Shown: in pieces, positions 1-64,000 of the stretch
How the letters are laid out: every line of letters begins with the position of its first letter
How positions within the stretch are numbered: position 1 is the stretch's first letter
NCBI GenBank assembly: GCA_902776615.1
Contig: CACYQU010000004.1
Location: 1,139 to 65,138 of the forward strand
DNA from: an uncultured bacterium
GTDB lineage: Bacteria; Verrucomicrobiota; Kiritimatiellia; RFP12; UBA1067
Direction: 5' to 3'
DNA: 64,000 nucleotides
Made by a program: the position numbers and the translations under genes
The notes under the pieces: model-generated
The model's database searches: none
Told to the model about the DNA's origin: nothing
The model's input: only the letters and a program-made list of their open reading frames with translations

Positions 1-2253
1 GTCGCGCTCGGAATCGCGGTGATGGTAAAGGAGATGGATTGTGTTGACGACGATTCGCCAAGCGATGCATCCGGCACAAACGGCATATCGGCGCAAAACG
101 GAGCGGCAGGCGACGACGGTGAAGAAGGAAACAGCTTCATCACCGTTCCCATGCAGCCTAAGTTCGACGCCTTCGTTTCTGGTTCGCGCGCCAGCCTATC
201 AATAGAAGTCGACGCCTACTATGGCGACATAGGATTGCCCGCATGTTCGATTCAGGACGATCGCATCGTATGGCTCGAAGATCCAGACGATCCGCTCGTG
301 CGACTGGTGCGCAGCATGAAGGCCGAGAAAGACGCCTTGAAGCTTCTTGAGCGCTACGGGTTTGAACGGGGCTACCGCGAAGGAGACCTGAAACTGTATG
401 TTACCGATTCGCAAAAAGTGCTCAACTTCCTTGGCGCGGGGCTGCCGTTCCTGAGGCGGAAAGGATGGAGGGTAGAGCTATCCGAGCGTCTGATGGCCCT
501 TACCGACACAATGCCCTCGGTCGTGCCTGTCGTCGAGATACGCGACGCCGCAAACGGCGCGTTCGAAGTGAAGTACACATTCGATGCGATGGGTGACGAG
601 GTTTCGCCTGTTGAAATACAGGCCGCACTGAACAGAGGCGACGGCTACATCCTAAAGGACGGCCACGTAACCCTTCTGGACAACTCCGCGATCGAGACCA
701 TGCACGATGTCTTCCGCGACTGCGCAACCGCAGGCAGCGGCACGTCGGACGGCTGGTTCCGCGTGGACGGCGTTCACGCCCCATACGTAAAAGCGTCGCT
801 CGACCTGCTGGACTCCATCGACCTCGACGACACGGCCGCCTCCAACTGGCGCGAAACCGCCGCAGCGCGGAACCGTGAAGGCAAGGCGAAGTTCGAGCCC
901 GTTGCGCTTGGCAGGCTCGAAGGCGTGCTGAGGCCGTACCAGAAGGAGGGCGTGTATTGGATGCGCTTTCTCGAAAACACCGGTCTGTGCGGACTGCTTG
1001 CCGACGAAATGGGGCTTGGCAAAACCCTTCAGACCCTGGCGTGGCTTTCGCTGCCACGCGCGGACGGATGCAACCTGCCGGCCATGATAGTGTGTCCTAC
1101 TTCGCTCGTCAGGAACTGGGAAGCGGAAGCGCGAAAGTTCACGCCGTGGATGAAAACGCTCGTTGTGTCAGGACCGGATCGCGCACGCGATTTCGGCCGG
1201 ATTCCTTCCGCAAACATCGTAATCACTTCCTACGCCCTTCTGCAGCGCGACTTTGAAGACGCATACTTGGGCCGGGAGTTCTCGGCTCTTGTGCTCGACG
1301 AAGCCCAGCACATAAAAAACCGGCGCACGCGGAATGCGAAAGCCGCGAAAAACCTTTCCGCCCGGCAGAGGCTTGTGCTTACAGGCACTCCCATCGAGAA
1401 CTCCGTGGCGGACGTATGGTCGATATTCGACTTTCTGATGCCGCGATACCTCGGCGACTATGAAATGTTCAAAGCCAGCTACGAAACGCCGATCGACGAG
1501 GGCGGGTCTGAAGGAGAGGCGGCGCAAATGAAGCTTAAGCGGAAGCTTCATCCGTTCATTCTGCGCCGCCTCAAAAAGTCCGTGGCAAAAGACCTGCCGG
1601 ACAAACTGGTGAAAGTCTCCTACTGTCCGATGCCCGAAGAGACGCAGCGCGAATACAACGCGACGCTCCAGAAAGAACGGCGCGGCGCGAAGACAAAGTT
1701 TGAAATGCTCGCCCTTCTCATGAAGTTGCGGCAGATCGCAAGCCGAGGCAAAGTCGAGGCGTTCCTTGATGTCGTTGACGAGGCGATCGGCGGCGGACAC
1801 CGCATGCTCGTGTTTTCGCAGTTCGTCAAACAGCTCGCCGTTCTGCGCGAAGAGCTCGACAACCTCGGCATCAAATACTGCTATCTCGACGGCTCGACAA
1901 AAGACCGCCTTGGCGAATGCGAACGGTTCAACCGCAATCCAAACATACCGATCTTCCTGATTTCGCTGATGGCTGGCGGCACGGGTTTGAACCTTACCGG
2001 CGCAGACATGGTCATCCACTACGATCCGTGGTGGAATCCTGCCGTGGAGGACCAAGCCACGGACCGTGCGCACAGAATCGGACAAAAGAAGAAGGTCTAC
2101 GTCGTCAAACTTATAGCCTCCGACTCGGTGGAGGAGAAGGTTCTTACGCTTCAACGCCGCAAACAAGCACTAATCGCAGCAACCGTCTCTACGACAGATG
2201 CTGCGATAGCGGAAAAACTGACGACCGAAGACCTCGCCGAAATCCTTTCCTGA
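1..2253 (+). CDS. SNF2/RapA-like DEAD/H-box helicase. The ORF is open to the left window edge and may be truncated at the 5' end.
   Basis: Motif I LLADEMGLGKTLQTLAW and motif II VLDEAQHIKN are present. The HelicC block reads LISLMAGGTGLNLTGADMVIHYDPWWNPAVEDQATDRAHRIGQKK. There is no in-frame stop between nt 1 and the first ATG at 19. Confidence 0.85.
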   Translation, partial: VALGIAVMVKEMDCVDDDSPSDASGTNGISAQNGAAGDDGEEGNSFITVPMQPKFDAFVSGSRASLSIEVDAYYGDIGLPACSIQDDRIVWLEDPDDPLVRLVRSMKAEKDALKLLERYGFERGYREGDLKLYVTDSQKVLNFLGAGLPFLRRKGWRVELSERLMALTDTMPSVVPVVEIRDAANGAFEVKYTFDAMGDEVSPVEIQAALNRGDGYILKDGHVTLLDNSAIETMHDVFRDCATAGSGTSDGWFRVDGVHAPYVKASLDLLDSIDLDDTAASNWRETAAARNREGKAKFEPVALGRLEGVLRPYQKEGVYWMRFLENTGLCGLLADEMGLGKTLQTLAWLSLPRADGCNLPAMIVCPTSLVRNWEAEARKFTPWMKTLVVSGPDRARDFGRIPSANIVITSYALLQRDFEDAYLGREFSALVLDEAQHIKNRRTRNAKAAKNLSARQRLVLTGTPIENSVADVWSIFDFLMPRYLGDYEMFKASYETPIDEGGSEGEAAQMKLKRKLHPFILRRLKKSVAKDLPDKLVKVSYCPMPEETQREYNATLQKERRGAKTKFEMLALLMKLRQIASRGKVEAFLDVVDEAIGGGHRMLVFSQFVKQLAVLREELDNLGIKYCYLDGSTKDRLGECERFNRNPNIPIFLISLMAGGTGLNLTGADMVIHYDPWWNPAVEDQATDRAHRIGQKKKVYVVKLIASDSVEEKVLTLQRRKQALIAATVSTTDAAIAEKLTTEDLAEILS

Positions 2254-2272
2254 CCGGCGAAGTCCCGCGCGA

Positions 2273-3274
2273 CTATGCGTCCCTGAGGGCAAGCTCCTTG
2301 CGTGCGAGCTCGAGGTCGGCGTCCATCATCATGCGCACGAGCCCCTTGAAGGTGACTTTCGGCTCCCAGCCGAGAACCTTCTTCGCCTTCGACGCATCGC
2401 CCAAAAGCTGGTCAACCTCGCTAGGACGCTCGTAGCGACTGTCGTGGCGGGTGTATTTCTCCCAGTCAAGCCCCACATAGCCGAACGCCTCGGCAAGGAA
2501 CTCCTTGACCGAATGCATCTCGCCCGTCGCGAGCACGTAGTCGTCCGGCGAATCCTGCTGCAGCATGCGCCACATGCCTTCGACATAGTCTCCTGCAAAC
2601 CCCCAGTCGCGGAGAGAGTTCACATTGCCCATGAACAGTTCATTCTGAAGGCCCATCTTGATTCTGCTCGCCGCGCGAGTGATCTTGCGCGTGACGAACG
2701 TCTCGCCGCGTCTTGGCGATTCGTGGTTGAACAGTATTCCGTTTGAAGCGTGAAGACCGTACGCCTCGCGGTAGTTCTTGACCGCCCAGAAAGAATACAG
2801 CTTCGCAACACCATACGGAGAGCGCGGATAGAATGGAGTCGTCTCCTTCTGAGGCACCTCCTGCACCTTTCCGAAAAGTTCGCTCGTGGACGCCTGGTAG
2901 AAGCGCGTTTTAACTCCCGTAAGCCGTATCGCTTCGAGAAGCCTCATCGTGCCTATCGCATCGACATCGCCAGTGAACTCGGGCGAATCGAACGACACCC
3001 TTACGTGACTTTGGGCGGCGAGGTTGTATACTTCATCCGGCGCTATTTCATGGACGATTCGCATCAGGTTGGAGCTGTCGCCAAGGTCTCCGTAATGAAG
3101 AAAGAGTTTAACGCCGTTCACGTGCGGATCTTGGTACAGGTGGTCAATGCGACCCGTGTTGAACGAGCTGGATCGCCTTATGATGCCATGCACCTCGTAG
3201 CCCTTGGAAAGCAGCAACTCAGCGAGATAGCTTCCGTCCTGTCCAGTGATTCCGGTTATCAATGCCTTCTTCAT
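2273..3274 (-). CDS. gmd: GDP-mannose 4,6-dehydratase
   Basis: The N-terminus [40 protein letters not shown] shows the Rossmann TGxxGxxG motif, followed by the short-chain dehydratase fold. The 333-aa length is typical for Gmd. Confidence 0.95.
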
Positions 3275-3400
3275 GGTTGGTTTCCTTTCTGGATTGTTCT
3301 GTAGAATTGTAGCATTTTAATCGCGCCTCTGCAATAATACGCGTCAGACGTCCAAGCTCGGCCTCTTTCGTCGAGCGGCGTTCGTAGTCGCCGTCCGCCA

Positions 3401-4194
3401 CTATCGCCTCCTGTGGCATAGATACACCACGCCAACCGCTACGCGCTCGAACATTACGACCGCAAACAGAAGCGGGTGCCTGAGAACCTTGCGCCATTTC
3501 CCATTCTCGACGAACACGCCGAAAAAACGGTAATAAGGCGAGAACTGGCGTCGCACCGCGGGATGTCCCGCCCATTTGGCCTGATATGCCGCAAAGCTTT
3601 TGGTGTAATACGCCTTCTTCTCCAGCATCTTGCGCAACGTGAGACGCTTTTCGTTGTGGATCAGATGATGCTTTAGCACGGCACACTTCGCACCTGTGGC
3701 GAGAACGCGTATGTCGAGCTCCCAATCCTCCGGTCCGGCAAGCAGGTTCTCGTCATAGCCGCCGGTCTTCTCCAGCACGGATCGTCTGAAAAGCCTCAGT
3801 GCATCCACACATGTTCCATCGTAGAAACTGCGCTCGAAATTGCGCGCTTTGGTGCGAAGGCCGCGACCGGTTCTTACCTCGGGTATCCAATACGCGTCGC
3901 CGCCCTCGACCGACAGGATCTCGTCAACGGTCTCTGGCGGAATGATCATGTCGGCATCCAGCACAAGAACCCATTCTCCGCGCGCCTTCTGCCATCCGAA
4001 GTTCCTCTGGGCGCTGCGCTCGGGCCCCTTGTCGAAGACCGTCGCACCGAGAGAGGTGGCGATGGCCTTGGTATCGTCCGTCGAGGAATTGTCCACAACG
4101 ACCACTTCCGCATCTCCGCTCTTCACGGCAGCGTCGAACGAATGAACACAGGCGGCAATGTTGGCCGCCTCGTTCCTGGTCGTTATGACAACCG
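3401..4194 (-). CDS. Family 2 glycosyltransferase. The GTG start at 4194 is a guess; the longest ORF runs to 4312 and would overlap the helicase 3' end.
   Basis: The GT2 signature is VVITTRNEAANIAACVHSFD...VVVVDNSSTDDT...WVLVLDADMIIP (DxD). The upstream in-frame extension MRLIRRLPRL... is Arg-rich and overlaps the neighbouring gene. Confidence 0.8.
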
Positions 4195-4217
4195 ACAGTT
4201 TCACGAAGACCGCCCTG

Positions 4218-6107
4218 TTAAAGCGTGAACTCCACGGTCTTTGCCGTCTGCTCGACCGGCTTGGAATAGACGTCTTTCTCGTCAGGCGGGGGAGCCTTCG
4301 GATCAAGCGCATGCTCGAACTTCGGCAACTCGCGGACCGGATGATCGTTCCTCAGCACTGCGGGCGAACCGTTTCCCGTAACCGCATTCGCAGCAGCCAC
4401 GCCGGTCATGGCGGCGGCGGCGGCCTTTTGCTCCGCGCCGACGGCTTCACGCGCATCGACTGCGGCCACGGCCTGCTTGTCGACCTCGCCGGGCTTCGAG
4501 CCGCGCGGAGGGATGGGCTTGAGCAGAGGATCGTCGTCCTGAATCATAGTGCACTTGAGAGGCTCCTTTATGAACTCCTCGATTTCAGGAATGGCGAACG
4601 ACTCGTCCTCATCGGCAAAGCTGATCGCGATTCCGGTATTTCCGGCGCGCCCGGTGCGGCCGATGCGATGCACATAATCCTCGGCTTCGTAAGGGAAGTC
4701 GAAGTTGATCACATACTCTATGTCGTCAACATGGATTCCGCGACCCGCGACGTCTGTGGCGACCACAATCTTGATTTCGCCGTCCCTGAAGGCATCGAGA
4801 ACCTTGAGCCGCTTGTTCTGGTTCACGTCGCCAGACAGCATTTCAACTGCAATCCCGCGGATCTTCAGCGACTCGTACACATCCTCCGTCGTGGACTTGC
4901 GATTGCAGAACACTATCGTCCGTGCGCTCGGATGGAGAGCGATATGGTTGTAGAGAACCTTGAACTTGTCGGACGAACGGACGATGTAAACCACCTGCTT
5001 TACGGTGTCGGTCGCATTCGTTTCGCTTTCGACCTCCGCTTTGTAGGGCTCTTCCATCCAATTCATCGCAAGCCGCATCACCGTGTCGTTCAGAGTCGCG
5101 GAATAAAGCATCGTGGCGCGTTTGTCCTTTGGCGGCAGATAGCTCATAATGCGGCGAACGTCCGGAATGAAGCCCATGTCGAGCATTCTGTCCGCTTCGT
5201 CGATCACAAGAGTATCGACTTTCGAAAGATTGATTACGTGCGACTTTACGAAGTCCAGCAAACGGCCTGGCGTGGCGACAAGAAGATCGACAGGCGCGTC
5301 GAGCACCTCCTTCTTCTGACGGTCGTAGTCCATTCCGCCGTAGATGGCGAGAGACCTCAGCCCGCAATACCTGCCAATCGCGTCCGCGTCCTTGCAAATC
5401 TGGATCACGAGTTCGCGGGTTGGCGCGATGACGAGCGCGCGCGGCGTGCCGCCGGTCTTTGCGCGGCTTTCGGGCGTTCGCAGGTAGCGAGTGAGAATCG
5501 CCACGAGAAACGCGGCCGTCTTGCCGCTGCCCGTCTGGGCTTTGCCTGCAATGTTTTTGCCGGCAAGCGCCTGCTCAAGCGAAAGCGCCTGGATTTCGGT
5601 ACAGTACTTGAAGCCTAGATCGGCTATGCCGTGCATTACCTCGGAAGGCAAATCGAAATCGTGGAAACGCTTTTTGCCTTCGACCGGATCGACCACAAAC
5701 GAATCGAGCGACCACGCCGCGTGCGCCGCTTTGCGCGCCATCATCTCCTCGTCAGACACCACTCCGCCAGGACGCACCTGATCGGCGGCGGTATTTACCG
5801 GCGCCGGACCGCGCCTTGAGCGATCCCTGTCGCGACCGTTCCTGCGATCGTCGCGACGGCGGTCGCCGCGCGATGACTTCTGCTGAGGACGGTCTCCACG
5901 CTTCGCCTGGTCGGCGTGAGCCTGAGGTTTCTTCTGCTGACCTTGCGACTTCTGCGTCTTCTGCTGGAACTTCTGCTGACGCTCGCCCTTCGCGCGTCCT
6001 TTGCCGGATTTGCCCTCGCGGGACTTGCCGCCCTGATTCTTCTGCTGCCCGGCGGGCTTTCCGCCTGTGAACAACTGGGCGATCTTCTTGATAAATCCAA
6101 ATGCCAT
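4218..6107 (-). CDS. DEAD-box ATP-dependent RNA helicase with a ~115-aa Lys/Gln/Gly/Arg-rich N-terminal extension and a ~110-aa C-terminal extension.
   Basis: Q motif FHDFDL...YCTEIQ, motif I AQTGSGKTAAF, motif II VIDEADRMLDMGF, SAT, and motif VI HRIGRTGRAG. The N-terminus MAFGFIKKIAQLFTGGKPAGQQKNQGGKSREGKSGKGRAKGERQQKFQQKTQKSQGQQKK... is Lys-rich within a GC-rich genome, which argues it is genuinely coding. Confidence 0.9.
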   Translation of the reverse strand: MAFGFIKKIAQLFTGGKPAGQQKNQGGKSREGKSGKGRAKGERQQKFQQKTQKSQGQQKKPQAHADQAKRGDRPQQKSSRGDRRRDDRRNGRDRDRSRRGPAPVNTAADQVRPGGVVSDEEMMARKAAHAAWSLDSFVVDPVEGKKRFHDFDLPSEVMHGIADLGFKYCTEIQALSLEQALAGKNIAGKAQTGSGKTAAFLVAILTRYLRTPESRAKTGGTPRALVIAPTRELVIQICKDADAIGRYCGLRSLAIYGGMDYDRQKKEVLDAPVDLLVATPGRLLDFVKSHVINLSKVDTLVIDEADRMLDMGFIPDVRRIMSYLPPKDKRATMLYSATLNDTVMRLAMNWMEEPYKAEVESETNATDTVKQVVYIVRSSDKFKVLYNHIALHPSARTIVFCNRKSTTEDVYESLKIRGIAVEMLSGDVNQNKRLKVLDAFRDGEIKIVVATDVAGRGIHVDDIEYVINFDFPYEAEDYVHRIGRTGRAGNTGIAISFADEDESFAIPEIEEFIKEPLKCTMIQDDDPLLKPIPPRGSKPGEVDKQAVAAVDAREAVGAEQKAAAAAMTGVAAANAVTGNGSPAVLRNDHPVRELPKFEHALDPKAPPPDEKDVYSKPVEQTAKTVEFTL

Positions 6108-6111
6108 GGAA

Positions 6112-6122
6112 AAATAGTCTGT
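6112..6122 (-). promoter_or_regulatory. -10-like box TTATTATAC lying 13 nt upstream of the helicase ATG.
   Basis: The minus strand reads GGTTATTATACagactatttttccATG. Confidence 0.3.
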
Positions 6123-6133
6123 ATAATAACCAC

Positions 6134-6172
6134 AGGCCGGGGACGCAGGGTTCGACGACCCTCGGCCCCGGC
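6134..6172 (-). terminator. GC-rich nested hairpin downstream of rpsI, a putative intrinsic terminator. It has an 8-bp outer stem GGCCGGGG/CCCCGGCC enclosing a 5-bp AGGGT/ACCCT hairpin.
   Basis: The hairpin was read directly from the sequence, 20 nt after the rpsI stop. It is followed on the minus strand by TGTGGTTATTATAC, which is only weakly U-rich. Confidence 0.35.
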
Positions 6173-6191
6173 CGGTGTTGCCTCTTTGGCA

Positions 6192-6593
6192 TTAACGCTT
6201 CGAGAACTGGAAGCGCTTGCGTGCACCGGGCTGACCGGGTTTCTTGCGCTCCTTCATGCGGCTGTCGCGGGTCATGCACCCGGCCTTCTTGAGCGCCGCG
6301 CGAGTCGTCTCGTCGGCTTCGACGAGAGCGCGGGCGAGACCGTGGCGGATGGCACCGGCCTGGCCGGCTATTCCGCCGCCCTTGGCGAACGCCACGACAT
6401 CGACCTTGGACATGTCGTAACCGCTTATCGCGACAGGCTGCTTGAGATAGTCGCGGAGGGCCTCGCTCTGGATGTAATCCTCAAGCGCGACCTTGTTCAC
6501 CGTCCACACGCCGGTTCCCTCTACGAGATTGACGCGAGCCGTTGCCGTTTTGCGACGGCCTGTTCCGGCGGAGATTGCCTTCTTGGTAGCCAT
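6192..6593 (-). CDS. rpsI: 30S ribosomal protein S9
   Basis: The C-terminus GGGIAGQAGAIRHGLARAL...KKAGCMTRDSRMKERKKPGQPGARKRFQFSKR is typical of S9. A perfect Shine-Dalgarno AAGGAGG sits 8 nt upstream of the ATG. Confidence 0.97.
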   Translation of the reverse strand: MATKKAISAGTGRRKTATARVNLVEGTGVWTVNKVALEDYIQSEALRDYLKQPVAISGYDMSKVDVVAFAKGGGIAGQAGAIRHGLARALVEADETTRAALKKAGCMTRDSRMKERKKPGQPGARKRFQFSKR

Positions 6594-6608
6594 TTCAGTA
6601 AATCCTCC

Positions 6609-7040
6609 TTAGAGCTTTATCTCGACCGGCTTCTGCGCGGCGTGAGTGTGTTCTGCGCCGGCGAAAACTTTCAGACGCGTCATCATCTTGCGCGCGATGT
6701 TGTTCTTCGGCAACATTCCCCAAACCGCTTCCTTGATCATGCGGTCGGGATGCTGCGCACGCATCGTGGCGGCGCTGAAGCGCTTGAGACCGTCGCGGAA
6801 ACCGCTGTAGCGCTGGTATTCCTTTTGATCTTCCTTCTTGCCCGTCAGCTTGACGGACGCCGCGTTGATCACGACCACGAACGCACCTGCGTCCACCGAC
6901 GGATCGAACGTCGGGAGGTCTTTCGCGCGGAGTTTGTTCGCCACAACGACCGCCAAGCGGCCAAGCGGCTTGTCTTTCGCGTCCACGAGGAACCACGCGC
7001 GATTGTCGCCCGGGTTCGGAGCACGATAGCTCTTCTGCAT
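6609..7040 (-). CDS. rplM: 50S ribosomal protein L13. The start is taken at the internal ATG (MQKSYRAPNPG...); the longer ORF that runs to 7193 is not credible.
   Basis: L13 family sequence throughout, ending ...AGAEHTHAAQKPVEIKL, and 143 aa as expected for L13. The gene is immediately followed by rpsI, which is the conserved operon order. Confidence 0.95.
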   Translation of the reverse strand: MQKSYRAPNPGDNRAWFLVDAKDKPLGRLAVVVANKLRAKDLPTFDPSVDAGAFVVVINAASVKLTGKKEDQKEYQRYSGFRDGLKRFSAATMRAQHPDRMIKEAVWGMLPKNNIARKMMTRLKVFAGAEHTHAAQKPVEIKL

Positions 7041-7160
7041 TTTTCTTTCCTTGTCTTCTTTCGGATTTGTGCCCTTTTTCCGGGGTTTTGTCCGTATTAC
7101 CGCCATGACACCATGCCACAACGGCCAGAACCGGTTAGCCCCCGATTCCGCGTTTTGAAT

Positions 7161-7172
7161 GCATATAATACC
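7161..7172 (-). promoter_or_regulatory. Candidate extended -10 TGGTATTAT for the rplM-rpsI operon, about 115 nt upstream of rplM.
   Basis: The minus strand reads TTATGGTATTATATGC. Confidence 0.35.
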
Positions 7173-7303
7173 ATAATTCGTCGCATCGCGCAACTAGCCC
7201 AACTGGTCAAGTGATTAGGGTGCGCAATTTGACCGCTTGAAGACGAAAGATGGGCAAAAGAAAAACTCCCAGAACTTGCGTCCTGAGAGTCTTGCGCCAT
7301 TGT

Positions 7304-7396
<93 letters not shown>

Positions 7397-7414
7397 TGAT
7401 CGTCAAAACAGGGT

Positions 7415-7427
7415 GTAGTATATCATA
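7415..7427 (-). promoter_or_regulatory. Extended -10 TGATATACT, about 20 nt upstream of the mature 5' end of tRNA-Ser.
   Basis: The minus strand reads GGATATGATATACTACACCCTG. The same box occurs upstream of tRNA-Val and rpoB. Confidence 0.45.
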
Positions 7428-8580
7428 TCCGCTGTTCGCCGTCAACGAACACGGCCGACGGCTTCCAACTGCGCGGATTTATCACGACCAAATCGGCGGT
7501 GAAGCCCTTCTCGACCTTGCCGAGCTCGCGGCCCCAGCCAAACTCGATCGCCTGGTTCCACGAGGTCGTGCGGACGAGATCCTTGAGCGGAATGCCTGTG
7601 ACGTCGTGCACGTTCTTGAGACCCATTCCCATCCAGAGCGTCGAACCGGCGAGATTGCCGCCATTGACGAGACGGGCTTCGCCGTTCTTGAGCAAAACGT
7701 CAAGCCCGCCCATCTGGAATGCGTAGCCGTCCTTGCAGTGCGAGCACCTGAGAGAGTCGGTAATCATCTGGACGTGCGCGAGATTGCGGCGCGTGAAGAT
7801 GAGCCTGAGCATGTCGGGGCAGAGGTGAATCTTGTCGCATATGACCTCGGTGTTGAGGTCTTCAATCAGGAAGCCCGCGCCGACCATGCCGATCTCGCGA
7901 TGGTGGAGAGGCGTCATCTGGTTGCAGAAGTGCGTCATGTGCCTGAGACCGTTCTTGTATGCCGGCATCAGGTCGGCGAGCTTTGCGCCGGTGTGTCCGC
8001 AGCTCGGAACGACGCCCATCTTGATGCAGTCTTTGGCGAACTTCGCGCCACCCTCGGTTTCAACCGCGTAGGAGATCTGCTTTACGGGGAAGACCTTGTT
8101 GATTTCCTTTACCTCTTTGATAGAAGGCTTGCGCACGAACTTGGGGTTTTGCGCACCGCAGCACTTTACGTTGATGAACGGACCTTCAAGATGGATGCCG
8201 GGAACTTTCGCGAAAGGCGAGCCGGCCGCTACATACGCCTTGGCATTCTTCGCCGCGACGAGCAGCTCGTCATGGGAAACCGTGAGCGTAGTGGGCAAAA
8301 CAGTCGTCACGCCCTCGGCGAGCTTCGCTTCGGCGAGTTTGAAGACCGCCTGCGGATCGGGATCGCAGAAGTCGTATGTCAGCGCGCCGTGCGTATGGAC
8401 GTCGATGAAGCCGGGCATTACGTACTGTCCCTTCACGTCCACAATCGTAGAAGCCCCCTTCTCGGAAACCTTCTTCGTCGTGACCTGTGTAATCTTCTTT
8501 CCTTCGACCACGATTGTAGCGCCGGCGAGATCGACGTCGGGCGAAACCACGTGGGCGTTCTTGATGATTGTCTTCTGCAT
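7423..8580 (-). CDS. nagA: N-acetylglucosamine-6-phosphate deacetylase
   Basis: Metal-binding motif PGFIDVHTHGA within the amidohydrolase fold. The start is taken at MQKTIIKNAHVVSP, which is the NagA-typical N-terminus. Confidence 0.9.
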   Translation of the reverse strand: MQKTIIKNAHVVSPDVDLAGATIVVEGKKITQVTTKKVSEKGASTIVDVKGQYVMPGFIDVHTHGALTYDFCDPDPQAVFKLAEAKLAEGVTTVLPTTLTVSHDELLVAAKNAKAYVAAGSPFAKVPGIHLEGPFINVKCCGAQNPKFVRKPSIKEVKEINKVFPVKQISYAVETEGGAKFAKDCIKMGVVPSCGHTGAKLADLMPAYKNGLRHMTHFCNQMTPLHHREIGMVGAGFLIEDLNTEVICDKIHLCPDMLRLIFTRRNLAHVQMITDSLRCSHCKDGYAFQMGGLDVLLKNGEARLVNGGNLAGSTLWMGMGLKNVHDVTGIPLKDLVRTTSWNQAIEFGWGRELGKVEKGFTADLVVINPRSWKPSAVFVDGEQRI

Positions 8581-8637
8581 GTCGAATTGCTCCTTGTTGT
8601 TTTGGTTGTTGGTGAATTGCATCAAATATGTACGCGG

Positions 8638-9420
8638 CTATCCGCGTTGCCTAAGAATCTCGTACATCGCGACAGCCGCCGCGACACCTGCGTTGAGCGA
8701 CTCGAAGCCGCCGGGCATAGGCAGTTCGGCTATGAAGTCGCAGGTCTCTCGCACAAGACGCGACATGCCGGAGCCCTCGGCGCCGACCACAAGACCGACA
8801 CGGCCTTTGAAGTCGATTTCCGTGTAAGGCTTGGCATCGCTGCCGAAATCAAGACCGATAAACCAAAGTCCGGCGTCCTTCAAATCTTTCATCGCGCGCA
8901 CCACATTCACGACATGCGCAATCTTCAGATGCTCGGCTCCTCCGGCCGAAGCGCGCACAGCCGCAGGCGTTATGCCGCAAGCGCGGTCTTCGGGAATCAC
9001 AACGCCGGTCGCGCCGACGGCGCACGCAGTGCGGAGAATCGATCCGACGTTCTGCGGGTCTTCGAGATGGTCGAGAACGACGACCAGTGCATTCTCGTCT
9101 TCATTGACGTCGCGCAACATCTCCTCGAAACCGACGTACGGATAGCCGGTGGTCTTCAGCGCCACGCCCTGATGGTGGCCGAAGCGCGTCAACTTGTCGA
9201 GCTGGGCGCGCTCCATAGTGCGGACGACCAGATGGCGCGCATGCGCCTCGTCGCGCATGCGGCTTATCTGGTCGTCTTCATCGGGAAACGCCGGCGGCAG
9301 AACGATCTCGCTCGCCGTACGGCGCCCCGCCGCGAGAGCCTCTTCAACAGGGTTGCGGCCGTATAGCCACTCCCCGCCGGAAACCATCTCGCGCGGTCCT
9401 TTATGGTGCGGATGCGCCAT
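8638..9420 (-). CDS. rlmB: SpoU-family 23S rRNA 2'-O-ribose methyltransferase (RlmB-like). The start is taken at the internal ATG (MAHPHHKG...), which overlaps the stop of the upstream gene as TAATG.
   Basis: SpoU_sub_bind plus SpoU methylase motifs: VVLDHLEDPQNVGSILRTACAVGATGVVIP and LVVGAEGSGMS...ELPMPGGFESLNAGVAAAVAMYE. Confidence 0.8.
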   Translation of the reverse strand: MAHPHHKGPREMVSGGEWLYGRNPVEEALAAGRRTASEIVLPPAFPDEDDQISRMRDEAHARHLVVRTMERAQLDKLTRFGHHQGVALKTTGYPYVGFEEMLRDVNEDENALVVVLDHLEDPQNVGSILRTACAVGATGVVIPEDRACGITPAAVRASAGGAEHLKIAHVVNVVRAMKDLKDAGLWFIGLDFGSDAKPYTEIDFKGRVGLVVGAEGSGMSRLVRETCDFIAELPMPGGFESLNAGVAAAVAMYEILRQRG

Positions 9421-10565
9421 TACATCAGAGAGAGATAGAGCTTCTCGATGTCCTTGACCGTGCAGTCGCGCGGATTGCCGGGACGGCACGCATCGGCATA
9501 GGCCGACTCGGAGAGGAACTTGACGTCCTCCTTCTTGAGCACGCCTTTGAGGTTCGGCGGGATGCCGACATCCTTGGCGAGTTTCTCGACAGCGGCGATT
9601 GCGGCCTTGCGATATTCGGGCATCGTCATCCTGTCCACATTCTTCACGCCCATCGCACGCGCGATCTCGCGATACTTCGTGCCTGTTTTGGGCGCATTGA
9701 ACTTCATGGCCGTCGGCAGAAGAATCGCGCACGCCTTGCCGTGCGGCATGTCGTAGAGCGCGGAAAGGCCGTGGGCCATCGAGTGGTCTACGCCAAGCCC
9801 TACGTTCGAAAAACCCATACCGGCGATGTACTGTCCGAGAGCCATGCCTTCGCGGCCCTTCGGCTTGTTCGCGACCGCGTCGCGGAGAGAAAGGCTTATG
9901 AGACGTATCGCCTCAAGGTGCAACATATCGGTCATTGCGCACGCGCCCTTGGTAATATAGCCTTCGATGGCGTGCGTGAGCGCGTCCATTCCGGTGAACG
10001 CGGTAAGACCCTTGGGCATGGACGACATCATATCGGGGTCGACGAACGCCACGACAGGTATGTCGTGCGGATCGACGCAGACGAATTTGCGCTTCTTCTC
10101 GACATCGGTGATTACATAGTTGATGGTAACCTCGGCGGCGGTCCCGGCCGTCGTCGGAACGGCGAGAATCGGCTTGGAAGGCTTTGTGGTCGGGGCGACG
10201 CCTTCGAGCGACCGCACGTCGGCGAACTTCGGGTTCGCAACGATTATTCCGACGGCCTTGGCCGTATCCATCGAAGAGCCTCCTCCGATTGCGATGATCG
10301 AGTCGGCCTTGGCCTTCTTGAACGCCTTTACGCCGTTCTTCACGTTCTCGATCGTCGGATTGGCCTTGATGTCTGAATACACGGCATACGCGACCTTGGC
10401 CTTGTCGAGGAGGCCTGTCACCTTCTTGGAGACGCCGAACTTCAGCAGATCGGGATCCGTGAACACGATTGGCTTCTTGAGCCCGCGGGCCGCCAGCTCG
10501 GAGACAATCGCCGAGACAGCCCCCGCGCCGTGGTATGATGTTTCATTGAGAATGATTCTGTTCAT
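9420..10565 (-). CDS. Iron-containing (group III) alcohol dehydrogenase, a candidate lactaldehyde reductase (FucO-like).
   Basis: The Fe-ADH signature AIGGGSSMDTAKAVGIIVANP plus His-rich metal-binding motifs are present. The gene lies directly downstream of a class II aldolase. Confidence 0.85.
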   Translation of the reverse strand: MNRIILNETSYHGAGAVSAIVSELAARGLKKPIVFTDPDLLKFGVSKKVTGLLDKAKVAYAVYSDIKANPTIENVKNGVKAFKKAKADSIIAIGGGSSMDTAKAVGIIVANPKFADVRSLEGVAPTTKPSKPILAVPTTAGTAAEVTINYVITDVEKKRKFVCVDPHDIPVVAFVDPDMMSSMPKGLTAFTGMDALTHAIEGYITKGACAMTDMLHLEAIRLISLSLRDAVANKPKGREGMALGQYIAGMGFSNVGLGVDHSMAHGLSALYDMPHGKACAILLPTAMKFNAPKTGTKYREIARAMGVKNVDRMTMPEYRKAAIAAVEKLAKDVGIPPNLKGVLKKEDVKFLSESAYADACRPGNPRDCTVKDIEKLYLSLM

Positions 10566-10581
10566 TTGTTTCTCCTTGATT

Positions 10582-11400
10582 TTACTTGCCTGTCTTCTTC
10601 ATTGCGTAACCATTGAAACGGTTTGTGTTGTAGAGCGGCTGGGCATCGTCCACGGGAAGCCCCATGGCCTTGCGTATCGCAAGGAAGTCCTTCACCGACT
10701 GCCGGCCCACCTGCTGAAGCGGCGCGCCGTGGCCGGCCGCCAGCAGAAGCACCTGGCAGAACGAGTCCGCATTCTCGGCGAACCATTCAGCCTCCTCTAT
10801 GTCGCGCGCACCGCACACTATGCCATGGTTTTCCATGAAAACCACGTTTGACTTCTTCGACGCCTCGGCGACGCTCGCCGCGACTTCGTCAGTACCCGGC
10901 GTGGCGTACGGCGCGATGGGAATCTGGTTCAGGAAGATATCCGCCTCGGGGTTGATGCCGTTCGGCGGCACTTTGCCGGCGAAAAGAAACGCATTGCAGT
11001 GCGGCGGATGGCAGTGTACGCAGGCGTTCCAGCCGGCGGTCTTCATCATCGCGATATGAACCTTTACTTCGCTCGTGCGCGGGCGGTAGCCACAAAGCTG
11101 GCCTGCGTTCATATCGACCAGGCAGATGTCGCGCTCCTCCATAAACCCCTTGCAGCAGAGCGTAGGGGAGCACAGAACAAGATCCTCCCCCACTCGCACG
11201 GAGAGATTGCCTCCGTTGCCGTCGGTGAACCCGCGGGCATATATGCGGCGGCCCATCTCGCACATTGCCTGCTTGACCTTGCGGATCGCGGGCGACGCGA
11301 AAAAGCGATCGATATCCTTTCTTGTCTTGGGCTGCGGTCCGTTCTTCCAGTCGTACGCCCTGTTTACAAGCGGAGGATTGATGTAGAGTTTCTTGTCCAT
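10582..11400 (-). CDS. Class II aldolase/adducin-family protein, of the L-fuculose-phosphate aldolase or L-ribulose-5-P 4-epimerase type.
   Basis: Motifs GNLSVRVGEDLVLCSP, VHCHPPH and ENHGIVCGARDIEEA. The 272-aa length includes an N-terminal extension. Confidence 0.85.
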   Translation of the reverse strand: MDKKLYINPPLVNRAYDWKNGPQPKTRKDIDRFFASPAIRKVKQAMCEMGRRIYARGFTDGNGGNLSVRVGEDLVLCSPTLCCKGFMEERDICLVDMNAGQLCGYRPRTSEVKVHIAMMKTAGWNACVHCHPPHCNAFLFAGKVPPNGINPEADIFLNQIPIAPYATPGTDEVAASVAEASKKSNVVFMENHGIVCGARDIEEAEWFAENADSFCQVLLLAAGHGAPLQQVGRQSVKDFLAIRKAMGLPVDDAQPLYNTNRFNGYAMKKTGK

Positions 11401-11418
11401 TTTGGCCTTGCCTTCTTG

Positions 11419-12294
11419 TTATCGGATTTCCTGCCAAAGCCTCGTGGTCGCATTCGTCGTGGCGCCGCCAGTGGCGAGGAAGAACGCGCCGGGATTGTCA
11501 GGCACGCGTCCGGCGTCGATGTTGGACGAAGGCGTGCTGTCGCCGGTGAACGTCGCCCGGACGATCGGCCGCCACTTTCCGTCTTCCGCAGAACGCGCCT
11601 CGATTCCGGAAAATTCCGCGAGCCTCATGCGAGTGGCGCTGTCGTAATCGCGGCGGAAGTCCTCAACGAACGAGTGCAGGAAACCGAAGCCCGGCGCCTG
11701 GCCCGAACGGTTCATCGTGGAAATTGTCGCAAGTCTGTGCCAGCCTTCCGCATTCGAGGCGTCCTGCAGCCAGCAGGTGTACGCCGTGCGGTTTGTGCCG
11801 TCAGGCTCGGTCTCGATCTTGAAACGAACGGGCACACCGATCTTCCATCCGTAACCGGCCATGGTCCGGGCGCCCGTGCCTTCGCCTCCGAAACGGGCAA
11901 CATCCATGAGCGGATCGGCGTAGATCACCTTCGCGCGATGCTCAAGCTTCACATTGTCCGGCTGGGCCGCAAAATCGTATGGATCGACGGGATCCCACAC
12001 CGAGAATATGAGAACGTGGCGGCTGTCGGGCAGTTCCTGTATGCCGCAGTAGCCGCAGTTCCAGCCGAGCGCCATGAAGTACGAGCCGGGGTGGGACTTC
12101 CGGACGGTTACGGAAACTGCCGCGCCGGAGATTACAGGCGACGGCGACGGATACCTCAAATGCACACTACGGGCCTGTCTTCTGGCGGTTTCCTCTGGCG
12201 TCATCTCGCCGAAGCCGGTCATTGCGGCCGTGGCAAGGCACTGCATTGACACAACCGCGACTGCCGCGCCGGTCATCATGGTTTTCATAGTCAT
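11419..12294 (-). CDS. Secreted hypothetical protein with a signal peptide. The start at MTMKTMM overlaps the upstream HAD stop as ATGA.
   Basis: Signal peptide MTMKTMMTGAAVAVVSMQCLATAAM. No catalytic motif was recognised. The high-GC3 coding texture supports it being a real gene. Confidence 0.7.
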   Translation of the reverse strand: MTMKTMMTGAAVAVVSMQCLATAAMTGFGEMTPEETARRQARSVHLRYPSPSPVISGAAVSVTVRKSHPGSYFMALGWNCGYCGIQELPDSRHVLIFSVWDPVDPYDFAAQPDNVKLEHRAKVIYADPLMDVARFGGEGTGARTMAGYGWKIGVPVRFKIETEPDGTNRTAYTCWLQDASNAEGWHRLATISTMNRSGQAPGFGFLHSFVEDFRRDYDSATRMRLAEFSGIEARSAEDGKWRPIVRATFTGDSTPSSNIDAGRVPDNPGAFFLATGGATTNATTRLWQEIR

Positions 12295-12935
12295 ACTCTT
12301 ATCTCCTCTGGTTTGTCTACTGTTCTGTCTGCCATGGCCAGTTCTTCGGGGGTTCCATAGCCCCACGACGCTCCGACCGATTCAATTCCGTTTTCCTTTG
12401 CCGCGGCAAAGTCGCTCGACGTATCGCCGACGATTGCGCACTCTTCGGGACGAGCCCCGGTTTCGCGCATGATCCGCGCCAGCAGCGCGCCCTTGCGCAG
12501 CTTGCCGATCGCAGGATCGTCCTTGTACATGTCGCCCGCGTAAAGGCCGTCGAAAACATCTGTCCATCCGAACTTCGCCGCTATCGCCTTCGCGCCGGCA
12601 TAACGTTTGTTCGTTACGATGTACACCTTCGAGCCAGCGGCTTTTAGGGCGCGCACGCAATCTATCACGCCAGGATATTCGCAGGTTGTGGGGAAACCGT
12701 CCGAATCGTAGTGACTGCCGAAGCGCTCGCGTATTGCACGGCCCAGCGCGTCGGTATAAATATCCGGGAAAAGAGCCTTGGCCATATCCTCGATCGGCGG
12801 GCCGGCCACAAAGCGCTTGTCGAAATCTGGACACGACAGGCCGAGTTCGTTCATGGCCGTCTTCCACGCAAGGCGGATGTCTCCATCGGTGTCTGCAAGA
12901 GTGCCGTCCAGGTCAAAGAACCAAAATCTCTTCAT
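12291..12935 (-). CDS. HAD-superfamily hydrolase, of the phosphoglycolate phosphatase or beta-phosphoglucomutase type.
   Basis: Motif I FFDLDGTLADTD, motif II VTNK, and motif IV IVGDTSSDFAAA. Confidence 0.85.
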   Translation of the reverse strand: MKRFWFFDLDGTLADTDGDIRLAWKTAMNELGLSCPDFDKRFVAGPPIEDMAKALFPDIYTDALGRAIRERFGSHYDSDGFPTTCEYPGVIDCVRALKAAGSKVYIVTNKRYAGAKAIAAKFGWTDVFDGLYAGDMYKDDPAIGKLRKGALLARIMRETGARPEECAIVGDTSSDFAAAKENGIESVGASWGYGTPEELAMADRTVDKPEEIRV

Positions 12936-13645
12936 CTGAGAAGCCCCTCCTCGGCAGCCTTTATGATAGACAGCGCTTCTTCCGTGCTCGTCGCCTCGTC
13001 CAGGACTTCAAGGAACTCCGTCGCATGCGCCATCAGGGCAAGCCGCGCCAGTATATTGAGATGCTGCACATGGTCGGTGGAGCAAACAAGGAAGAAGTGG
13101 CGCGTGCCTTCACCGTTCGGTGCGCCGAAGAACACGGGCCTGTCGCTTCTTCCGTAGGCTACGAACGACTCCTCGAAAAGGTAAGGGTCGTGAAAACGCG
13201 GATGCATGAACGCGGCGCCCTGACCGACCGCGGTGGATGCCGTGTTCTCACGCTCCATAAGCTCTTTGAACAGACCTTCCTGATCATACACGAGCCCAGT
13301 GCGCCCAGCGAGATCGCTCATGTCGCGGACCATCCCCGCCTTTGCCTTCCCTGGCATCGAAAGGCACATTCCGTCAAGGCGAAAGAGATTCGACACTCGC
13401 CATTCTTCATGACGCAGGCGGCGATCTTCATCCAGTATGGCGTTGTGCTGACGACGAATCTCGCGCCCGTTGGAGGCGAGAAGCCTGCGCTGGGCCCATT
13501 CGTCAAGCGCGCGATGTTCAAACCACCAGTCGCCGCCATGCTCCGACGCCTCGACCTCCCCTCTCTGGGCGGCATGCTTCAACTCGTTCATCTCCAGATG
13601 AACGTGTTCCGCGGCCTGTTTGAGATTGAGCGTCGTTCTTGACAT
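12932..13645 (-). CDS. Fusion of an excisionase-type HTH (HTH_17-like) DNA-binding domain to a PTS EIIA-Ntr/fructose-type (EIIA_2) domain.
   Basis: The N-terminus TLNLKQAAEHVHLEMNELKHAAQRGEVEASEHGGDWWFEHRALDEWAQRRL resembles the excisionase/MerR-like HTH. The C-terminus AVGQGAAFMHPRF...HFFLVCSTDHVQHLNILARLA matches EIIA-Ntr, including the phosphorylatable His region. Confidence 0.8.
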   Translation of the reverse strand: MSRTTLNLKQAAEHVHLEMNELKHAAQRGEVEASEHGGDWWFEHRALDEWAQRRLLASNGREIRRQHNAILDEDRRLRHEEWRVSNLFRLDGMCLSMPGKAKAGMVRDMSDLAGRTGLVYDQEGLFKELMERENTASTAVGQGAAFMHPRFHDPYLFEESFVAYGRSDRPVFFGAPNGEGTRHFFLVCSTDHVQHLNILARLALMAHATEFLEVLDEATSTEEALSIIKAAEEGLLR

Positions 13646-13654
13646 AACTGAGGT

Positions 13655-13666
13655 GTATTATACCTT
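13655..13666 (-). promoter_or_regulatory. -10 box GGTATAATA lying 11 nt upstream of the HTH-EIIA ATG, implying a near-leaderless transcript.
   Basis: The minus strand reads AAGGTATAATacacctcagttATG. Confidence 0.45.
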
Positions 13667-15695
13667 ATTTGCCGCGCAAAGGCAAACATGGGTGTGCGGC
13701 GGAAAGCCCCAGCGCCTTGGATACGGCTTCGCCGTAGGCGCGAGCGAGCGCGACCATGCCGTAATCGTTTGGATGGACACCATCGACAGAACCTTCAAGA
13801 TCATCGGGGTACATTGCGTCCTTCGGCAGATAAACAAGGTTCTTCCAGCCTTCGGCGACAAGCTTGTCGTAAATGGATTTGAGAAGAACGTCCTTCTCAG
13901 TCGGCCCGTTGCAGTACACGTCGCACTGTCCGGCCATGACAATCGGCACGTCGGGACGCTTCGCTCGAAGGTTGCGTATGAACGGCTCGTAGTTCTCGTC
14001 CATGTTGCGTCCCTTGCGAGCGGTTTGATTCGTCGAAAGCCGCATGTTGTGCAGGCAGTCCAAAACATAGCAGCTGGCGTCAATGCGCGCAAGATGTTCA
14101 CTCATCTCGAGTTCCATTACCCCCGACCCGGAAAAGCCCAGATTCACAACAGGCACATCAAGTTCTCGTCCGATGATGTTTACAAAGCTCATCCCGGGTC
14201 GTGATGCGCAGCCGCCATGCGTGATGGATGTCCCGTAAAAGACTACAGGTTTTTCAACGCCGCTTTTGCGCGGGCCTAGGGGCTTCACGACGGCATTCGT
14301 CTCCACACCGAGCGAGAACTCCTTGATGCCGTTGTACAGCGGCAGGTTCACAAGGCACGGCGCGCCGGGGCTCCACGGTATCTCGAGTTGCGCGCCAGAC
14401 GGCTTTTCGATGCGTCCTGTCTTGACATACCGCCAGCGCCCTTTCACCGTGTCGTAGCAGTATACGTCAATGCCGCTCATGCCGGATTTAGGCATATGAT
14501 CCATCGACATCCATCCGCCGTTGTACGGCACCCATTTAAAGACGAGCTTGTTCGAGTCGGTCGAGAAGCGAAACTGCATTCCGGCCGTATGGTGCTTCAT
14601 GTTGCGTACGCCCTCGTTCACGTTTGTGGTGACACCAGACGGCAAACGGTCGTACCAATGGTCCACGTCGCTGAAAGCACGGCCTTCTATCGGCAGACTT
14701 CGTCCATCAATCCATTTGAGGCCGTTGGTGACAACGACGCCATCGGCGCACATGTTGCTGTCGTACCGCGAGACCGAGTCTGGCCCGCCATCTTTCCCGT
14801 CGGTCGGGGTCCGGGCTTTGAATCTGCGGAAGCGCACTGCCATTCCGTCCACAAACATGTCATAGCGCAACAGCGTGTCGGCTCCGATACGGTTCATCGG
14901 CTCCGGCACGACAACCGGCGATATCTCGATTCCATCCGCCACATCCAGAACGCCGGGTGCGCCTGACCGCGGCGACAGGTCGGCGGCGCCGTTTATGTCG
15001 GTGAGAGGCGCGATGGATGCCACGCCTGTAGTCGGCCAGTGCGTATCGGACGACAGCAGCGTCATCGACGAGCCGGAGTCCACAAGCACTTCAAAGCGTC
15101 TGCCGTCGACCGTCGCCGGAAGCAATATGCTCATTGGATCATACTCCAGGCGTTGCACAGCGCGGCCGAATCCGGCGAGGGACTGCGCTCCTGGCGAAAA
15201 GACAATTTCGCCGGCGCCTAGGGATATGATACACGGCACGCGCCCCAAAACGTTCATTCCGATTATGCCGTCCACTTTTACTCCAACCGCCTTTTCAAGA
15301 TGCGAGATGTCCAGCGCCATCACGCCAAAGGTCTCGAAAGCGACCTCCCCGATCTTGAGGCTGCGTACTTGCATGAAGCGCGGAGCGCCCTCTACATTCG
15401 ACTCGCCCATCATCATAACAGGCACGAGCTGCACATCCGGCAGCGATTCCCTGACGAACGACATGTCGAATGTGGTGTGGGTTGCGCCGGTATCAAGAAG
15501 AAGAGTACACCTGACGCCGTTTAGTTCGCCAGCCACGATTGGCATGCGGTTGCCCTGCCGCACGTTCAAAGCCGCGCGACATTCGCCGGCCGGCGCCTTT
15601 TCCGGACGAAACGGGTCGCTTTCCGCGAAAGCGGCGGAAAGCGCCACCGATGAAAACACTGCCGCGACAAAGCGGCGAAAAGCATTGACCTTCAT
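13665..15695 (-). CDS. Secreted multidomain protein with a signal peptide, two tandem retropepsin-like aspartic protease domains, a beta-sandwich (GxDLY-like) domain, and an SGNH/GDSL esterase domain.
   Basis: Signal peptide MKVNAFRRFVAAVFSSVALSAAFA. Protease domain 1 shows LLLDTGATHTTFD...GIIGMNVLG and domain 2 shows VLVDSGSSMTLL. The SGNH block I reads VVFYGTSITHGG and block V reads DGVHPND. The ~190-codon in-frame extension upstream of MKVN is Arg-rich and is discounted. Confidence 0.8.
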   Translation of the reverse strand: MKVNAFRRFVAAVFSSVALSAAFAESDPFRPEKAPAGECRAALNVRQGNRMPIVAGELNGVRCTLLLDTGATHTTFDMSFVRESLPDVQLVPVMMMGESNVEGAPRFMQVRSLKIGEVAFETFGVMALDISHLEKAVGVKVDGIIGMNVLGRVPCIISLGAGEIVFSPGAQSLAGFGRAVQRLEYDPMSILLPATVDGRRFEVLVDSGSSMTLLSSDTHWPTTGVASIAPLTDINGAADLSPRSGAPGVLDVADGIEISPVVVPEPMNRIGADTLLRYDMFVDGMAVRFRRFKARTPTDGKDGGPDSVSRYDSNMCADGVVVTNGLKWIDGRSLPIEGRAFSDVDHWYDRLPSGVTTNVNEGVRNMKHHTAGMQFRFSTDSNKLVFKWVPYNGGWMSMDHMPKSGMSGIDVYCYDTVKGRWRYVKTGRIEKPSGAQLEIPWSPGAPCLVNLPLYNGIKEFSLGVETNAVVKPLGPRKSGVEKPVVFYGTSITHGGCASRPGMSFVNIIGRELDVPVVNLGFSGSGVMELEMSEHLARIDASCYVLDCLHNMRLSTNQTARKGRNMDENYEPFIRNLRAKRPDVPIVMAGQCDVYCNGPTEKDVLLKSIYDKLVAEGWKNLVYLPKDAMYPDDLEGSVDGVHPNDYGMVALARAYGEAVSKALGLSAAHPCLPLRGK

Positions 15696-16951
15696 TCCGC
15701 AATCTCCTTTTGCAATACAGTCGCAATGAAATCGAATCCGCGAACCTTGACGATCTTGATTTGCACAAACTCGCCAACTGGCGGCTCGGAATCGATATAT
15801 GTAACACCGTCCACGTCCGGCGCCTGGCTCTCCATGCGCACAACGCCCGGAGCGACGACAAGAGCACGGAACACCTTGCCGATCATTCTGCGGGACTTCA
15901 CTTTCCAGACGGCTGCCGCCTGGTCCATTACAGCCTTCTCGCGCGCCTCGGCGACATTGCGCGAAGGCCGCCCCTTCATCTTTGCGCCTTTGGTTCCTTC
16001 CTCCGGCGAATACGCGAACGCCCCGAGATGGTCGAACTGCATGCGCGCCAGATCGGCCATCATGCGATTGAACCGCGCCTCCGTTTCGCCCGGGAAACCG
16101 GTCATTATAGTGGTTCGCAGCGTCACGCCCGGCACCAGCGCGCGAAGCGTCTCTGCAGCTGTACGAGTGGCGGCGATTGCGGCTCGGCGATTCATCTTGT
16201 CGAGAACGTACGGATCGGTATGCTGCAGAGGAACGTCGATATATTTCACTGCGTGGCGCGACGAGAGCATCCACACAATGAAGTCTTCGTCGATCTCGCT
16301 CGGATACGAATACAAAACCCGCACCCAGAAATCACCCTTCAAACTGTCGATCTTCCACAGCAGATCCGTCAATGACGGCCCTCCGGACCTGCGCCACTCT
16401 ACACCATAGAGCATTGGATCCTGAGCAACGATGTTGAGTTCTCTGCAACCGCTCTTGAGAAGCGCCCGCGCCTCTTTCAGTATGGCATCGACAGGGCGGC
16501 TTCTGAATCTGCCGCGTATCGCAGGTATCGCGCAATAGGCGCAGCGGTGGGCGCAGCCTTCGGCGATCTTCAAATAGGCGAACGCCTTTCCTGTGAAGCG
16601 CAACGCGGGAATCTTCGGCTCTGTCCAGTCCTTTGGCACACCCTGCCATATGTCGACGCCCGGAAACTTGGCCACGGCCTTGGGGTAGCGCTGCGGATAG
16701 CAGCCGGCCACCACGACCTTGCGGTAGTTTCCCTTGGCCTTCAGCGCAAGGGCACGGGTTATTTCGCATTCCGCCTCCTCGCGGGCGGACGCTATGAAGG
16801 CGCAAGTGTTTACTATGACTGTATCGGCACGGTCGGGATCGGGCGACAACACGCACCCCTTCTTCAAAAGGTCTCCCGCCATTACCTGCAGATCCACGGC
16901 GTTTTTGGCGCAGCCGAGAGAAACGAGCGCGATTGATTCACCTTTCTTCAT
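15692..16951 (-). CDS. rimO: Ribosomal protein S12 methylthiotransferase (MiaB-family radical SAM enzyme).
   Basis: UPF0004 N-terminal domain ALVSLGCAKNAVDLQVM, radical-SAM motif CAHRCAYCAIP, and a C-terminal TRAM domain. The RimO-type N-terminus is MKKGESIALVSLGC. Confidence 0.9.
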   Translation of the reverse strand: MKKGESIALVSLGCAKNAVDLQVMAGDLLKKGCVLSPDPDRADTVIVNTCAFIASAREEAECEITRALALKAKGNYRKVVVAGCYPQRYPKAVAKFPGVDIWQGVPKDWTEPKIPALRFTGKAFAYLKIAEGCAHRCAYCAIPAIRGRFRSRPVDAILKEARALLKSGCRELNIVAQDPMLYGVEWRRSGGPSLTDLLWKIDSLKGDFWVRVLYSYPSEIDEDFIVWMLSSRHAVKYIDVPLQHTDPYVLDKMNRRAAIAATRTAAETLRALVPGVTLRTTIMTGFPGETEARFNRMMADLARMQFDHLGAFAYSPEEGTKGAKMKGRPSRNVAEAREKAVMDQAAAVWKVKSRRMIGKVFRALVVAPGVVRMESQAPDVDGVTYIDSEPPVGEFVQIKIVKVRGFDFIATVLQKEIAE

Positions 16952-18224
16952 ACCAAGTCTCCATTTCCGGCTTGAGGGAGCCCAAAAACTCCGCAAACGG
17001 CGCGTTCTTTGCCGTAGGCACATAATCCACGGCGGGCGGACGGCCCATTTCGCGCGCGACATAATTGTAAGCGAAGTGTTCCAGAGTGCGCCCCATGGCG
17101 CGACAGCTCATGACGAAATCGGTTATTCGCATTGCGACAATGTCAACAACGATATAGCAGACAATCCCCTGCTCGCCGAAACGGTCTGCCGCTTTGAACA
17201 CATAAACGCGCTTTGTGCTGTCGCTCAGCAACGCGGCAAATTCGTCGCGGGTTCGGCGCAGCGTGGTGGCGTTGAATTGGTTTGTCTTGCCTGCCATCTG
17301 CGCAAGCCTGTCCAGGTCGCCATCGCAGGCCAGACGAGGCTCTACGCGCAATTCCAGCGACTTCAGGTAATCTCCGACATTGTCGAAGCACGACATTGTC
17401 GTCTCCGCCGCGCTGCGGGCCGCGTAGCTCGCCGCACGCATGCCATCCTCGGCAGTCTTGCCCATGTCGCGGAAGAAATATTCCTTGAGGCGACGCAGAA
17501 GACATCGTGCCCGGGAATCAGGTCGCGCAGCCCCGTCATTCCACCCGTTCCACGCGACTACGGCGACCTCCGGCAGATGCGCCGCCATCTGCGCCCGTTC
17601 ATGTGGATTGTCATCGACAAAGACGACACTGTCGGTCGACAGATTCAGTTTGCGACAGGCTTCGATGAGATTTCCCGCCTTTGGCGCCCAGTTGATGCAG
17701 CGCGCAGCGAAGTCGCCGTCTTTGAGAGGAAAGTCGCCACGCATAAATTCGTCGCATGGATCATTCTTTGTGAGCAGCACAAGCGTCACGCCGGCTTTTT
17801 TCAACTCAAGAAGCCCCTTCTGGAACTCGACGCACGGCACAAGCGCATCGCGGCCGTCTTCGCTGAGGATTCCATGCCACAGCGTGTTGTCGGCGTCAAC
17901 AGCCAAAACCTTTTTCGGCGCGGCTATGCCGAAATACGAAAACTCCTCGACAAGCGCCTTTATTCCGGCAAGCGAGTATGGCTGAGACGCCAATGTTCGC
18001 ATGCGCTCGTCGAAGAAACCGTCAACCTCGGCCGCCAAGGCTTCGTCATGCGAAGTGACGTCGAAAATCGCATCAGGCTTGAAACGCTTCAACCCGGATG
18101 TCTCGTCGAGCAGCTCCTGCCGCCATGTGCCGAACCCCGCAGGGACATACACATCATGGCCCGCCGCCCTGAAATAAGGCGCAAGCACGTCAAGTGCGAC
18201 ATCCCCGACGAGCGCAAGCTTCAT
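16938..18224 (-). CDS. FkbH-like protein (HAD-IIIC phosphatase domain plus a C-terminal GNAT-like domain).
   Basis: HAD motif I KVLAVDADNTLWHGIL and motif III/IV VVFVDDNPHE. The FkbH-type block is LAQMAGKTNQFNATTLRRTRDEF. Confidence 0.75.
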   Translation of the reverse strand: MKLALVGDVALDVLAPYFRAAGHDVYVPAGFGTWRQELLDETSGLKRFKPDAIFDVTSHDEALAAEVDGFFDERMRTLASQPYSLAGIKALVEEFSYFGIAAPKKVLAVDADNTLWHGILSEDGRDALVPCVEFQKGLLELKKAGVTLVLLTKNDPCDEFMRGDFPLKDGDFAARCINWAPKAGNLIEACRKLNLSTDSVVFVDDNPHERAQMAAHLPEVAVVAWNGWNDGAARPDSRARCLLRRLKEYFFRDMGKTAEDGMRAASYAARSAAETTMSCFDNVGDYLKSLELRVEPRLACDGDLDRLAQMAGKTNQFNATTLRRTRDEFAALLSDSTKRVYVFKAADRFGEQGIVCYIVVDIVAMRITDFVMSCRAMGRTLEHFAYNYVAREMGRPPAVDYVPTAKNAPFAEFLGSLKPEMETWYEER

Positions 18225-18225
18225 C

Positions 18226-19449
18226 TTACATCGCCTTCGCCAATGCTGCGCCGAACTCCGAGCATTTCACTTCGGTCGCGCCATCCATCTGGCGGGCGAA
18301 GTCGTAGGTGACGGTCTTGGCGGCGATCACCTTGTCCATCGCGGCAATGATGAGGTCGGCGGCTTCGGTCCAGCCCATGTACCTCAACATCATCTCGCCG
18401 GAAAGGATGAGCGAACCGGGGTTGACCTTGTCCAGCCCGGCGTACTTGGGCGCGGTTCCATGCGTCGCCTCGAATACGGCCACGCCTGTCTGGTAGTTTA
18501 TGTTGGCGCCGGGCGCTATTCCGATTCCGCCGACTGTCGCGGCCAGCGCGTCCGAGACGTAGTCGCCGTTCAGATTCAGCGTAGCTATTACATCGTACTC
18601 GGCAGGACGGGTAAGTATCTGCTGCAGGAACGCATCGCATATGCAGTCCTTCACCGTGATCGTGCGGCCGGTCTTGGGGTTCTTGAATTCGCACCACGGT
18701 CCATCGCCGATCAGGCTCGCCCCGTATTCGCGGCGTGCAAGCGCATAGCCCCAGTCCCTGAATGCGCCCTCGGTGAACTTCTGTATGTTTCCCTTGTGCA
18801 CAAGAGTCACCGACTTGCGGTCGTTGTCGATCGCGTAGTCAAGCGCCGCGCGCACAAGGCGCTCGGTACCCTCAAGGCTGACAGGCTTGATCCCGATCGA
18901 AGCCGTCTTGGGGAATCGTATCTTGCGCACGCCCATTTCGTCCAGAAGGAACTTCTTCACCTTCTCGACTTCGGCGGTTCCGTTCATCCATTCGATTCCG
19001 GCGTAGATGTCTTCCGTATTCTCGCGAAAGATCACCATGTCGGTGAGTTCGGGGCGCTTCACGGGAGAGGGCACCCCCTTGAACCACCGCACTGGACGCA
19101 GACACACGTACAGATCAAGCTCCTGGCGCATGGCTACGTTTATGGATCTTATTCCTCCCCCTACGGGCGTGGTGAGGGGGCCTTTGATGGATACGAGGCA
19201 ATCTCTGCAAGCGTCTAGCGTCGCTTGCGGCAGCCACTCGCCCGTCGCCTTGAAAGCCTTTTCTCCGGCAAGCACTTCCCGCCACTCTATCTTCCGCTTG
19301 CCGCCGTATGCCTTATCTACCGCGGCATTCCAGACCAGCATCGCCGCACGGGTGATGTCAGGTCCAGTGCCGTCGCCCTCGATGAAAGGTATTACCGGAT
19401 TCGCGGGAACGCACAGCCTCCCGCCCTGCAAAGTGATTTTGTCGCTCAT
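18226..19449 (-). CDS. icd: NADP-dependent isocitrate dehydrogenase (prokaryotic homodimeric type).
   Basis: The N-terminus [37 protein letters not shown] matches Icd, and the IDH/IMDH fold runs throughout. At 407 aa. Confidence 0.97.
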
Positions 19450-19455
19450 GTTTGG

Positions 19456-19468
19456 TAATTATACCAAA
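19456..19468 (-). promoter_or_regulatory. Extended -10 TGGTATAAT ending 8 nt before the icd ATG, implying a leaderless mRNA.
   Basis: The minus strand reads TTTTTGGTATAATtaccaaacATG, with no Shine-Dalgarno. Confidence 0.5.
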
Positions 19469-19524
19469 AATGAGCGTGGCGCACACCGTGAATTTCCGCT
19501 CCACGCGGCGCTTGCCGCAAAAAC

Positions 19525-21552
19525 TCAGGGCAATGGTGAAGTGGGCGACTCCATACGCCGCATCTCATAGGGTGCAAGCGAGAGCGAACGTGTTGCGCCA
19601 GTAGTGTGGTCGCAATATTCAACGGTCTGCGCACGACCGGTAAGATTCGCGGCCAGCAGTACGATCGCGCCATTCGATGTGCGCCACCAGTTGCCGACGA
19701 CATCCGTCATTTCGGCGAACTTGCTCGGCGGCAGCTTGAATGTCTTGTCGAAAAGGCGAAAGTGCGGACGGCGTCCAAGCCATTCATAGACCGTCGTGCC
19801 GACAGGTCCGGCAAAACGCAGTTCATCCAGCAGATTCCCGTATGCAAGAGCATCGAGGTTCGCTTGGCGAAATGCACACAGCTCGCGCAGTATCTCGCAC
19901 TTCGCAGGCCTGTCCAGGATGTCGGGCAGGAACCATCCAAGCGAATTGCCCCACAGCAATTCGCGCGTCTGGAGGGCCCGGAATGCATCGGGCTCGTCAT
20001 CGTTGTTCTCCGGACTGCAGAAGTAGGTTGTGTAGCCCGAATAGACGGCGTTGTGGAACGGAACATCCTCAGGCGTACGCTCCACTACTTGCAAATAGCC
20101 GTCAACCATACCTATATACGCTTCGCCCGAACCCTCTGTGGTCACGAACGCACCCTTCTCGTTCCAGGCGCGGCGGATGGGCGCGAGCGCCGCAGAGTAT
20201 CCATCGTACCACCACGAGCCGCCGCCGACTGGATGCCCGTGGGCCGGGTCGTAGCATGCGCAACCTTCCGCCGCCCCAACCTGATCAATGAAAACCGATT
20301 GCGCGCCAAGTTCGTCAAGCATGCGCGAAGTGAAGCCAAGCAGCACCTTGTGCCATTCGGGACGGCTTGGACACATCACGGCAAGCTCCGGCGTCCACGG
20401 GGCATACTTCTCTATGTGGCGCGTACCGTTCGCACGCATCACGGAATATGGCTCGGCCAAAAGGAATCCGCTTGTGGTCGCAGTCCAGAGGCGCCCGTTT
20501 GTGTAGAACATTGGCTCCTGCCCGATGGATTTGCAGAATGCGACGCATTCCTTGGTGCCGGGCTGCTCGGGGAAATACTCCGGATAGTTCACATCGTGCC
20601 CGGAATGTTGCCAAAGATGCCAATGGAGGCCTGTCGTCCAGTCCGGGAAGATCGCCTTGGCCCGCGCGAGCGTGTTCGACACGACATCCGGGTGACCGTG
20701 GATGTTTATCCAAAGGGGAATCTCGCAAATGCGATGCGGATAGCCGGGAATATCCTTTATCGGGCCTTTCGCGGTCCATTTCTGCTTCAGTGCGAAGTCG
20801 CGGTAGCGTCTGGCGGCGGCCCACCAGTCACCCTTGAGAGGCGAAAGAACCACACTGTAGCGAGGCCCCTCGGCGCCAAGCTCGACAGGCGTTTCGAAGC
20901 GAATGTTCTGTTCGCCCTCCACATACATGCGCTTGATTCGCGCGTCAGGGTCTTCGGCGGCGATGTAAAGGCCATCGTCGCCAATGAAGAACGCCGCCAC
21001 CATCGGTGCGTAACCCAAATAGTCGAAACGTCTGCGCTTCTTGGACGAGTGCTTCTTGTAAAGTCGCGCCCCATGGTCTCTCCACGGCAGCATGGCGTCG
21101 CCCTCGCCGTCGCGCGTAACACGGGCAAGGCGCGGAAAGTCCGTCGAAAACAGTCTCCAGTCCGACGAGCGGCAGTCGAATGAAATCCGCCACGACTGCG
21201 AACCGTCCGATCGCCGCTCGATATCGACGCGGGCGTCAAGAACGCCGTGCACGCCGTCCAGCGGAATGTCACGCCACAGCAGGGTTTCGCCGCCATCGCG
21301 TTCGACGCGCTCGAACGATGCGGCGTCGTGCGCCGCGACAGCCGCACGCACGCAGATGTTCGTAGACGCCGCAAACTCGGCAGACCAGACATCTCCTCCG
21401 CCCGTAGCGAATTCGGCCGAGCCTACGCATATCGAACGGAGTTCCCCGCCGCCGTCCAGCCGAACATCCATCTGCGCCAAGGCGGACGCCCCGGCCGAGA
21501 CACACAGAGCGGCACATGCGGCACAGTACCAAATCCTGCGAAGCCAGTCCAT
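19525..21552 (-). CDS. Secreted hypothetical protein of about 675 aa, possibly glycoside-hydrolase-like. The start is at MDWLRR..., which carries the signal peptide.
   Basis: Signal peptide MDWLRRIWYCAACAALCVSAGASALA. It is a large, well-conserved-looking ORF with high GC3. No diagnostic catalytic motif was recognised. Confidence 0.7.
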   Translation of the reverse strand: MDWLRRIWYCAACAALCVSAGASALAQMDVRLDGGGELRSICVGSAEFATGGGDVWSAEFAASTNICVRAAVAAHDAASFERVERDGGETLLWRDIPLDGVHGVLDARVDIERRSDGSQSWRISFDCRSSDWRLFSTDFPRLARVTRDGEGDAMLPWRDHGARLYKKHSSKKRRRFDYLGYAPMVAAFFIGDDGLYIAAEDPDARIKRMYVEGEQNIRFETPVELGAEGPRYSVVLSPLKGDWWAAARRYRDFALKQKWTAKGPIKDIPGYPHRICEIPLWINIHGHPDVVSNTLARAKAIFPDWTTGLHWHLWQHSGHDVNYPEYFPEQPGTKECVAFCKSIGQEPMFYTNGRLWTATTSGFLLAEPYSVMRANGTRHIEKYAPWTPELAVMCPSRPEWHKVLLGFTSRMLDELGAQSVFIDQVGAAEGCACYDPAHGHPVGGGSWWYDGYSAALAPIRRAWNEKGAFVTTEGSGEAYIGMVDGYLQVVERTPEDVPFHNAVYSGYTTYFCSPENNDDEPDAFRALQTRELLWGNSLGWFLPDILDRPAKCEILRELCAFRQANLDALAYGNLLDELRFAGPVGTTVYEWLGRRPHFRLFDKTFKLPPSKFAEMTDVVGNWWRTSNGAIVLLAANLTGRAQTVEYCDHTTGATRSLSLAPYEMRRMESPTSPLP

Positions 21553-21553
21553 G

Positions 21554-22816
21554 TCAATCGACGAACGGGGAGAAGTCGAGAGTCGCAAAATAGTCGTCAA
21601 GAGTTTCGGCGCGGCGTATCTCGCGCACAGATCCATCAGACTCGAGAAGCAGTTCGGCGGAGCGCAGTTTGCCGTTGTACTGAAAACCCATCGCATGGCC
21701 GTGCGCACCCGCGTCGCATATGACTACGAGGTCGCCGGGCGCAAGAACAGGCAGCATACGCTGAATCGCGAACTTGTCGTTGTTCTCGCACAGGGATCCT
21801 GTTACGTCATACACGCTCGTCTCGCCCGAATCTTCTTTGCCCGGCACGACTATTTCGTGATATGCTCCGTAAAGCGCGGGACGCATCAGATTCGACATGC
21901 ACGCATCAAGCCCGGCATACAGGCGGTATGTGTTCTTTATGTGCAAAACGCGCGAAACAAGATACCCGTACGGACCTGTTATGCACCGGCCGCACTCCAT
22001 GAACAACTTCAGCGGATTAAGCCCGGCGGCGGCTATCGTATCATTGTAGGCCTTTTCGATTCCTTCACCCACCTTGAAGATGTCCATCGCCTGCTGGTCG
22101 GGACGGTAGGGAATGCCGATTCCTCCTCCTATGTTCACGAACTCGAAAGCAATGCCCAGCTCCGACGAAACAGCCACAACAAGATCGAACAGCATCTTCG
22201 CCGTGTCGATGATATACTCCGGGTCGAGTTCGTTCGAAGCCACCATCGCATGCAGGCCGAAGCGAGTGACGCCCGCCGCCTTCATCTTGGCGTAGCACTC
22301 GAAAAGCTGAGCGCGCGTCATACCGTACTTTGCCTCCTCGGGCTTGCCGATTATCGCATTTCCGCCCTTAAGCGGCCCGGGATTGTACCTGCAGCAGAAC
22401 ACGCGCCCGTCAAACCCTTCCGGATGCACGGCATCCACGAAAGCCTCCCAGTGCGTCGTGTCGTCGAAGTTTATTATGGCTCCAAGCTCCCAGGCGCGGC
22501 GGAACTCGTCCGCCGGCGTGTCGTTGGACGTGAACATTATGGCTTCGCCGGTGTTGCCGACCTTCGCGGCAAGTTCGAGTTCGGCCATTGACGAGCAGTC
22601 GCTTCCGAAATTGAAATCCTTCAAGAGTTTCATCAGATGCGGATTGGGGGCCGCTTTCACTGCAAAGTACTCGCGGAAGCCCTTGTTCCACGCAAACGCC
22701 TTGTTCAGTCTTTTGGCGTTTTCGCGTATCGCCTTGGCGTCGTAGATATGGAACGGCGTCGGCCACTTTGACGCGATTTCTTCAAGCTTCGCTTTGTCGA
22801 ACGGAAGTTTTCTCAT
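21554..22816 (-). CDS. lysA: Fold-type III PLP-dependent decarboxylase, most like diaminopimelate decarboxylase.
   Basis: The PLP-Lys region is EYFAVKAAPNPHLMKLL. The C-terminal block CDAGAHGHAMGFQYNGKLRSAELL resembles the LysA GAYG..M.S.YN motif. At 420 aa. Carboxynorspermidine decarboxylase is not excluded. Confidence 0.7.
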   Translation of the reverse strand: MRKLPFDKAKLEEIASKWPTPFHIYDAKAIRENAKRLNKAFAWNKGFREYFAVKAAPNPHLMKLLKDFNFGSDCSSMAELELAAKVGNTGEAIMFTSNDTPADEFRRAWELGAIINFDDTTHWEAFVDAVHPEGFDGRVFCCRYNPGPLKGGNAIIGKPEEAKYGMTRAQLFECYAKMKAAGVTRFGLHAMVASNELDPEYIIDTAKMLFDLVVAVSSELGIAFEFVNIGGGIGIPYRPDQQAMDIFKVGEGIEKAYNDTIAAAGLNPLKLFMECGRCITGPYGYLVSRVLHIKNTYRLYAGLDACMSNLMRPALYGAYHEIVVPGKEDSGETSVYDVTGSLCENNDKFAIQRMLPVLAPGDLVVICDAGAHGHAMGFQYNGKLRSAELLLESDGSVREIRRAETLDDYFATLDFSPFVD

Positions 22817-22873
22817 CGTTTTTCCTTTACATGCCCAAATGGGGAAATCGCCACATCGCTGCGTCTGGCACGG

Positions 22874-23245
22874 TCATACCGCGTATGGACCGAGGAATGC
22901 CTCCTTGAAATTGTAGCCCCCGGCGAAACTCTCGGCTGAATCGCCTTCGTCCCTGCCTATGCGATGCGACTCTGCAAGGTTGAACATCATTTCACCGACG
23001 TCTTCCGTTGATTTGACGCCCCACTCCGCAAGAACCCGGTAAGACAGCGGCCCGAACTGGTCAAGCGTCAGTTCGCGGAATTCGTCGAGAATGTCTTCAC
23101 CCGTCATGTGCTTGTCGCCGTTTTCTCCGCCGAGAAAGCGTATCACATCCATCAGAAGCGCATAGGCGCGCGGATTGTAGCGGTTGTCTTTTGCGATTAT
23201 GTCCGCAAATGAATCGGCATCAAAATCAATCTCTTCCATCGCCAC
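22874..23245 (-). CDS. Small acidic hypothetical protein of 123 aa.
   Basis: It reads MAMEEIDFDADSFADIIAKDNRYNPRAYALLMDVIRFLGG... with coding-like composition. No known motif was recognised. Confidence 0.6.
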   Translation of the reverse strand: MAMEEIDFDADSFADIIAKDNRYNPRAYALLMDVIRFLGGENGDKHMTGEDILDEFRELTLDQFGPLSYRVLAEWGVKSTEDVGEMMFNLAESHRIGRDEGDSAESFAGGYNFKEAFLGPYAV

Positions 23246-23255
23246 AGCCCTTTCT

Positions 23256-24452
23256 TCAGTCGATCGCCCTCAGCACCACGCCCTTCAGGTATGCGCCCTC
23301 CGGGAAGCCGAGCGCGACCGGATGGTCTGCGCCCTGGCGCGTTCTGGCGATCATCTGGAAATCGCGCCCGGCGTCGGCCGCGGCCTCGGCCAGCACCTTG
23401 TCGAACAGCTCCGGATTCATCGCGCCCGAGCACGAAAAGGTCGCAAGAACTCCGTTGGGCTTCAACAGCTTCATCGCCAGAAGGTTGATATCCTTGTATC
23501 CTCGCGCGGCCTTCATGATCTGCGAACGGGTTTCGGCGAACTTCGGAGGATCCAGCACTACCATATCGAAGCTGCGGTTCTCGTCGCGGCATCTGCGGAG
23601 ATACTTGAAAACATCCTCCTCGACATACTCCATCGTCGTGCCGCAGAGGTGCACCAGGGCCTCGTTCTTCTTCGCCAGTTCAAGCGCGTCGCGCGAGACG
23701 TCAACCTGCGTGACCGACATTGCGCCGCACTGGCGGGCGAATATTCCAAAGCCGCCGGTGTAGGCGAAGCAGTTCAGAACTTCCGCGCCATTCGCAAGAG
23801 AACCTACTGCAAGACGTGCATCTCGCTGGTCGAGATAGAACCCTGTCTTGTGGCCCTTGCGCACATCGACAAGAAACTTGCACGGACCTTCCGATATCTC
23901 AATTAGTCCGGGCGGCTCCGCGCCCTCCATAACCGAAAAGCCGCCGACGGGAAGACCTTCCTTCGCCCGCACGTCCGCGTCGGCGCGCTCCGCCACGCCC
24001 TGGCAGAACGGCGCGAACTTCATCAACGCCATGGCGATCGTCTTTTTCCAGAACTCGGCTCCGGCGGATGTGAACTGGCAGACGACCCATCCGGCATAGT
24101 AGTCCGCCACGACTCCGGGCAGTCCGTCGCTCTCGGCGTTGACGAGACGCATCGCGTTCGTGTAGGCGTTTGCAAAAAAGTCCGCGCGCCGCCCGACTGC
24201 CGCCGCCACGCGTGATTCGATCAGCGCCGCGTCGGGAATGTTGCCGGCATGGAACGAAAGCATCCTCACGCGTATCTGGGACGCGGGCGAAAAACTGCCG
24301 AAGCCGAGCGAGTCGCCGCCGTGTGAAACGACTTCAACGGTATCTCCGGCGGAAATCCCTTCCGGCGCGGACTCGACCGCGCCGGAAAACACCCACGGAT
24401 GACGCCTCAGCAGCGACCGCTCCCTGCCTTGCCTCAAAACGACTTTTTCCAT
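23256..24452 (-). CDS. rlmI: PUA-domain class I SAM-dependent 23S rRNA m5C methyltransferase (RlmI-like). The start is taken at the internal MEKVVLRQG.
   Basis: The N-terminal PUA-like domain precedes motif I CFAYTGGFGIFA and motif IV VVLDPPKFA. Confidence 0.8.
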   Translation of the reverse strand: MEKVVLRQGRERSLLRRHPWVFSGAVESAPEGISAGDTVEVVSHGGDSLGFGSFSPASQIRVRMLSFHAGNIPDAALIESRVAAAVGRRADFFANAYTNAMRLVNAESDGLPGVVADYYAGWVVCQFTSAGAEFWKKTIAMALMKFAPFCQGVAERADADVRAKEGLPVGGFSVMEGAEPPGLIEISEGPCKFLVDVRKGHKTGFYLDQRDARLAVGSLANGAEVLNCFAYTGGFGIFARQCGAMSVTQVDVSRDALELAKKNEALVHLCGTTMEYVEEDVFKYLRRCRDENRSFDMVVLDPPKFAETRSQIMKAARGYKDINLLAMKLLKPNGVLATFSCSGAMNPELFDKVLAEAAADAGRDFQMIARTRQGADHPVALGFPEGAYLKGVVLRAID

Positions 24453-24475
24453 ATCGGAAGCACTGTCGGTACGGA

Positions 24476-26239
24476 TTACCGCACTCGTTTGATCGCGCCG
24501 AACTTGCACACTTGCTGGCACTGCTTGCAGCCTGCGCACTGATTGGGGTCGATCACCATCTGGAAAGCGTCTGGACGAACCTCTTTGCCGCGCGTCATCG
24601 CCGGACATCCCATCTTGAAGCACGCGCCGCACGCCTTGCACTTGTCGGCGTCGACTTCGCAAAGTCCTTCCTTGGTAAGCTTCGCCGCAATGCGGCATGG
24701 CGCGTAGGCGATTACAAGTGCGCCATCATCGCCATCCATGGCGTCCTTGAGAACCTTCTCAAGCTCGCCAAGGTCGTCGGCCGACACTTTGACAACCTTC
24801 TTGTAGCCCATCGCCTTCGCGATGTCGCCTATCTCCGTAACTGGCGCGGGATCGCCCGCGAGAGTTCTGCCTGTTCCCGGATTGTCCTGATGGCCTGTCA
24901 TGGCCGTTATGCGGTTGTCGAGCACGACCGTGGTCACGGGCGTTCCGTTGTAAAGCGCCGAAAGAATGCCTGTCATGCCGCTGTGGAAGAAAGTCGAATC
25001 GCCAAGCACCGCGCAGATGCGCCCCTTCAGCCCCGCCTTCTTCATTCCGGCCGCATTGCCGATCGACGCACCCATGCAGATTGTCGTATCCATCGCATTG
25101 AGCGGAGGAAACGCCCCTAGCGTGTAGCAGCCGATGTCGCCTGTTACTGTCGCACCGAGCTTGTTCAGCACATAGAAAACCCCGCGGTGTCCGCAACCGG
25201 CGCAAAGCACCGGCGGACGCGTCGGAAGAGATGCGTCAGTCGCGGCGCTCTTCGCTTCGGGAACGTCGCCGACCAGCTCGTGGCGCAGATTCTGCAGGCG
25301 GTCGGCGTTGAGTTCAAGCATGTTGAGCTCTGTTTTGTGTTCCACCACCTTAAGACCCATCGCCTTCACCTGCTCCTCGAGGAACGGATCCAGCTCTTCA
25401 ACGACGACGAGTTTTTCGACACGCTTGGCGAAATCGGCAACGAGAGCCTTCGGAAGAGGGTTCGTCCAGCCGAGCTTGAGAATCGAATACTCGGGGAATA
25501 TCTCTTTGACGTACTGATACGCGACTGCGCTGGTGATGAAGCCGAGATCGGCGCGCCCCTTCTCGATGCGGTTGAGCGGCGAGATGACGCTGGCGGCCTC
25601 CATGTCGGCTGTGCGCTGCTGCGCGGCGAGACGGTGGCCGCGCGCGAACATCGGAACGGGAAGACGCTGGCGGATGTTCTTCTCGTAAGGGATCGGCTCG
25701 CGCCGCTTGGGATTGAAATCTCCAAGATCGACGAGAGAACTGGAGTGGCTTGTACGGGTCGTAAGGCGGATGAACGCGGGCACATGGAACTCCTCCGACA
25801 CCTCGAACGCGGCGATTGTCATGTCATACGCCTCTTGGCTGTCGGACGGCTCGAAAAGCGGCGCTCGCGCGAATTTGGCGATGTTTCTGTTGTCCTGCTC
25901 GTTCTGCGAAGAATGCATGCCGGGATCATCGGCGGAAACGATCACCATTCCGCCGGTTGCGCCTACGTAGGTGAACGTCATCAAGGGATCCATCGCCACG
26001 TTTAGCCCCACATGCTTCATTGCAGTTAGCGCACGGCCCCCGGCCATTGATGTGCCGATGGCGGTCTCCATCGCTACTTTCTCGTTGACCGCCCACTCGC
26101 ACTTCACAAAATCCTTGAACTTTGCGATATTCTCCAGAATCTCCGTCGAGGGTGTGCCGGGATACGCCGAAGCCACGGCACAACCAGCCTGCGCCGCCGC
26201 ATGCGCGACTGCTTCATTCGCACTTAGAAACTTCTTCAT
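24476..26239 (-). CDS. iorA: Indolepyruvate:ferredoxin oxidoreductase alpha subunit (TPP-dependent, with a C-terminal 2x[4Fe-4S] domain).
   Basis: The N-terminus MKKFLSANEAVAHAAAQAGCAVASAYPGTPSTEI matches IorA, and the TPP-binding motif is GDIGCYTLG. The C-terminal ferredoxin clusters are CEVDADKCKACGACFKMGCP and NQCAGCKQCQQVC. Confidence 0.85.
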   Translation of the reverse strand: MKKFLSANEAVAHAAAQAGCAVASAYPGTPSTEILENIAKFKDFVKCEWAVNEKVAMETAIGTSMAGGRALTAMKHVGLNVAMDPLMTFTYVGATGGMVIVSADDPGMHSSQNEQDNRNIAKFARAPLFEPSDSQEAYDMTIAAFEVSEEFHVPAFIRLTTRTSHSSSLVDLGDFNPKRREPIPYEKNIRQRLPVPMFARGHRLAAQQRTADMEAASVISPLNRIEKGRADLGFITSAVAYQYVKEIFPEYSILKLGWTNPLPKALVADFAKRVEKLVVVEELDPFLEEQVKAMGLKVVEHKTELNMLELNADRLQNLRHELVGDVPEAKSAATDASLPTRPPVLCAGCGHRGVFYVLNKLGATVTGDIGCYTLGAFPPLNAMDTTICMGASIGNAAGMKKAGLKGRICAVLGDSTFFHSGMTGILSALYNGTPVTTVVLDNRITAMTGHQDNPGTGRTLAGDPAPVTEIGDIAKAMGYKKVVKVSADDLGELEKVLKDAMDGDDGALVIAYAPCRIAAKLTKEGLCEVDADKCKACGACFKMGCPAMTRGKEVRPDAFQMVIDPNQCAGCKQCQQVCKFGAIKRVR

Positions 26240-26278
26240 CGTTTTGCTGTCTTTCGTTTTGCTTGCTTGCAGAAGTGG

Positions 26279-26291
26279 GTATTATACCATA
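26279..26291 (-). promoter_or_regulatory. Extended -10 TGGTATAAT, about 45 nt upstream of iorA.
   Basis: The minus strand reads GAATATGGTATAATACCCAC. Confidence 0.4.
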
Positions 26292-26346
26292 TTCGGACAT
26301 TGCACATGCATAATTGAACCGCAGAAGTGCAAAGCCTTCGCCATAC

Positions 26347-27627
26347 CTACTTTTTAGGTTCTGGCGCAGTCCCCTTGTTCTTGCCTCTGGACGGGAACTT
26401 TGGCATGAACGGATTGTTGGTTTCGTCCTGCTGAACAGTCATGGACGTATGGTATCCCACAACCGCCTGACGCCCTTCCAGCGAATCCACTCCGTCTGCC
26501 ACAATCTGCGTGAACGAATCGTCGCTCACGCCTTCGCTCACGACCATCGGGCTTATCTTGCCGTCCTCGCCGACGAGCCACAGTTTGCGGCCGCGCGGAA
26601 TGTCGCCGAGCCCCGCGATATCCTCTTCGTGCGGACGGAACCTGAACGCAGCGGCAGCAACGACAAGCACGTCTTCCGCGCGCGCCGTTTCTATCGAGAG
26701 CGTCGCCGTCATCCCGGGGAAAAGCATCTCGTCGGGGTTCTCCGCCTCGATTATCACAGGGAACGTGACGACATTGTTGGTCGTCGTAGCCGCGCGGCGA
26801 ATCTGAATCACCCTGCCCGAGAACTTTCTGCGGTAGGCGTCAGCCGTGAAAGTGACCGTCTGCCCGACCTTTATGTTTCCGACATCGGCTTCGGGAACTG
26901 TCGCCTCGACCCAGACCGTCTTCAAATCCTCGGCGATGGTGAGAACCGGAACCGCGTTCATCGACGACACGACGGTTTCGCCCTCCTCCACTTTGCGGTC
27001 GATGACTATTCCGTCGACCGGCGATACTATTGTGCAGTAACGCAGATTGGCCTCGGCCTGCGAGACGTCGGCCTCGCACTGCTCGACGGATGCCTTGGAA
27101 CTCTTTAGGGACGCACACGCCGAATCGAGGCTTGCGCGCGCTTTGGCGAGGGCCTCTTCTGCAGTGTCGAGATCGGCCACTGGCGCAAGCTTCTTCTCCA
27201 CAAGCTGCTTCTTGCGCATGTACGTCTTCTCCGCCAGGGCGAGCTCCGCCTCGCGCGAACGCACAGCCGCCTCGCCGACTTCGACGTTCGCCCGGCTCAC
27301 ATGGAGCCGCGCCACGGCGCTTTTGTAGTTCGCCTCGTACACGAGCGGGTCGATCAGCGCCACGACCTGTCCGTTGGTGACAACCGAATTGTAGTCGGCA
27401 AACAGCTTTATCAGACGCCCGTTGACCTGGGCGCCGACAGGTATTCCAGACGGAGAGTTGCGCGGCGTGATCGTTCCTGTCGCCTCCACCGTGCGGACGA
27501 CATCAGTGCGCGTTATCGGCGCAAGACGGTAGGACGGCCCCTTCTTTTTTGCGGCAAGAGGCGCGTTTTCACCGCAACCCGAAAGAAAGATCAGCGCGGC
27601 GACCGCCGCATATCTCGCAATGTGCAT
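26347..27627 (-). CDS. HlyD/RND-adaptor-family membrane fusion (periplasmic adaptor) lipoprotein.
   Basis: Lipobox AALIFLSGC, followed by coiled-coil, beta-barrel and lipoyl-like regions. It is translationally coupled (TAATG) to the upstream TolC-like gene. Confidence 0.85.
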   Translation of the reverse strand: MHIARYAAVAALIFLSGCGENAPLAAKKKGPSYRLAPITRTDVVRTVEATGTITPRNSPSGIPVGAQVNGRLIKLFADYNSVVTNGQVVALIDPLVYEANYKSAVARLHVSRANVEVGEAAVRSREAELALAEKTYMRKKQLVEKKLAPVADLDTAEEALAKARASLDSACASLKSSKASVEQCEADVSQAEANLRYCTIVSPVDGIVIDRKVEEGETVVSSMNAVPVLTIAEDLKTVWVEATVPEADVGNIKVGQTVTFTADAYRRKFSGRVIQIRRAATTTNNVVTFPVIIEAENPDEMLFPGMTATLSIETARAEDVLVVAAAAFRFRPHEEDIAGLGDIPRGRKLWLVGEDGKISPMVVSEGVSDDSFTQIVADGVDSLEGRQAVVGYHTSMTVQQDETNNPFMPKFPSRGKNKGTAPEPKK

Positions 27628-29024
27628 TATTTGTCCTCCACATATGCCGGCTCGATTCCCGTCAGCGCGAAAAGCGCAGCTTCGGCGATTTGCCCGCGGT
27701 AGAACGACCTCTCGGCGCTGGCGAGCGCCGAAACAAAGTCGGCGACAGCGTCGGTGTATTCGATCCTGGAGGCGTCGCCGACGGAAAGCTGTTCGACAAC
27801 CGTATCAAGATTCTCACGCGCGCTGCGCACGCTGGCCTTTGCAGACTCGAATGCTTCGCGGGCGTTGTCACGCTCTGCGACGGCCTGCTCGATCTCGAAC
27901 GAAAGATCCAGTTCCGCGGCATCCACCTCTGCTGCGGCGGACTTCAGCGCTACGGTTGCGCGATCGACGGCAGTGGTCTTGCGAAAGCCCGTGAAAAGCG
28001 ACTGCGCACTGCTCACGCCCCAGCGCCAGTACCACAAAGGATCCGTCCAGTTCAGCGAAAGCGACGCGCTGAGCGACGGGCCCAGATCGGCTATCGCCGC
28101 ATCCACTGCGGCAGAAGCCGCCCGAAGGCGCGCGCGGCTCACCTGCATTGACGGCGAGTTGGTTCTTGCAAACCCGAAAAGCTCCGCTGTCGTTGCGTAC
28201 GTAGGCGCGAAGGCGCGAGTGAACGAGCCGTGCGCAGAACCGCTCGGCAACGAGCCTCCGAAACATGACTCGAGTCCGATAGACGCCGCGAGATCGGCGC
28301 TCGCCGTGACAAATTGGTTGGACGCCGCGACAACGGCTTCGTGCGCTTCGGCCAGATCGAGCTGCGCACGCGTCACGTCAAGCTGCTGCGCCTCGCCTTC
28401 CTCAAGCCGCGCCCTCGCACGCTCGAGATGCTCGGCGCGCATCTGCTCGTTCGTGAACGCGACATTCAGAAGAGCCTCCGCCTGAAGCCGCTCGAAATAT
28501 GAAGTCGCAACCTGCTTGAAGACCGTGTAGCCCGAGTTCACAAGCGCCAGTTCTGCAGCCAGCACACGCTCCGACTGCGCACGCGCATTCGCCGAATGCC
28601 GCCCGAAGTCGTAGAGAAGTATGTCCAGCGAGAGCGCGCCGGACCAGCTGCCGTGCGTTTTGCCCTCAAGATCCCTCAAGTGCGTGGATGAGCTGGAAGC
28701 GGAATATCCACCGGACGCGGTCGCGGCGAACGCGTTCCATGGCGTCGCGCTGGCAAGCGGCGCGTTCGCGTCGATCTCCTTGAGAGCAAGGCGGGCGTCT
28801 TCGACGGCGAGCCTGGCCGACACCATTGCAGGACGGTTCGAAACGGCGTAGCGCACAAAATCCGCCAGCGTGTCGCCGAGCCGGGGATGCGCCTTTGCCT
28901 CCCGGACCGCACCGGCAGCGCGCTCCCGCACTTCGCCCTGCGCCTCGCGCGCGCGCCTCACAGCAGAACAACCCGCCAAAACGAGCATGGCGCTCGCTGC
29001 AATCGACAACGCTCGGAGTCTCAT
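27627..29024 (-). CDS. TolC-like outer membrane efflux protein (OMF family). The start is at MRLRALSIAAS...
   Basis: Signal peptide with lipobox MLVLAGCS, followed by the two-repeat OEP architecture of coiled-coil plus beta-strand segments. Confidence 0.8.
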   Translation of the reverse strand: MRLRALSIAASAMLVLAGCSAVRRAREAQGEVRERAAGAVREAKAHPRLGDTLADFVRYAVSNRPAMVSARLAVEDARLALKEIDANAPLASATPWNAFAATASGGYSASSSSTHLRDLEGKTHGSWSGALSLDILLYDFGRHSANARAQSERVLAAELALVNSGYTVFKQVATSYFERLQAEALLNVAFTNEQMRAEHLERARARLEEGEAQQLDVTRAQLDLAEAHEAVVAASNQFVTASADLAASIGLESCFGGSLPSGSAHGSFTRAFAPTYATTAELFGFARTNSPSMQVSRARLRAASAAVDAAIADLGPSLSASLSLNWTDPLWYWRWGVSSAQSLFTGFRKTTAVDRATVALKSAAAEVDAAELDLSFEIEQAVAERDNAREAFESAKASVRSARENLDTVVEQLSVGDASRIEYTDAVADFVSALASAERSFYRGQIAEAALFALTGIEPAYVEDK

Positions 29025-29032
29025 GGCCGCAA

Positions 29033-30040
29033 TCAAACCGACACGATTTCCCTGACCTTGCACACTCGCGCCATCGTTTTCGCGAACATCTCGGGCGTCT
29101 GGCTCTGCACGCCGTCGCACCGCGCGTGCGGCGGATCGTTGTGAACCTCTATTATGAGACCGTCCGCACCAATCGCAGTCGCGGCCACCGCCACAGGATC
29201 GACCATGTAGGCATACCCGGTCGCATGAGACGGATCGACCACCACCGGCAGGTGCGAAAGCCTGTGAAGAAGCGGCACTACGCCAAGATCAAGAGTGTTC
29301 CTGAGCGAAGTTTCGAAAGTTCTTATCCCTCGCTCGCAGAGGATCACATTGGGATTGCCGGACGCCATGATGTACTCCGCGCTCATGAGAAGCTCCTGGA
29401 TGGTCGCAGACATTCCGCGCTTCAGAAGAACAGGCTTTTTCGTGTAGGATCCGACCTCCTTCAGCAGATTGAAATTCTGCATGTTCCTCGCGCCGATCTG
29501 TATCACATCGACATCGTTGAAGAGCTCGATATCCTTGAAATCCATAAGCTCGGTCACGATCGGCAGACCCGTTTCGCGCTTTGCGACGGAAAGCATTCTC
29601 AGGCCTTCCGCGCCGAGGCCTTGGAACGCATAGGGCGATGTGCGCGGTTTGAACGCGCCTCCGCGCAGCATCGACGCGCCGGAAGCCTTGACGCTCTTGG
29701 CGATTCCCACAATCTGCTCTTCGCTCTCGACACTGCACGGACCGGCTATCACGCCGAAATGACCGGCGCCGATCTTCACGCCGCTGCAGTCTATGGCCGT
29801 GTCTTCAGGATGAAATTTGCGGTTTGCCGCCTTGTATGGTTCCTGTATCCGCTGCACCGACTCTACGACATCAAGAGCCTCGATCAGCGAGGGGTCCAGG
29901 TGCGCCACGTCACCGACGCATCCGATAAGCGTCTGCAGCGAGCCGTGCGACACGTGCGGTTCGATGTTGCGGGACCTTAGAAGCGCTTTCAGGTTTTCCA
30001 CCTGGGCTTCGTCAGCACCCTTTTTTATAAGGATAATCAT
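29033..30040 (-). CDS. 3-deoxy-7-phosphoheptulonate (DAHP) synthase, type I-beta, with an N-terminal ferredoxin-like regulatory domain.
   Basis: Catalytic-core motifs FGVIAGPCSVESEEQ, KPRTSPYAFQG and VVVDPSHATG. There are about 70 extra N-terminal residues. Confidence 0.9.
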   Translation of the reverse strand: MIILIKKGADEAQVENLKALLRSRNIEPHVSHGSLQTLIGCVGDVAHLDPSLIEALDVVESVQRIQEPYKAANRKFHPEDTAIDCSGVKIGAGHFGVIAGPCSVESEEQIVGIAKSVKASGASMLRGGAFKPRTSPYAFQGLGAEGLRMLSVAKRETGLPIVTELMDFKDIELFNDVDVIQIGARNMQNFNLLKEVGSYTKKPVLLKRGMSATIQELLMSAEYIMASGNPNVILCERGIRTFETSLRNTLDLGVVPLLHRLSHLPVVVDPSHATGYAYMVDPVAVAATAIGADGLIIEVHNDPPHARCDGVQSQTPEMFAKTMARVCKVREIVSV

Positions 30041-30170
30041 AGGTAAAGACCTTTCTCCGTAGCGAGAAATGTTATCAAAAATACGCCGCGCCTGTCAATG
30101 CGGACAAGTTCGCAGGCAAAAGTTCGCAGTTTCATTTCCTCCCGCGTACGCACACGCCGGCTCGCGCCAT

Positions 30171-31373
30171 TCACCCTTGGTCGCGGCGAACCGCACCAAG
30201 AGTGAGCACAAATCTGCAGCCAGACGGTTCGACGGGCCTAAGCGCAATGTCGCCACCGTGGACTTTCGCAATCTCCCGAACTATCGCAAGGCCAAGACCG
30301 GAACCGCCCGTCTCTTCGGAACGCGCCGCATCGACACGGTAGAACCGCTCGAAAACCCGCTCACGCTCGGTTGCAGGAATCCCTACGCCATCGTCTTCTA
30401 CGACGACTCGCACCTTTCCCTGCACACCGGAAACAGACACTCTTATCTCCTTGGCGCCCGAGTGTCGTATGGCATTCCCGACAAGATTCGACACCGCCTG
30501 CTGCACCAGTCGCGAATCGCAGTTTGCAACCGCTGGCTTGTCGGCGCCCGATACGACAAGCCTCATTCCGGAAGACTCCGCACTTGGCCTCAACGCATCA
30601 ACCGCTTCAATCGCAAGCTCGGCGACATCGACCGGCTCTTTGGCGACATACGCCGATGCATCCGCGCGTTCGAGCCGCGCGAGCGATAGAACGTCCTGCG
30701 CCAGGACATTAAGCCTCACAGACTCCTTCTTCACGAGAGAAAGCAGTTTCATTACGCTTTCTTTGGGCATTTCATCCGCTCCTCCGAGAAGATCCACCGC
30801 GCCGATTATGCCCGTAAGAGGAGTCTTTATCTCGTGCGAAACATCTGCAATGAAGTCACGGCGGAATCTTTCGAGCCGCTTGAGTTCGCGAATGCGCACG
30901 CGTTGCCGGTAGGTCGAGAAGAAAACCATCAGCACTCCCGCGCCGCCGAGAAGCGCGGCCAGCAGAAAGCCGAATCTTGCGCGGCGAAACGGAGCAAGCA
31001 CTCTGTATAGGGGCAGGCCAAGCCTAACCGTGTATTCGCCGCAAGGACGCGAGACGTATATCGATTCGGGAACTTCATCCCCCTTCCGCACAGAATCGAA
31101 GAACACGCCCCGTTCGCCGATTTGCACGGTAAGCCTCACTCCATCCGCCGCACATGTGTCGCCGAATGTATGGATGCGCCTGAAATCGCCTGTCGCAAGC
31201 GGCTCCTTCAGTGTTTCGGCGGCAAGTTCGGTACGCGTCGCGAGGTCTCGCTCGGCCCACGACACGACTGCTCTTTTGAACGACGCGGCCTCTGTCCAGA
31301 AAAGCGCCGCGAATGCGGCAAGCCCCACCGCCGAAAGCGCGGCGGGGGCAAAATCAAGCATGCGCAGCTTCAT
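30171..31373 (-). CDS. Sensor histidine kinase (transmembrane region, HAMP, HisKA and HATPase domains).
   Basis: The H-box is FIADVSHEIKTPLTGIIGAVDLL and the G2 box is GGSGLGLAIVREIAKVHGG. The start at MKLRML overlaps the regulator's stop as ATGA. Confidence 0.85.
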   Translation of the reverse strand: MKLRMLDFAPAALSAVGLAAFAALFWTEAASFKRAVVSWAERDLATRTELAAETLKEPLATGDFRRIHTFGDTCAADGVRLTVQIGERGVFFDSVRKGDEVPESIYVSRPCGEYTVRLGLPLYRVLAPFRRARFGFLLAALLGGAGVLMVFFSTYRQRVRIRELKRLERFRRDFIADVSHEIKTPLTGIIGAVDLLGGADEMPKESVMKLLSLVKKESVRLNVLAQDVLSLARLERADASAYVAKEPVDVAELAIEAVDALRPSAESSGMRLVVSGADKPAVANCDSRLVQQAVSNLVGNAIRHSGAKEIRVSVSGVQGKVRVVVEDDGVGIPATERERVFERFYRVDAARSEETGGSGLGLAIVREIAKVHGGDIALRPVEPSGCRFVLTLGAVRRDQG

Positions 31374-32077
31374 GCCTTTATCCTGTATCCCACGCCGCGA
31401 ATGGTTTCGACATGATCGGCCCAACGGCCCAGCTTGCGTCTGAGGTTCGCGATTTGCACATCCACCGTACGCTCCGTGACCGATTTCTCGTCATCCTTCA
31501 GAACGGCATCTAGAATGCGCTGGCGCGCCAGGACACGTCCCTTGTTCCGCGCAAGCGACACAAGTATCCGAAATTCGCCGGGTGCGAGCTTCAAAGCCTC
31601 GCCATCGAGTGTTGCCGTATGATTTTCCTCGTCGATGGATAGTCCATCGAAATCATGCTCCGCCGTCGCAACAGGTCCACGCCTCAAAACCGCTCTTACG
31701 CGGGCAAGAAGCACCTCCCTGTCGAAAGGTTTCGTCACGTAATCGTCGGCGCCGCAGTTCAGTCCGCGAACAATGTCTTCGCGCTGCGTGCGCGCTGTCA
31801 GCATTATCACGCGGGTTGCGGCCAGGGATGGCGCCTCGCGGATTCTCGAACAGACCGTGAATCCATCCAATCCTGGCAGCATTATGTCAAGCAGGACGAG
31901 ATCCGGACGGCTGCGCCTGGCCTCGGCAAGGCCTTCATCGCCGCGCGCGACCGAATTCACATGCCTGAAACCTGCGCCAAGCAACGCCATTTCGAGGATG
32001 GTGCGAATAGTGGCGTCGTCCTCGACTATTAGAATTCGTGCTATATCGTCCATGTTCTCAACCAACGCCAAAGGCAA
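31370..32077 (-). CDS. OmpR-family winged-helix response regulator.
   Basis: Receiver domain ILIVEDDATIRTIL...LVLLDIMLPGLDG...KPF, and C-terminal trans_reg_C ending ...VETIRGVGYRIKA. Confidence 0.95.
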   Translation of the reverse strand: MPLALVENMDDIARILIVEDDATIRTILEMALLGAGFRHVNSVARGDEGLAEARRSRPDLVLLDIMLPGLDGFTVCSRIREAPSLAATRVIMLTARTQREDIVRGLNCGADDYVTKPFDREVLLARVRAVLRRGPVATAEHDFDGLSIDEENHTATLDGEALKLAPGEFRILVSLARNKGRVLARQRILDAVLKDDEKSVTERTVDVQIANLRRKLGRWADHVETIRGVGYRIKA

Positions 32078-32131
32078 TCCGCAGAAGAGTCTTTTAGCGA
32101 AACGCGCCGGGGTTGTGCCCCGGCGCGCCCG

Positions 32132-33178
32132 TCAGTTCTTGTAGGTGACGACGCCTTTGCCCTTTCGGATGACGCCTATCACATTGTAGCGCTGGTGTTG
32201 CGCCTTGAGTATGTTCGTCGCCTTTTCAACCTGGTTCTTCGGAATGATTATCACAAACCCTATTCCCATGTTGAATACGCGGTACATCTCGTCGCGTTCC
32301 ACCTTGCCCTGGCGCTCGATGAACTTGAAAATCGTCGGAACCTCCCAGCTGGCACGGTCGATTTCGGCATTGACGGCCTTTGGCAGCACGCGCGGCAGAT
32401 TGTCGGGGAATCCTCCGCCTGTGATGTGGGCCATTCCGTTGATCTTCACCTTGCGCTCCATGAGCTTGGCTACCGGCTTGAGGAAGCTCTTGTGCACCGC
32501 GAGGAGAGCCTCGCCGAACGTCTGGTTCGTCCCGGGCAGCTTATCCTTCCACGAATAGCCGCAGAGATCGAATATGACCTTGCGCGCGAGCGAAAAGCCG
32601 TTCGTCTGAAGCCCGCCCGAAGGCAGCCCGATGATCACATCGCCCGCCCTGATGGACTTGCCGGTGATGAGATCCTTTTTCGCGACATGACCGACGATGG
32701 TTCCCACCAGATCATACTCGCCCATAGGGTAGAGCCCGGGCATTTCGGCGGTTTCGCCGCCGAGAAGCGCCATCTTGTTCTCTTTGCAGGCTTTGCAAAG
32801 GCCGCTCACCACGGCCTTGAACTGCTGGGCGTCAAACTTTGCCGCGCCAACATAGTCCATAAAGAACAACGGCTTCGCGCCCTGAACGAGAATGTCGTTC
32901 ACACAGTGGTTGACAATGTCCTGCCCGACGGTGTCGTGCTTGTTCATCATCGCCGCCACCTTGAGCTTTGTGCCAACCCCGTCGGTCGAGGCGACAAGTA
33001 TCTCGTTGCGCCCCGGCGGAACCTTGTGCAGCCCGCCGAAGGAGCCTATTCCGCCGAGCGTGAGCTGGGTTTTCGTACCCGCGACCATCGACTTGATGGC
33101 GGCAAGAGCCGCCATCTTGTTGTCGATGTTCACGCCCGCCTTGGCGTAGGCGGATTTAGCATTGTCTGACATTGGCAT
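32132..33178 (-). CDS. purM: Phosphoribosylformylglycinamidine cyclo-ligase (AIR synthetase).
   Basis: Motifs SYAKAGVNIDN, ASTDGVGTKLKVA and HCVNDILVQGAKPLFFMDY. At 348 aa. Confidence 0.95.
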   Translation of the reverse strand: MPMSDNAKSAYAKAGVNIDNKMAALAAIKSMVAGTKTQLTLGGIGSFGGLHKVPPGRNEILVASTDGVGTKLKVAAMMNKHDTVGQDIVNHCVNDILVQGAKPLFFMDYVGAAKFDAQQFKAVVSGLCKACKENKMALLGGETAEMPGLYPMGEYDLVGTIVGHVAKKDLITGKSIRAGDVIIGLPSGGLQTNGFSLARKVIFDLCGYSWKDKLPGTNQTFGEALLAVHKSFLKPVAKLMERKVKINGMAHITGGGFPDNLPRVLPKAVNAEIDRASWEVPTIFKFIERQGKVERDEMYRVFNMGIGFVIIIPKNQVEKATNILKAQHQRYNVIGVIRKGKGVVTYKN

Positions 33179-34188
33179 CAGAGCTTGTCGTTGGATCCCA
33201 AGACCTTCATGATCTTGTGGATGTACATTTTCTTCATGTTCTCGCGAGCTGGCGTCAGGTACTGGCGCGGATCGAAGTGGTCGGGGTGCTCGGCGAAGTG
33301 CTTGCGGACGGCGGCCGTCATCGCGAGACGCGAGTCGCTGTCGATGTTGATCTTGCAGACCGCGCTCTTAGCGGCCTTGCGGAGCTGCTCTTCGGGAATG
33401 CCGACGGCATCGGGAAGCTTGCCGCCGTACTTGTTGATCGTATCGACTTCCTCCTGCGGAACGCTGGAGGAGCCGTGAAGCACGATCGGAAAGCCCGGAA
33501 GCTTCTTCTCGATCGCCTTGAGCACGTCGAACGCGAGCGGCGGCGGAATCAGTTTGCCGGTCTTGGGGTCGCGTGTGCACTGCTCGGGCTTGAACTTGTA
33601 GGCGCCGTGCGAGGTGCCGATCGAAATTGCGAGAGAATCGCAGCCGGTCTTGGTCGCGAACTCGACAACCTCCTCGGGCTTGGTGTAGTGGCTCTCGGCC
33701 GCAGACACCTCGTCTTCAACACCGGCGAGAACGCCGAGCTCCGCCTCGACAGTCACATAGTCCTTCTGCTTGTGGGCGTAGTTGACGACCTTCTTGGTGA
33801 GCTTGATGTTCTCGGCGAACGGAAGCGAGCTGCCGTCGATCATCACGCTCGAGAAGCCGGAGTCGATGCAGCTCTTGCACGTCTCGAAGCTGTCGCCATG
33901 GTCGAGATGGAGAACGATCTGAGGCTTCTTGCAGCCGAGCTCCTTGGCGTATTCCACGGCGCCCTGCGCCATGTAACGGAGAATCGTAGGATTGGCGTAC
34001 TTGCGCGCACCCTTTGAGACCTGCATGATTACGGGCGACTTCGTCTCGACCGCAGCCTGAACGATGGCCTGCATCTGCTCCATCGTGTTGAAATTGAACG
34101 CGGGAATCGCATAGCCGCCCTTGATGGCCTTTGCGAACATCTGCTTGGTATTGACGAGCCCTAGCTCTTTGTAGCTGGTCTTTTTCAT
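33178..34188 (-). CDS. fba: Class II fructose-1,6-bisphosphate aldolase. The start is at MKKTSYK..., preceded by GAAGG; the alternative in-frame ATG is at 34215.
   Basis: Motifs GGYAIPAFNFNTMEQ, LHLDHGDSFE, SVMIDGS and IGTSHGAYKF are all class II FBA signatures. Confidence 0.93.
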   Translation of the reverse strand: MKKTSYKELGLVNTKQMFAKAIKGGYAIPAFNFNTMEQMQAIVQAAVETKSPVIMQVSKGARKYANPTILRYMAQGAVEYAKELGCKKPQIVLHLDHGDSFETCKSCIDSGFSSVMIDGSSLPFAENIKLTKKVVNYAHKQKDYVTVEAELGVLAGVEDEVSAAESHYTKPEEVVEFATKTGCDSLAISIGTSHGAYKFKPEQCTRDPKTGKLIPPPLAFDVLKAIEKKLPGFPIVLHGSSSVPQEEVDTINKYGGKLPDAVGIPEEQLRKAAKSAVCKINIDSDSRLAMTAAVRKHFAEHPDHFDPRQYLTPARENMKKMYIHKIMKVLGSNDKL

Positions 34189-34261
34189 TTTGCCTTCGCT
34201 TTTATCCTGCGCCATATACTGTTTGGCCAGGACCCGCCGAGGCGCAGCCGGAGGCGAAGAC

Positions 34262-34338
34262 TGGTGGGCTATAGTGGATTCGAACCACTGACCTCTTCCA
34301 TGTCAAGGAAGCGCTCTAACCAACTGAGCTAATAGCCC
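34262..34338 (-). tRNA. tRNA-Val (anticodon GAC), with an encoded CCA.
   Basis: The transcript strand reads GGGCTATTAGCTCAGTTGGTTAGAGCGCTTCCTTGACATGGAAGAGGTCAGTGGTTCGAATCCACTATAGCCCACCA. The cloverleaf is canonical, with anticodon loop TTGACAT. Confidence 0.9.
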
Positions 34339-34351
34339 GTAAAAGTGAATG

Positions 34352-34366
34352 ATAGTATATCACATT
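34352..34366 (-). promoter_or_regulatory. Extended -10 TGTGATATACT, about 17 nt upstream of the tRNA-Val 5' end.
   Basis: The minus strand reads AAATGTGATATACTATCATTCACTTTTAC-GGGCTATT. Confidence 0.45.
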
Positions 34367-34631
34367 TGCCGACGGCCCGTCAAGGGGGGTAGAGCATTTT
34401 TTTGCAACCCAACTGCATTTCCACAAGCAAACCCGTTTTTAGCGCCAGTTTATTCGACATAATGAGTGCCTTTGACCGATAGAAACCGGTCGCTTGACCG
34501 GGAGAGCGCACGTCTCCTGGTCTGGGACACTCCCCGGTAGTTTCCCGTGCCGCCGCATTTCTGCGCCACCGCATGCGATGGCGATTGCGCACTTATTGCA
34601 ATAATCGTTCCAGACTTTCGCGGATTTGCAT

Positions 34632-34752
34632 CCCCTTAAGGGTGGCTTTTGTTTACCCTAAGGGTGAGAGCACTTCCCCCTTAGGGTTTCTTTAACTCCC
34701 CCTTAGGGTGAGGTCGCCTCACCCTTAGGGGTTCCGACACTTACCCTTAGGG
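34632..34752. repeat. Array of six CCCTTAGGG-type 9-bp quasi-palindromic boxes (one is CCCTAAGGG, one is CCCTTAAGGG), spaced 22 bp centre to centre and separated by 13-bp unique spacers.
   Basis: Read directly from the sequence, with box centres at about 34637, 34660, 34682, 34704, 34726 and 34748. Confidence 0.7.
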
Positions 34753-34839
34753 GGAAATCACACATGCCGCCATACGAATCTGCCATGGGGTCCATGGCCG
34801 ACTCGCCAGTCGCAACCGCCCTACTGGGAGAGCGCATAA

Positions 34840-34865
34840 CTGGGAGAGCGCAACCGCTCTCCCAG
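34840..34865 (-). terminator. Perfect 11-bp-stem hairpin (CTGGGAGAGCG-caac-CGCTCTCCCAG) about 50 nt downstream of the activase stop, a possible terminator with no U-tract.
   Basis: Read directly from the sequence. A third copy of CTGGGAGAGCGC lies 16 nt before it (34824-34835), which allows an alternative pairing. Confidence 0.3.
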
Positions 34866-34916
34866 TTGGGGGCTCTCACGGGTGTGTGCTGCCGTTGGGG
34901 CTGAGTCCATAGATGA

Positions 34917-35609
34917 CTAAGGCAGGGGCGGGGCAGTGAGGCTGAATGTTCTGCCGAGCATTGAATATTTCGCAGGGGCGGCCGTGTTGTAGGGCAAAAA
35001 CTCTATCGGAGCGCCAGCGGCGAAGGCGTTGAATGCGGTGCGGTCTTGCGGAGAATCGTTCACGCCAGGTATGCACGGCACACGGAAGACGAAAGGCACG
35101 CCCGCGCCGCGGAGCCATGCGATATTCTCCATGACTTGCGCAAGGCTCCCGCCCGTCCAGCGAGAGAACGCCGCAGGATCGAGCAGCTTCAAATCCTGAT
35201 AGACGAAGTCCATGAGCGAGACGACGCGCCTGTAGTCGGCGGCGCTCGCCGCGCCGCTCGTTTCGAGCGCAACCGAAACGCCCTTCTCCTTGAGGCGCAC
35301 TGCAAGCGCAGAGACAAAATCGGCCTGCGCGAGCGGTTCGCCGCCGGAAAATGTCACGCCGCCGCCGGACTGCGCCATTATGTCGGCGTTGACGAGCAGC
35401 TCCTCGGCGAGCGCGTCCACGCTCCAGTCGCGTCCGCAGACGACCCTTTCGCCGCTCTGCAGGACCATCGTCTCGATCTCGTGCGACTGGCCTTCGGGGT
35501 TGTGGCACCATGCGCAACGCAGCGGACAGCCCTTGAAGAACACTGTAGTCCGCACGCCCGGTCCGTCGTGCAGGGTGAATTCCCGAACTTCGAACGTTCG
35601 GCCCGTCAA
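34917..35609 (-). CDS. Glycyl-radical-enzyme activating protein (PFL-AE-family radical SAM enzyme). A TTG start at 35609 is assumed, overlapping the GRE stop as TTGA; the longest ORF would run to 35888.
   Basis: Radical-SAM cluster motif GPGVRTTVFFKGCPLRCAWCHNPEG, followed by the PFL-AE-like core. Confidence 0.85.
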   Translation of the reverse strand: MTGRTFEVREFTLHDGPGVRTTVFFKGCPLRCAWCHNPEGQSHEIETMVLQSGERVVCGRDWSVDALAEELLVNADIMAQSGGGVTFSGGEPLAQADFVSALAVRLKEKGVSVALETSGAASAADYRRVVSLMDFVYQDLKLLDPAAFSRWTGGSLAQVMENIAWLRGAGVPFVFRVPCIPGVNDSPQDRTAFNAFAAGAPIEFLPYNTAAPAKYSMLGRTFSLTAPPLP

Positions 35610-37681
35610 GATGCCGCCAGCTCCACACGCTTGATTATCTGGTCTTGGTACGGCTTGTCCAGCTCGATGAAATAGCCGCTCCATCCCCATACCCGAACGA
35701 TCAGATGGCGATGGCGTTCGGGGTGTTTCTGCGCGTCGAGCAGAGTGTCGCGATTGATCGTGTTGATCTGCATTTGGTGTCCGCCGCGGTCGATAAAGAA
35801 CTTTACGAGATGCGCCACCTTCTCTACGCCGTCGGGCATGGCGAACGCGGAATCGTGTATTTCGATCGTAAGAGGGCCGCCGTTGCACACCGGACCGAGA
35901 TTCGGCTCGGTGAAAGACCGGACGACCGAGATCGGGCCTTTCACGGGCACATCAAGCGACGGCGCGTAGTTCGCCGAGAACGGTTCGCCAGAGAGACGCC
36001 CGTCGGCGGATGCAGGCACATCCCGCGTGTGCCATATGTAATACATCGCACTACCCGTTCCGGGACGGAATATCCCGCCGCGATCGTTGCGGCGTCCGTC
36101 GAAGGCGTGGCCCCAGAAATCAATGAGCCACTTGGCGATTTCGTCCGCGCGCGGATCGGCGTTGCCCATCTTCGGCGCAGCCTTGGCGGCGGCACGGATG
36201 TCGTCCCGTCCGGCGAAGTCGGTGTCGAGAAGTTTGACAAGCTCTGCGAGAGTAAGAAGGCGCTTCTCGAACACCAACTCGCGTACTGATGCCAGCGAAT
36301 CGACGGCGACAGCGATTCCGGTTCCGTGGATTCCGAAGTTGTTGTATTTCGCGCCCTTCGAGATGTCGCGGGCCTTTTCTATGCAACCGGTGGAGATCAC
36401 CGATACGAATGGTCCCGGCAGAATCTCTACGTGGGAATATTTCCCGACAAGCGCGTCCGCGCGGCGCTGGACTTCGGCCTTGAACTCAGCCTTCACATCC
36501 TCGAAAGAGACGCCTTCCGCCGGAGCGAGGCGCCTCAGCGACGCGTCCAGCGCGCCGACGAAACTGACGGCGTCGATGTTGTTTATGTCCATTCCGCAAC
36601 CAGGCACGAGGAATTCCCAGCACGCGGCCACGGAATAGTCGCGCGCGTCCTCCGTCGCGTAGCCCCAGCGTTCTAGCGCGGGAATGACTACATCGTCGTT
36701 CGCATACTGCGGAAAGCCCAGCCCCTTCGCCGTAAGTTCGGTGCCAAGTTCGTATATTTCGATTGGCGTGGACTTGTCGACGCGAAGGTTGATCTTGGGA
36801 TCGACAAGCTTCAGTTCTCCGCACGCCTTGAGGCACAGGCGCGAGAGGTCGTTGAAAGCGGGCGCGCCGTCACGCGTAACGCCGCCAAGCATGACCGACT
36901 GTCCGTTGTCGCCCTGCTGAACGCCGATGTAAAGGTCGCTGTCGCGGTTGCAGGCGATGAAAAACTCTTCGAGCTCTTCAAGCGCGCCGTCCGCGGTGAG
37001 CCGTCCGGCGTCGAGGTCGGCCTTGTAATAGGGATAAAGGTACTGGTCGATGCGTCCGAGACCGCAGTGATACTCCCCTTCGCACCACATCGCATAGTGG
37101 AGAATCCTCAGCGACTGCAGCGCTTCGTGGAAGGTCCGCGCGCCTTTGAGCGGCACGTGCGCGAGCGTCGCGGCAATCTCGCAAAACCCGCGCGCCTCGG
37201 CCGCCTTGCGATAGCGCTCCGCAAGATCGAGCACGGCGCGAACCGAGAGCGCCGCGTTTTCTAGAAACTCCACGCCCTCGGCGTCGCCTTCGGCGCGACA
37301 CTTCCCAAGGCGCGCCGATATTTCGTCGAGCCGCGCGCCGAGTCCGTCGCGAATCGTCGGGCCGAAATCGGCCGTCAGGTTGAAGACGACCCCCTTCTCG
37401 CCAAACGCGGTTCCGGACGCGCGTCGCGCGTCCATCTCGGCATCGGTATGGAGATCGGGAATCTGGCGGACGGTCCGGAGGAACGCCAGGCGTTCGCCGT
37501 CCATGAACTCAGGGCGCTCCTCACGCAGCATTTCCTCAAGTCCAACACGCGCACGCACGACATCGCCTGTACCTTCGGCGACGAAACGCGCCAACAGCGG
37601 TTTCCAGTCCACATCGCGGCGGAACTTCGCCTGTTCGCGATCGAATGTTCTGTCAAGGAGGGACTTAATCCTCTCGGTCAT
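35606..37681 (-). CDS. Glycyl-radical enzyme of the PFL superfamily, compact at about 692 aa and of unknown substrate specificity.
   Basis: The C-terminal Gly-radical motif region is IVRVWGWSGYFIELDK, about 25 aa from the C-terminus. The mid-protein Cys-loop region is RDYSVAACWEFLVPGCGM. The PFL-like N-terminal helical and barrel regions are present, and the cognate activase is coupled immediately downstream. Confidence 0.88.
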   Translation of the reverse strand: MTERIKSLLDRTFDREQAKFRRDVDWKPLLARFVAEGTGDVVRARVGLEEMLREERPEFMDGERLAFLRTVRQIPDLHTDAEMDARRASGTAFGEKGVVFNLTADFGPTIRDGLGARLDEISARLGKCRAEGDAEGVEFLENAALSVRAVLDLAERYRKAAEARGFCEIAATLAHVPLKGARTFHEALQSLRILHYAMWCEGEYHCGLGRIDQYLYPYYKADLDAGRLTADGALEELEEFFIACNRDSDLYIGVQQGDNGQSVMLGGVTRDGAPAFNDLSRLCLKACGELKLVDPKINLRVDKSTPIEIYELGTELTAKGLGFPQYANDDVVIPALERWGYATEDARDYSVAACWEFLVPGCGMDINNIDAVSFVGALDASLRRLAPAEGVSFEDVKAEFKAEVQRRADALVGKYSHVEILPGPFVSVISTGCIEKARDISKGAKYNNFGIHGTGIAVAVDSLASVRELVFEKRLLTLAELVKLLDTDFAGRDDIRAAAKAAPKMGNADPRADEIAKWLIDFWGHAFDGRRNDRGGIFRPGTGSAMYYIWHTRDVPASADGRLSGEPFSANYAPSLDVPVKGPISVVRSFTEPNLGPVCNGGPLTIEIHDSAFAMPDGVEKVAHLVKFFIDRGGHQMQINTINRDTLLDAQKHPERHRHLIVRVWGWSGYFIELDKPYQDQIIKRVELAAS

Positions 37682-37717
37682 CTCGCACCAACCTTTCTCT
37701 AATCGCAACCGCCAACC

Positions 37718-37787
37718 ACTAACAACTAACAACTAACCACTAACGACTAACAACTAACCGCTAACCACTAACAACTAACCACTAATC
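37718..37787. repeat. Heptanucleotide microsatellite: ten tandem CTAACNN/ACTAACN units (GTTAGNN on the coding strand). It spans the MFS stop codon and the MFS-GRE intergenic region.
   Basis: Read directly from the sequence: actaaca actaaca actaacc actaacg actaaca actaacc gctaacc actaaca actaacc actaatc. Confidence 0.75.
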
Positions 37788-39145
37788 CCCAGTCTCGCCT
37801 CGATATCCTCAATCGTACCGCCCTTGGTCTCAGGCATGAAGAATACGGCCCAAACAAGCTGAACGGCCATCATGAACGCGAAGAACGCGAACGCCCACGT
37901 ACCTGCGCTCTCGGCCACGACAGGGAATGCCCATGAAATCACCGTGCACATGAACCAGTGGGTGAAGCAACCGAGGGCCTGTCCCTTCGCCCTTACGACA
38001 TTCGGGAATACTTCGGAGATGTAAACCCATATCACCGCACCGGACGATACCGCGAAGAACGCTATGAAGCCGAGAATGCCTGCCATGGCGATCGCGGCGT
38101 TCGGATGCGGCAGCGAGAGCTGCCACGCAACGAGCGCATGCATGACGATCATGAGAGAGGCGCCGCAGATGATGAGAGCGCGGCGTCCGAACCGGTCGAT
38201 GAAGAAGAACGCGAGAATCGTGAACGTGAGGTTCACCACGCCGACGCCTATCGTGCCCGCGAGCGCGGCGAGTTCGCTTCCCTCGCCGAAGATGAGCTGG
38301 AAGATGCGCGGCGCATAGTAGTTGATGGCGTTTATGCCCGACACCTGATTGAAGAACGCTATCAAAAACGCCAGCATGATCGGCTTGGCGTAGCGCCGCT
38401 GGAAGAGCGCGACCTTCACGCCATTGGCTGCGGCGCGCAGGGATTCCGCAATCTCGGCAAGGGTCTTCTCGATTTCGGGATAGCCGATGCGCTCAAGAAC
38501 GCCGCGCGCGGCGTTCGCGCGATTCGCCCTCACAAGCCAGCGCGGAGATTCGGGAATCGTCGCGAGAAGCGCCATGAAAAGCGCAATCGGCACGCACTCC
38601 ATGCCAAGCATCACGCGCCACACAAGCTTGGGGTCGGCATTCGGCATGAACCGCGCCACGAGATAGTTTGAGATGTACGAGACCAGAATGCCGAACACGA
38701 TGTTGAGCTGATTCATCGCCACGAGCCGACCCCTGTATCTGCCGGGCGATACCTCGACAATGTAGAGCGGCACGACAACCGAAACGCCGCCTATAGCGAG
38801 CCCGCCGATGAAGCGGAACCATCCAAGCAAATGCGGCCCGAAAACCGGGCTGTGCGGAGTGAACGCGCAGCCCACTGCGGAGACGAGGAAGAGAACCGCC
38901 ATCAGCCACAGCGTCGGTTTGCGTCCCCACTTGTCGGACGGCGCGCCGGCGGTGAAAACGCCGATCACGGTTCCGATAAGCGCACCGGAGACGATAAGTC
39001 CGTGCCAAAACGCCGAAAGCGAAAACTCCGACTGGATGGCTTTTTCGCATCCGGAGATGACCCCCGAATCGAAACCGAAGAGGAATCCGCCCAAAGCGGC
39101 TACAACAACTATGTAAAAAAGAGACTTGTTCATTCGCTTAACCAA
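37775..39145 (-). CDS. MFS sugar porter (sugar:H+ symporter family), 12 transmembrane segments.
   Basis: Motifs GFLFGFDSGVISG, DKWGRKPT (the GRK motif) and IPESPRWL (the PESPR motif). At 456 aa. Confidence 0.9.
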   Translation of the reverse strand: MVKRMNKSLFYIVVVAALGGFLFGFDSGVISGCEKAIQSEFSLSAFWHGLIVSGALIGTVIGVFTAGAPSDKWGRKPTLWLMAVLFLVSAVGCAFTPHSPVFGPHLLGWFRFIGGLAIGGVSVVVPLYIVEVSPGRYRGRLVAMNQLNIVFGILVSYISNYLVARFMPNADPKLVWRVMLGMECVPIALFMALLATIPESPRWLVRANRANAARGVLERIGYPEIEKTLAEIAESLRAAANGVKVALFQRRYAKPIMLAFLIAFFNQVSGINAINYYAPRIFQLIFGEGSELAALAGTIGVGVVNLTFTILAFFFIDRFGRRALIICGASLMIVMHALVAWQLSLPHPNAAIAMAGILGFIAFFAVSSGAVIWVYISEVFPNVVRAKGQALGCFTHWFMCTVISWAFPVVAESAGTWAFAFFAFMMAVQLVWAVFFMPETKGGTIEDIEARLGISG

Positions 39146-39191
39146 ACATCATAGCATTTTCCGGGCGGATATTGCGTATCTCCGTATTTGA

Positions 39192-42100
39192 TTACCTGAC
39201 GATGATCATCATGCCAGGAGGCTCCGGCGCCCACTCAAGCTTGATGGTCTTGCCGACGAAATTTGTCTCGCTGTAGTCGAATTCCCTTCCGCTTTGGAAC
39301 GAACCCATCTTCTCCCAGTTGCCGTTCTCAAGCTCATAATAAAGGCGATAGCCAGCAACATCTTTGAGGTTTCCTTTGACGTCCTTGACCTTCGTCGCGG
39401 TGAACATCCAGCTTCCCTCGACCTTGTACGCGCCAGTCGCCTCGGCAAGCTCCTCCGCATCGCCCGCAACATCGGCGTACTTCGTCGTCACCAGTACGTT
39501 CGTCACGCCCAGCTCGCCGAAGTAGCGCGCGCTATCGACATTGCGGTTGCGGACGAGTTCCTCCTGCGTGAGAATGCGGTCGTAGAAGCGGAAGTCCTTC
39601 ACGGTGCCGACAAGGTAGCTGTCGGCTCCGCCGCCCCAGCCGCCGAGGGCCAGCTTGCCGACGTGGGCATCGGCCATCGACGACCGCTCCAGATATCCGT
39701 CCGCGATGGTTCCTCCGGTCGGCGGCTCGGTCCCCGTGAACACGGTCGCAGTGCGCTCGGCGTCGTCCAGCATCGTCGTCACGTAGGTGAAGCGCTCGGC
39801 ATCCGCGTTGGCGACATGTGGCATGTCATTGTGCGAATTAAGCCCCTGCGTGTGGAACCAGACTGTCTTGGGATTGGAGGTGCCGCAGATAACCAGCGCC
39901 ATTTTGCTCCAAGCGGAGGAATAGACGTAGTTCTCGCCATTGCCCGCCTTGTTATCGTCATAGAGGGCGTCCAGAACGGTCTGCTCCGTATAGGTCCGGT
40001 TCCAGACGTTCGATACCGCCGTCATGAACTTGCTCTTGCCGCCGAAGGCATAGCCGTCCGACGCCCAGGCGCTGTCGTCGTCACCCTTGGTGAGGCTCAT
40101 GTTGTAGTAGTCTCCGCCCGAACCGACGTTGACCCACTTCGAGGCGGTCGTGCTGTGCGCCACGCCGACGCCGGCGTTGAGAAGGCCGTCGTAGTGGAGG
40201 CGGAGCCCGGCGGGCGAGTAGTCGTCGAAGCCGTAGTCCGAGGCGGTGCGAAGGCCGCGCACGGGACGCCAGCGCCATGTGAGGCGGACGGCGCCTGCGG
40301 AGGTGGAGTAGGCGTAGGAGCAGGAATCGTAGGAGACGGGATTCGTCCACTCCGCACCGCTCCGCTGCTCAAGGATGTAGCCGTCGCAGACGTAGGTGAT
40401 GCCATTCGTGGCCGTCACGCTCTCCGGCGCGACGAAGGTGTAGGAGCCGACGACCTCGTAGCCGCCGCACTTGTCGTAGCCTTCGATGTAGGAGTAGGTC
40501 GATTGGACAATGACGTTCGGTTCGGCGTAGCGCCCGAAGTACCGGTATTCGTCGACCTTGCGGTTCTTAGCGACCTCGGCGTCGGTGAGCGCGCGGTTGT
40601 AGAGGCGAAAATCGTGGAGCGTCCCGTTAAAGCTCTGGAGGTTGGCGGCGTCCCCGGAGCGTCCGTGGAAGCCTCCGACGCTGAACCAGGTCACGTTGGT
40701 CGCCGGGGAGTCACCATCGATGGCCGGGGCGTCGGTGCCGCCGGCTGCCGGCCGCGCGGTGCCGCCGAAGATGTAGGTGGTCTTGGTGTCGTCATAATCG
40801 GCGATCACGGTCACGTAGGACGGCCTTGCGCCCGCCGGGTAGAAGTTGGGGCGCGCGTCCGGGTGGACGGTCGAGTTCACATAGTAAACGCTGTTGGCGT
40901 TGCCGTTCGCGGCGCTGTTGTTCGACTTGCGCATCGCAACGCTGCCATAGCTCCATCCGTGCTGGCCCGTCCAAAGGTAGGCGGGGTCGCCAAGCTGGTC
41001 GGCAATGGCACCCGTCACCGAAATCTGCACCGTGAAATTGGCGGGGACAGCAAACGGATCGCCATCGTTCCACTTGGCGAAATAGGACTTGCCGTTGAAG
41101 GCGAAGCCGTTCTCCGCCCACTCGCCCTGCGCGGCGCTGTTGCGGGCCCATGCGTAATTGCCGGCGGTATTTTCGAGATAGGAGCACCGGTCCATCGGCC
41201 AGCGGGCCGCGTAGCCGGGCGCGATGTTCTTCCACTGCATGGCGGCGGAGTCGTGCGCCGCGTCCGCGCCGACGTTGCGGATGCCGTCGTAGTGCAGGAG
41301 AAGACCGTCGGTCACATAGTCGTCCAGACCGTAGATCGCAAGCGAGCCTTCGCCAGGGACGGTGGAGTATTGCCAGGTGATGCGGACCTTCCCGGAAGAC
41401 GTCGCGGTGCAGGACGATTCGCCGTCGTGCGAAACGGGTTCTCCCCAATCGGAGTCGTTCCAGGTTTCCAGCGTGTAGCCGGAAAGGACGTGGCGCTTGC
41501 CGTTCACGGTGCGCTGCGCAGGGGCGGTAAACGTGAAACCCTCTGCGTCAAGCGCGTAGGCGCCGCACGGCTGATCGCCCTCGGCGCCGGGCGCGCTCGT
41601 GGCGACGACCACGTTCGTCATGGGAATCGGCGCGGAGGCGCGGAAAAAGCGCCATTCGTCGATCACGCGGTTCCACGCGAGGTCTTCCCCAGAGAGCGCC
41701 TTGGAGTAGTAGCGGATGGCGTGGAGTGTGCCGTTGAATGACTGGAGGGAGTTGCTGGCTTTTCTCGTGCGCGGCGGGTTGTCGTATTGAGAGCCGATCG
41801 CGAACCAGGGGTTGACGTCCTCCGCCGTCCTCGAACCGGCCTTGTAGGAGTTGCCGCCGGTCGAAGCCGTCGGAATCTCCGTTCCCTCGAAGACCCGGAT
41901 GGCTACCGTATCGGAGAGGATGGTCGCGTAGCGGGGATTGGCGTTCGAAAAGTTGGGGCGCGGCGTGTTGGCGCCGAAGCGGGTCCTGTCGATGGCGTAG
42001 ACGGCGTTCGCGGGCGTGGTGGAGCCGTTTGAGCCGTTTTCGGACTGGCGGATGGCGACGGCCCCGTATTCCCAGCCCTTCCCGGGCCGGAAGATGTAGC

Positions 42101-42578
42101 CCGTCGTGCCGTTCTCGTCCTTGAGGTCGGCGGTCGAAGCCGTCATCGCGAACTGGAGCGTGTAGGCGGGCCCCATGCTGAATGAGACCTTCGTCGCGGC
42201 AAAGCCCTCAAGCCCGTCAAAGGCGAAGCCGTTCGCGGTCCACGCGCCGTTCGCGGTGTTGCCGTCTTCGCGGGCGTACGAGTCGGCGGTCCCCTGCTTG
42301 ACCCAGCTGTACCATACGAGCGGACACTCGCCGTCCGAGGCCAGGTTCGCCCAGGTGACGGCCGCGTCGGAATGCGCGGCGTCCGCGCCGACGTTGCGGA
42401 TGCCGTCGTAGTGGAGGACAAGTCCGTCCTGGACGTAGTCGCCGACATCGTATGCCTTGAAGTCGGGGTTGTCCCAATACTTCACTCCCGCATATGCTGC
42501 GGAGGCGAATGAACAGGCCAGCGCAGCGACCGAAAGACGCGCGCCGGAGGCGAGAAGCTTTCCAGATATGCTTTTCAT
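39192..42578 (-). CDS. Large secreted protein (~1128 aa) built from three ~330-aa repeats, each containing a LamG/ConA-like lectin domain and a beta-sandwich domain. The start is at MKSISGKL..., which carries the signal peptide.
   Basis: Signal peptide MKSISGKLLASGARLSVAALACSFASAAYA. The repeats start YDVGDYVQDGLVLHYDGIRNVGADAAH, YGLDDYVTDGLLLHYDGIRNVGADAAH and YGFDDYSPAGLRLHYDGLLNAGVGVAH. The LamG_3 C-terminal strands are FNGTLHAIRYYSKALSGEDLAWN, FNGTLHDFRLYNRALTDAEVAKN and GTVKDFRFYDRILTQEELVRN. Its own -10 box and an AAGGAAGGA ribosome-binding site are present. Confidence 0.85.
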   Translation of the reverse strand: MKSISGKLLASGARLSVAALACSFASAAYAGVKYWDNPDFKAYDVGDYVQDGLVLHYDGIRNVGADAAHSDAAVTWANLASDGECPLVWYSWVKQGTADSYAREDGNTANGAWTANGFAFDGLEGFAATKVSFSMGPAYTLQFAMTASTADLKDENGTTGYIFRPGKGWEYGAVAIRQSENGSNGSTTPANAVYAIDRTRFGANTPRPNFSNANPRYATILSDTVAIRVFEGTEIPTASTGGNSYKAGSRTAEDVNPWFAIGSQYDNPPRTRKASNSLQSFNGTLHAIRYYSKALSGEDLAWNRVIDEWRFFRASAPIPMTNVVVATSAPGAEGDQPCGAYALDAEGFTFTAPAQRTVNGKRHVLSGYTLETWNDSDWGEPVSHDGESSCTATSSGKVRITWQYSTVPGEGSLAIYGLDDYVTDGLLLHYDGIRNVGADAAHDSAAMQWKNIAPGYAARWPMDRCSYLENTAGNYAWARNSAAQGEWAENGFAFNGKSYFAKWNDGDPFAVPANFTVQISVTGAIADQLGDPAYLWTGQHGWSYGSVAMRKSNNSAANGNANSVYYVNSTVHPDARPNFYPAGARPSYVTVIADYDDTKTTYIFGGTARPAAGGTDAPAIDGDSPATNVTWFSVGGFHGRSGDAANLQSFNGTLHDFRLYNRALTDAEVAKNRKVDEYRYFGRYAEPNVIVQSTYSYIEGYDKCGGYEVVGSYTFVAPESVTATNGITYVCDGYILEQRSGAEWTNPVSYDSCSYAYSTSAGAVRLTWRWRPVRGLRTASDYGFDDYSPAGLRLHYDGLLNAGVGVAHSTTASKWVNVGSGGDYYNMSLTKGDDDSAWASDGYAFGGKSKFMTAVSNVWNRTYTEQTVLDALYDDNKAGNGENYVYSSAWSKMALVICGTSNPKTVWFHTQGLNSHNDMPHVANADAERFTYVTTMLDDAERTATVFTGTEPPTGGTIADGYLERSSMADAHVGKLALGGWGGGADSYLVGTVKDFRFYDRILTQEELVRNRNVDSARYFGELGVTNVLVTTKYADVAGDAEELAEATGAYKVEGSWMFTATKVKDVKGNLKDVAGYRLYYELENGNWEKMGSFQSGREFDYSETNFVGKTIKLEWAPEPPGMMIIVR

Positions 42579-42603
42579 TTTGGCAGTTCCTTCCTTTGTG
42601 CCT

Positions 42604-42616
42604 ATATTATACCATA
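42604..42616 (-). promoter_or_regulatory. Extended -10 TGGTATAAT, about 30 nt upstream of the LamG-protein ATG and followed by a ribosome-binding site AAGGAAGGA.
   Basis: The minus strand reads TTTATGGTATAATATAGGCACAAAGGAAGGAACTGCCAAAATG. Confidence 0.45.
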
Positions 42617-42704
42617 AACTTACTTCCAATATTCGCGAATAGTCGTTATTTGGACTTACGCCCGATGGCCGCCACAGCCCACCCATTGATATCGCGACGA
42701 GAAT

Positions 42705-42714
42705 AATGTATAAT
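42705..42714 (+). promoter_or_regulatory. Extended -10 TGTATAAT, about 30 nt upstream of rph and divergent from the LamG promoter.
   Basis: The plus strand reads GAATAATGTATAATCTCTCCCGC...ATG. Confidence 0.4.
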
Positions 42715-42743
42715 CTCTCCCGCAAAGCAAAGGTCAACAAGAT

Positions 42744-43460
42744 ATGAAAACCATAAAGCAGAAAGCGCAAAGCCGCAAAAGCAACCAGCTTCGTCCAATC
42801 GAGTTCGTCCGCAATTTCACAAAGCATGCCGCGGGGAGCGTGCTTGTCAAATGGGGCGACACGTGGGTTCTCTGTACGGCAAGCGTGGAAGACAAGGTGC
42901 CTCCCTTCTTGAAGGATACAGGGAAAGGCTGGATAACTGCGGAATACTCGATGCTGCCATCATCCACCTGTGGCGGACGCAAAGATCGCGACATCAAGAA
43001 GCTGAAACAAGATGCGCGCTCCACGGAGATCCAGCGCCTTATCGGACGCTCCCTGCGAGCGGCGGTCGATATGTCAAAGCTTGGCGAACGCCAGATTACA
43101 ATCGACTGCGACGTGCTTCAAGCCGACGGCGGAACACGCTGCGCTTCGATAACAGGCGGAATGGTCGCCCTGCAAGACGCCATCGACAAACTGGTCGCAA
43201 GCGGAGTGCTGCACGAAAGTCCAATTGTCCATCGTGTCGCCGCAGTGTCTGTCGGCGTATGCGACGGCAAGCCGACGCTCGATCTCGATTACGCCCACGA
43301 TTCCACTGCAGAGGTCGATTTGAACGTCGTCATGACAGACGATGGGCGATACGTTGAACTTCAGGGCACGGCGGAGCACAAGCCTTTCACGGAGGAATCG
43401 CTTGACGCCCTGCGCACTTTGGCCCGCAACGGGCTCAAAAAGATATTCGCCCTCATGTAG
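42744..43460 (+). CDS. rph: Ribonuclease PH
   Basis: RNase PH family motifs ...RPIEF..., [42 protein letters not shown] and [22 protein letters not shown]. At 238 aa. Confidence 0.95.
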
Positions 43461-43479
43461 AGGGGCGACTGTCGCCGCA

Positions 43480-45579
43480 TCAGCAATCGACGCATGGAGC
43501 CGCAGCGGCGGCAGGCGCCACGACCGCACGGTCGTCGTCGAATCCAAGCCGCCACGTGTTGTCGCGGATGTCGTTGAGGCATGGTTTGAGCCCCGCGCCA
43601 TCGATTGGCGAGAGTTTTATCAAGTGCGTCGCATGGCCGGGAACCGAAACTTCGTAGCGTCCTTCCGCCACGCCTTCGTCGGCCTGGCGCCAGAGATCGC
43701 GAACCTTCCATTCCCCTTTCATGCCCAAACGGGAGAAGTCCACGGTTATTTTGCGCTCCTCGATATCGGCGTTGAGAAGCGCAAACGCCATAGTGCCATC
43801 AGCCAGCGGACGCGCCCACACTTCGGTAGACGCAGGTTTGTCCTCCAGAACGAGCGCAGCCGCCGCGCCGAGTCCATCCTGATCAATGGCGAGAACTTCA
43901 TCGTTCGTCAGGAGCGAAAGCGTGAATTCGTCCATAAGCGACAAGTCGCATCCTATCATGAGCGGCGAGGCGAACATGCACCACATGGAGATGTGGGTGT
44001 AGCATTCGTTCTGTGTGAGGCGTCCCTTGGACCACACCGTGCGCCCGACGACAAGCATGTCGGCGTCGTTCCATGCGCCGGGTCCGGAATACATCCAGTG
44101 CGGCGCCTGCGAGCGAATGCCTGTTCCATATACGCTCGGCCAAGTGTCGAACACATCGCCTGTAGTGCGCCAGCACTGTCCGCCGGACTGTTCGCCCCAA
44201 GTCGGGACGTTCTCGTTGCCGTACTGGCAAAGCGAAAACACGATATCGCGCGGCTGCATCTTGAGGAAGCGGCCCATCAGGAAGTACGGGCGCGTATGAT
44301 ATTCGCGTCCTGAACCTGTTGCGACCGCGCCGTAGCTGCACCAGTCGTACTTGAGATAATCGTAGCCCCATTCGGCGTAGCTTTTCGCGTCCTGGAGTTC
44401 ATGCAGCCAACTACCCGTGCAGCCTCCGCAAGTATACGGGCCGGGCGAAGAATAAAGGCCAGCCTTGAAGCCCTTGGAATGTATGTAGTCGGCCAGAGCC
44501 TTCATATCGGGGAAGCGGGCGTTCGGCGCTATAGTACCGTCGGGATTGCGCTCCGGCCCCGCAAGCGTCGGGTCGCTCTTTCCGTTTTCGGGGTTCTTCT
44601 GCCAGAAGTCGTCGATGTTCACATACGCCCAGCCGTGCTCGTCGAGGCCGAGCTCGACCATCTTGTCGACAGCCGTCTTCATCTTGTCGGCGCTAACGCT
44701 TCCTGCGAAAGCGTTCCAACTGTTCCAACCCATAGGCGGCGTAAGGGCGATCTTGTCGCCGATAACGAACGCTACCGTCTTCTCGTCCCTTCCGGCGGAG
44801 TTCGAGGCAGTGAATCTTATGCGATATTCGCCCGGCTTTTCGATTGCGCCGGAGAGAATTCGCGTGGCGGGGTCGAAGTTGAGCGCGGAGGCGCCGCTTC
44901 CTATCGCAAGCGCGTCACACGCCGCAGTCGCGGCGATCGGCTTTGCGCCGGAAACGGGCAGTTTGAAAAGTATCGGACGCCCCGGCCTCGCGCCGTAACG
45001 GACTGGCGCATTGATCTTGGGCACGGCAGACGGTTTCGGCGTCAGTATGCCAAGCTGGCGCGTAAGCGAACCCGACGGAAGCGGCCCGGCGCCGTCCCTG
45101 AAAACAAAGAAAGCGTCCGCCCAGTCGGCGTGGTCGAAGTAATTGCCGTCGCCTCCCTCGGTCACTTCAAGCGTCGCGATTTTCGCGCCAGAGAGGTCGG
45201 CCTTCAGCGGAACGCTTCTGCCGCGCTCGCTCTTCGCCTCGGCTACGAGACGTCCGTCGGCGTATATGCGAAACGCCACCGCCCCTTTGCCGTCCGTTTC
45301 GTCGTCAACGCCGACCTTCGCCTCAAACGAAAGCGCGGCGCCTCCAAGCGCCACCTTGTACACGCTTGGCGCATGAGTGCCGACGCCTCGCGCGAATTCC
45401 TCACCGCCGACCCGCAGAGCATTGCCGCCGATCGATTTGCGGGCGGCAGGCTTTCCCCAGCCACAGGACATGAGGTCGATTTCGGTCTCGTCAAGCCAGT
45501 GCTTCTCGGCACCGGCCGCACAAGCAGCCGACAGCACGGTGACTGCGAGTGCAATATGCGCGTATTTCATAAGGGGCAC
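43480..45579 (-). CDS. Secreted GH27-family alpha-galactosidase / alpha-N-acetylgalactosaminidase with an N-terminal NPCBM-like module and an Ig-like domain.
   Basis: Signal peptide MPLMKYAHIALAVTVLSAACAAGA. The NPCBM-like block is ...FDHADWADAFFV. The GH27 catalytic motifs are PPMGWNSWNAF and YLKYDWCSY. Confidence 0.85.
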   Translation of the reverse strand: MPLMKYAHIALAVTVLSAACAAGAEKHWLDETEIDLMSCGWGKPAARKSIGGNALRVGGEEFARGVGTHAPSVYKVALGGAALSFEAKVGVDDETDGKGAVAFRIYADGRLVAEAKSERGRSVPLKADLSGAKIATLEVTEGGDGNYFDHADWADAFFVFRDGAGPLPSGSLTRQLGILTPKPSAVPKINAPVRYGARPGRPILFKLPVSGAKPIAATAACDALAIGSGASALNFDPATRILSGAIEKPGEYRIRFTASNSAGRDEKTVAFVIGDKIALTPPMGWNSWNAFAGSVSADKMKTAVDKMVELGLDEHGWAYVNIDDFWQKNPENGKSDPTLAGPERNPDGTIAPNARFPDMKALADYIHSKGFKAGLYSSPGPYTCGGCTGSWLHELQDAKSYAEWGYDYLKYDWCSYGAVATGSGREYHTRPYFLMGRFLKMQPRDIVFSLCQYGNENVPTWGEQSGGQCWRTTGDVFDTWPSVYGTGIRSQAPHWMYSGPGAWNDADMLVVGRTVWSKGRLTQNECYTHISMWCMFASPLMIGCDLSLMDEFTLSLLTNDEVLAIDQDGLGAAAALVLEDKPASTEVWARPLADGTMAFALLNADIEERKITVDFSRLGMKGEWKVRDLWRQADEGVAEGRYEVSVPGHATHLIKLSPIDGAGLKPCLNDIRDNTWRLGFDDDRAVVAPAAAAAPCVDC

Positions 45580-45591
45580 GATCCTTTCGTG

Positions 45592-47121
45592 TTATCTTGC
45601 CGGAACAAAATCTATGCGGCGTTGCGCGAAATCCACACCCGCCACATGCACTTTGAGCATGCATCCAGGCCGCCAGCTTCCTCCGCCCGGCGCCGAAAGC
45701 GATCCGTCGCTCTCGTTGTAGCGCACGAACCTGTTCGAAAGCATGCTTATGTGCACAAGACCAGATACGGCAATCTCGGGGATTTCCACAAAGCATCCGA
45801 ACGGCGTGCACTTGGACACTACCGCATCGTAGTCGAGTATCTGGCGGGACGCCAGCTGCTCTTCGAGAAGGCGGTACTTCTTTATCTCCACAAGACCGCG
45901 CTCTGCGTCGGCTGCGACGCCTTCCATCTCGGTCGTATGCTCCGCCCAGCGGGTAAGAAGATCAGGCTTGACTTTCGCGGCCTTCGCGCCGCCTTCGAGA
46001 AACGCGGCGAGCTGACGGTGGAGCGTAAGATCGGGATAGCGCCGTATAGGCGAGGTGAAATGGGCGTAGTACTTCTTGGCAAGGCCGAAATGCCCTATTC
46101 TTGTCGAGTCGTAGACTGCGCGTTTCATCGACCGCAGAACCATCATCGCCATCGTCGGATAGAGCGGGTTCGTGCGAATGGTTTTGAGAAGCTGCGCGAA
46201 AACCTTCGGGTTCGTTATGTTGCCGGTTTTTACGCCGAGACCGCGCAGCTCCGCCCTGAGGGCGAAAACCTTTTCTTCGTCCGGCGGCTCGTGCAGGCGC
46301 GCGAGAATCCTCACGCCCTTGGTCCACAGTTCCTTCGCCACGGCCTCGTTCGCGGCGACCATGCATTCCTCGACCATCTGGTGAGACTCGTCATATGGGC
46401 GGGTCACGAGGCCCATCATCTCGCCGTCGGCGTCGAGGAGGACTTCGGCCTCCGGAATCTCAATATCCAGCGCGCCTTCCGCGAATCTCTTGGCCCGCAA
46501 CTGCCGGGCGAGCTCGTTTATGGCAAGAATCGTCTTGAGATCCTTCGAGCCGCGCGCCGCCTTCGCGCCGCCGGAGATCACCGTCATGACCTGTTCGTAG
46601 GTGAAGCGCGCCTTCGACCTGATGATGGACTTGGCGAAAGAACGCTTCGTCATCTCTCCATTCTTGTCGAACGTCATGAACACGCTGAACGCCAGCCTGT
46701 CCTCGCCGGGCATTAGCGAGCATACACCGTTCGAAAGCTCCTCCGGGAGCATCGGCACGACGCGGTCCGCCAGATACACGCTCGTCGAGCGACGGTACGC
46801 CTCGCGATCGAGGGCGGAGCCGGGCTTCACGTAATGGGAGACGTCCGCTATGTGCACGCCAAGCGTACGGTTGCCGCGGCGGTCGGTTTCGAGCGACAGC
46901 GCGTCGTCAAAGTCGCGGGCCGTCGCAGGGTCGCATGTGAATATGAATTTCTTCCTCAAATCAAGCCGACCCGAGGCGTCCGCCTTGCGCGGAACCTTCC
47001 GCGCTTCGGCAAGCACATTGGGCGGAAACGCCTTGGGCAGCTTGTAGAACTTCATCACCGCCGCCGTATCCTCGCGGGGCGTCTTGCCTGGCGGCGGGAA
47101 TGAAGTTTCTTTTTTGGTCAT
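45592..47121 (-). CDS. RNase II/R-family 3'-5' exoribonuclease consisting of only the RNB and S1 domains, with no N-terminal cold-shock domains.
   Basis: The RNB catalytic region is FTCDPATARDFDDALSLE...HIADVSHYV and the C-terminal S1-like domain is ...GCMLKVHVAGVDFAQRRIDF. At 509 aa, starting 5 nt after the rpoC stop. Confidence 0.85.
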   Translation of the reverse strand: MTKKETSFPPPGKTPREDTAAVMKFYKLPKAFPPNVLAEARKVPRKADASGRLDLRKKFIFTCDPATARDFDDALSLETDRRGNRTLGVHIADVSHYVKPGSALDREAYRRSTSVYLADRVVPMLPEELSNGVCSLMPGEDRLAFSVFMTFDKNGEMTKRSFAKSIIRSKARFTYEQVMTVISGGAKAARGSKDLKTILAINELARQLRAKRFAEGALDIEIPEAEVLLDADGEMMGLVTRPYDESHQMVEECMVAANEAVAKELWTKGVRILARLHEPPDEEKVFALRAELRGLGVKTGNITNPKVFAQLLKTIRTNPLYPTMAMMVLRSMKRAVYDSTRIGHFGLAKKYYAHFTSPIRRYPDLTLHRQLAAFLEGGAKAAKVKPDLLTRWAEHTTEMEGVAADAERGLVEIKKYRLLEEQLASRQILDYDAVVSKCTPFGCFVEIPEIAVSGLVHISMLSNRFVRYNESDGSLSAPGGGSWRPGCMLKVHVAGVDFAQRRIDFVPAR

Positions 47122-47126
47122 CGGCT

Positions 47127-51485
<4,359 letters not shown>

Positions 51486-51508
51486 TTTCTTGTATTTCCT
51501 TAAATGGA

Positions 51509-55447
<3,939 letters not shown>

Positions 55448-55566
55448 CTGAACTTACCTTTTCTGTTGTTTTGATGCGAAAATTTGCGCGTTTAACCCCG
55501 AATATACCTGAAGTGTGGTAAGCGGCCACTTTGTTAACTGTGTACATTCCGAGAGAATTGAATGGA

Positions 55567-55579
55567 TAGTATATCATAT
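55567..55579 (-). promoter_or_regulatory. Extended -10 TGATATACT, about 115 nt upstream of rpoB.
   Basis: The minus strand reads AAATATGATATACTATCCATTC. Confidence 0.4.
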
Positions 55580-55635
55580 TTTCACCCACCGCACAAGTGC
55601 CCCAGGTTGCGCGGCTTGGGTAGGGACGCTTCACG

Positions 55636-55646
55636 CCCCCCCCCCC
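55636..55646. repeat. Homopolymeric tract of C x 11 (G11 on the rpoB strand) in the rpoB upstream region, about 60-75 nt upstream of the -10 box.
   Basis: Read directly from the sequence: ttcacgCCCCCCCCCCCtgttcac. Confidence 0.6.
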
Positions 55647-55730
55647 TGTTCACGCTGGTGCCCAGATACTTTCGGGGACTGGCCTCGGTTTTCCCTATAA
55701 TGGAGAATGGCGGGGAAGGAGCAATAAGCG

Positions 55731-56543
55731 CTATCTTGGAGCTGTTGGAGAGGTGAGCCAGTGCTCGGCAGTGGCGAATCTTTCAAATGCGCAGTCTATC
55801 GTGTCGGCGGCATGTGCGTCGGAACTGAGGATGTATCTTACGCCGCGTTCGCGAAGCAGCGCGCGGAAAGATGCGGACGGGTAGGCGTCGTCCATCCATC
55901 CGCGCGATATCGCGCCCGTGTTCACTTCCACGATCTTGCCGCTGGACGCGACCGCGTCCGCCGTCTTGCACAGTTCGTCGATGTACCATGAGGCGGTCTC
56001 GTCGAAATACGAATGTTTGGAGTTGAACTTCCTCACGAGGTCGAGGTGGCCGACTATGTCGAAATCGAACTTTTCAACCATCTTTCGCTGTTGCGCGAAG
56101 TATGCGCGAATGTATGCCTCTACGCTGCCCCCGAAGTGGTCGCGGATTCCATCGAAAAGCGATTGCGGCGTTTTATCGACGCATACGAGCGCACCGTCGG
56201 GCGCGGCGACGAAATGGACTGATCCAATGATGTAGTCTGGTTTCATGGCCGCATATGTAGAGCGGTCTGGGGTGGCGCTACCTGGCGCGTAGTCGGCCTC
56301 GACGCCGCAGAGCACTTTGATGCGTCCAGCGTATTTTGCGGCGAGTGCGCGCAGTTCGGCGGCATAGCGCAACGCCTTTTCAGGCGTGAGAACCCAATCA
56401 AGCAGGGGATTGGGGAGCATCGCGTGGGACGAGAACCCGATTGCTTCGAATCCCTTGTCTATGGCCGACAACACGACGGCTTCGGGGGTGTCGCGGCCAT
56501 CACACCAAGTGGTGTGGGTATGGTAGTTGGATTTTGGGATCAT
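55731..56543 (-). CDS. PHP-domain phosphoesterase, most like HisK-family histidinol-phosphatase. The start at MIPKSNYHTHTT overlaps the upstream gene's stop as ATGA.
   Basis: PHP motifs NYHTHTTWCDG, GFSSH and HLDLV. About 270 aa. Confidence 0.7.
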   Translation of the reverse strand: MIPKSNYHTHTTWCDGRDTPEAVVLSAIDKGFEAIGFSSHAMLPNPLLDWVLTPEKALRYAAELRALAAKYAGRIKVLCGVEADYAPGSATPDRSTYAAMKPDYIIGSVHFVAAPDGALVCVDKTPQSLFDGIRDHFGGSVEAYIRAYFAQQRKMVEKFDFDIVGHLDLVRKFNSKHSYFDETASWYIDELCKTADAVASSGKIVEVNTGAISRGWMDDAYPSASFRALLRERGVRYILSSDAHAADTIDCAFERFATAEHWLTSPTAPR

Positions 56544-57688
56544 ATCTCCACGAGTCCGTCGGGGCGCGTTCCCGCGAGGCCATGCGCCGCAGCGAGGAGC
56601 ATTCCATAGTTCACAATCGGCACGCACGCCTCGCGGCAGATGCCTATGCGCCGCAGCACTTCGCGCCTAGTGAGCATGCATCCGCCGCACTGAACAACGA
56701 GTGCTGGCGCATCCGCGCCGGGCGACACTCCGAAGGCCGCGCCGCTTGCGAACGAAAACTGCAGTTGGCGGCCTGCGATTTTCGCGAGCGCCTTGGGAAT
56801 CTTCACAGTTCCGATATCGTTGCACTGGCGGTGGTGGGTGCAACCTTCGGCGACGAGCACGCGGTCGCCGTCCTTGAGCGAACGGATCGCGGCAAGTCCT
56901 TTGAGGTATTCGGCAAGGTCGCCTTTCTGCCGCGCGAAAAGTATCGAGAATGACGTAAGCGCAGGGCGGTTCTCGGGCGGCATGTCGGCGAGCACGCGCC
57001 TTACCTCGCCAAACGCCTGAGAGTCGGTCACTACCAGGCTGCACCGCAATTCGCGCAGCACGTCGCGCAATTCGCGTGGCTGGCAAACTGCACACCACGC
57101 GCCTATATCGAGACATTCGCGGATGAGCTGCACCTGCGGCAGAATGAGGCGTCCCTTCGGGGCGCTTTCATCTATCGGACAGACGCATACTATGCGGTCT
57201 TTTGGACTGGCGATTCCGTCCAGAAGACCCGGAGGCATGTCTGCGAGACGCAGGGCGGCGATTCTGGCCCTGAGCGCATCCACCGAATCGCCACGCCGAT
57301 ATTCGAGAACGGCGACTCCCCTTCTGCGGCATTCGTCATCGAAGCGTTTTCTGAAGAGATTTTCGGTCGAACTGCTTGGCGCGGTTTCACCATCTACCCA
57401 CACGGCGATATCGGCCGTCGCCAGAACCGAAAGCGTTTTTTCGACTCGCTTGCCGCCAAGCTCGCCGACATCGTCTAGACCTGCGGTGTCGGTTACGAGG
57501 CACGGGCCGAGCGGCAGAATCTCCATCGCCTTGGAGACTGGGTCGGTGGTAGTGCCGGCGACGTCGCTTACGATTGCGACATCCTGGCGGGTGAACGAGT
57601 TTACCAGCGTCGACTTGCCGGCGTTTCGCAGTCCGAAAAAGGCGATGTGTATGCGGTCGCCTTTCGGCGTTTCGTTCAATCCCGCCAA
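56540..57688 (-). CDS. hydF: HydF-like GTPase of the [FeFe]-hydrogenase maturation GTPase family.
   Basis: The N-terminal GTPase domain is IHIAFFGLRNAGKSTLVNSFTRQDVAIVSDVAGTTTDPVSKAMEILPLGPCLVTDTAGLDDVGELGGKRVEKT. The C-terminal Cys/His cluster region is EGCTHHRQC...VVQCGGC. Confidence 0.65.
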   Translation of the reverse strand: MAGLNETPKGDRIHIAFFGLRNAGKSTLVNSFTRQDVAIVSDVAGTTTDPVSKAMEILPLGPCLVTDTAGLDDVGELGGKRVEKTLSVLATADIAVWVDGETAPSSSTENLFRKRFDDECRRRGVAVLEYRRGDSVDALRARIAALRLADMPPGLLDGIASPKDRIVCVCPIDESAPKGRLILPQVQLIRECLDIGAWCAVCQPRELRDVLRELRCSLVVTDSQAFGEVRRVLADMPPENRPALTSFSILFARQKGDLAEYLKGLAAIRSLKDGDRVLVAEGCTHHRQCNDIGTVKIPKALAKIAGRQLQFSFASGAAFGVSPGADAPALVVQCGGCMLTRREVLRRIGICREACVPIVNYGMLLAAAHGLAGTRPDGLVEI

Positions 57689-57701
57689 GACGGAGTCCCT
57701 T

Positions 57702-58541
57702 TTACTTGAAGAAGTTGCCCATGGCCCGCAACTTGGCGTAGCGGCGGTCGAGCAGCTCGTCCGGCGGCACGCCCTTTAGCGAGGCGAGGGCCTTGAGAAC
57801 GGCCTTCTTGACGTTCGCCGCTGCGGCGGCGTGGTTTTTTTGCGCTCCGCCAGCCGGCTCTTTGACGATTTCGTCGATCGCGCCGAGCTTGAGGAGGTCT
57901 GGCGCTGTTATCTTGAGAGCCTCGGCGGCCTCTGGCGCTTTTGCGCCGTCACGCCACAGGATGCCTGCGCAGCCTTCGGGGGAGATTACGGAATACACCG
58001 CGTTCTCCAACATAAGGACGACATCGCCCACAGCTATGGCAAGCGCTCCGCCCGAACCGCCTTCGCCCGTTACCACGACCACGACGGGCGTTTTGAGTCC
58101 GGCGAAGAATTCAAGCGACTTGGCAATCGCCTCGGCCTGGCCGCGAGCCTCCGCCGTGTCGCCGGGATAGGCGCCGGGAGTGTCCACGAAAGTGACCACC
58201 GGCAGGCGGAACTTCTCTGCAAGCTTCGCAAGGCGCATGGCTTTGCGGTAACCATCCGGGTTCACCATGCCGAAGTTGGCCTCCATATTCTCCTCGACGG
58301 TCGCGCCTTTATGATGGCCGAGCACGAGAACCTTCTCGCCGTCTATTGTCGCGAAGCCGCCGACGAGCCCGCGGTCGTCGTTGACGAGGCGATCGCCGTG
58401 CAGTTCTTCGAAATCGGAACACATCAGCCGTATGAAGTCGCCTATGTGAGGCCTTTGGGGGTCTCGTGCGAGCTTCACGCGGTCCATCGCGGACATCTTT
58501 GCGCTCTTTGCCTTGGCGGCAGCGGTCTTTTTCGCAGACAT
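57702..58541 (-). CDS. accA: Acetyl-CoA carboxylase carboxyltransferase alpha subunit.
   Basis: Crotonase-fold carboxyltransferase motifs LPVVTFVDTPGAYPG and GEGGSGGALAIA. Confidence 0.95.
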   Translation of the reverse strand: MSAKKTAAAKAKSAKMSAMDRVKLARDPQRPHIGDFIRLMCSDFEELHGDRLVNDDRGLVGGFATIDGEKVLVLGHHKGATVEENMEANFGMVNPDGYRKAMRLAKLAEKFRLPVVTFVDTPGAYPGDTAEARGQAEAIAKSLEFFAGLKTPVVVVVTGEGGSGGALAIAVGDVVLMLENAVYSVISPEGCAGILWRDGAKAPEAAEALKITAPDLLKLGAIDEIVKEPAGGAQKNHAAAAANVKKAVLKALASLKGVPPDELLDRRYAKLRAMGNFFK

Positions 58542-58543
58542 TG

Positions 58544-59371
58544 TCAGAACCCCCAGTAGTTAAGCATCTTGGCGATGAAAGCCTTCATATCCTTGCGCAT
58601 GACGATCTTGTCGATAAAACCGTGCTTCTCCAGATACTCGGCCGACTGGAAATCGTCGGGCAGCTTCTGGTGAATCGTATTCTCGATTACACGGCGACCG
58701 GCGAAACCTATCAGCGCGCGCGGCTCGGTTATGTTTATGTCGCCCAGCATCGCATAGCTGGCCGAAACACCACCCGTGGTAGGATCGGTAAGAACCGAAA
58801 TGTAGGGCAGCCCCGCGTCCTTCAACCGGCCGATTGCGGCGGAAGTCTTGGCCATCTGCATGAGCGAGAGTATGCCTTCGTGCATACGGGCCCCGCCCGA
58901 TGCGCTGAAAAGGACGAGCGGACGCCGCTCGGCGATGGCCTGCTCGCAGGCGCGGGCGATGCGCTCGCCCGTACCGGTGCCTAGGCTTCCGCCCATGAAC
59001 GAAAAGTCCATGACGCCGAGCATCGCCTTGTGGCCGCCAATTTCGCATGTTCCCATGACGATCGACTCCGTCTCGCCAGTCTTTGCGATCGCCGCCTCGA
59101 CTTTGTCGCGATAGGAACCGGTGGCATCGTGGAACTTGAGATGGTCGGAATAGCCCACCTCGCGGAACACTTCAGAGAAAGTGCCTTCGTCGGCGATCTG
59201 CCCGATGCGTTCGCGCGCGGAGAGCCGACCGTGATAGCCGCATTTCGGACAAATCCGCGCGTTGTCCTTCCACACCTGCTTCTCAAAATGGCTCATGCAC
59301 TTGGGACATATCGCCCAAAGCGCCTTGGCCGGAGGAATCTTTGGTTTTTCCTTTTGTTCGAACCAACCCAT
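58544..59371 (-). CDS. accD: Acetyl-CoA carboxylase carboxyltransferase beta subunit.
   Basis: N-terminal Zn-ribbon CPKCMSHFEKQVWKDNARICPKCGYH, and the carboxyltransferase core GGSLGTGTGERI. Confidence 0.95.
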   Translation of the reverse strand: MGWFEQKEKPKIPPAKALWAICPKCMSHFEKQVWKDNARICPKCGYHGRLSARERIGQIADEGTFSEVFREVGYSDHLKFHDATGSYRDKVEAAIAKTGETESIVMGTCEIGGHKAMLGVMDFSFMGGSLGTGTGERIARACEQAIAERRPLVLFSASGGARMHEGILSLMQMAKTSAAIGRLKDAGLPYISVLTDPTTGGVSASYAMLGDINITEPRALIGFAGRRVIENTIHQKLPDDFQSAEYLEKHGFIDKIVMRKDMKAFIAKMLNYWGF

Positions 59372-59402
59372 GTCTACCCTCTCGTTACGGTTTGCGATGA
59401 TT

Positions 59403-59975
59403 TCAAAACGGCATGAACACTATGCCGTATATACTGGCCGGTTTGCCGCCCACAGCCCTGAGCGAATGGGTGACTACAGAGTTGTAGTAGGCAGTGTCGC
59501 CAGGTTTCAACGTAGTGACGATCTCTTTGCCGTATTTGAGCTCGACCTCTCCGGCGAGGCATATGATAAGCTCCTCGCCTTCATGGGAGGACGATTCGTC
59601 GCGCCCGTCCGCAGCGAATTCGATGCGGAACGGATCCATGTGGCGATCGGGCTTGCCGATGGCGAGCGAGTGGGAAGCGTAGCCGAGGTCGTTCAATCCT
59701 TCGCCGGCGACTTTGGCGGCTTCGAGGTCGGCCGCGCGCGTGATGATGGGATCGGGCTTGAACTGGTCGTCCATAAACGTTCCAAGCCGCTGGCCGAGCG
59801 CGCGCGAAAGTTTGGTAAGCACGCCAAGAGCGGGAAGCACCTCGCCCTTCTCGATGGAATTGATGACTTTTTCGTCTATTCCGCTTCTCTGGGCGAGATC
59901 ATAGATGCTCATGTCGAGCTTCTCGCGGAAGATGCGGATTCTGCGTCCTACTTTTGATTCTGTGGCCATTGACAT
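59403..59975 (-). CDS. XRE-family HTH transcriptional regulator with a C-terminal cupin domain.
   Basis: HTH_3 region IRIFREKLDMSIYDLAQRSGIDEKVINSIEKGEV, and the cupin region GEELIICLAGEVELKYGKEIVTTLKPGDTAYY...H. Confidence 0.85.
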   Translation of the reverse strand: MSMATESKVGRRIRIFREKLDMSIYDLAQRSGIDEKVINSIEKGEVLPALGVLTKLSRALGQRLGTFMDDQFKPDPIITRAADLEAAKVAGEGLNDLGYASHSLAIGKPDRHMDPFRIEFAADGRDESSSHEGEELIICLAGEVELKYGKEIVTTLKPGDTAYYNSVVTHSLRAVGGKPASIYGIVFMPF

Positions 59976-59995
59976 GCCTTTCTTGGTTTGTTGGA

Positions 59996-60008
59996 ATATT
60001 ATACCACA
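59996..60008 (-). promoter_or_regulatory. Extended -10 TGGTATAAT, about 25 nt upstream of the XRE-cupin ATG.
   Basis: The minus strand reads ATTTGTGGTATAATATTCCAAC. Confidence 0.4.
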
Positions 60009-60034
60009 AATCCCCGCGAAACGCATAATGGCGT

Positions 60035-60970
60035 CTAGTGGGCTGCTCCGGCAAGATCCGCGACCGACGCGAAGCCGTGGCGAGTGCAGTATTCTTCGAT
60101 TCCGTCGAGAACCCTGCGCGCCGTCGAAGGATCGCTGAACGTGGCCGTTCCTACGGCAACCGCAGTTGCTCCCGCAAGAAGAAACTCTATCGCATCCTTC
60201 GCCTCGTACACGCCCCCCATCGCAAGTATCGGCAGTTTGGTCGCCTTGTGCGCATCATAGACGAGCTTCACCGCCACAGGGTGTATGCCGCGTCCGGAAA
60301 GGCCTCCGCTGACGTTGGCGAGCACAGGTCTGCGCCGTTCAATGTCGATCACCATCGCAGGAATCGTGTTTATCATCGAAAGAGCGTCCGCGCCGCCATC
60401 CTCGCACGCCTTCACATACGGGCGCACGTCAGGCACGTTCGGCGCAAGCTTTACGATCAGCGGCAGGGCAGTCTTCGCGCGAACGGCCGAGACGAGGCGG
60501 TTCAGCACGGAGGGATCCTGTCCGAACGTGTGGCCGCCCTCTTTCACATTGGGGCAACTCACGTTGCACTCTATCGCTTTTATCGCCGCGCATTCGGGCG
60601 TAGCCGCCGCTTCGGTGAGACGCCGCGCGACTTCCGCATATTCGTCAACGCTGCCGCCCCAAATGTTGACGATCATCGGAGGCGCGTCCTTCACCTGTGC
60701 AGTGTAGTGGGGAACGGTGATGTCGAGAAAATGGTCCAGACCCGTGCCCTGGAGCCCTATCGCGTTTACGAGGCCGCCGTAAACCTCGGCGTGACGCGGC
60801 ATCGCATTGCCAGGCCAAGGGGCGAGCCTTATGCCCTTCGCGGTCACGGCGCCAAGACAGGAATAGTCCAGCGCGCCCGCATACTCGAATCCGTAGCCGA
60901 AAGTCCCGCTCGCGGTGGCGACAGGCGTCGCCATCTCAAGACCGCCTAGATTGACCTTTGTGGAAACCAT
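60035..60970 (-). CDS. pyrD: Dihydroorotate dehydrogenase catalytic subunit (class 1B).
   Basis: Motifs LEMATPVATASGTFGYGFEYAG and ...NVSCPNVKEGG. It lies directly downstream of pyrK. Confidence 0.9.
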   Translation of the reverse strand: MVSTKVNLGGLEMATPVATASGTFGYGFEYAGALDYSCLGAVTAKGIRLAPWPGNAMPRHAEVYGGLVNAIGLQGTGLDHFLDITVPHYTAQVKDAPPMIVNIWGGSVDEYAEVARRLTEAAATPECAAIKAIECNVSCPNVKEGGHTFGQDPSVLNRLVSAVRAKTALPLIVKLAPNVPDVRPYVKACEDGGADALSMINTIPAMVIDIERRRPVLANVSGGLSGRGIHPVAVKLVYDAHKATKLPILAMGGVYEAKDAIEFLLAGATAVAVGTATFSDPSTARRVLDGIEEYCTRHGFASVADLAGAAH

Positions 60971-60974
60971 GGCT

Positions 60975-61754
60975 TCACTCCCATACAAGATCCGTCGCGC
61001 GGAAGACGGGCCCTTCCACGCAGCAACGCGAATTGCCGCGCACAGTCTTCTGAATACACGCATAGCACGCGCCGACGCCGCATATCATGTGGCGGTCCAT
61101 GGAGATCCAACCCTTTGCGCCGGTGCCGTTCGCGCGCATTGCCACGGCCTTGAGCATCGGGTCGGGGCCGCACGCGAAGAGCTCGAACTTGCGGCCATCC
61201 GCCCTCAGCCGCGCCAGCTCGTCGTCGAGAGGATCCGTGACGAGCCCCTTCACTCCCGCGCTGCCGTCGTCAGTCGCGAGGCGCACGTCCACGCCGAGCG
61301 CACGCAATTCGTCGACCGCAAGGAGGTCGTTCGAGGTGCGCCCTCCGATGAACGCGATTACGTTGTCGTGGCCCGAAGCCTTCAGCGAACGGGCGAGAAA
61401 ATGCAAAGGCGCTACGCCGTAGCCTCCACCCACGAGAAGCGCCGCGCCGTCGCACTCCACCGGGAAGCCGCGCCCCAACGGACCGAGCACGCCAACTTCG
61501 TCGCCCGGCTTCACGCCGTTCAGGGCCAAAGTGCCGCGCCCGACGGTTTTGTAAAGAACCGTCACGCGGCCTTCCGCCGCGTCGAACACGCTGAACGGAC
61601 GTCTCAGAGCGCTCGGTTCGAGCGACGGAACGCGCACGTGCACGAACTGCCCCGGCGCGAGCGCGGCGGAGAGTTCCGGCGCTTCAAACACGAGCCGCCT
61701 GTATCCCGCGCCGATTTCGTCGTGCGCGAGCGTCTTCGCAACCGCGTCGAACAT
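60975..61754 (-). CDS. pyrK: Dihydroorotate dehydrogenase electron-transfer subunit (FAD/NAD-binding plus [2Fe-2S] cluster).
   Basis: The FNR-like fold is followed by the C-terminal cluster motif CGVGACYACIQKTVRGNSRCCVEGPVF. Confidence 0.9.
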   Translation of the reverse strand: MFDAVAKTLAHDEIGAGYRRLVFEAPELSAALAPGQFVHVRVPSLEPSALRRPFSVFDAAEGRVTVLYKTVGRGTLALNGVKPGDEVGVLGPLGRGFPVECDGAALLVGGGYGVAPLHFLARSLKASGHDNVIAFIGGRTSNDLLAVDELRALGVDVRLATDDGSAGVKGLVTDPLDDELARLRADGRKFELFACGPDPMLKAVAMRANGTGAKGWISMDRHMICGVGACYACIQKTVRGNSRCCVEGPVFRATDLVWE

Positions 61755-61755
61755 G

Positions 61756-62733
61756 TCAGTCGGCCACCTTCTTCACGACGCTCGTGCAGGCTTTGAGCAC
61801 GCCCGCGACATCCGCCAGATTGGAGGGAATGATCATGGTGTTGTTGGTCTTGGCGAGATTGCCGAACTGCGCGAGGTACTGCTGGGCGAGCTGCATGTTC
61901 ACCGACTCCACGCCGCCCTTTCCATTGATGGCCGCGGCGACCTTGGAAATCCCCTCGGCCTGCGCCTCGGCGACGAGAAGTATCTCCTTCGCGCGGCCCT
62001 CGGCCTCGTTGATGCGCCGCGCGCGTTCGCCCTCGGAAAGCGCGATCGCCTGCTGGCGCTCGCCCTCGGCGCGGTTGATCTTCGACTGGCGCTCGCCTTC
62101 GGACTCGGCGATCATCGCGCGCTTTTCGCGCTCGGCGCGCATCTGCTTCTCCATCGCATCGCGGATGCTCTGGGGCGGCGTGATGTTCTTGATCTCGTAG
62201 CGCGTAACCTTGATTCCCCAGGGGTCGCTAGCCTTGTCGACGGCGGCGACTATCGCCGCGTTGATCGACGTGCGCTCCTCGAAGCTGCGGTCGAGATCGA
62301 GCTTGCCCATTTCGGAACGCATCGTGGTCTGCGCGAGCTGCGTGGTCGCGAAAAGGTAGTTGCCGATTCCGTAACTGGCCTTCGCCGCGTCCATGACCTG
62401 CATGTAGAGGATGCCGTCCACGCTTACGGCGATGTTGTCCTTCGTGATGCACTCCTGCGGCGGAACGTCGATCGCCTGCTCCTTGAGGGTGTGCTTGTAG
62501 GCGATGCGGTCGAGGAACGGAATGAGTATGTGGAACCCGGCGTCAAGCGTGCAGCGGTAGCGTCCGAGGCGCTCCACTATGTACGCGGCCTTTTGCGGCA
62601 CTATCACCGCCGTCTTCATTATCGCCGTGAGGACGAGTACCGCCACTATGCCGAAAAATACGAGACCTCCGCTTATCATTGCTTTTCCTTTCTTTGCCTG
62701 TTTTTGGCTTTGCGAGTTCGCGCCGTGCCTCAC
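61756..62733 (-). CDS. SPFH/band-7 (stomatin/HflK/C-like) membrane protein. A GTG start overlaps the asd stop as GTGA; the alternative ATG is at 62679.
   Basis: An N-terminal TM helix ISGGLVFFGIVAVLVLTAIM is followed by the SPFH domain and a C-terminal Glu/Arg-rich coiled coil EREKRAMIAESEGERQSKINRAEGERQ. Confidence 0.85.
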   Translation of the reverse strand: MRHGANSQSQKQAKKGKAMISGGLVFFGIVAVLVLTAIMKTAVIVPQKAAYIVERLGRYRCTLDAGFHILIPFLDRIAYKHTLKEQAIDVPPQECITKDNIAVSVDGILYMQVMDAAKASYGIGNYLFATTQLAQTTMRSEMGKLDLDRSFEERTSINAAIVAAVDKASDPWGIKVTRYEIKNITPPQSIRDAMEKQMRAEREKRAMIAESEGERQSKINRAEGERQQAIALSEGERARRINEAEGRAKEILLVAEAQAEGISKVAAAINGKGGVESVNMQLAQQYLAQFGNLAKTNNTMIIPSNLADVAGVLKACTSVVKKVAD

Positions 62734-63740
62734 ACGAGGCCGCGCTTCACAAGGTGTTCCGCTATCTCGACTGCGTTGAGTGCCGCGCCTCTCAAAAGCT
62801 GGTCGCCGGAGACGAACATTTCGAGGCCCTTTTTGTCGTTGCGGGAAATGTCCTGGCGAATGCGGCCCGCGAGCACGTCATACTTGGCCGTCGCATCGAG
62901 AGGCATTGGGTAGCCGCCGTTCAGAGGATCGTCCACAACCCTCACGCCTTCGCACTTCGAGAGTATCTCGCGGGCCTCGGCAGGGGTCACGTCCTCCTCG
63001 AACTCGAGGTTTAGCGACTCGGAGTGCGCGCGCGCGATCGGCACGCGAACGCATGTGCAGGATAGCATGAGACCGGGGTGGTGCAGCATCTTCCGCGCCT
63101 CGTTGCGCATTTTGAGTTCTTCAAGCGTATACCAGTTCGTCTCGTCGAACTTGTCGATGTGGGGAATGAGGTTGTACATGAGCTGATGCTGAAAGGCCTT
63201 CGCCTCCAGCGGATCGCCATTCGCGTAGGCCTTGATTTGGTCTTCCAGCTCGTTGAGACCGGGCTGGCCGGCGCCGCTGGCGGCCTGATACGTCGAGGCG
63301 ATGAGGCGCTTGAGTCCCTTGGCCTTGTGCAGGGGGGCGACAGCTTCGAGCATGATGGCGGTCGTGCAGTTGGGGTTGGCGATCACGCCTTTGTTCCAAT
63401 CGAGGTCTTCGGCGTTCACCTGCGGAACCACGAGCGGAACTTCGGGATCCTGGCGGAACGCGCGGGAGTTGTCGATCATTTTCGCGCCGGCTTTCACGAC
63501 GGCGTCCTTGAGCTGGAGCGCCACGTCCGTCTTGCCGGCGAAAAGGACTATATCCATCCCTGCGAAGCTCGTTTCGTCTGCTTTGCGGACATGATACGTC
63601 TCGCCAAGAATCTGCTCGTCGCGCTCGCGGGACGCGAATACCTGAACCTTGCCGCAAGGGAACTTGCGTTCCTTAAGGACTTTAATCATCTCGGTACCTA
63701 CCGCACCGACACCAACCAAACCGACATTGTACGTTTTCAT
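62730..63740 (-). CDS. asd: Aspartate-semialdehyde dehydrogenase
   Basis: The N-terminus MKTYNVGLVGVGAVGTEMIKVL (Rossmann fold) is followed by the catalytic Cys region. At 336 aa. Confidence 0.95.
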   Translation of the reverse strand: MKTYNVGLVGVGAVGTEMIKVLKERKFPCGKVQVFASRERDEQILGETYHVRKADETSFAGMDIVLFAGKTDVALQLKDAVVKAGAKMIDNSRAFRQDPEVPLVVPQVNAEDLDWNKGVIANPNCTTAIMLEAVAPLHKAKGLKRLIASTYQAASGAGQPGLNELEDQIKAYANGDPLEAKAFQHQLMYNLIPHIDKFDETNWYTLEELKMRNEARKMLHHPGLMLSCTCVRVPIARAHSESLNLEFEEDVTPAEAREILSKCEGVRVVDDPLNGGYPMPLDATAKYDVLAGRIRQDISRNDKKGLEMFVSGDQLLRGAALNAVEIAEHLVKRGLV

Positions 63741-63746
63741 GGTGGT

Positions 63747-63759
63747 TTATTATACCATA
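63747..63759 (-). promoter_or_regulatory. Extended -10 TGGTATAAT ending 8 nt before the asd ATG, implying a leaderless mRNA.
   Basis: The minus strand reads GAAATATGGTATAATaaaccaccATG, the same geometry as at icd. Confidence 0.5.
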
Positions 63760-63795
63760 TTTCACCGCACCTGGGAGAGCAGGAGTCTCGCCCGC

Positions 63796-63987
63796 TCAGA
63801 TGGAAAATGCGAAACCATCCTTATTCTCGTGAGACTCCCCGTTGTTCGAGGCTGATTGTGACATAGGGATGTTCGGGGAAACCGTATTCCTCTTCAGGAG
63901 CGATGTATGTGACGCTGGTGGCTGTGCGTGGCATTTCATAAGGTATATCCCCATGGAAGACTCCATTTTCGGAGAAAAACCCGACAT
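63796..63987 (-). CDS. Small ORF (63 aa) of uncertain reality, lying in the 250-bp region upstream of asd.
   Basis: It is ATG-initiated and bounded by an upstream in-frame stop. GC3 is lower than in neighbouring genes and no motif was recognised. Confidence 0.2.
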   Translation of the reverse strand: MSGFSPKMESSMGIYLMKCHAQPPASHTSLLKRNTVSPNIPMSQSASNNGESHENKDGFAFSI

Positions 63988-64000
63988 TCACATTAAGGCC

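What the first reader, a model, noticed from the sequence alone, without database searches (positions are those of the whole stretch)
13665..15695. Secreted fusion of two tandem retropepsin-like aspartic protease domains with an SGNH/GDSL esterase
Behind a signal peptide the protein carries two consecutive retropepsin-type domains (DTGA and DSGS catalytic triplets, plus a GIIGMNVLG flap-like segment). Together these could form a pepsin-like pseudo-dimer within one chain. They are followed by a beta-sandwich linker domain and a complete SGNH hydrolase, with the block I Ser in GTSITHGG and the block V DGVHPND. Bacterial retropepsin-like domains are usually single-domain proteins that must dimerise. 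A covalent tandem pair joined to a carbohydrate-esterase-type domain is an unusual bifunctional secreted enzyme, conceivably a peptidase plus deacetylase acting on glycoprotein or peptidoglycan.
Basis: partly seen in the sequence, partly recalled or inferred. Interest (0 to 1): 0.55.

Follow-up and report, generated by a model that had tools for sequence, protein, structure and literature searches.

The report
Secreted tandem-retropepsin protease fused to esterase
A rumen or gut Kiritimatiellae bacterium has joined two otherwise separate secreted enzymes, a single-chain two-lobed aspartic protease and a carbohydrate-esterase-like SGNH hydrolase, into one real 676-residue protein; this is a species-level variant built from known but uncharacterised families, not a new kind of system.

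Summary
The minus-strand ORF at 13665-15695 encodes 676 aa: a signal peptide, two retropepsin-like lobes (D68-T-G-A and D206-S-G-S), a variable 20-residue linker, a GxDLY beta-sandwich and an SGNH domain (S490, N550, D638, H641).

- **The fusion is real.** At least 14 distinct 676-aa variants occur on more than 25 public contigs. None has an indel and all keep the catalytic residues.
- **The two lobes are an internal duplication.** hhalign gives E = 2.4e-9. AlphaFold (pLDDT 89.6, pTM 0.85) folds them as one bilobal unit. It matches the B. fragilis putative endopeptidase 9iy9, whole pepsins and plasmepsins, and tethered HIV protease dimers.
- **The tandem pair is not unusual.** It is a stand-alone secreted family of about 300 aa (818 clusters at 50% identity).
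- **The esterase module is also normally stand-alone.** It is usually a protein of about 380 aa, up to 85% identical to this one.
- **The fusion is rare and recent.** None of 85 relatives' loci has the esterase next to the protease gene. A sister clade fuses the same protease module behind a GH78 rhamnosidase.

Most likely this is a tethered two-enzyme export product. Synergy on a glycoconjugate is possible but unshown. The finding is of modest interest.

The parts
13665..15695 (-). Complete coding sequence of the fusion protein (676 aa plus stop)
   Evidence: ORF and translation. The same 676-aa frame occurs in L001 with 45 nucleotide differences and no indel, and in at least 14 distinct variants.
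15704..15709 (-). Shine-Dalgarno-like AAGGAG, 8 nt upstream of the ATG. The ATG (15695-15693) overlaps the TGA of the upstream RimO/MiaB-like gene (15694-15692).
   Evidence: Read directly from the sequence; upstream gene identified by Pfam.
15624..15695 (-). Sec-type signal peptide, residues 1-24 (MKVNAFRRFVAAVFSSVALSAAFA, with AFA|E as the likely cleavage site). There is no lipobox Cys.
   Evidence: Read from the sequence. Predicted as a low-confidence helix in the model. Homologues carry equivalent N-termini. The cleavage site is inferred.
15186..15578 (-). Retropepsin-like lobe 1, residues about 40-170. Catalytic D68 lies in DTGA (15494-15483). The hydrophobic-hydrophobic-Gly motif GIIGMNVLG lies at 15269-15243.
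   Evidence: Pfam PF13650 on the isolated lobe, E = 1.6e-10. D68, T69, G70 and G146 are invariant in 49 sequences.
14817..15158 (-). Retropepsin-like lobe 2, residues about 180-293. Catalytic D206 lies in DSGS (15080-15069). NRIGADTLL is the counterpart of the lobe-1 Gly motif.
   Evidence: RVP 20.7 bits, equal to the gathering score, on the isolated lobe. DDI1 and ASPRV1 retropepsin domains are hit by the family profile. Lobe 1 against lobe 2 by hhalign: probability 96%, E = 2.4e-9. D206 is invariant.
14751..14816 (-). Linker, residues about 294-315 (KARTPTDGKDGGPDSVSRYDSN). It replaces the signal peptide that the stand-alone esterase carries.
   Evidence: Comparison with P0004. pLDDT drops to about 50 at the end of the N-terminal model. 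This region and the ends have the highest density of variable columns, 0.20.
14289..14720 (-). GxDLY beta-sandwich (CBM-like), residues 326-469. The GIDVY motif is at 14474-14460.
   Evidence: Pfam PF14607, E = 1e-28. The model matches CBM35 and CBM6 folds and the N-terminal domains of 4lhs, SsfX3 and CtCE2.
13728..14255 (-). SGNH hydrolase domain, residues 481-656. Block I is S490 (14228-14226), block II is GFSGSG 520-525, block III is N550 (14048-14046), and block V is D638 (13784-13782) with H641 (13775-13773).
   Evidence: Pfam PF14606, E = 1e-43. PDB 4lhs, E = 7e-36. S490, N550, D638 and H641 are invariant in 42 homologues and in 14 fusion variants.

Best explanation
This is a genuine, lineage-specific gene fusion in a rumen or gut Kiritimatiellae bacterium.

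**How it arose (inferred).** A copy of a conserved secreted GxDLY+SGNH esterase gene landed directly downstream of the conserved tandem-retropepsin (TRP) gene, which follows IDH, a 428-aa protein and RimO. The TRP stop codon and the esterase signal peptide were then lost.

**What it makes (inferred).** One Sec-exported chain carries two independent catalytic modules joined by a flexible linker of about 20 residues.
- The N-terminal module is a single-chain bilobal aspartic endopeptidase. Two diverged retropepsin lobes each contribute one Asp (D68, D206) to a cleft at their interface, as in pepsin or a tethered HIV protease dimer.
- The C-terminal module is a CE2-like two-domain esterase: a CBM-like beta-sandwich plus an SGNH domain with the S490/D638/H641 triad and the G523/N550 oxyanion hole. 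It most plausibly removes O-acyl (acetyl) groups from glycans.

**What is shown and what is not.** The architecture, its integrity across a population, conservation of the catalytic residues, the predicted folds, and the origin from two stand-alone genes are shown. Catalytic activities, substrates, cellular location beyond Sec export, and any cooperation between the halves are inferred. My default reading is that each half does what its stand-alone orthologue does, and that the fusion mainly secures co-export and co-localisation.
For: **Integrity of the fusion**
- One ORF with a ribosome-binding site.
- The same frame occurs in L001 from another sample, with 45 nucleotide differences and no indel. 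dN/dS is 0.33 for the protease half and 0.08 for the esterase half.
- The 90% cluster holds 18 members, of which 15 were listed and 14 are full-length 676-aa variants, found on more than 25 contigs.
- Variable columns concentrate in the signal peptide, linker and tail. All catalytic residues are invariant.

**Protease module**
- Pfam hits.
- D68, T69, G70, G146 and D206 are invariant in 49 homologues.
- Lobe 1 against lobe 2 by hhalign gives E = 2.4e-9.
- The AF2 model has pLDDT 89.6 and pTM 0.85.
- Foldseek matches 9iy9 (E = 4.6e-13, TMq 0.64). Whole-chain plasmepsins, renin and pepsin follow (TMq about 0.55), then the tethered or single-chain HIV protease dimers 1hvc and 4eq0.
- The family profile hits 9iy9 at E = 5.9e-11 across both DTG motifs.

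**Esterase module**
- PF14607 and PF14606; 4lhs at E = 7e-36.
- The AF2 model has pLDDT 85.6 and pTM 0.88.
- Foldseek matches 4lhs, SsfX3 and the CE2 esterase CtCE2.
- All SGNH block residues are invariant.

**Origin**
- Stand-alone TRP genes sit at the same RimO locus in L002, L003/4 and L007.
- Stand-alone esterase orthologues (up to 85% identical) sit elsewhere.
- The junction falls exactly at the mature N-terminus of the stand-alone esterase P0004.
Against: - No member of either family has a demonstrated hydrolytic activity. A 2022 review lists PF14606 as a family without known function (PMC9487903).
- The only characterised structural relative of the esterase, SsfX3, is an acyltransferase.
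- The protease half is less constrained than the esterase half. dN/dS is 0.33 against 0.08, and variable-column density is 0.06-0.13 against 0.04.
- The fusion is confined to one 90%-identity cluster, so it could be a neutral accident.
- The Asp-Asp geometry was not measured, because model coordinates cannot be read with these tools.
- No full-length model was made.
Confidence: 0.7

Rival explanations
1. The fusion is a cooperative glycoconjugate-degrading enzyme. The esterase half strips O-acetyl groups and binds the glycan through its beta-sandwich. This holds the protease half on the protein core of a plant or host glycoprotein or proteoglycan, such as an arabinogalactan protein, a pectin-linked wall protein or a mucin. 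The fusion is then selected for proximity.
For: - The same TRP module is independently fused behind a complete GH78 alpha-L-rhamnosidase in a sister clade (L009, L010, L011, L070). There too the junction removes a signal peptide.
- Close esterase homologues are fused to GH28 (P0102) and GH125 (P0079) domains.
- The esterase fold resembles the CE2 carbohydrate esterase, and its beta-sandwich resembles CBM35 and CBM6.
- The hosts are rumen and gut bacteria.
Against: - In 85 relatives' loci no esterase homologue lies within 4-5 kb of the TRP gene, so there is no conserved functional linkage.
- TRP is also fused to unrelated partners: a tyrosine phosphatase, TPR repeats and a BSP peptidase.
- Each CAZyme fusion is confined to one shallow clade.
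- Secreted neighbours in these genomes are often CAZymes anyway (GH95 in L002), so two such fusions may reflect base rate.
- The gene lies among housekeeping genes.
Confidence: 0.22
2. The protein is a polyprotein-like precursor. After export, the aspartic protease cuts the flexible linker, in cis or in trans, and releases two separate enzymes. The fusion then serves only to lend the esterase a signal peptide.
For: - The esterase half has lost its own signal peptide, and the linker is the most variable and least confidently modelled region.
- Self-processing is reported for the retroviral-like ASPRV1, as shown in the abstract of PMC11402058. It is also known for retroviral proteases (own knowledge).
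Against: - There is no direct evidence.
- No recognisable cleavage motif is known for this family.
- Stand-alone TRP proteins have no such linker to process.
Confidence: 0.2
3. The protein is a cell-envelope maintenance enzyme. The halves would act as a periplasmic endopeptidase and an O-acetyl esterase for peptidoglycan or another envelope polymer.
For: - The stand-alone TRP gene is a conserved gene in a housekeeping neighbourhood (IDH, 428-aa protein, RimO) across many Kiritimatiellae.
- The esterase family is unusually conserved, with 69% mean column identity.
- The secreted single-domain retropepsin-like RloA proteases of P. aeruginosa affect cell shape and beta-lactam and osmotic tolerance (PMC12239564).
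Against: - No peptidoglycan esterase or acetyltransferase appears among the 50 best fold matches of the esterase module.
- Esterase homologues are fused to glycoside hydrolases.
- No envelope-biogenesis genes are adjacent in the window.
Confidence: 0.1
4. The fusion is an artefact: two adjacent genes joined by a sequencing or assembly error, or a decaying pseudogene.
For: The architecture is seen in only one 90%-identity cluster.
Against: - At least 14 distinct 676-aa variants from NCBI, ENA and Logan assemblies occur on more than 25 contigs. None has an indel.
- dN/dS is below 1 in both halves.
- The esterase half has no start codon with a ribosome-binding site and no signal peptide of its own.
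Confidence: 0.02
5. The tandem retropepsin module is non-catalytic. It would be a pepsin-fold binding or inhibitor-like domain, like the plant pepsin-fold glycosidase inhibitors, that merely targets or regulates the esterase.
For: - Lobe 2 is strongly diverged, reaching only the gathering score on its own.
- The protease half evolves faster than the esterase half.
Against: - Both catalytic Asp residues and the DTG triplet are invariant across 49 homologues down to about 21% identity. This would not be expected for a binding-only domain.
Confidence: 0.05

Closest known systems
PDB 9iy9, 'putative endopeptidase' / 'Exported protein' of Bacteroides fragilis (420 aa, released 2025)
   Same: It is homologous by sequence profile (E = 5.9e-11) across both DTG-type motifs. 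It is also the best structural match (E = 4.6e-13, TMq 0.64). Like this protein, it is an exported single chain with two retropepsin-like lobes.
   Different: It is only 15% identical. It carries an extra N-terminal region of about 165 residues and has no esterase. No paper on it was found in the library, so its activity is unknown to me.
Stand-alone tandem-retropepsin proteins of Kiritimatiellae ('aspartyl protease family protein', about 290-320 aa; e.g. P0121, P0122, P0126)
   Same: They are 55-64% identical over the whole module and have the same signal peptide type and the same invariant D68, T69, G70, G146 and D206. They occupy the same chromosomal position after RimO.
   Different: They end 0-25 codons after lobe 2. 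None has an esterase fused or nearby.
Single-domain bacterial retropepsin-like proteases (RloA1-3 of P. aeruginosa, RimB, APRc of Rickettsia)
   Same: They belong to clan AA, have the retropepsin fold and a DTG/DSG active site. The RloA proteins also have signal peptides (PMC12239564; PMC4140852 listed).
   Different: They contribute one Asp per chain and must dimerise; the paper describes a C2 pseudosymmetric dimer. Here the two lobes are covalently linked and have diverged (16% identity between lobe profiles).
Pepsin family A1 (pepsin, renin, plasmepsins) and engineered tethered HIV-1 protease dimers (1hvc, 4eq0)
   Same: They have the same bilobal single-chain arrangement. Foldseek aligns the whole module to them (TMq about 0.55 for pepsin-family enzymes; TMt 0.53-0.60 for the HIV constructs).
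   Different: There is no sequence match to the Pfam pepsin model (absent at E <= 1). The lobes are retropepsin-sized, about 115-130 residues, so this module is about 270 aa against about 325 aa. It is best read as a separate duplication of a retropepsin-like domain.
PF14607+PF14606 two-domain proteins: 4lhs (BACOVA_00914, Bacteroides ovatus) and SsfX3 (3skv)
   Same: They share the beta-sandwich plus SGNH architecture. 4lhs matches at E = 7e-36 by sequence and TMq 0.74 by fold. SsfX3 matches at TMq 0.71.
   Different: 4lhs is uncharacterised. SsfX3 is a cytoplasmic salicylyl-acyltransferase of an antibiotic pathway and is only 17% identical. The protein here is exported and fused to a protease.
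CAZy family CE2 esterases (CtCE2, 2wao/2wab)
   Same: They have an N-terminal jelly-roll beta-sandwich followed by an SGNH esterase domain. The fold match covers both domains (E about 1e-12, TMq 0.56-0.60).
   Different: They are 12-13% identical, with no sequence-level hit. CE2 enzymes are described as using a Ser-His dyad (own knowledge). Here the block V Asp (D638) is present and invariant.

Membership tests
Clan AA retropepsin-like aspartic peptidases (Pfam Asp_protease_2 / RVP) | Significant match of each lobe to a retropepsin-type profile | tested here: met
   Lobe 1: PF13650 at E = 1.6e-10, 42 bits against a gathering score of 24.3. Lobe 2: RVP at 20.7 bits, equal to the gathering score. 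Lobe 2 also matches the DDI1 retropepsin domain at E = 1.7e-5 with the family profile.
Clan AA retropepsin-like aspartic peptidases (Pfam Asp_protease_2 / RVP) | Catalytic Asp-Thr/Ser-Gly triplet in each half, and the downstream hydrophobic-hydrophobic-Gly motif | tested here: met
   D68-T-G and D206-S-G are present. D68, T69, G70, G146 and D206 are invariant, and G271 is at least 90% conserved, in 49 homologues. The motifs align lobe to lobe.
Clan AA retropepsin-like aspartic peptidases (Pfam Asp_protease_2 / RVP) | Two lobes packed as a (pseudo)dimer with the Asp residues facing each other | tested here: inconclusive
   The model has pTM 0.85 and gives whole-chain matches to 9iy9, pepsin-family enzymes and tethered HIV protease dimers. 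These imply the arrangement. The Asp-Asp distance could not be measured because coordinates are not readable.
Clan AA retropepsin-like aspartic peptidases (Pfam Asp_protease_2 / RVP) | Peptidase activity dependent on the two Asp residues, and inhibitor sensitivity | not testable with these tools
   This needs expression and assay.
TIGR02281 clan_AA_DTGA subfamily | Score above the NCBIfam cut-off | tested here: not met
   19.7 bits against a cut-off of 57.95.
Pepsin family A1 | Sequence match to the pepsin-family profile | tested here: not met
   No pepsin-family Pfam model appears among hits at E <= 1. The resemblance is structural only.
SGNH hydrolase superfamily, Lipase_GDSL_3 (PF14606) with GxDLY (PF14607) | Profile matches above the gathering score for both domains | tested here: met
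   PF14606 scores 150.1 bits and PF14607 scores 100.5 bits, each against a gathering score of 27.
SGNH hydrolase superfamily, Lipase_GDSL_3 (PF14606) with GxDLY (PF14607) | Conserved blocks I (Ser), II (Gly), III (Asn) and V (Asp-x-x-His) | tested here: met
   S490 in GTS, GFSGSG at 520-525, N550, and D638-G-V-H641. All are invariant in 42 homologues and in 14 fusion variants.
SGNH hydrolase superfamily, Lipase_GDSL_3 (PF14606) with GxDLY (PF14607) | Alpha/beta SGNH fold preceded by a beta-sandwich | tested here: met
   The AF2 model has pLDDT 85.6. Foldseek matches 4lhs at TMq 0.74 and SsfX3 at 0.71. This rests on a predicted structure, not a solved one.
SGNH hydrolase superfamily, Lipase_GDSL_3 (PF14606) with GxDLY (PF14607) | Esterase (or acyltransferase) activity and substrate | not testable with these tools
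   The family was listed as having no member of known function in 2022 (PMC9487903).
CAZy CE2 | Sequence membership in the CE2 family | tested here: not met
   No CE2-specific Pfam hit and no PDB sequence hit to CE2 chains. There is only a fold-level match at 12-13% identity.

The most novel reading that the evidence does not exclude
The tandem-retropepsin module may be a glycan-dependent aspartic 'glycoprotease' that rumen Kiritimatiellae repeatedly weld onto carbohydrate-active enzymes. Two such fusions are seen: GH78 rhamnosidase-TRP in one clade and TRP-SGNH acetylesterase here. Together they would dismantle plant-wall or host proteoglycans such as arabinogalactan proteins, pectin-linked proteins or mucins. 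That would be the first aspartic-type member of the glycoprotein-targeting peptidases. It would also be a natural bacterial example of the duplication-and-fusion route from retropepsin to a pepsin-like enzyme.
Probability: 0.12. Interest if true: 0.7.

Novelty: new variant of a known kind. Interest (0 to 1): 0.35.

Why it matters
- **Two unstudied families.** Both modules belong to large families of gut and rumen bacteria that have no characterised hydrolase. These are the single-chain tandem retropepsins (818 clusters at 50% identity, one unpublished crystal structure) and the GxDLY+Lipase_GDSL_3 esterases.
- **A hint at shared location.** A natural fusion suggests that both enzymes act in the same extracytoplasmic compartment. 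The parallel GH78 fusion hints at a possible link between this protease family and glycan breakdown.
- **Relevance to pepsin evolution.** The tandem module is a living bacterial example of a duplicated, diverged retropepsin that forms a pepsin-like bilobal enzyme. This bears on the classical duplication-fusion model for the origin of pepsins.
- **Limits.** Multidomain secreted enzymes are commonplace in these bacteria, and this particular fusion is confined to one species-level lineage.

Tried and rejected
- **Full-length alignment for structure prediction.** A mixed alignment of the fusion with stand-alone proteases and stand-alone esterases (A2) was misaligned: MAFFT stretched the protease sequences over the esterase half. 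I discarded it. The two halves were modelled separately, so inter-module packing is unknown.
- **Conserved adjacency.** I looked for protease and esterase genes adjacent in relatives as the pre-fusion state. None was found in 86 loci other than the fusion's own sibling L001. The nearest stand-alone esterases sit in unrelated contexts.
- **Long ORFs at TRP loci.** L053 is a spurious upstream extension. L034 and L075 were not resolved; P0249 suggests that L034 is a tyrosine-phosphatase fusion. Only the GH78 fusion was verified.
- **Literature.** There were no hits for 9IY9 and none for GxDLY. I found no paper on bacterial tandem retropepsins.
- **Signal-peptide remnant.** Reading the linker DNA by eye in other frames for a remnant of the esterase signal peptide gave nothing convincing.
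- **NCBIfam.** It gave only a sub-threshold TIGR02281 hit.
- **Frameshift or artefact reading.** Rejected on population evidence.
Full report
**1. Observation**

The minus strand carries one open frame whose real start is the ATG at 15695. It ends at the stop codon at 13667-13665 and encodes 676 aa. AAGGAG lies 8 nt upstream. The ATG overlaps the TGA of the preceding RimO/MiaB-like radical-SAM gene as ATGA. The longer 869-aa frame listed merely runs on into that gene.

- Asp_protease_2, E = 2e-14, two stretches.
- gag-asp_proteas.
- RVP, best stretch 194-275.
- GxDLY, residues 326-469, E = 1e-28.
- Lipase_GDSL_3, residues 481-656, E = 1e-43.

**2. Is the fusion real?**

Yes.
- The same 676-aa frame occurs on a contig from another sample (L001). 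It differs at 45 of 2031 nucleotides and has no indel. Nei-Gojobori dN/dS is 0.33 for the protease half (12 synonymous and 12 non-synonymous changes) and 0.08 for the esterase half (14 and 4).
- The 90% cluster has 18 members. Of the 15 listed, 14 are distinct full-length 676-aa variants, seen on more than 25 contigs from NCBI, ENA and Logan assemblies.
- Aligned, these variants have 50 variable columns and no gaps. Variation is densest in the signal peptide (0.21 per site), the linker (0.20) and the C-terminal tail (0.27). It is lowest in lobe 1 (0.06), the beta-sandwich (0.04) and the SGNH domain (0.04). Lobe 2 is intermediate (0.13).
- Every catalytic residue is invariant.

This is the signature of a folded multidomain protein under selection. 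It is not a frameshift artefact or a pseudogene.

**3. The N-terminal module**

About 120 close homologues (90% clusters) are stand-alone proteins of 290-320 aa, each with its own signal peptide. They are mostly unnamed or labelled 'aspartyl protease family protein [Kiritimatiellae]'. In an alignment of 49 of them, reaching down to about 21% identity, the invariant positions are D68, T69, G70, G146 and D206.

The two halves are homologous to each other. Profile-profile comparison gives probability 96% and E = 2.4e-9. It aligns DTGA with DSGS, and GIIGMNVLG with NRIGADTLL. GIIGMNVLG is therefore the conserved Gly motif that follows the active site in retropepsins, not a flap (own knowledge of the HIV-1 protease motif IIGRNLL).

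AlphaFold2 with this alignment gives one compact body, with mean pLDDT 89.6 and pTM 0.85. Foldseek against the PDB returns, in order:
- 9iy9, a 2025 crystal structure of a putative endopeptidase from Bacteroides fragilis (E = 4.6e-13, TMq 0.64).
- Whole-chain plasmepsins, renins and pepsins (TMq about 0.55).
- The pepsin-like domain of M. tuberculosis Rv0977.
- The tethered and single-chain HIV-1 protease dimers 1hvc and 4eq0.

The family profile also finds 9iy9 by sequence (E = 5.9e-11), aligned through both DTG motifs. Lobe 2 alone matches DDI1 and ASPRV1 retropepsin domains.

The pseudo-dimer idea is thus well supported.

**4. The C-terminal module**

Residues 316-676 are 70-85% identical to hundreds of stand-alone, signal-peptide-bearing proteins of about 380 aa from Kiritimatiellae. 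S490, N550, D638 and H641 and the Gly-rich block II are invariant.

The only sequence relatives with structures are 4lhs (BACOVA_00914, uncharacterised, E = 7e-36) and, weakly, SsfX3. The AlphaFold2 model (pLDDT 85.6, pTM 0.88) matches the following:
- 4lhs (TMq 0.74).
- SsfX3 (TMq 0.71).
- The CE2 carbohydrate esterase CtCE2 over both domains (TMq 0.56-0.60).

The beta-sandwich alone resembles CBM35 and CBM6. A 2022 review lists PF14606 among SGNH families without a member of known function (PMC9487903).

Close homologues occur fused to GH28 (P0102) and GH125 (P0079) domains, and as tandem doublets (P0002, P0003). An exported glycan O-acyl esterase is the most economical inference. It remains an inference.

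**5. How the fusion arose, and its context**

In relatives, the stand-alone tandem-retropepsin (TRP) gene sits at the same place as here, after isocitrate dehydrogenase, a 428-aa protein and RimO. Its downstream neighbour differs each time: GH95, DUF192 or a VIT protein. One relative has the gene in another context.

The closest stand-alone esterases lie elsewhere, among unrelated genes. The fusion junction coincides with the mature N-terminus of the stand-alone esterase: '...SVSRYDSNMCADGVVVTNG' aligns with P0004 '...AVEKFDENMAAPGVVVTNG' immediately after its signal peptide.

Of the 87 loci held at that point, 80 are GTDB species, mostly rumen and gut Kiritimatiellae, with distant copies in Akkermansia and Spyradenecus. 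Only L001, the fusion's own sibling, has an esterase homologue within 4-5 kb of the TRP gene. Apart from that locus, no TRP gene has a C-terminal extension. The fusion is therefore a recent event in one lineage, not the sealing of a conserved operon.

The window itself is a core chromosomal region. It carries rpoB and rpoC, IDH, RimO, a PLP-dependent decarboxylase, a pyruvate formate-lyase-like enzyme, a PTS EIIA-like gene and a HAD phosphatase. It is not a polysaccharide-utilisation locus.

**6. A parallel fusion**

Four closely related GTDB genomes (L009, L010, L011, L070; 96-98% identical to each other) encode an 1104-1114-aa protein. It consists of a signal peptide, a complete GH78 alpha-L-rhamnosidase, a linker, and the TRP module starting exactly at its mature N-terminus 'GDPFRS'. 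Again one signal peptide has been lost at the junction.

The exhaustive search of 1.84 billion representatives found 818 TRP clusters, overwhelmingly 270-350 aa. Occasional fusions are to a tyrosine phosphatase, TPR repeats, a BSP peptidase, or a second TRP.

So the module is fusion-prone with diverse partners. Two of the closest cases involve carbohydrate-active enzymes. That is suggestive, but it is also what one would expect in genomes where many secreted neighbours are CAZymes.

**7. Mechanism proposed**

- *Shown:* an intact, selected, Sec-signal-bearing chain with two catalytically complete modules and a variable linker.
- *Inferred:* after export, the bilobal module cleaves peptide bonds with D68 and D206 at the lobe interface. 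The SGNH module hydrolyses O-acyl esters with S490, D638 and H641, and its beta-sandwich contributes glycan binding.

My default is that the halves act independently and that the fusion gives co-export and co-localisation. The rivals are:
- true cooperation on a glycoconjugate (about 0.2);
- autoprocessing of the linker to release two enzymes (about 0.2);
- an envelope-maintenance role (about 0.1);
- a non-catalytic protease-fold domain (about 0.05);
- an artefact (about 0.02).

**8. Comparison with known systems**

The protein works like a single-chain version of the dimeric bacterial retropepsin-like proteases. RloA of P. aeruginosa, for example, is secreted and forms a C2 pseudosymmetric dimer (PMC12239564). 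It also works like a miniature pepsin.

By sequence it belongs to clan AA retropepsin-like families. It is not in pepsin family A1 (no hit), nor in TIGR02281 (19.7 bits against a cut-off of 57.95).

The esterase is a bona fide PF14607+PF14606 member. It resembles CE2 in architecture but is not a CE2 member by sequence.

**9. Verdict**

The tandem protease, however, is a common stand-alone family with a solved homologue.

What is unusual is only its junction to the esterase. That junction is real and under selection, but it is restricted to one species-level cluster. I class it as a new variant of known kinds, with modest interest (0.35).

The more interesting lead is the whole uncharacterised tandem-retropepsin family and its recurrent fusion to glycan-active enzymes.

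**10. What led nowhere**

- The mixed full-length alignment was misaligned and was abandoned, so no full-length model exists.
- Searches for 9IY9, for GxDLY and for tandem bacterial retropepsins in the literature found nothing relevant.

Noticed in passing
L010:1493-4837 (+); also L009, L011, L070: These loci encode an 1104-1114-aa secreted protein. It is a complete GH78 alpha-L-rhamnosidase (Bac_rhamnosid_N, Bac_rhamnosid, 6H and C domains) fused through a short linker to the tandem-retropepsin module. The module starts exactly at its mature N-terminus, with its signal peptide lost. This is an independent second fusion of the protease module to a carbohydrate-active enzyme, in the closest GTDB relatives (60-62% identity).
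   Followed up: partly
P0002 (760 aa) and P0003 (754 aa): These proteins consist of two complete GxDLY+SGNH esterase modules in tandem. Other close homologues carry GH28 plus beta-helix (P0102), GH125 (P0079) or sigma-70 region-4 domains (P0009, P0010, P0013). The sigma-70 cases may be merged gene calls.
   Followed up: no
window 15692-19449 (-) and loci L001, L002, L003, L007: There is conserved synteny of isocitrate dehydrogenase, a 428-aa protein, a RimO/MiaB-like radical-SAM enzyme and the tandem retropepsin gene across several Kiritimatiellae. Genes overlap at their boundaries. The 428-aa protein (window 16938-18224) has only a sub-threshold HAD-hydrolase hit and is otherwise unannotated.
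   Followed up: partly
window 12932-13645 (-): The gene immediately downstream encodes a 237-aa protein with a PTS EIIA-2 domain at residues 102-230. An unassigned N-terminal region of about 100 residues precedes it. A HAD phosphatase and a secreted DUF3472 protein follow.
   Followed up: no
window 39192-42827 (-) and 44401-46716 (+): Two large ORFs have almost no family assignment. One is 1211 aa with only a partial Laminin_G_3 hit. The other is 771 aa with no Pfam hit at E <= 1e-5. The second overlaps antisense ORFs and may not be a real gene.
   Followed up: no
window 19525-21708 (-): This 727-aa protein carries a DUF6259 domain. It is conserved at the same position in L001, where the product on record is 492 aa with a faint Apionate_lact_C hit. 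It may be glycan-related.
   Followed up: no
L005:5001-10900: In one relative the stand-alone tandem-retropepsin gene sits in a different context. It lies directly after a Peptidase_U32 gene and upstream of three small unannotated genes and a secretin gene. This could hint at a secretion- or pilus-related role for some family members.
   Followed up: no
P0249 (616 aa), P0335 (539 aa), P0331 (572 aa), P0256 (927 aa): The tandem-retropepsin module has other fusion partners elsewhere. These are an N-terminal tyrosine phosphatase (Y_phosphatase3), a C-terminal BSP-family peptidase, C-terminal TPR repeats, and a doubled module with four retropepsin domains.
   Followed up: partly

Follow-up and report, generated by a model that had tools for sequence, protein, structure and literature searches.

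The DNA analysed here is a 64-kb stretch from an uncultured member of the Kiritimatiellia, called the window below, with a G+C content of 59%. Its minus strand carries icd and asd, which encode an NADP isocitrate dehydrogenase and an aspartate-semialdehyde dehydrogenase respectively (Table 1). At the start of icd, minus-strand positions 19470-19447 read cattttTGGTATAATtaccaaacATG, and at the start of asd positions 63761-63738 read aatatGGTATAATaaaccaccATG; a further minus-strand reading of the asd site, taken with its ATG, is aaatatGGTATAATaaaccaccATG. At both genes eight bases separate the A of the ATG from the end of a consensus TATAAT hexamer, which has a TG dinucleotide one base upstream. 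Neither spacer contains GGAG or AGGA, and the gap between box and ATG is too small to leave room for a Shine-Dalgarno (SD) sequence. The first-pass annotation of this DNA had described an extended -10 element ending 8 nt before the ATG and no SD at icd and asd, and reading the minus strand at both sites confirmed this description.

Table 1. Positions of the genes, boxes and other features of the window that are treated in the text.
Feature	Position	Strand	Remarks
icd, NADP isocitrate dehydrogenase, 407 aa	18226..19449	-	ATG 19449-19447; Pfam Iso_dh 4e-93
icd extended -10 box TGGTATAAT	19458..19466	-	TG at -15/-14, TATAAT 19463-19458, T-run ahead
icd 8-nt spacer taccaaac	19450..19457	-	no SD; A of ATG is 9th base after hexamer
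asd, aspartate-semialdehyde dehydrogenase, 336 aa	62730..63740	-	ATG 63740-63738; Pfam Semialdhyde_dh and dimerisation domain
asd extended -10 box TGGTATAAT	63749..63757	-	TG at -15/-14; ATA ahead, TRTG-type -16 region
asd 8-nt spacer aaaccacc	63741..63748	-	no SD
iorA-like gene box TGGTATAAT	26281..26289	-	41 nt before ATG 26239; leadered comparator
iorA-like gene leader	26240..26280	-	41 nt, A/C-rich
LamG-domain gene box TGGTATAAT	42606..42614	-	27 nt before ATG 42578; SD AAGGAAGGA between; leadered comparator
XRE-cupin gene box TGGTATAAT	59998..60006	-	22 or 28 nt before ATG 59975 or 59969; leadered comparator
HTH-EIIA gene (12932-13645) box AGGTATAAT	13646..13665	-	no TG; 11-nt spacer to ATG 13645
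tRNA-Ser promoter TGATATACT	7417-7425	-
tRNA-Val promoter TGATATACT	34354-34362	-
rpoB-rpoC promoter TGATATACT	55568-55576	-
DEAD-box helicase gene, upstream region	6108-6128	-	ATG 6107
MFS sugar-transporter gene, upstream region	39134-39156	-	ATG 39133
G+C-rich hairpin after rpsI	6108-6191		ccggccgggg...ccccggcc
TATAAT facing rpsI 3' end	6122	opposite
Glycyl-radical enzyme (PFL-like) gene	35606-37732
Tandem heptamer array	37714-37785		AACCACT on plus strand, AGTGGTT/AGTTGTT on minus strand
44-nt direct repeat	34653-34752		2.3 copies, 73% match
Small gene with no Pfam match	22874-23245	-

The 9-mer TGGTATAAT occurs five times in the window, always on the minus strand and always upstream of a gene on that same strand, against 0.04 copies expected from dinucleotide-preserving shuffles; a count of five was reached in 0 of 100 shuffles. 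Loosening the motif to TGNTATAAT yielded no extra sites in the window. The other three copies precede an iorA-like gene, a LamG-domain gene and an XRE-cupin gene, the last with an SD-like GAAAGG. Two other readings of the repeated box were rejected. A duplicated promoter cassette or mobile repeat does not agree with a similarity between sites that extends over only about 16 nt round the box, nor with icd and asd spacers that match at 4 of 8 positions. A regulator binding site was discarded as the main reading, since conservation falls on the bases that sigma-70 recognises and the genes preceded by the box are unrelated.

When every start codon in the window was scanned, only three genes had a -10 hexamer lying 4-11 nt ahead of a genuine 5' end: icd, asd and an HTH-EIIA gene. 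All other hexamer matches 4-11 nt from a start in the window lie inside coding regions. The distance of 11 nt previously given for the HTH-EIIA box is correct, but the sequence there is AGGTATAAT, which lacks the TG, and not TGGTATAAT. The HTH-EIIA gene is a near-leaderless candidate with a predicted leader of about 4 nt. Most genes of the window have an ordinary SD, among them rpsI (TAAGGAGG), rpoC (AAGGAA) and the LamG-domain gene (AAGGAAGGA). These sites agree with a survey in which the Kiritimatiellae are listed as SD users with the anti-SD sequence CCUCCUUU (PMC10783764). Strong SD sites had been claimed for other genes of the window, which holds for rpsI and the LamG-domain gene but not for the iorA-like gene, which has no good SD. 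The leader of the latter is acccacttctgcaagcaagcaaaacgaaagacagcaaaacg, with no recognisable SD, unlike the leaders of the other leadered genes.

Several further features were noted in passing. The DEAD-box helicase gene and the MFS sugar-transporter gene have the -10-like sequences tgtggTTATTAT and TGCTATGAT upstream, followed by 15 and 14 nt respectively, with no SD. Their predicted leaders of about 6-9 nt would be too short for an SD, so these genes may belong to a class with short leaders, intermediate between leaderless and leadered genes. The G+C-rich hairpin that follows rpsI lies directly ahead of the helicase promoter, and the TATAAT facing the rpsI 3' end is either a possible antisense promoter or a chance match. 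The heptamer array, of about ten copies or alternatively a 21-nt unit repeated 3.4 times, adjoins the upstream side of the glycyl-radical enzyme gene. The 44-nt direct repeat is non-coding, has the palindromic core CACCCTTAGGGTGAG and lies upstream of tRNA-Val.

The anatomy of the predicted icd and asd promoters is exactly that of the extended -10 class, TRTGnTATAAT. The TRTG flavour of this class is known from Gram-positive bacteria. A matrix made from 93 non-redundant boxes of the lineage carries information only from about -20 to +4, with the consensus a.TaTGGTATAATAy.C, and zero information at -35. A two-hexamer promoter scan that required a -35 match of at least 4/6 returned nothing at icd or asd, which indicates that no -35 element is present at either gene; the best candidates match the consensus at 2/6 (icd) and 3/6 (asd) positions. 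The blank matrix and the empty scans bear out the earlier statement that no -35-like element is conserved. A broader statement, that the organism relies on extended -10 promoters, applies to the icd and asd class but does not describe the only type present, as the tRNA and rpoB promoters carry a TTGAC -35. The tRNA-Ser, tRNA-Val and rpoB(-rpoC) promoters combine TGATATACT with a -35 element (TTGACG or TTGTGC) at 17-18 bp. This combination appears as a distinct promoter flavour of highly expressed genes, and the rpoB leader is about 120 nt long.

The significance of a box so close to the ATG depends on the ATG being the true start codon, and its possible misplacement, with the real start further downstream, was examined. 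In the open reading frame list, ATG 19449 (icd) and ATG 63740 (asd) are the first possible starts. The 8-nt spacing puts the TAA inside TATAAT in frame with the ATG at both genes, and this stop makes an upstream start impossible. In Asd the Rossmann motif VGLVGVGAVG runs from residue 6, and residues 6-7 align with residues 3-4 of the solved Asd structures 2yv3 and 8juo; solved Asd structures start no more than three residues from the window asd ATG. A start further downstream would cut into the Rossmann fold, since its GxxGxxG strand runs from residue 6 onward. Residue 3 of the window Icd aligns with residue 12 of E. coli Icd; the protein is about nine residues shorter than the E. coli enzyme but has no conserved N-terminal residues to spare. 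An identical Icd protein is called with the window start on 21 public contigs.

The strongest evidence for the predicted start codon is comparative and comes from SD-led asd orthologues. Among 73 other orthologues, the leadered ones place AAGGAG 7-9 nt ahead of the same ATG, from which MK[TQKE]Y.VGLVGVG is read. These relatives validate the start codons and indicate that the lineage uses both initiation modes. That the annotated ATGs are not the true starts, and that the nearness of the box is a coincidence, is therefore highly improbable. An in-frame TTG does occur at codon 7 of icd and codon 8 of asd, but initiation there would delete the conserved KITLQ of Icd or the first strand of the Asd fold. 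The short-spacing orthologues of icd and asd also all start with ATG, as do the other short-spacing genes met as by-catch in the relatives, bar two doubtful exceptions. The ATGs of the window are thus upheld by the in-frame TAA, the alignments with PDB structures and the SD-led orthologues.

The closest icd loci were found in metagenome-assembled genomes (MAGs) among species-representative genomes, at 93-75% identity, from rumen, omasum and faeces. These MAGs are labelled Kiritimatiellae/Kiritimatiellia or, in older usage, Verrucomicrobia/Lentisphaerae. In three close relatives the box stands directly ahead of the icd ATG with a 7-nt spacer: TGGTATAAT-acggggc-ATG in L009, TGATATAAT-atgcggc-ATG in L010 and TGGTATACT-acgcgcc-ATG in L015, the hexamer being TATAAT in the first two and TATACT in the third. 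The spacer between box and ATG is not conserved among the relatives. In L008, L011 and most deeper Kiritimatiellia, which have a longer N-terminus (MAYDKI...), icd is SD-led. The loci L014 and L021 have a TGGTATAAT box 25-31 nt upstream of an SD-led icd with this longer N-terminus. The Icd of the window clade lacks about ten N-terminal residues (MAYDKIKVPAG...) that are found in deeper Kiritimatiellia (L014, L020-L036); this shorter form coincides with the clade that has the promoter right next to the ATG.

A larger set was assembled for asd, comprising the window and 73 orthologues from rumen and gut metagenomes with 87-100% amino-acid and 71-100% nucleotide identity. The box lies 6-11 nt from the ATG in 24 of the 74 sequences (the window and 23 of the 73 others). 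It is found 29-45 nt upstream in another 23, of which 20 have an SD between box and ATG, while 27 have no box and are operon-internal or otherwise arranged. On a neighbour-joining gene tree at least nine changes between the short-spacing and the other states were counted, which is a rough figure; as with all comparative counts across these relatives, the cases are phylogenetically non-independent. Many of the short-spacing asd loci have unrelated upstream sequence. When asd of L107 (tggtataatatgcgccct/ATG) is compared with that of L101 (tggtataatatgcggcc/aatttcaaggagtagcagaaaa/ATG), what separates the two forms appears to be an entire leader, present in one and missing from the other. A third gene that alternates between leadered and leaderless geometry is the small gene without a Pfam match. 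The window copy is either SD-led or internal to an operon, but its orthologues in L095 (~224-245) and L088 (~219-240) have TGGTATACT 8-9 nt before the ATG.

For boxes of the TGNTATAAT type, the spacing to the next credible start was measured in 113 sequences, namely the window and 112 related loci. The distances are bimodal, with one group at 6-12 nt (mode 8-9 nt), another at about 22-48 nt (mode 30 nt) and almost nothing at 13-20 nt. Such bimodality is expected if a gene must have either no leader at all or one that can accommodate an SD. The relatives contain 33 non-identical cases with a short spacing of 6-11 nt. About ten genes beyond icd and asd, and at least nine, have the short geometry as by-catch in the relatives, including a UvrC-like gene, four genes for signal-peptide proteins, an ABC ATPase gene, the orthologue of 22874-23245 and several others; no SD was found in any of these short-spacing by-catch cases. 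A further 20 or so by-catch genes are leadered, so that roughly a third of by-catch boxes are short-spaced, and in the window 2-3 of about 50 genes have the short geometry. The first-pass annotation had assigned translation without a leader to a subset of central-metabolism genes. This restriction is not supported, because the UvrC-like, signal-peptide and ABC ATPase genes, among others, share the geometry in relatives.

The place at which transcription would start decides whether a leader is wholly absent. Both mRNAs had been proposed to begin at the ATG or 1 nt before it, on the assumption of a start about 7 nt after the hexamer. With eight intervening bases, leaders of 2, 1 and 0 nt follow from starts at positions 7, 8 and 9 respectively, so the proposed ends stand for positions 8 and 9 but not for position 7. 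In E. coli the modal start is the seventh base after the -10 element, a purine preceded by a pyrimidine is preferred, and some discriminators shift initiation to position 9 (PMC5730371). A pyrimidine stands just before the ATG in 27 of 33 short-spacing promoters vs 20 of 52 leadered ones (p = 1e-4, the cases being phylogenetically non-independent). A purine is found at +7 in 24 of 34 leadered promoters of the lineage, and the short-spacing promoters are C-rich at +7/+8. These base patterns at -1 and at +7/+8 favour the A of the ATG as the predicted start site. The pyrimidine/purine pattern would fit both the rule of pyrimidine at -1 and purine at +1 for start sites and the shift from position 7 to 9 seen in E. 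coli. A heuristic start prediction, which is a rule of thumb, gave leaders of 0-6 nt, most often 0.

Some bases of the two sites point the other way. The icd spacer (taccAAAc) has purines from +5 to +7 and the asd spacer (aaaccAcc) has one at +6, which makes leaders of 2-3 nt possible. The boxes could then be real promoters from which transcription starts at position 7, giving mRNAs with leaders of 2-3 nt (AC-AUG, ACC-AUG) and no 5'-terminal AUG. Such near-leaderless mRNAs could be translated at a reduced level or be regulated differently. This alternative is considered possible but is not favoured. In its favour, M. tuberculosis has a spacing of 6-8 nt, shorter than the modal 8-9 nt seen here, and D. 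deserti translates mRNAs with very short leaders (PMC4007540). Against it, pyrimidines are enriched at -1/-2 of the ATG and purines depleted at +7/+8 across the short-spacing set, and the E. coli RNA polymerase is able to start at position 9 (PMC5730371). We infer that the icd and asd mRNAs would be leaderless or near-leaderless, with a leader of 0-3 nt. Relative to shuffled sequences, the predicted mRNAs show no reduction in structure over the 45 nt that begin with the ATG.

A more speculative and rather doubtful proposal is that the RNA polymerase of this lineage habitually starts 9-10 nt, and not 7 nt, past the hexamer, guided by a conserved, C-rich A-Y-n-C discriminator. The spacing of 8-9 nt would then produce true 5'-AUG mRNAs, and housekeeping genes would toggle unusually often between leaderless and SD-led forms. 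If both the distant start and the frequent toggling were true, the latter with its nine or more changes at asd, the lineage would be a natural system for leader gain and loss.

The reading that best accounts for these observations, to which a probability of about 0.72 is given, is that icd and asd are transcribed from their own extended -10 promoters into leaderless mRNAs with the start codon at or near the 5' end. Each gene would have a housekeeping-sigma promoter of the TRTGgTATAAT class with no functional -35. The first base transcribed would be the ATG's own A or one lying 1-3 nt ahead of it, and the resulting mRNAs would have neither a 5' leader nor an SD. A ribosome carrying initiator tRNA would recognise the 5'-terminal AUG directly. 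This gut or rumen member of the Kiritimatiellia, within the PVC group, would initiate translation of most genes through an SD and use the leaderless route for a minority of first-in-operon genes. Close relatives would alternate the arrangement of the same gene as an AAGGAG-bearing leader of about 22-30 nt is gained or lost.

The genes upstream of icd and asd lie on the same strand, at intergenic distances of 75 nt and about 80 nt respectively. No significant terminator was found between these genes and the boxes (folding z = -0.36 and 0.14), and a terminator scan gave a single weak hairpin, at icd. Since no convincing terminator precedes either box, read-through transcripts with an SD-less internal icd or asd start may coexist with those from the predicted promoters. 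Taken further, icd and asd could be translated mainly from read-through transcripts begun at the promoters of the upstream genes (a DUF6259 gene and a partial open reading frame at the window edge). The A/U-rich UGGUAUAAU would then be no promoter but an unstructured, S1-type landing site for SD-independent ribosome binding. The lack of a significant terminator and the same-strand neighbours are compatible with this proposal, as is the iorA-like gene of the window, which likewise has no good SD. It is nevertheless unlikely. The conserved positions are those that sigma reads (TG, T-12, A-11 and T-7) and go beyond mere A/U richness, and the same box lies 22-48 nt upstream of SD-led genes, where a role as ribosome site is impossible. 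In addition, orthologue boxes either hold a distance of 6-11 nt or jump to about 30 nt with an SD inserted, a bimodality expected of promoters, and the sequence upstream of many short-spacing asd loci is unrelated.

Transcription of icd and asd from their own promoters into leaderless mRNAs would extend promoter-proximal leaderless organisation, best documented in Actinobacteria, Deinococcus and archaea, to an uncultured gut and rumen PVC lineage that otherwise uses SD. Gene callers built on SD models can misplace starts in metagenome-assembled genomes of this kind, and the sharp consensus of the lineage boxes is usable for predicting their transcription units. A natural series is also provided by asd and icd, as close relatives serve one start codon either without a leader or through an SD-containing leader of about 30 nt. 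Such a series would be useful for studying how modes of translation initiation are interconverted.

The boxes resemble known promoters of the extended -10 (TGn) class, among them the TRTGn -16 type of Gram-positive bacteria, in their TG and TATAAT, in the frequent T-A/G ahead and in having no recognisable -35. They differ in the unusually strong conservation of G at -13 (TGG) and of the first discriminator A (TATAATA-Y-n-C). Within the same window, the tRNA and rpoB promoters differ again in pairing TGATATACT with a TTGAC -35.

The classical single leaderless mRNAs of SD-using bacteria are those of lambda cI, transcribed from PRM, and of Tn1721 tetR. The present case is similar in that an SD-using organism is predicted to translate a few 5'-AUG mRNAs. 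It differs in that chromosomal housekeeping genes are concerned, and in that the arrangement is recurrent and evolutionarily labile across a whole lineage.

The closest comparison is with the leaderless genes of bacteria such as M. tuberculosis and D. deserti, which have a -10 element a few nucleotides upstream, no SD and an AUG start, and which share their genomes with SD-led genes (PMC6028130, PMC4007540). In the 'group C' genomes defined by GeneMarkS-2, a Pribnow box lies about 6-8 nt from the start of first-in-operon genes and SDs are used elsewhere; Actinobacteria and Deinococcus-Thermus often have genomes of this group, Proteobacteria and Firmicutes rarely (PMC6028130). No report of leaderless genes in Kiritimatiellota was found in the literature searched. 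The present organism belongs to the Kiritimatiellia. Its box is the near-perfect extended -10 TGGTATAAT, in contrast to the loose TANNNT of group C, and, with a mode of 8-9 nt, its spacing exceeds by 1-2 nt the 6-8 nt of group C and M. tuberculosis. Genes of this type are apparently a minority here, and individual genes visibly alternate between a leaderless and an SD-led form. With these differences, the predicted pattern agrees with the signature that has been published for leaderless genes in bacteria, and it would occur here in a PVC lineage that uses SD.

What the first reader, a model, noticed from the sequence alone, without database searches (positions are those of the whole stretch)
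34632..34752. Six phased CCCTTAGGG boxes (22-bp period, 13-bp unique spacers) in the largest non-coding gap, upstream of tRNA-Val
Six copies of a 9-bp quasi-palindrome sit at a strict 22-23 bp centre-to-centre spacing, which is about two helical turns and puts them on the same face of the DNA. The copies are four CCCTTAGGG, one CCCTAAGGG and one palindromic CCCTTAAGGG, and each spacer is 13 bp of unrelated sequence. The array lies in a 577-bp gene-free region (34339-34916) between the glycyl-radical activase 3' end and the tRNA-Val promoter. That region also holds a perfect AT-rich palindrome TTATTGCAATAA (~34594-34605), two CCATGG sites 10 bp apart (~34781-34796), and an 11-bp-stem GC hairpin. 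The geometry is that of an iteron, centromere-like (parC/parS-type) or cooperative operator array for a dimeric HTH protein. It is not CRISPR-like, because the repeat is 9 bp and the spacers 13 bp. No cognate binding-protein gene is obvious nearby, so the bound factor, if any, is unknown.
Basis: seen in the sequence. Interest (0 to 1): 0.75.

Follow-up and report, generated by a model that had tools for sequence, protein, structure and literature searches.

The report
Dispersed phased-palindrome intergenic repeat, one copy
The six evenly spaced CCCTTAGGG boxes are real, but they are not a private operator or plasmid-type iteron of this locus: they are one copy of an apparently undescribed family of scattered intergenic repeats in gut Kiritimatiellota/Lentisphaerota, whose boxes and 22-bp spacing are kept while the spacers drift.

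Summary
Five exact CCCTWAGGG boxes and one CCCTTAAGGG box lie 22-22.5 bp apart at 34633-34752, against 0.13 boxes expected in the whole window.

The single-locus reading (iteron, centromere or operator) is not supported.
- The same architecture (same core, 22-bp period, a terminal CCCTTAAGGG unit) occurs on about 58 contigs of one Lentisphaerota MAG. It also occurs four times in a Kiritimatiellota MAG and in several gut or rumen metagenome contigs.
Their gene contexts are unrelated to the window's.
- Two relatives that keep tRNA-Val-FBA-AIRS synteny lack the array.

The gap is therefore a mosaic of dispersed modules: R 16-mers, head, array and a palindrome/sigma-54-like module.

Between paralogous copies the box cores differ at 0-1 of 45 positions and the spacers at 13-31 of 52, with no indels. 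There is no arm covariation, no Rfam match and no fixed relation to promoters or gene orientation.

The best reading is a REP/BIME/NIME-like dispersed element whose boxes are phased recognition sites for an unknown protein acting in trans. That protein and the element's function were not identified.

The parts
34632..34752 (-). Array module. Six boxes at 22-bp period: 34744-52, 34722-30, 34700-08 and 34678-86 read CCCTAAGGG on the minus strand, 34656-64 reads CCCTTAGGG, and the terminal 10-bp box CCCTTAAGGG is at 34633-42.
   Evidence: The polarity pattern (four TAA boxes, one TTA box, then a TTAA-type terminal box) is shared with L112 and L127. A terminal CCCTTAAGGG at the same end is seen in 43-49 Spyradenecus copies and in L025.
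34753..34822 (-). Head module H: AGGGCGGTTGCGACTGGCGAGTCGGCCATGGACCCCATGGCAGATTCGTATGGCGGCATGTGTGATTT.
   Evidence: The BLAST hit that covers head plus array is 90% identical to L112 over 178 nt. The head is also present in L103 and L128, each time immediately 5' of a CCCTWAGGG array, in different gene contexts. In L128 a second, inverted partial copy flanks the array.
34823..34877 (-). R module: GCGCTCTCCCAGT(TAT) units at 34823-35 and 34839-51, and an inverted unit at 34854-66, which together form the GC hairpin.
   Evidence: (pair I3). The copy number of the 16-mer differs in L002 (three direct copies). The sequence of L002 diverges from the window inside this module. R also occurs next to arrays in L103, L127, L128 and L138.
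34581..34619 (-). P module: GAAAGTCTGGAACGATTATTGCAATAAGTGCGCAATCGC. It holds a sigma-54-like TGGAAC-N5-TTGCA (34612->34597) overlapping the palindrome TTATTGCAATAA(GT).
   Evidence: It is 90% identical to L112 1004-1042, where it lies about 150 nt upstream of the head rather than downstream of the array.
34497..34509 (-). A solitary fourth R unit (GCGCTCTCCCGGT), followed by a weak terminator-like hairpin at 34501->34486.
34262..34383 (-). tRNA-Val(GAC) gene (34338->34262) with its TTGACG-18-TATACT promoter (34383->34354). This is a neighbour of the element, not part of it.
   Evidence: The tRNA and promoter are conserved in L091 and L154, which lack the array.
63762..63800 (-). A second dispersed module in the window: the G hairpin plus an R-like unit (GCATTTTCCATCTGAGCGGGCGAGACTCCTGCTCTCCCAGG), just upstream of the promoter of the asd-like gene at 63740->62730.
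   Evidence: The G motif is detected at this site in L145, L148 and L149 and not in L146, L147 and L150, all of which encode the identical asd-like protein.

Best explanation
The 34632-34752 array, with the ~70-nt head 5' of it on the minus strand (34753-34822) and the R units beyond, is one copy of a dispersed, modular intergenic repeat family. The family is found in gut and rumen Kiritimatiellota and Lentisphaerota.

What is shown:
- The family is dispersed, and it is absent from this locus in syntenic relatives.
- Head and array stay linked in unrelated gene contexts.
- The 9-11-bp palindromic cores (consensus ACCCTWAGGGT) and the exact 22-bp register are kept while the spacers diverge.

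What is inferred:
- The boxes are recognition sites for a sequence-specific, probably dimeric, protein encoded elsewhere.
- Placing the sites every two helical turns puts them on one face of the DNA, so several dimers can bind side by side.
- That protein is either the enzyme that spreads the element (selection then acts on mobility) or a host factor. The evidence here does not decide between the two.
- The array is not a regulator dedicated to tRNA-Val or to the glycyl-radical operon.
For: Dispersal
- A scan of 185,579 species genomes for three phased boxes found 87 loci.
- About 58 of these are separate contigs of the single MAG Ca. Spyradenecus faecavium, often at contig ends. Four lie in one Kiritimatiellota MAG (two on one contig). 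Others are in Ca. Spyradenecus sp. and a Lentisphaeraceae MAG.
- 43-49 Spyradenecus copies share three CCCTAAGGG boxes, a terminal CCCTTAAGGG, the 22-bp period and a tail.

Same element elsewhere
- The window is from Kiritimatiellae.
- L112, L103 and L128 carry the window's head directly before an array but sit next to different genes.
- L002 has the same array with a different upstream neighbour.
- Syntenic relatives L091 and L154 have tRNA-Val-FBA-AIRS but no array.

Selection
- Among window, L112, L127 and L114 the cores differ at 0-1 of 45 positions and the spacers at 13-31 of 52, with no indel over five units (Fisher p from 1.5e-4 to 1e-11).

DNA motif rather than hairpin
- Arm complementarity within a unit is no better than between units.
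- In Spyradenecus an A.G mismatch next to the core is fixed in 40 of 43 and 35 of 43 copies, and no compensatory changes are seen.
- No Rfam family matches.
- All four flanking-gene orientations occur.
Against: - No binding protein was identified. No protein family recurs next to the arrays in 62 loci.
- Only one array was found in about 75 kb of the window's own genome. Dispersal is therefore shown in relatives and in metagenomes with a near-identical head, not in this genome itself.
- The loci were found by requiring three exact boxes at fixed spacing, so part of the core conservation is ascertainment. Only the extra boxes, the register and the head are free observations.
- As a single strand the array folds far better than shuffles (-69 kcal/mol, z = -6). 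Flank complementarity between boxes 1:4 and 2:3 goes beyond the core.
- In a Lentisphaeraceae subfamily the AT-rich spacer is constant and the GC core varies (CCCTNAGGG, CCCCACGGGG, CCCCGGGGG). That fits 'any GC palindrome' better than one fixed recognition sequence.
Confidence: 0.5

Rival explanations
1. A structure-driven REP-like element. The palindromes act as hairpins in RNA (3'-UTR stabiliser, terminator or processing sites after the glycyl-radical operon), or as hairpins in single-stranded DNA recognised by a HUH/RAYT-type transposase.
For: - The minus-strand RNA fold is -69 kcal/mol against -44.8 for shuffles (z = -6). It pairs box 1 with 4, 2 with 3 and 5 with 6, using extra flank complementarity.
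- The array lies downstream of the activase gene on the same strand.
- In Spyradenecus the unit is a 15-19-bp near-palindrome. Several upstream ORFs end at or inside the first boxes, as is known for REPs close to stop codons.
- A Lentisphaeraceae subfamily keeps palindromy while changing the core.
Against: - In the window the intra-unit stem is only 3-4 bp.
- There is no unit-specific covariation in the arms, and the A.G mismatches are conserved.
- The strict 22-bp register is not needed for independent hairpins.
- Arrays occur in every orientation relative to the neighbouring genes, including upstream of divergent genes.
- No Y1-transposase-like recurrent neighbour was found.
- No Rfam match.
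Confidence: 0.22
2. An enhancer (UAS) array for a sigma-54 activator. The activator would drive the adjacent TGGAAC-N5-TTGCA promoter (34612->34597, minus strand) and a short RNA running towards tRNA-Val.
For: - A good -24/-12 match starts 20 bp downstream of the last box, putting the boxes at roughly -55 to -165.
- Both elements are conserved in the L112 copy of the P module while its spacer differs.
- Sigma-54 promoters exist in this clade: a perfect TGGCACGGAGGTTGCA precedes the start of a gene I read as gltB (no domain search run) in L063.
Against: - In L112 the P module lies upstream of the head, not downstream of the array, so the two have no fixed relation.
- Only 1 of 49 Spyradenecus arrays has a sigma-54-like site downstream.
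- No GAFTGA, ESELFG or Walker-A activator signature occurs anywhere in the six-frame translation of the window.
- The downstream 200 nt folds no better than shuffles (z = -1.1), and only a weak terminator is present.
- The TTGCA belongs to a 12-16-bp palindrome that can explain its conservation on its own.
Confidence: 0.07
3. One reading: a single-locus iteron, centromere-like or operator array, for example a remnant of an integrated plasmid or the operator of a nearby regulator.
For: - The 22-bp phasing is that of classical plasmid iterons (my own knowledge of R6K, pPS10 and RK2).
- An OmpR-type response regulator and kinase lie 2.3 kb away on the same strand.
Against: - The architecture is dispersed in many copies in relatives.
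- No plasmid, phage or viral match.
- No rep or par gene was found among the nine flanking ORFs scanned against Pfam (30171-42827).
- The array is absent from syntenic relatives that keep the tRNA-Val-FBA-AIRS genes. The response regulator and kinase are not seen downstream of AIRS in those relatives' gene tables.
- OmpR-family proteins bind direct, not palindromic, repeats (established knowledge).
Confidence: 0.04
4. A translational and transcriptional insulator. Each box carries TAA on one strand and TAG on the other, and 22 = 1 mod 3, so any three consecutive boxes stop translation in all six frames. The element would be tolerated, or selected, because it ends stray translation at gene boundaries.
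For: - The window array has 2-4 stops in every one of the six frames.
- The variant end boxes CCCTTAAGGG and CCCCTAGGGG also carry stops on both strands.
- Several Spyradenecus ORFs use a box as their stop codon or end within about 25 nt of the array.
Against: - Any A/T-centred palindrome tends to contain stop codons.
- The Chloroflexota arrays use 21-bp as well as 22-bp steps, and 21 does not rotate the frame.
- CCCCACGGGG and CCCCGGGGG variants have no stops.
- It does not explain conservation of the flanking CCC/GGG or of positions +-1.
Confidence: 0.07

Closest known systems
REP / BIME elements of Enterobacteria and Pseudomonas (RAYT-associated repetitive extragenic palindromes)
   Same: Short palindromic units confined to intergenic DNA, with tens of copies per genome in carriers. 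They cluster into mosaics with other small modules, often lie close to gene ends, have a patchy phylogenetic distribution, and sit at sites of rearrangement (the L002/window breakpoint lies in the R module).
   Different: - REP units are 20-40-nt imperfect hairpins that alternate in orientation within BIMEs and have variable linkers.
- Here the conserved core is 9-11 bp, units are in direct orientation, and the period is an exact 22 bp.
- No RAYT-like gene was seen in the held flanks.
- No hairpin covariation was found.
Neisseria intergenic mosaic elements (NIMEs) built from dRS3 repeats (ATTCCC-N8-GGGAAT). Compared from my own knowledge.
   Same: Short repeats with GC-rich inverted termini recur in arrays, separated by variable sequence, and form intergenic mosaics. 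They are thought to be protein (recombinase) target sites and recombination hot spots.
   Different: NIME spacers are 50-150-bp repeat units, not 13-bp free sequence, and there is no strict helical phasing. The taxa and motif also differ.
BOX elements of Streptococcus pneumoniae (boxA-boxB(n)-boxC). Compared from my own knowledge.
   Same: Modular head, variable number of tandem internal units, and tail; about 100 dispersed intergenic copies; MITE-like.
   Different: BOX units are 45-59 bp and are conserved along their whole length. Here only a 9-11-bp core and the register are conserved.
Plasmid replication iterons (R6K, pPS10, RK2), and multi-site transposon ends (Tn7 TnsB sites, Mu R1-R3). 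Compared from my own knowledge.
   Same: Several protein-binding sites at about 22-bp spacing, so that bound monomers or dimers lie on one face. This is what the array most likely works like.
   Different: Those sites are asymmetric 17-22-bp repeats at one locus, next to the gene of the binding protein. Here the sites are palindromic, dispersed, and without a linked gene.

Membership tests
REP/BIME (RAYT-mobilised) | Tens to hundreds of extragenic copies per genome | tested here: inconclusive
   Met in relatives: about 58 contigs of Ca. Spyradenecus faecavium and 4 arrays in Kiritimatiellota bin71. In the window's own genome only 1 array was seen in about 75 kb; the whole genome was not available.
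REP/BIME (RAYT-mobilised) | Unit is a 20-40-nt imperfect palindrome that forms its own stem-loop | tested here: not met
   The window units are palindromic only over 9-11 bp, and arm complementarity within a unit equals that between units. The Spyradenecus units are 15-19-bp near-palindromes but carry fixed mismatches and show no compensatory change.
REP/BIME (RAYT-mobilised) | Alternating orientation of units within clusters | tested here: not met
   Units are head-to-tail with the same central-base polarity: four TAA then one TTA in the window, L112 and L127, and all TAA in Spyradenecus.
REP/BIME (RAYT-mobilised) | A cognate Y1 (RAYT) transposase gene flanked by the repeats | tested here: inconclusive
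   No protein family recurs beside the arrays in 62 PVC loci. Only up to 8 kb per locus was held, and a RAYT is usually present once per genome.
Plasmid iterons | Direct repeats in helical phase next to a rep gene and an AT-rich unwinding region, at one locus per replicon | tested here: not met
   The phase is met (22 bp). No rep gene was found among the nine flanking ORFs scanned against Pfam (30171-42827), the array type is dispersed, and there is no plasmid similarity.
parC/parS-type centromere | Site array adjacent to a parA/parM-parB/parR operon | tested here: not met
   The Pfam scan of nine flanking ORFs shows an aldolase, AIRS-like protein, response regulator, kinase, radical-SAM activase, glycyl-radical enzyme, MFS transporter and a Laminin_G_3 protein, and no partition genes. 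The array type occurs at many loci.
CRISPR | Repeats of 23-50 bp, spacers of 26-72 bp, leader, cas genes | tested here: not met
   The repeat is 9-11 bp and the spacers 11-13 bp. The same spacers recur in about 45 Spyradenecus copies. A conserved leader-like head does exist, but the spacer differences between window and L112 are point divergence, not polar addition.
Sigma-54 enhancer (UAS) array | Sites about 70-200 bp upstream of a -24/-12 promoter, with the association kept in homologous copies and an activator (bEBP) present | tested here: not met
   A promoter-like site is present in the window. However, its module lies on the other side of the head in L112, and it is absent from 48 of 49 Spyradenecus copies. 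No bEBP signature occurs in the 64 kb.
MITE | Terminal inverted repeats and target-site duplication; empty sites in relatives | tested here: inconclusive
   L128 has about 25-bp inverted copies of the head flanking the array. The window, L112 and L002 have one head only. No target duplication was recognised. Relatives L091 and L154 lack the array, but they are too diverged to define an empty site.

The most novel reading that the evidence does not exclude
Phased ACCCTWAGGGT arrays are landing pads for an uncharacterised sequence-specific DNA-binding system shared by Kiritimatiellota, Lentisphaerota and some Chloroflexota. These would be genome-wide intergenic platforms of 3-7 dimers on one DNA face, acting as chromosome-organising or insulating elements with built-in six-frame stop codons, and not merely as selfish repeats. 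Supporting hints: Chloroflexota arrays with the same core and a 21-22-bp period sit at orthologous loci in different genomes or metagenome contigs, with conserved boxes and diverged spacers (L004/L038 and L019/L130).
Probability: 0.2. Interest if true: 0.75.

Novelty: new variant of a known kind. Interest (0 to 1): 0.45.

Why it matters
Dispersed intergenic repeats (REP, BIME, NIME, BOX, MITE) shape bacterial genome rearrangement, mRNA fate and assembly quality. None seems to have been described for Kiritimatiellota or Lentisphaerota: two full-text literature searches found nothing relevant.

This family is unusual because what is conserved is a very short palindromic core plus an exact two-turn register, while the spacers are free. 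That is the signature of a protein-binding array, not of a hairpin, and so it predicts a specific, findable binding protein.

There are also practical consequences:
- The family breaks MAG assemblies; many Spyradenecus copies sit at contig ends.
- It marks rearrangement breakpoints (window versus L002).
- It shows that a striking 'operator-like' array next to a tRNA gene should not be read as local regulation.

Tried and rejected
- **Sigma-54 UAS plus sRNA.** This was my first hypothesis, from TGGAACGATTATTGCA at 34612->34597. I rejected it as a general explanation after finding that the P module is placed differently in L112, that 48 of 49 Spyradenecus copies lack it, that no bEBP motif occurs in the window, and that the downstream RNA has no structure signal.
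- **Known RNA family.** No Rfam hit at E<=1 over 33000-36500, and no hit at gathering threshold in 18 related loci apart from tRNAs.
- **Phage or plasmid origin.** Zero hits for the three-box pattern and for the head in IMG/VR, and zero blastn hits in the phage and plasmid collections.
- **Conserved regulator of tRNA-Val.** Syntenic relatives L091 and L154 lack the array.
- **Linked protein.** All-against-all BLASTP of ORFs around 62 PVC arrays found no recurrent family. The ORFs next to L103 and L128 were only listed and read by eye, with no domain search.
- **Fixed distance to sigma-70 promoters.** None found.
- **Small protein.** An ORF runs from the head into the array (MDPMADSYGGMCDFPLRV...). 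It keeps its frame in L112, L103 and L128, but all three window/L112 differences in its head-encoded part are non-synonymous and there is no Shine-Dalgarno sequence, so it is probably non-coding (by inspection).
- **Bacteroidales, Porphyromonas and other hits** of the pattern scans are ordinary tandem repeats with identical spacers, or 11-mer satellites. I treat them as ascertainment noise.
- **Literature.** A search by sequence returned only primer matches. A search on PVC repeats returned nothing relevant.
- **Stricter metagenome pattern.** A pattern of four boxes plus the terminal box found nothing.
- **'Largest non-coding gap'.** My GC3-based gene caller was too unreliable on this window to verify the claim.

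Full report
**1. The observation**

The window holds five exact CCCTWAGGG boxes, all between 34656 and 34752 and exactly 22 bp apart. The expectation for the whole window is 0.13, and none of 100 shuffles reaches five. A sixth box, the 10-bp CCCTTAAGGG, lies at 34633-34642.

Two refinements apply.
- tRNA-Val(GAC) is on the minus strand (34338->34262), with a TTGACG-18-TATACT promoter at 34383->34354.
- The spacers are not wholly unrelated. TRF prefers a 44-bp period, and alternate units share 71-81% identity. The array therefore probably grew by duplicating a two-unit block.

**2. Anatomy on the transcribed strand**

All neighbouring genes read on the minus strand: the MFS transporter, the glycyl-radical enzyme and its radical-SAM activase (stop at 34917), then the gap, then tRNA-Val, class II aldolase (FBA), an AIRS-like gene, and an OmpR-type regulator with its kinase.

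Read on that strand, the gap contains in order:
- GCGCTCTCCCAGT units that form the GC hairpin (34877-34823)
- a ~70-nt stretch containing the CCATGG pair (34822-34753)
- the six boxes (four TAA-polarity, one TTA, then the terminal TTAA box)
- a TGGAAC-N5-TTGCA sigma-54-like site overlapping the AT palindrome (34612-34593)
- about 200 nt of sequence
- the tRNA promoter

**3. The array architecture is a dispersed family in related phyla**

A scan of one genome per 185,579 species for three boxes with 12-14-nt gaps found 87 loci.
- About 58 are separate contigs of a single Lentisphaerota MAG, Ca. Spyradenecus faecavium, often at contig ends.
- Others come from Ca. Spyradenecus sp., a Lentisphaeraceae MAG, and a Kiritimatiellota MAG with four arrays, two of them on one contig.
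- A second group, with a 21-22-bp period, comes from Anaerolineales and other Chloroflexota.
- The Bacteroidales and Porphyromonas hits are plain tandem repeats with identical spacers and are best treated as ascertainment noise.

The Spyradenecus copies share one design: three CCCTAAGGG boxes, a terminal CCCTTAAGGG, a 22-bp period, and usually a tail (TTTCGGAAA-N9-ACTTAT) followed by a variable GC hairpin. The terminal 10-bp box sits at the same end, relative to box polarity, as in the window. The same is true in the Kiritimatiellota locus L025.

The arrays are intergenic and occur in all four flanking-gene orientations. No protein family recurs beside them.

**4. The window's lineage and its orthologous loci**

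The aldolase is 92-94% identical to proteins named 'Kiritimatiellae bacterium'. Other window proteins are 50-66% identical to Spyradenecus loci. Two relatives keep tRNA-Val-FBA-AIRS synteny but have no array upstream of the tRNA (L091; L154). The array is therefore a lineage-specific acquisition, not a conserved control region of the tRNA.

A second assembly, L002, has the identical array, P module and tRNA side. Its upstream neighbour differs, and the divergence point lies inside the GCGCTCTCCCAGT units, whose copy number also differs.

**5. The window's own element recurs elsewhere**

A scan of JGI metagenomes for three boxes with 13-nt gaps returned 45 loci. Three of them (L112, L103, L128) carry the window's ~70-nt 'head' (GCGACTGGCGAGTCGGCCATGGACCCCATGGCAGATTCGTATGGCGGCATG...) immediately before a CCCTWAGGG array.
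- Head plus array is 90% identical to L112 over 178 nt.
- The gene contexts are unrelated to the window's. From my reading of the translated sequence (no domain search was run), L112 follows an aspartyl-tRNA synthetase gene and a CPBP-type protease gene. L103 and L128 lie elsewhere.

Other modules recur as well:
- the R 16-mers
- a GAGCGGGCGAGACGCCCGCTC hairpin (G)
- the P module that carries the sigma-54-like site

In L112 the P module lies about 150 nt upstream of the head instead of downstream of the array. A second G-R module lies in the window at 63762-63800. The G motif is detected at that site in L145, L148 and L149 but not in L146, L147 and L150, which all encode the identical asd-like protein. 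The gap is therefore a mosaic of shuffled, dispersed modules.

The further 10 kb of the same contig that I could fetch holds no further array. In this genome I can therefore document only one array in about 75 kb.

**6. What is conserved**

Aligned in register, the window, L112, L127 and L114 differ at 0-1 of 45 core positions and at 13-31 of 52 spacer positions. There is no indel over five units (Fisher p from 1.5e-4 to 1e-11). Three of them (window, L112, L127) share the box-polarity pattern A-A-A-A-T.

The search required three exact boxes, so part of this conservation is ascertainment. The additional boxes, the register and the head were not required by the search.

Positions +-1 are mostly A and T/G, which gives ACCCTWAGGGT. 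Further out, each lineage has its own arm consensus: AAA/TTT in Spyradenecus, TCA/TGA in the window type, and TA/TA in a rumen type.

**7. Tests of mechanism**

*Hairpin or RNA.* The array folds very well as a single strand (z = -6), and flanks of boxes 1:4 and 2:3 are complementary beyond the core. Against this:
- Within-unit arm complementarity is no better than between units.
- Spyradenecus copies keep fixed A.G mismatches and show no compensatory changes.
- No Rfam family matches.
- Orientation relative to genes is random.

*Sigma-54 enhancer.* The site is a good match and is conserved in L112. However, the module is not positionally linked to the array. It is absent from 48 of 49 Spyradenecus copies. 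No activator signature exists in the window. The downstream RNA shows no structure signal.

*Iteron or centromere.* No rep or par genes were found among the nine flanking ORFs scanned. There is no plasmid, phage or viral similarity, and the family is dispersed.

*Sigma-70 promoter element.* There is no consistent distance to such promoters.

*Six-frame stops.* Because 22 = 1 mod 3 and each box carries TAA on one strand and TAG on the other, the array stops all six frames. Some Spyradenecus ORFs end in the first boxes. This may help insertions to be tolerated, but it is not a sufficient explanation.

**8. Conclusion**

The best-supported statement is that the finding is one copy of a dispersed, modular intergenic repeat (R units, head, phased array) of gut and rumen Kiritimatiellota and Lentisphaerota. 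I put confidence in this classification at about 0.85.

The most likely mechanism is inferred, not shown: the boxes are recognition sites for a dimeric protein acting in trans, held on one DNA face by the two-turn register. That protein could be the element's mobilising enzyme or a host factor. I put about 0.5 on this DNA-level binding reading. My estimates for the alternatives are about 0.22 for a hairpin-based REP-like mechanism, about 0.07 each for the sigma-54 enhancer and the six-frame-stop insulator, and about 0.04 for the single-locus reading.

**9. Comparison with known systems**

The array works like an iteron or a multi-site transposon end: phased binding sites. It is distributed like REP/BIME, NIME or BOX elements. 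It fails the REP definition on unit length, orientation and hairpin covariation. It fails the iteron and centromere definitions on linkage and uniqueness, and it fails the CRISPR definition on sizes. I found no description of such a family in PVC bacteria. I therefore rate it a new variant of a known kind, dispersed intergenic repeats, of moderate interest.

**10. Limits**

- No whole genome of the window organism was available.
- The binder is unknown.
- There are no expression data.
- It is unproven whether the Chloroflexota arrays are related to the PVC arrays by homology or by convergence.

Noticed in passing
window 37714-37785: There are about ten tandem copies of a heptamer (AACCACT/AACAACT; also scored as a 21-mer x3.4). 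They lie at the junction between the MFS transporter gene (ends 37775) and the start of the glycyl-radical enzyme ORF (37732). That ORF begins only at position 160 of the PFL-like profile. This could be a slipped-strand (phase-variable) tract or a low-complexity N-terminus.
   Followed up: no
window 63762-63800; L145-L150: A second dispersed module (the G hairpin GAGCGGGCGAGAC.CC.GCTC plus an R-like CTCTCCCAGG) sits directly upstream of the TATGGTATAAT promoter of the asd-like gene. The G motif is detected at this site in three of six contigs that encode the identical asd-like protein (L145, L148, L149) and not in the other three.
   Followed up: partly
L002 300-400 versus window 34820-34880: L002 encodes the identical FBA protein and has the same array and tRNA side, but a different upstream gene and three instead of two direct GCGCTCTCCCAGTTAT units. 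Its sequence diverges from the window inside this repeat, which suggests that the repeat mediates rearrangement.
   Followed up: partly
L004/L038, L019/L130, L139/L141/L035 (Chloroflexota): Arrays with the same core (consensus CACCCTWAGGGTG) at a 21-22-bp period occur on at least 9 contigs of one Anaerolineales MAG. They also sit at orthologous loci in different genomes or metagenome contigs, with conserved boxes, diverged spacers and differing box numbers. Whether they are homologous to the PVC arrays or convergent is unknown.
   Followed up: partly
L030, L041, L052, L060, L067, L087: A Lentisphaeraceae / Spyradenecus sp. subfamily reverses the conservation pattern. The AT-rich spacer ATAATTCAATTAA is constant at a 22-bp period, while the GC core varies (CCCTTAGGG, CCCTGAGGG, CCCCACGGGG, GCCCGTGGGG, CCCCGGGGG).
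   Followed up: no
window 34632-34752: The array puts stop codons in all six reading frames: TAA or TAG from each box, with the frame rotated because the period is 22 = 1 mod 3.
   Followed up: partly
window 34788->34696 (minus strand); L112 1237-1329: A 30-codon ORF (MDPMADSYGGMCDFPLRVSVGTPKGEATSP) starts at the first CCATGG of the head and ends at the TAA of box 3. The frame is kept in L112, L103 and L128, but all differences in its head-encoded part are non-synonymous and there is no Shine-Dalgarno sequence, so it is probably not coding.
   Followed up: partly
L128 837-862 and 1089-1113: The head motif CCATGGCAGATTCGTATGGCGGCATG occurs as an inverted pair flanking a ~275-bp unit (array, K module and a terminator-like hairpin). 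This is a terminal-inverted-repeat, MITE-like arrangement that is not seen in the window copy.
   Followed up: partly
L154 1750-2000: In a sister lineage the space upstream of tRNA-Val is filled by a different repeat: blocks of CGATTTA/CGATTTG heptamers in inverted orientation around a central hairpin.
   Followed up: no
window 40123-42452: There are three ~1.1-kb-spaced internal repeats (71-75% identity over 113 nt, and longer at the protein level) inside the 1211-aa Laminin_G_3 protein gene.
   Followed up: no
Spyradenecus loci, e.g. L020, L043, L047, L064, L066, L071: Intergenic regions of this MAG are packed with other short dispersed repeats, including GGAAGTTTGGAGGTTTGG octamer runs, GGAGAACAGAGAACGG runs and CGCCCCTGCGGGGCGA hairpins. 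This explains the highly fragmented assembly.
   Followed up: no

What the first reader, a model, noticed from the sequence alone, without database searches (positions are those of the whole stretch)
34917..42578. Compact (~692 aa) PFL-like glycyl-radical enzyme with coupled activase, co-oriented behind an MFS sugar porter and a secreted triple-LamG protein
The four genes are co-directional with short gaps (46 nt, 93 nt, and a TTGA overlap). The GRE is about 60-150 aa shorter than characterised GREs (PFL, glycerol/propanediol dehydratase, CutC, HypD and HPAD are 760-900 aa). Its mid-protein active-site loop reads AACWEFLVPG, a Cys-x-Glu arrangement like the eliminase/dehydratase class rather than the Cys-Cys of PFL. 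Its Gly motif reads RVWGWSGYF. The pairing with a sugar:H+ symporter suggests a sugar-derived or polyol substrate imported by the porter. The upstream 1128-aa LamG-triplicated lectin-like secreted protein may capture a glycan. Elsewhere in the window are a FucA-like aldolase and a FucO-like lactaldehyde reductase (9420-11400), so a diol or deoxy-sugar route ending in a radical dehydration is conceivable. That is inference only, and substrate specificity cannot be read from sequence here.
Basis: partly seen in the sequence, partly recalled or inferred. Interest (0 to 1): 0.65.

Follow-up and report, generated by a model that had tools for sequence, protein, structure and literature searches.

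The report
Compact sugar-linked glycyl radical enzyme module
A gut or rumen Kiritimatiellae bacterium carries a sugar importer, an unusually small oxygen-sensitive radical enzyme and a minimal activating enzyme as one conserved module; the radical enzyme belongs to a widespread, uncharacterised clade that probably performs radical chemistry on an imported sugar.

Summary
The four genes are present as described, on the minus strand. They encode a secreted protein with three LamG-like modules, an MFS sugar porter, a 691-aa glycyl radical enzyme (GRE) and a 230-aa activase (AE).

The GRE is not truncated. It belongs to a monophyletic clade with a median length of 688 aa, found in at least 593 species-level genomes from Kiritimatiellae, Lentisphaerae, Planctomycetes, Firmicutes, Bacteroidales and Spirochaetes. 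The clade signature is C-W-E on the Cys loop, RVWGW on the Gly loop, and Asn where glycerol dehydratase, PflD and YbiW have the catalytic His. It scores below every curated NCBIfam cut-off and shares only 22-26% identity with every solved GRE.

The link between sugar porter, GRE and AE is conserved. The genes sit adjacent, overlap in some genomes, and diverge in parallel. In other phyla the same GRE lies beside ABC sugar transporters, arabinofuranosidases, alpha-galactosidase-like hydrolases, and isomerase, kinase and aldolase genes.

The LamG gene and the distant FucA/FucO genes are not linked to it.

The most likely function is a CXE-type radical 1,2-elimination or ring-opening on an imported neutral sugar. 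L-arabinose or D-galactose type is my best guess for the substrate. The substrate has not been tested. I found no paper describing this clade.

The parts
37775..39133 (-). MFS sugar-porter family transporter. 452 aa from the ATG at 39133; the ORF also allows a TTG at 39145.
   Evidence: Pfam Sugar_tr E 4.8e-104. NCBIfam TIGR00879 322 bits, above its 237.8 cut-off. XylE equivalog 325.6 bits, below its 608 cut-off. It is 37% identical to E. coli XylE and keeps the XylE sugar-site residues, with Q288N and Q415H in all GRE-linked porters examined. It lies directly upstream of the GRE in 22 PVC (Planctomycetes-Verrucomicrobia-Chlamydiae group) loci and adjacent to AE-GRE in 7 Bacteroidales loci.
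37714..37785 (-). 7-nt tandem repeat, 10.3 copies, read as UAG-N4 on the mRNA strand. It fills most of the MFS-GRE spacer and starts in the MFS stop region.
   Evidence: TRF period 7, 86% matches. No significant fold. The same array occurs in L006 (8 copies) and in degenerate form in L051, but not in other relatives. It may be only a slippage product; its function is untested.
35606..37681 (-). Compact glycyl radical enzyme, 691 aa. Cys loop C354-W355-E356; Gly loop R663-V-W-G666-W-S-G-Y-F.
   Evidence: Pfam PFL-like and Gly_radical. Below all NCBIfam cut-offs. AF2 model pLDDT 90.9. Foldseek hits to GRE eliminases and isomerases with query-normalised TM 0.87-0.90 and 22-26% identity. Clade signature and monophyly.
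34917..35609 (-). Minimal GRE-activating radical SAM enzyme, 230 aa. Its TTG start overlaps the GRE stop. It has no ferredoxin-like insert.
   Evidence: TIGR02494 205.5 bits, above its 174.35 cut-off, but matched in two stretches that skip profile positions of about 45-96. Only five Cys: 28, 32, 35, 58 and 179. Alignment with clade AEs shows the 8-Cys insert present in Lentisphaerae, Planctomycetes, Firmicutes and Bacteroidales and absent here.
34838..34867 (-). Perfect 13-bp-stem hairpin about 50 nt after the AE stop. This is the probable 3' end of the transcript.
   Evidence: Read directly. MFE -40 kcal/mol for the 96-nt stretch, z -4.33, and 0 of 200 shuffles fold as well. There is no U-tract, so the terminator scan did not call it.
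39192..42578 (-). Secreted protein with three LamG-like modules, 1128 aa, co-oriented upstream. It is positionally adjacent but not a conserved part of the module.
   Evidence: Three modules with 39%, 28% and 28% pairwise identity. One weak Laminin_G_3 hit. No homologue in 86 related loci.

Best explanation
The conserved unit is a three-gene module: sugar porter, compact GRE and activase. It is very probably one transcript that ends at the hairpin after the activase.

The proposed sequence of events is as follows.
1. The porter imports a neutral, pyranose-type monosaccharide or a close derivative.
2. The 230-aa radical SAM activase installs a radical on Gly666 of the GRE.
3. The radical passes to Cys354.
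4. The thiyl radical abstracts a hydrogen from a carbinol carbon of the sugar, or of a product made from it in one step.
5. Glu356 of the CXE motif deprotonates that hydroxyl.
6. The resulting ketyl radical expels a vicinal C-O substituent. This is either loss of water or an alkoxide (1,2-elimination), or ring opening as in YbiW/PflD. The product is a deoxy-keto sugar or an isomer.
7. Cys354 returns the hydrogen.
8. In other phyla the product would feed an isomerase, FGGY kinase and class II aldolase route encoded next to the same GRE.

Shown here: the gene order and its conservation; membership of the GRE fold; the Gly, Cys and Glu catalytic residues; the clade signature; and the sugar-related context.

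Inferred: co-transcription, the reaction class, and that the imported sugar is the substrate. The substrate identity is a guess from neighbouring genes. L-arabinose or D-galactose type is the leading guess and D-xylose type is possible.
For: Fold and catalytic residues:
- Pfam PFL-like and Gly_radical domains.
- AF2 pLDDT 90.9, pTM 0.91.
- Foldseek query-normalised TM 0.87-0.90 to GD, CutC, PD, PflD and HypD.
- C354-x-E356 and G666 align with Cys433/Glu435 and the radical Gly of glycerol dehydratase, and with PflD and YbiW.
- The CXE Glu hydrogen-bonds the substrate hydroxyl in every characterised eliminase and isomerase (review PMC13450708).

Module conservation:
- An adjacent AE in 69 of 86 loci.
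- A sugar-porter MFS of one orthogroup next to the GRE in 29 of 86 loci.
- ABC sugar transporters in 19 further loci.
- MFS/GRE start-stop overlap (ATGA) in L008, L036 and L038, and gaps of 3-28 nt in several others.
- Parallel divergence: MFS identity 83/70/64/41-48% against GRE identity about 85/59/54/48-50%.
- The porter keeps the XylE-type sugar-binding residues (residue roles are from my recollection of the XylE structure paper).

Sugar context:
- GH51 in 10 loci, clan GH-D melibiase-like in 10, GH36 in 3, GalM in 4, AraD in 3 (above the NCBIfam cut-off), FGGY kinase in 3.
- GH127 found for 2 of the 116 nearest-neighbour proteins.
- A tight Bacteroidales operon: MFS, isomerase, FBA_II-like aldolase, FGGY kinase, MFS, AE, GRE (L048).

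Larger pocket than GD:
- Tyr339 to Gly260 and Tyr640 to Gly543, conserved clade-wide.
Against: - No biochemical data exist, and the substrate cannot be read from sequence.
- In some Lentisphaerae and Planctomycetes loci the GRE sits among housekeeping genes such as PEPCK, malic enzyme, FtsJ and Sua5, without a transporter. Sugar linkage is therefore not universal.
- The His that protonates the leaving group in GD, and that is conserved in PflD and YbiW, is Asn101 here. The acid catalyst, and hence the exact chemistry, may differ from known eliminases.
- Loci carrying a separate isomerase, kinase and aldolase could mean the GRE acts on a downstream small product rather than on the sugar itself.
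- Gene calls in related loci came from a crude longest-ORF method. It produced antisense artefacts in high-GC contigs, which were partly corrected.
- Co-transcription is inferred from spacing only.
Confidence: 0.6

Rival explanations
1. The GRE is a small-diol or glycerol dehydratase, like B12-independent glycerol or 1,2-propanediol dehydratase. It would act on a C2-C3 product of sugar breakdown (ethylene glycol, 1,2-propanediol or glycerol), not on the imported sugar.
For: The best sequence match among solved structures is C. butyricum glycerol dehydratase (262 bits). The CXE motif is present. Some loci encode isomerase, kinase and aldolase sets that would release a small aldehyde. An Fe-ADH and a FucA-like gene exist elsewhere in the window.
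Against: TIGR01774 scores 309 bits against a 678 cut-off. The glycerol-site residues are replaced clade-wide: H164 to N, S282 to C, Y339 to G, Y640 to G. No aldehyde dehydrogenase, 1,3-propanediol dehydrogenase or microcompartment genes lie beside the GRE in any of 86 loci. The tight, sometimes overlapping, coupling is to a sugar porter and not to a glycerol or diol facilitator. All eliminases are about equally distant in structure.
Confidence: 0.13
2. The GRE is a YbiW/PflD-like isomerase acting on a phosphorylated sugar. The porter imports the sugar, a kinase encoded elsewhere phosphorylates it, and the GRE then opens or rearranges the sugar phosphate.
For: YbiW and PflD are the only known sugar GREs. 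They use CXE and act on 1,5-anhydrohexitol 6-phosphates. An FGGY kinase lies next to the GRE in several loci. Structural similarity to PflD (query-normalised TM 0.89) is as good as to any other GRE.
Against: The PflD-type equivalog NF007437 scores 269 bits against 1109. Identity to E. coli PflD is 28% and to YbiW 25%. There is no PTS, whereas the E. coli genes sit in PTS operons. PVC modules carry no kinase. The His shared by PflD and YbiW is Asn here.
Confidence: 0.17
3. It is what the databases call it: a pyruvate (2-ketoacid) formate-lyase of central fermentation.
For: Public annotations read 'pyruvate formate-lyase' or 'formate C-acetyltransferase'. Some PVC loci place it near PEPCK and malic enzyme. 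It is highly conserved within Kiritimatiellae (83-98% identity).
Against: PFL needs two adjacent Cys; here the loop is A-C-W-E. TIGR01255 scores 51 bits against a 994 cut-off. E. coli PFL is the weakest full-length GRE hit in the PDB (55 bits).
Confidence: 0.03
4. The gene is a decaying or N-terminally truncated copy of a normal-length GRE, or its start is mis-called.
For: It is about 70-200 aa shorter than characterised GREs.
Against: The start is conserved (MTERI...), and homologues of 641-709 aa align end to end in six phyla. The missing residues are internal deletions spread along the sequence. AF2 folds it confidently. Catalytic residues are invariant in the clade.
Confidence: 0.01

Closest known systems
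B12-independent glycerol dehydratase (C. butyricum DhaB1, PDB 1R8W/1R9D) and 1,2-propanediol dehydratase (PDB 5I2A)
   Same: They share the 10-stranded barrel fold, the Cys-x-Glu loop, the C-terminal glycyl radical domain and an adjacent radical SAM activase. GD is the best sequence hit (262 bits), with 32% identity over 585 aligned columns.
   Different: This GRE is about 95-150 aa shorter through internal deletions. His164 is Asn, Ser282 is Cys, Tyr339 is Gly and Tyr640 is Gly. The Gly loop reads RVWGW, not RVAGY. It falls below the TIGR01774 cut-off. It is linked to a sugar porter, not to diol or glycerol genes.
GRE sugar isomerases YbiW and PflD (1,5-anhydroglucitol-/mannitol-6-phosphate to 1-deoxyfructose-6-phosphate; PDB 8ID7, 8ID0, 8YJO)
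   Same: These are the only characterised GREs acting on carbohydrates. They have the CXE motif and are embedded in sugar-uptake operons. Structural similarity is comparable (query-normalised TM 0.87-0.89).
   Different: Identity is 25-28%. Their operons use a PTS and therefore a phosphorylated substrate; here the transporter is an MFS or ABC system delivering free sugar. The conserved His is replaced by Asn. Their AEs (PflC, YbiY, about 292-299 aa) are longer than the 230-aa AE found here.
Choline TMA-lyase CutC, hydroxyproline dehydratase HypD, isethionate/DHPS lyases
   Same: Same fold and CXE chemistry. Foldseek E-values range from about 1e-43 (CutC) through 1e-41 (HypD) to 1e-36/1e-37 (isethionate and DHPS lyases).
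   Different: Equivalog HMM scores are 251-284 bits against cut-offs of 1000-1100. The specific substrate-anchoring residues are not shared. There is no microcompartment or sulfonate/amine context.
PFL-activating enzyme (PflA) and the ferredoxin-domain GRE activases (TIGR02494)
   Same: Radical SAM CxxxCxxC core. The size (230 aa) resembles PflA (246 aa). The sequence scores as a TIGR02494-family activase (205.5 bits against 174.35).
   Different: According to the 2026 review, only PFL-AE and RNR-AE lack the ferredoxin-like domain. This activase of a CXE-type GRE also lacks it, while orthologous AEs of the same GRE clade in other phyla retain an 8-Cys insert. It falls below the PflA equivalog cut-off (137.5 bits against 231.75).
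E. coli XylE / sugar-porter MFS family
   Same: Meets TIGR00879 and is 37% identical to XylE. The sugar-site residues F24, Q168, Q289, N294, Y298, N325, G388, W392 and W416 are conserved.
   Different: It falls below the XylE equivalog cut-off. Q288N and Q415H are fixed in all GRE-linked porters examined. Specificity is unknown.

Membership tests
Glycyl radical enzyme superfamily (PFL-like) | C-terminal glycyl radical domain with an RVxG motif | tested here: met
   Pfam Gly_radical E 4.4e-16. R663-V-W-G666 aligns with RVAG of GD, PflD and YbiW.
Glycyl radical enzyme superfamily (PFL-like) | Mid-protein Cys loop carrying the thiyl-radical Cys | tested here: met
   C354 aligns with GD Cys433 and with the catalytic Cys of PflD and YbiW. 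It is present in all 25 intact clade representatives.
Glycyl radical enzyme superfamily (PFL-like) | 10-stranded alpha/beta barrel fold | tested here: met
   AF2 model pLDDT 90.9. Foldseek query-normalised TM 0.87-0.90 to GD, CutC, PD, PflD and HypD.
Glycyl radical enzyme superfamily (PFL-like) | Cognate radical SAM activase encoded nearby | tested here: met
   The AE overlaps the GRE stop codon. TIGR02494 scores above its cut-off. An AE is adjacent in 69 of 86 loci.
Glycyl radical enzyme superfamily (PFL-like) | Formation of a stable glycyl radical | not testable with these tools
   Needs anaerobic reconstitution and EPR.
GRE 1,2-eliminases / isomerases (CXE class) | Glu two residues after the catalytic Cys | tested here: met
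   C354-W-E356. CWE is conserved across the clade. The defining role of the motif is taken from review PMC13450708.
GRE 1,2-eliminases / isomerases (CXE class) | His on strand beta1 (GD His164), proposed proton donor to the leaving hydroxyl and conserved in GD, PflD and YbiW | tested here: not met
   Asn101 here. Asn occupies this position in all 25 intact clade representatives, while most other GRE representatives have His.
Pyruvate formate-lyase | Adjacent Cys-Cys pair on the Cys loop, and the TIGR01255 equivalog score | tested here: not met
   The loop reads AACWE. TIGR01255 scores 51.1 bits against a 994.2 cut-off.
PFL2 / glycerol dehydratase subfamily (TIGR01774), glycerol or propanediol dehydratase | Subfamily HMM cut-off | tested here: not met
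   309.3 bits against a 678.2 cut-off.
PFL2 / glycerol dehydratase subfamily (TIGR01774), glycerol or propanediol dehydratase | Glycerol-site residues His164, Ser282, Tyr339, Tyr640 and Asp447 (roles recalled from the GD structure papers) | tested here: not met
   They are N101, C206, G260 and G543 respectively. The Asp447 region lies in a shortened loop and its alignment is ambiguous.
YbiW/PflD anhydrohexitol-6-phosphate isomerases | Equivalog HMM score and PTS-linked operon | tested here: not met
   NF007437 scores 268.8 bits against 1109. The E. coli genes sit with PTS components, whereas here the partner is an MFS. Identity is 25-28%.
CutC, HypD, HpsG/HpfG, IAD, HPAD | NCBIfam equivalog cut-offs | tested here: not met
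   The window GRE scores 186-284 bits against cut-offs of 1000-1150.
Ferredoxin-domain GRE activases | Auxiliary 8-Cys ferredoxin-like insert after the radical SAM cluster motif | tested here: not met
   The insert is absent. The protein has five Cys in total. Orthologues in other phyla of the same clade have the insert.
Sugar porter family of MFS (TIGR00879) | Family HMM cut-off and conserved sugar-site residues | tested here: met
   322.2 bits against 237.8.
D-xylose:H+ symporter XylE (equivalog) | Equivalog cut-off | tested here: not met
   325.6 bits against 608. Q288N and Q415H substitutions are present.

The most novel reading that the evidence does not exclude
This clade catalyses a GRE reaction not yet described: radical C-O cleavage (dehydration, de-alkoxylation or ring opening) directly on an unphosphorylated monosaccharide delivered by its dedicated porter. 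If so, it defines a previously unknown anaerobic route for plant- or host-derived pentoses or hexoses (arabinose/galactose type) in gut and rumen bacteria of at least six phyla. It would use a new acid/base set (Asn101, Asp258-Asn259, Lys296 in place of the GD His and Tyr residues). In Kiritimatiellae it would also use the first ferredoxin-less activase reported for a CXE-type GRE.
Probability: 0.35. Interest if true: 0.8.

Novelty: new variant of a known kind. Interest (0 to 1): 0.62.

Why it matters
GREs carry out some of the most consequential anaerobic reactions in gut microbiomes, including trimethylamine, p-cresol, H2S precursor and hydroxyproline metabolism. The field's 2026 review states that whole clades still lack any tested function.

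This module marks one such clade, and it is tractable for four reasons.
- It is widespread, with at least 593 species-level genomes including rumen, horse, Hadza and industrialised human gut bacteria.
- It has cultured hosts: Hungatella hathewayi DSM 13479, Parabacteroides goldsteinii and P. timonensis, Acetatifactor aquisgranensis and Enterocloster hominis.
- It has a clear sequence signature.
- Its genomic context narrows the substrate search to a handful of neutral sugars.

If the enzyme acts on a free sugar, it would extend radical carbohydrate metabolism beyond the two anhydro-sugar-phosphate isomerases known so far.

The small activase, which has only the radical SAM domain, may also be easier to handle in vitro than typical three-cluster activases. 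The review names activase handling as the main experimental bottleneck.

All public copies are annotated as pyruvate formate-lyase, which is almost certainly wrong.

Tried and rejected
- Truncation or a wrong start: rejected by end-to-end alignment with 641-709-aa homologues from six phyla and by a confident AF2 fold.
- A functional LamG link: rejected, because there is no homologue in any related locus.
- The downstream class II FBP aldolase (34215..33178) as part of the pathway: rejected. It passes the housekeeping FBA equivalog cut-off (618 bits against 511). It is also separated from the AE by a hairpin, a repeat array and tRNA-Val. It had clustered with true GRE-neighbour aldolases only through general homology.
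- A FucA/FucO connection: these genes are 24 kb away with unrelated genes in between.
- A riboswitch or known RNA in the spacers: Rfam found only the two tRNAs.
- HutP-like or TRAP-like binding to the UAG-N4 repeat: this is only a recollected resemblance. The array is restricted to three close relatives and looks like slippage from the MFS 3' end, so I did not pursue it.
- A sulfoquinovose link through the SftI-like isomerase: the score is 148 bits against a 700 cut-off, and the sulfoquinovose review mentions no sugar-acting GRE. Dropped.
- Seven literature searches that touched this clade or sugar-acting GREs of this kind found nothing on this clade.
- My first gene-neighbourhood pass used greedy longest ORFs. 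It produced antisense artefacts in high-GC contigs, so I redid it with all ORFs matched to reference clusters.

Full report
**What is in the window**

Positions 34917-42578 carry four co-oriented minus-strand genes.

- The first gene (42578..39192) encodes a 1128-aa protein with a signal-peptide-like N-terminus. It has three modules of about 370 aa, each opening with YvxDGLxLHYDG. Pairwise identities are 39%, 28% and 28%. Only one module reaches Pfam Laminin_G_3.
- The second gene is a sugar-porter MFS transporter (Sugar_tr E 4.8e-104; TIGR00879 above its cut-off). Homologues of 451-452 aa indicate the ATG at 39133 as its start.
- The third gene is the glycyl radical enzyme (GRE). Reading the DNA shows its ATG at 37681, so the protein is 691 aa and the spacer to the MFS stop is 93 nt. 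Residue numbers below count from that Met.
- The fourth gene is a 230-aa radical SAM activase (AE). Its TTG start overlaps the GRE TGA.

No terminator-like site lies in either spacer, and the MFS-GRE spacer has no significant fold (z -0.71). A perfect 13-bp-stem hairpin follows the activase (z -4.33). After it come a repeat array, tRNA-Val and the housekeeping class II FBP aldolase. Upstream, RNase PH is transcribed divergently. The rest of the window is ordinary chromosome, including rpoC, RNase R, DAHP synthase, isocitrate dehydrogenase and GDP-mannose dehydratase, with flat GC content.

**Organism**

The closest GRE homologues (83-98% identity) come from gut and rumen metagenomes and from MAGs labelled Kiritimatiellae.

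**The GRE is compact by design**

- The 150 best representatives of 50%-identity clusters include many full-length proteins of 641-709 aa that align from residue 1 to the end.
- A 17-sequence alignment has conserved N-termini (M-x-E/D-R-I) and 35 invariant columns.
- Aligned with E. coli PflD, E. coli YbiW and C. butyricum glycerol dehydratase (GD), the missing residues are internal deletions. These are a block of about 55 residues after the first N-terminal helices, about 11 residues before the 'VP' helix, 5 residues in the loop that carries GD Tyr339, and about 17 residues after the Cys loop.
- AlphaFold2 folds the protein confidently (pLDDT 90.9, pTM 0.91).
- Foldseek matches all solved eliminases and isomerases about equally, with query-normalised TM 0.87-0.90 and 22-26% identity. 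No solved GRE is a close relative.

**Clade signature**

I tabulated 21 positions across 115 full-length representatives plus GD, PflD and YbiW. The window protein shares one signature with 25 clusters:

- Asn101, where GD, PflD and YbiW have His;
- His205;
- Asp258-Asn259-Gly260-Gln261, where GD has Pro-Met-Tyr339-Gln;
- Lys296;
- Cys354-Trp-Glu356;
- Gly543, where GD has Tyr640;
- Asn600-Gly-Gly;
- Trp665-Gly666-Trp667, where GD has Ala-Gly-Tyr.

In a neighbour-joining tree these 25 clusters form one clade together with four degenerate or truncated relatives. The clade's median length is 688 aa, against 761 aa for the other representatives. A further set of 18 clusters ending in W-G-F (one ends W-G-M) shares the Asn, DxGQ, Lys and CWE features.

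The protein falls below every NCBIfam cut-off. That includes the broad PFL2/glycerol-dehydratase subfamily (309 bits against 678) and all equivalogs. Public records call these proteins 'pyruvate formate-lyase (family protein)'. That name is not tenable, because the Cys-Cys pair is absent and TIGR01255 scores 51 bits against 994.

**Distribution**

The best 80 span:

- Kiritimatiellae and 'Verrucomicrobia' MAGs;
- Lentisphaerae and Victivallales;
- Thermoguttaceae and other Planctomycetes;
- Lachnospiraceae (Hungatella hathewayi DSM 13479, Enterocloster hominis, Acetatifactor aquisgranensis, Blautia, Eisenbergiella);
- Oscillospiraceae and Christensenellales;
- Bacteroidales (Parabacteroides, Prolixibacteraceae, Paludibacter);
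- Treponema and Brevinematales.

Sources include human (Hadza and Nepali among them), ruminant and horse guts, and digesters.

**Is the porter link real?**

Yes. In five independent Kiritimatiellae contexts the only genes shared around the GRE are the MFS upstream and the AE downstream.

Across 86 loci, matching all ORFs to reference clusters gave these counts:

| Feature within 6 kb of the GRE | Loci (of 86) |
|---|---|
| Adjacent AE | 69 |
| MFS of the same orthogroup | 29 (always same strand) |
| CUT1 or CUT2 ABC sugar transporter, no MFS | 19 |

Many of the remaining loci are short contigs.

- MFS and GRE overlap by ATGA in L008, L036 and L038, and are 3-28 nt apart in several others.
- The two proteins diverge in parallel. 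MFS identity to the window copy is 83, 70, 64 and 41-48% in Kiritimatiellae, Lentisphaerae, Planctomycetes and Bacteroidales. GRE identity is about 85, 59, 54 and 48-50%.
- The porter is 37% identical to XylE and keeps its sugar-site residues. Two substitutions, Q288N and Q415H, are fixed in every GRE-linked porter examined. The residue roles are from my recollection of the XylE structure work.

This argues for one shared pyranose-like substrate.

**What else travels with the GRE**

- Cluster representatives and a bulk Pfam scan of 116 nearest co-directional neighbours gave sugar transporters, LacI or periplasmic-binding regulators, GH51 alpha-L-arabinofuranosidase (10 loci) and GH127 beta-L-arabinofuranosidase.
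- A 750-1060-aa hydrolase occurs in 10 loci, often directly upstream of the MFS in Kiritimatiellae. It is distantly related to GH36 alpha-galactosidase and GH27 beta-L-arabinopyranosidase.
- Bona fide GH36, aldose 1-epimerase and L-ribulose-5-phosphate 4-epimerase AraD (above its cut-off) also occur, along with an FGGY kinase closest to xylulokinase.
- Two further neighbours are an isomerase distantly related to sulfoquinovose isomerase SftI and a divergent class II ketose-bisphosphate-type aldolase.
- One Bacteroidales locus (L048) strings MFS, isomerase, aldolase, kinase, MFS, AE and GRE together with gaps of 15-25 nt, and AE and GRE overlap.
- No aldehyde dehydrogenase, diol-related gene or microcompartment shell gene appeared.
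- In a minority of PVC loci the GRE sits among housekeeping genes.
- The LamG protein has no homologue in any related locus.

**Mechanistic reading**

The Gly666, Cys354 and Glu356 triad places the enzyme with the CXE eliminases and isomerases. In all of these the Glu hydrogen-bonds and deprotonates a substrate hydroxyl after hydrogen abstraction by the thiyl radical, which promotes heterolysis of a vicinal C-O, C-N or C-S bond.

Replacing both GD tyrosines with glycine, and inserting a conserved Asp-Asn pair, suggests a larger and more polar pocket. Replacing the GD/PflD/YbiW histidine with Asn means the leaving-group acid must be a different residue.

Taken with the transporter coupling, the epimerase association (which hints at anomer specificity) and the arabinose/galactose-releasing hydrolases, I commit to the following. 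The enzyme performs radical 1,2-elimination or ring-opening on the imported neutral sugar or its immediate derivative, giving a deoxy-keto or isomeric sugar that enters an isomerase, kinase and aldolase type route.

My confidence is about 0.6 for that class of function. It is much lower for any specific substrate. The rivals are a small-diol dehydratase acting downstream (0.13), a sugar-phosphate isomerase like YbiW/PflD (0.17), PFL (0.03) and a pseudogene (0.01).

**The activase**

It scores as a TIGR02494-type activase but in two pieces. Alignment shows that Lentisphaerae, Planctomycetes, Firmicutes and most Bacteroidales orthologues carry a compact 8-Cys insert (CxxCxxCxxxC...CxxCxxxCP). 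The Kiritimatiellae clade lacks it, as do one Brevinematales and one Parabacteroides orthologue, and the Kiritimatiellae proteins also have a shortened C-terminus.

The window protein has only Cys28, 32, 35, 58 and 179. The 2026 review states that only PFL-AE and RNR-AE consist of the radical SAM domain alone. A CXE-type GRE served by such a minimal activase is therefore unusual. It also shows that the auxiliary domain is dispensable within one orthologous family.

**Literature**

Eight full-text searches and the June 2026 GRE review (PMC13450708) gave no description of this clade. The review lists YbiW and PflD as the only sugar-acting GREs and stresses that entire clades remain unassigned. 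The library is incomplete, so an unindexed report cannot be excluded.

**Verdict**

It is wrong, or unsupported, about LamG and about the fucose/propanediol idea. This is an uncharacterised but widespread variant of a known enzyme kind, with a testable sugar-directed hypothesis.

Noticed in passing
window 37714-37785 (minus-strand mRNA); also L006 about 9931-10000 and L051 about 7947-8000: The MFS-GRE spacer is almost entirely a 7-nt tandem repeat with 10.3 copies, read as UAG-N4 on the mRNA. It is G/U-rich, has almost no C, and places stop codons in all frames. It starts in the last codons of the MFS gene. An 8-copy array sits at the same place in a relative whose GRE is 86% identical, and a degenerate one in another relative. 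More distant relatives have none. It could be simple slippage or a binding array for an oligomeric RNA-binding protein.
   Followed up: partly
window 34656-34752 (with a variant near 34634): Five exact palindromic 9-mers (CCCTWAGGG) are spaced exactly 22 bp apart, between the activase hairpin and the tRNA-Val promoter-like site. The motif occurs nowhere else in the 64 kb, where 0.13 matches are expected by chance. It looks like an iteron-like or regulator-binding array. Its function is unknown.
   Followed up: partly
window 34917-35609; loci L001, L002, L004, L007, L039, L076 versus L023, L025, L032, L034, L036, L044, L046, L050, L062, L079: Within one orthologous activase family the 8-Cys ferredoxin-like insert has apparently been lost on at least three separate lineages: Kiritimatiellae, a Brevinematales MAG and a Parabacteroides.
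   Followed up: yes
proteins P0166, P0155, P0168, P0176, P0181, P0186: Several full-length relatives within or near the compact clade have lost the catalytic Cys, the Glu and/or the radical Gly. For example, P0166 reads SSRGE and RLWSSG. These are apparent pseudo-enzymes or repurposed GRE folds.
   Followed up: no
representatives such as P0153, P0158, P0161, P0175, P0195, P0224, P0230: A further set of GREs (18 representative clusters, 673-815 aa) shares the Asn, DxGQ, Lys and CWE signature but ends its Gly loop in W-G-F rather than W-G-W. In the neighbour-joining tree they fall with the WGW clade in a larger, mixed group. They also appear uncharacterised. Their gene context was not examined.
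   Followed up: no
locus L048 489-10079: A Bacteroidales MAG has a seven-gene, tightly packed operon: MFS, SftI-like isomerase, divergent class II aldolase, FGGY kinase, MFS, AE, GRE. A sulfatase gene follows. It is the most complete candidate pathway around this GRE and a good starting point for substrate prediction.
   Followed up: partly
window 43480-45579 (minus): A 699-aa NPCBM + GH27 (Melibiase_2) alpha-galactosidase or beta-L-arabinopyranosidase-type hydrolase lies about 900 bp upstream of the LamG gene, beyond the divergent RNase PH gene. It is in the same enzyme clan as the hydrolase that directly precedes the MFS-GRE module in related genomes.
   Followed up: no
window 13665-16274 (minus): An 869-aa ORF combines retropepsin-like aspartyl protease domains (Asp_protease_2, gag-asp_proteas, RVP) with a GxDLY/SGNH-type esterase. 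This is an odd domain combination. The long N-terminal Arg-rich stretch suggests the true start lies further downstream.
   Followed up: no
window 7237-9366 (+), 10999-12249 (+), 44401-46716 (+), 39294-41741 (+): Long ORFs with no family hits lie antisense to real genes or over tRNA-Ser (7304-7396). They are typical spurious ORFs of a 59% GC genome and should not be annotated as genes.
   Followed up: partly
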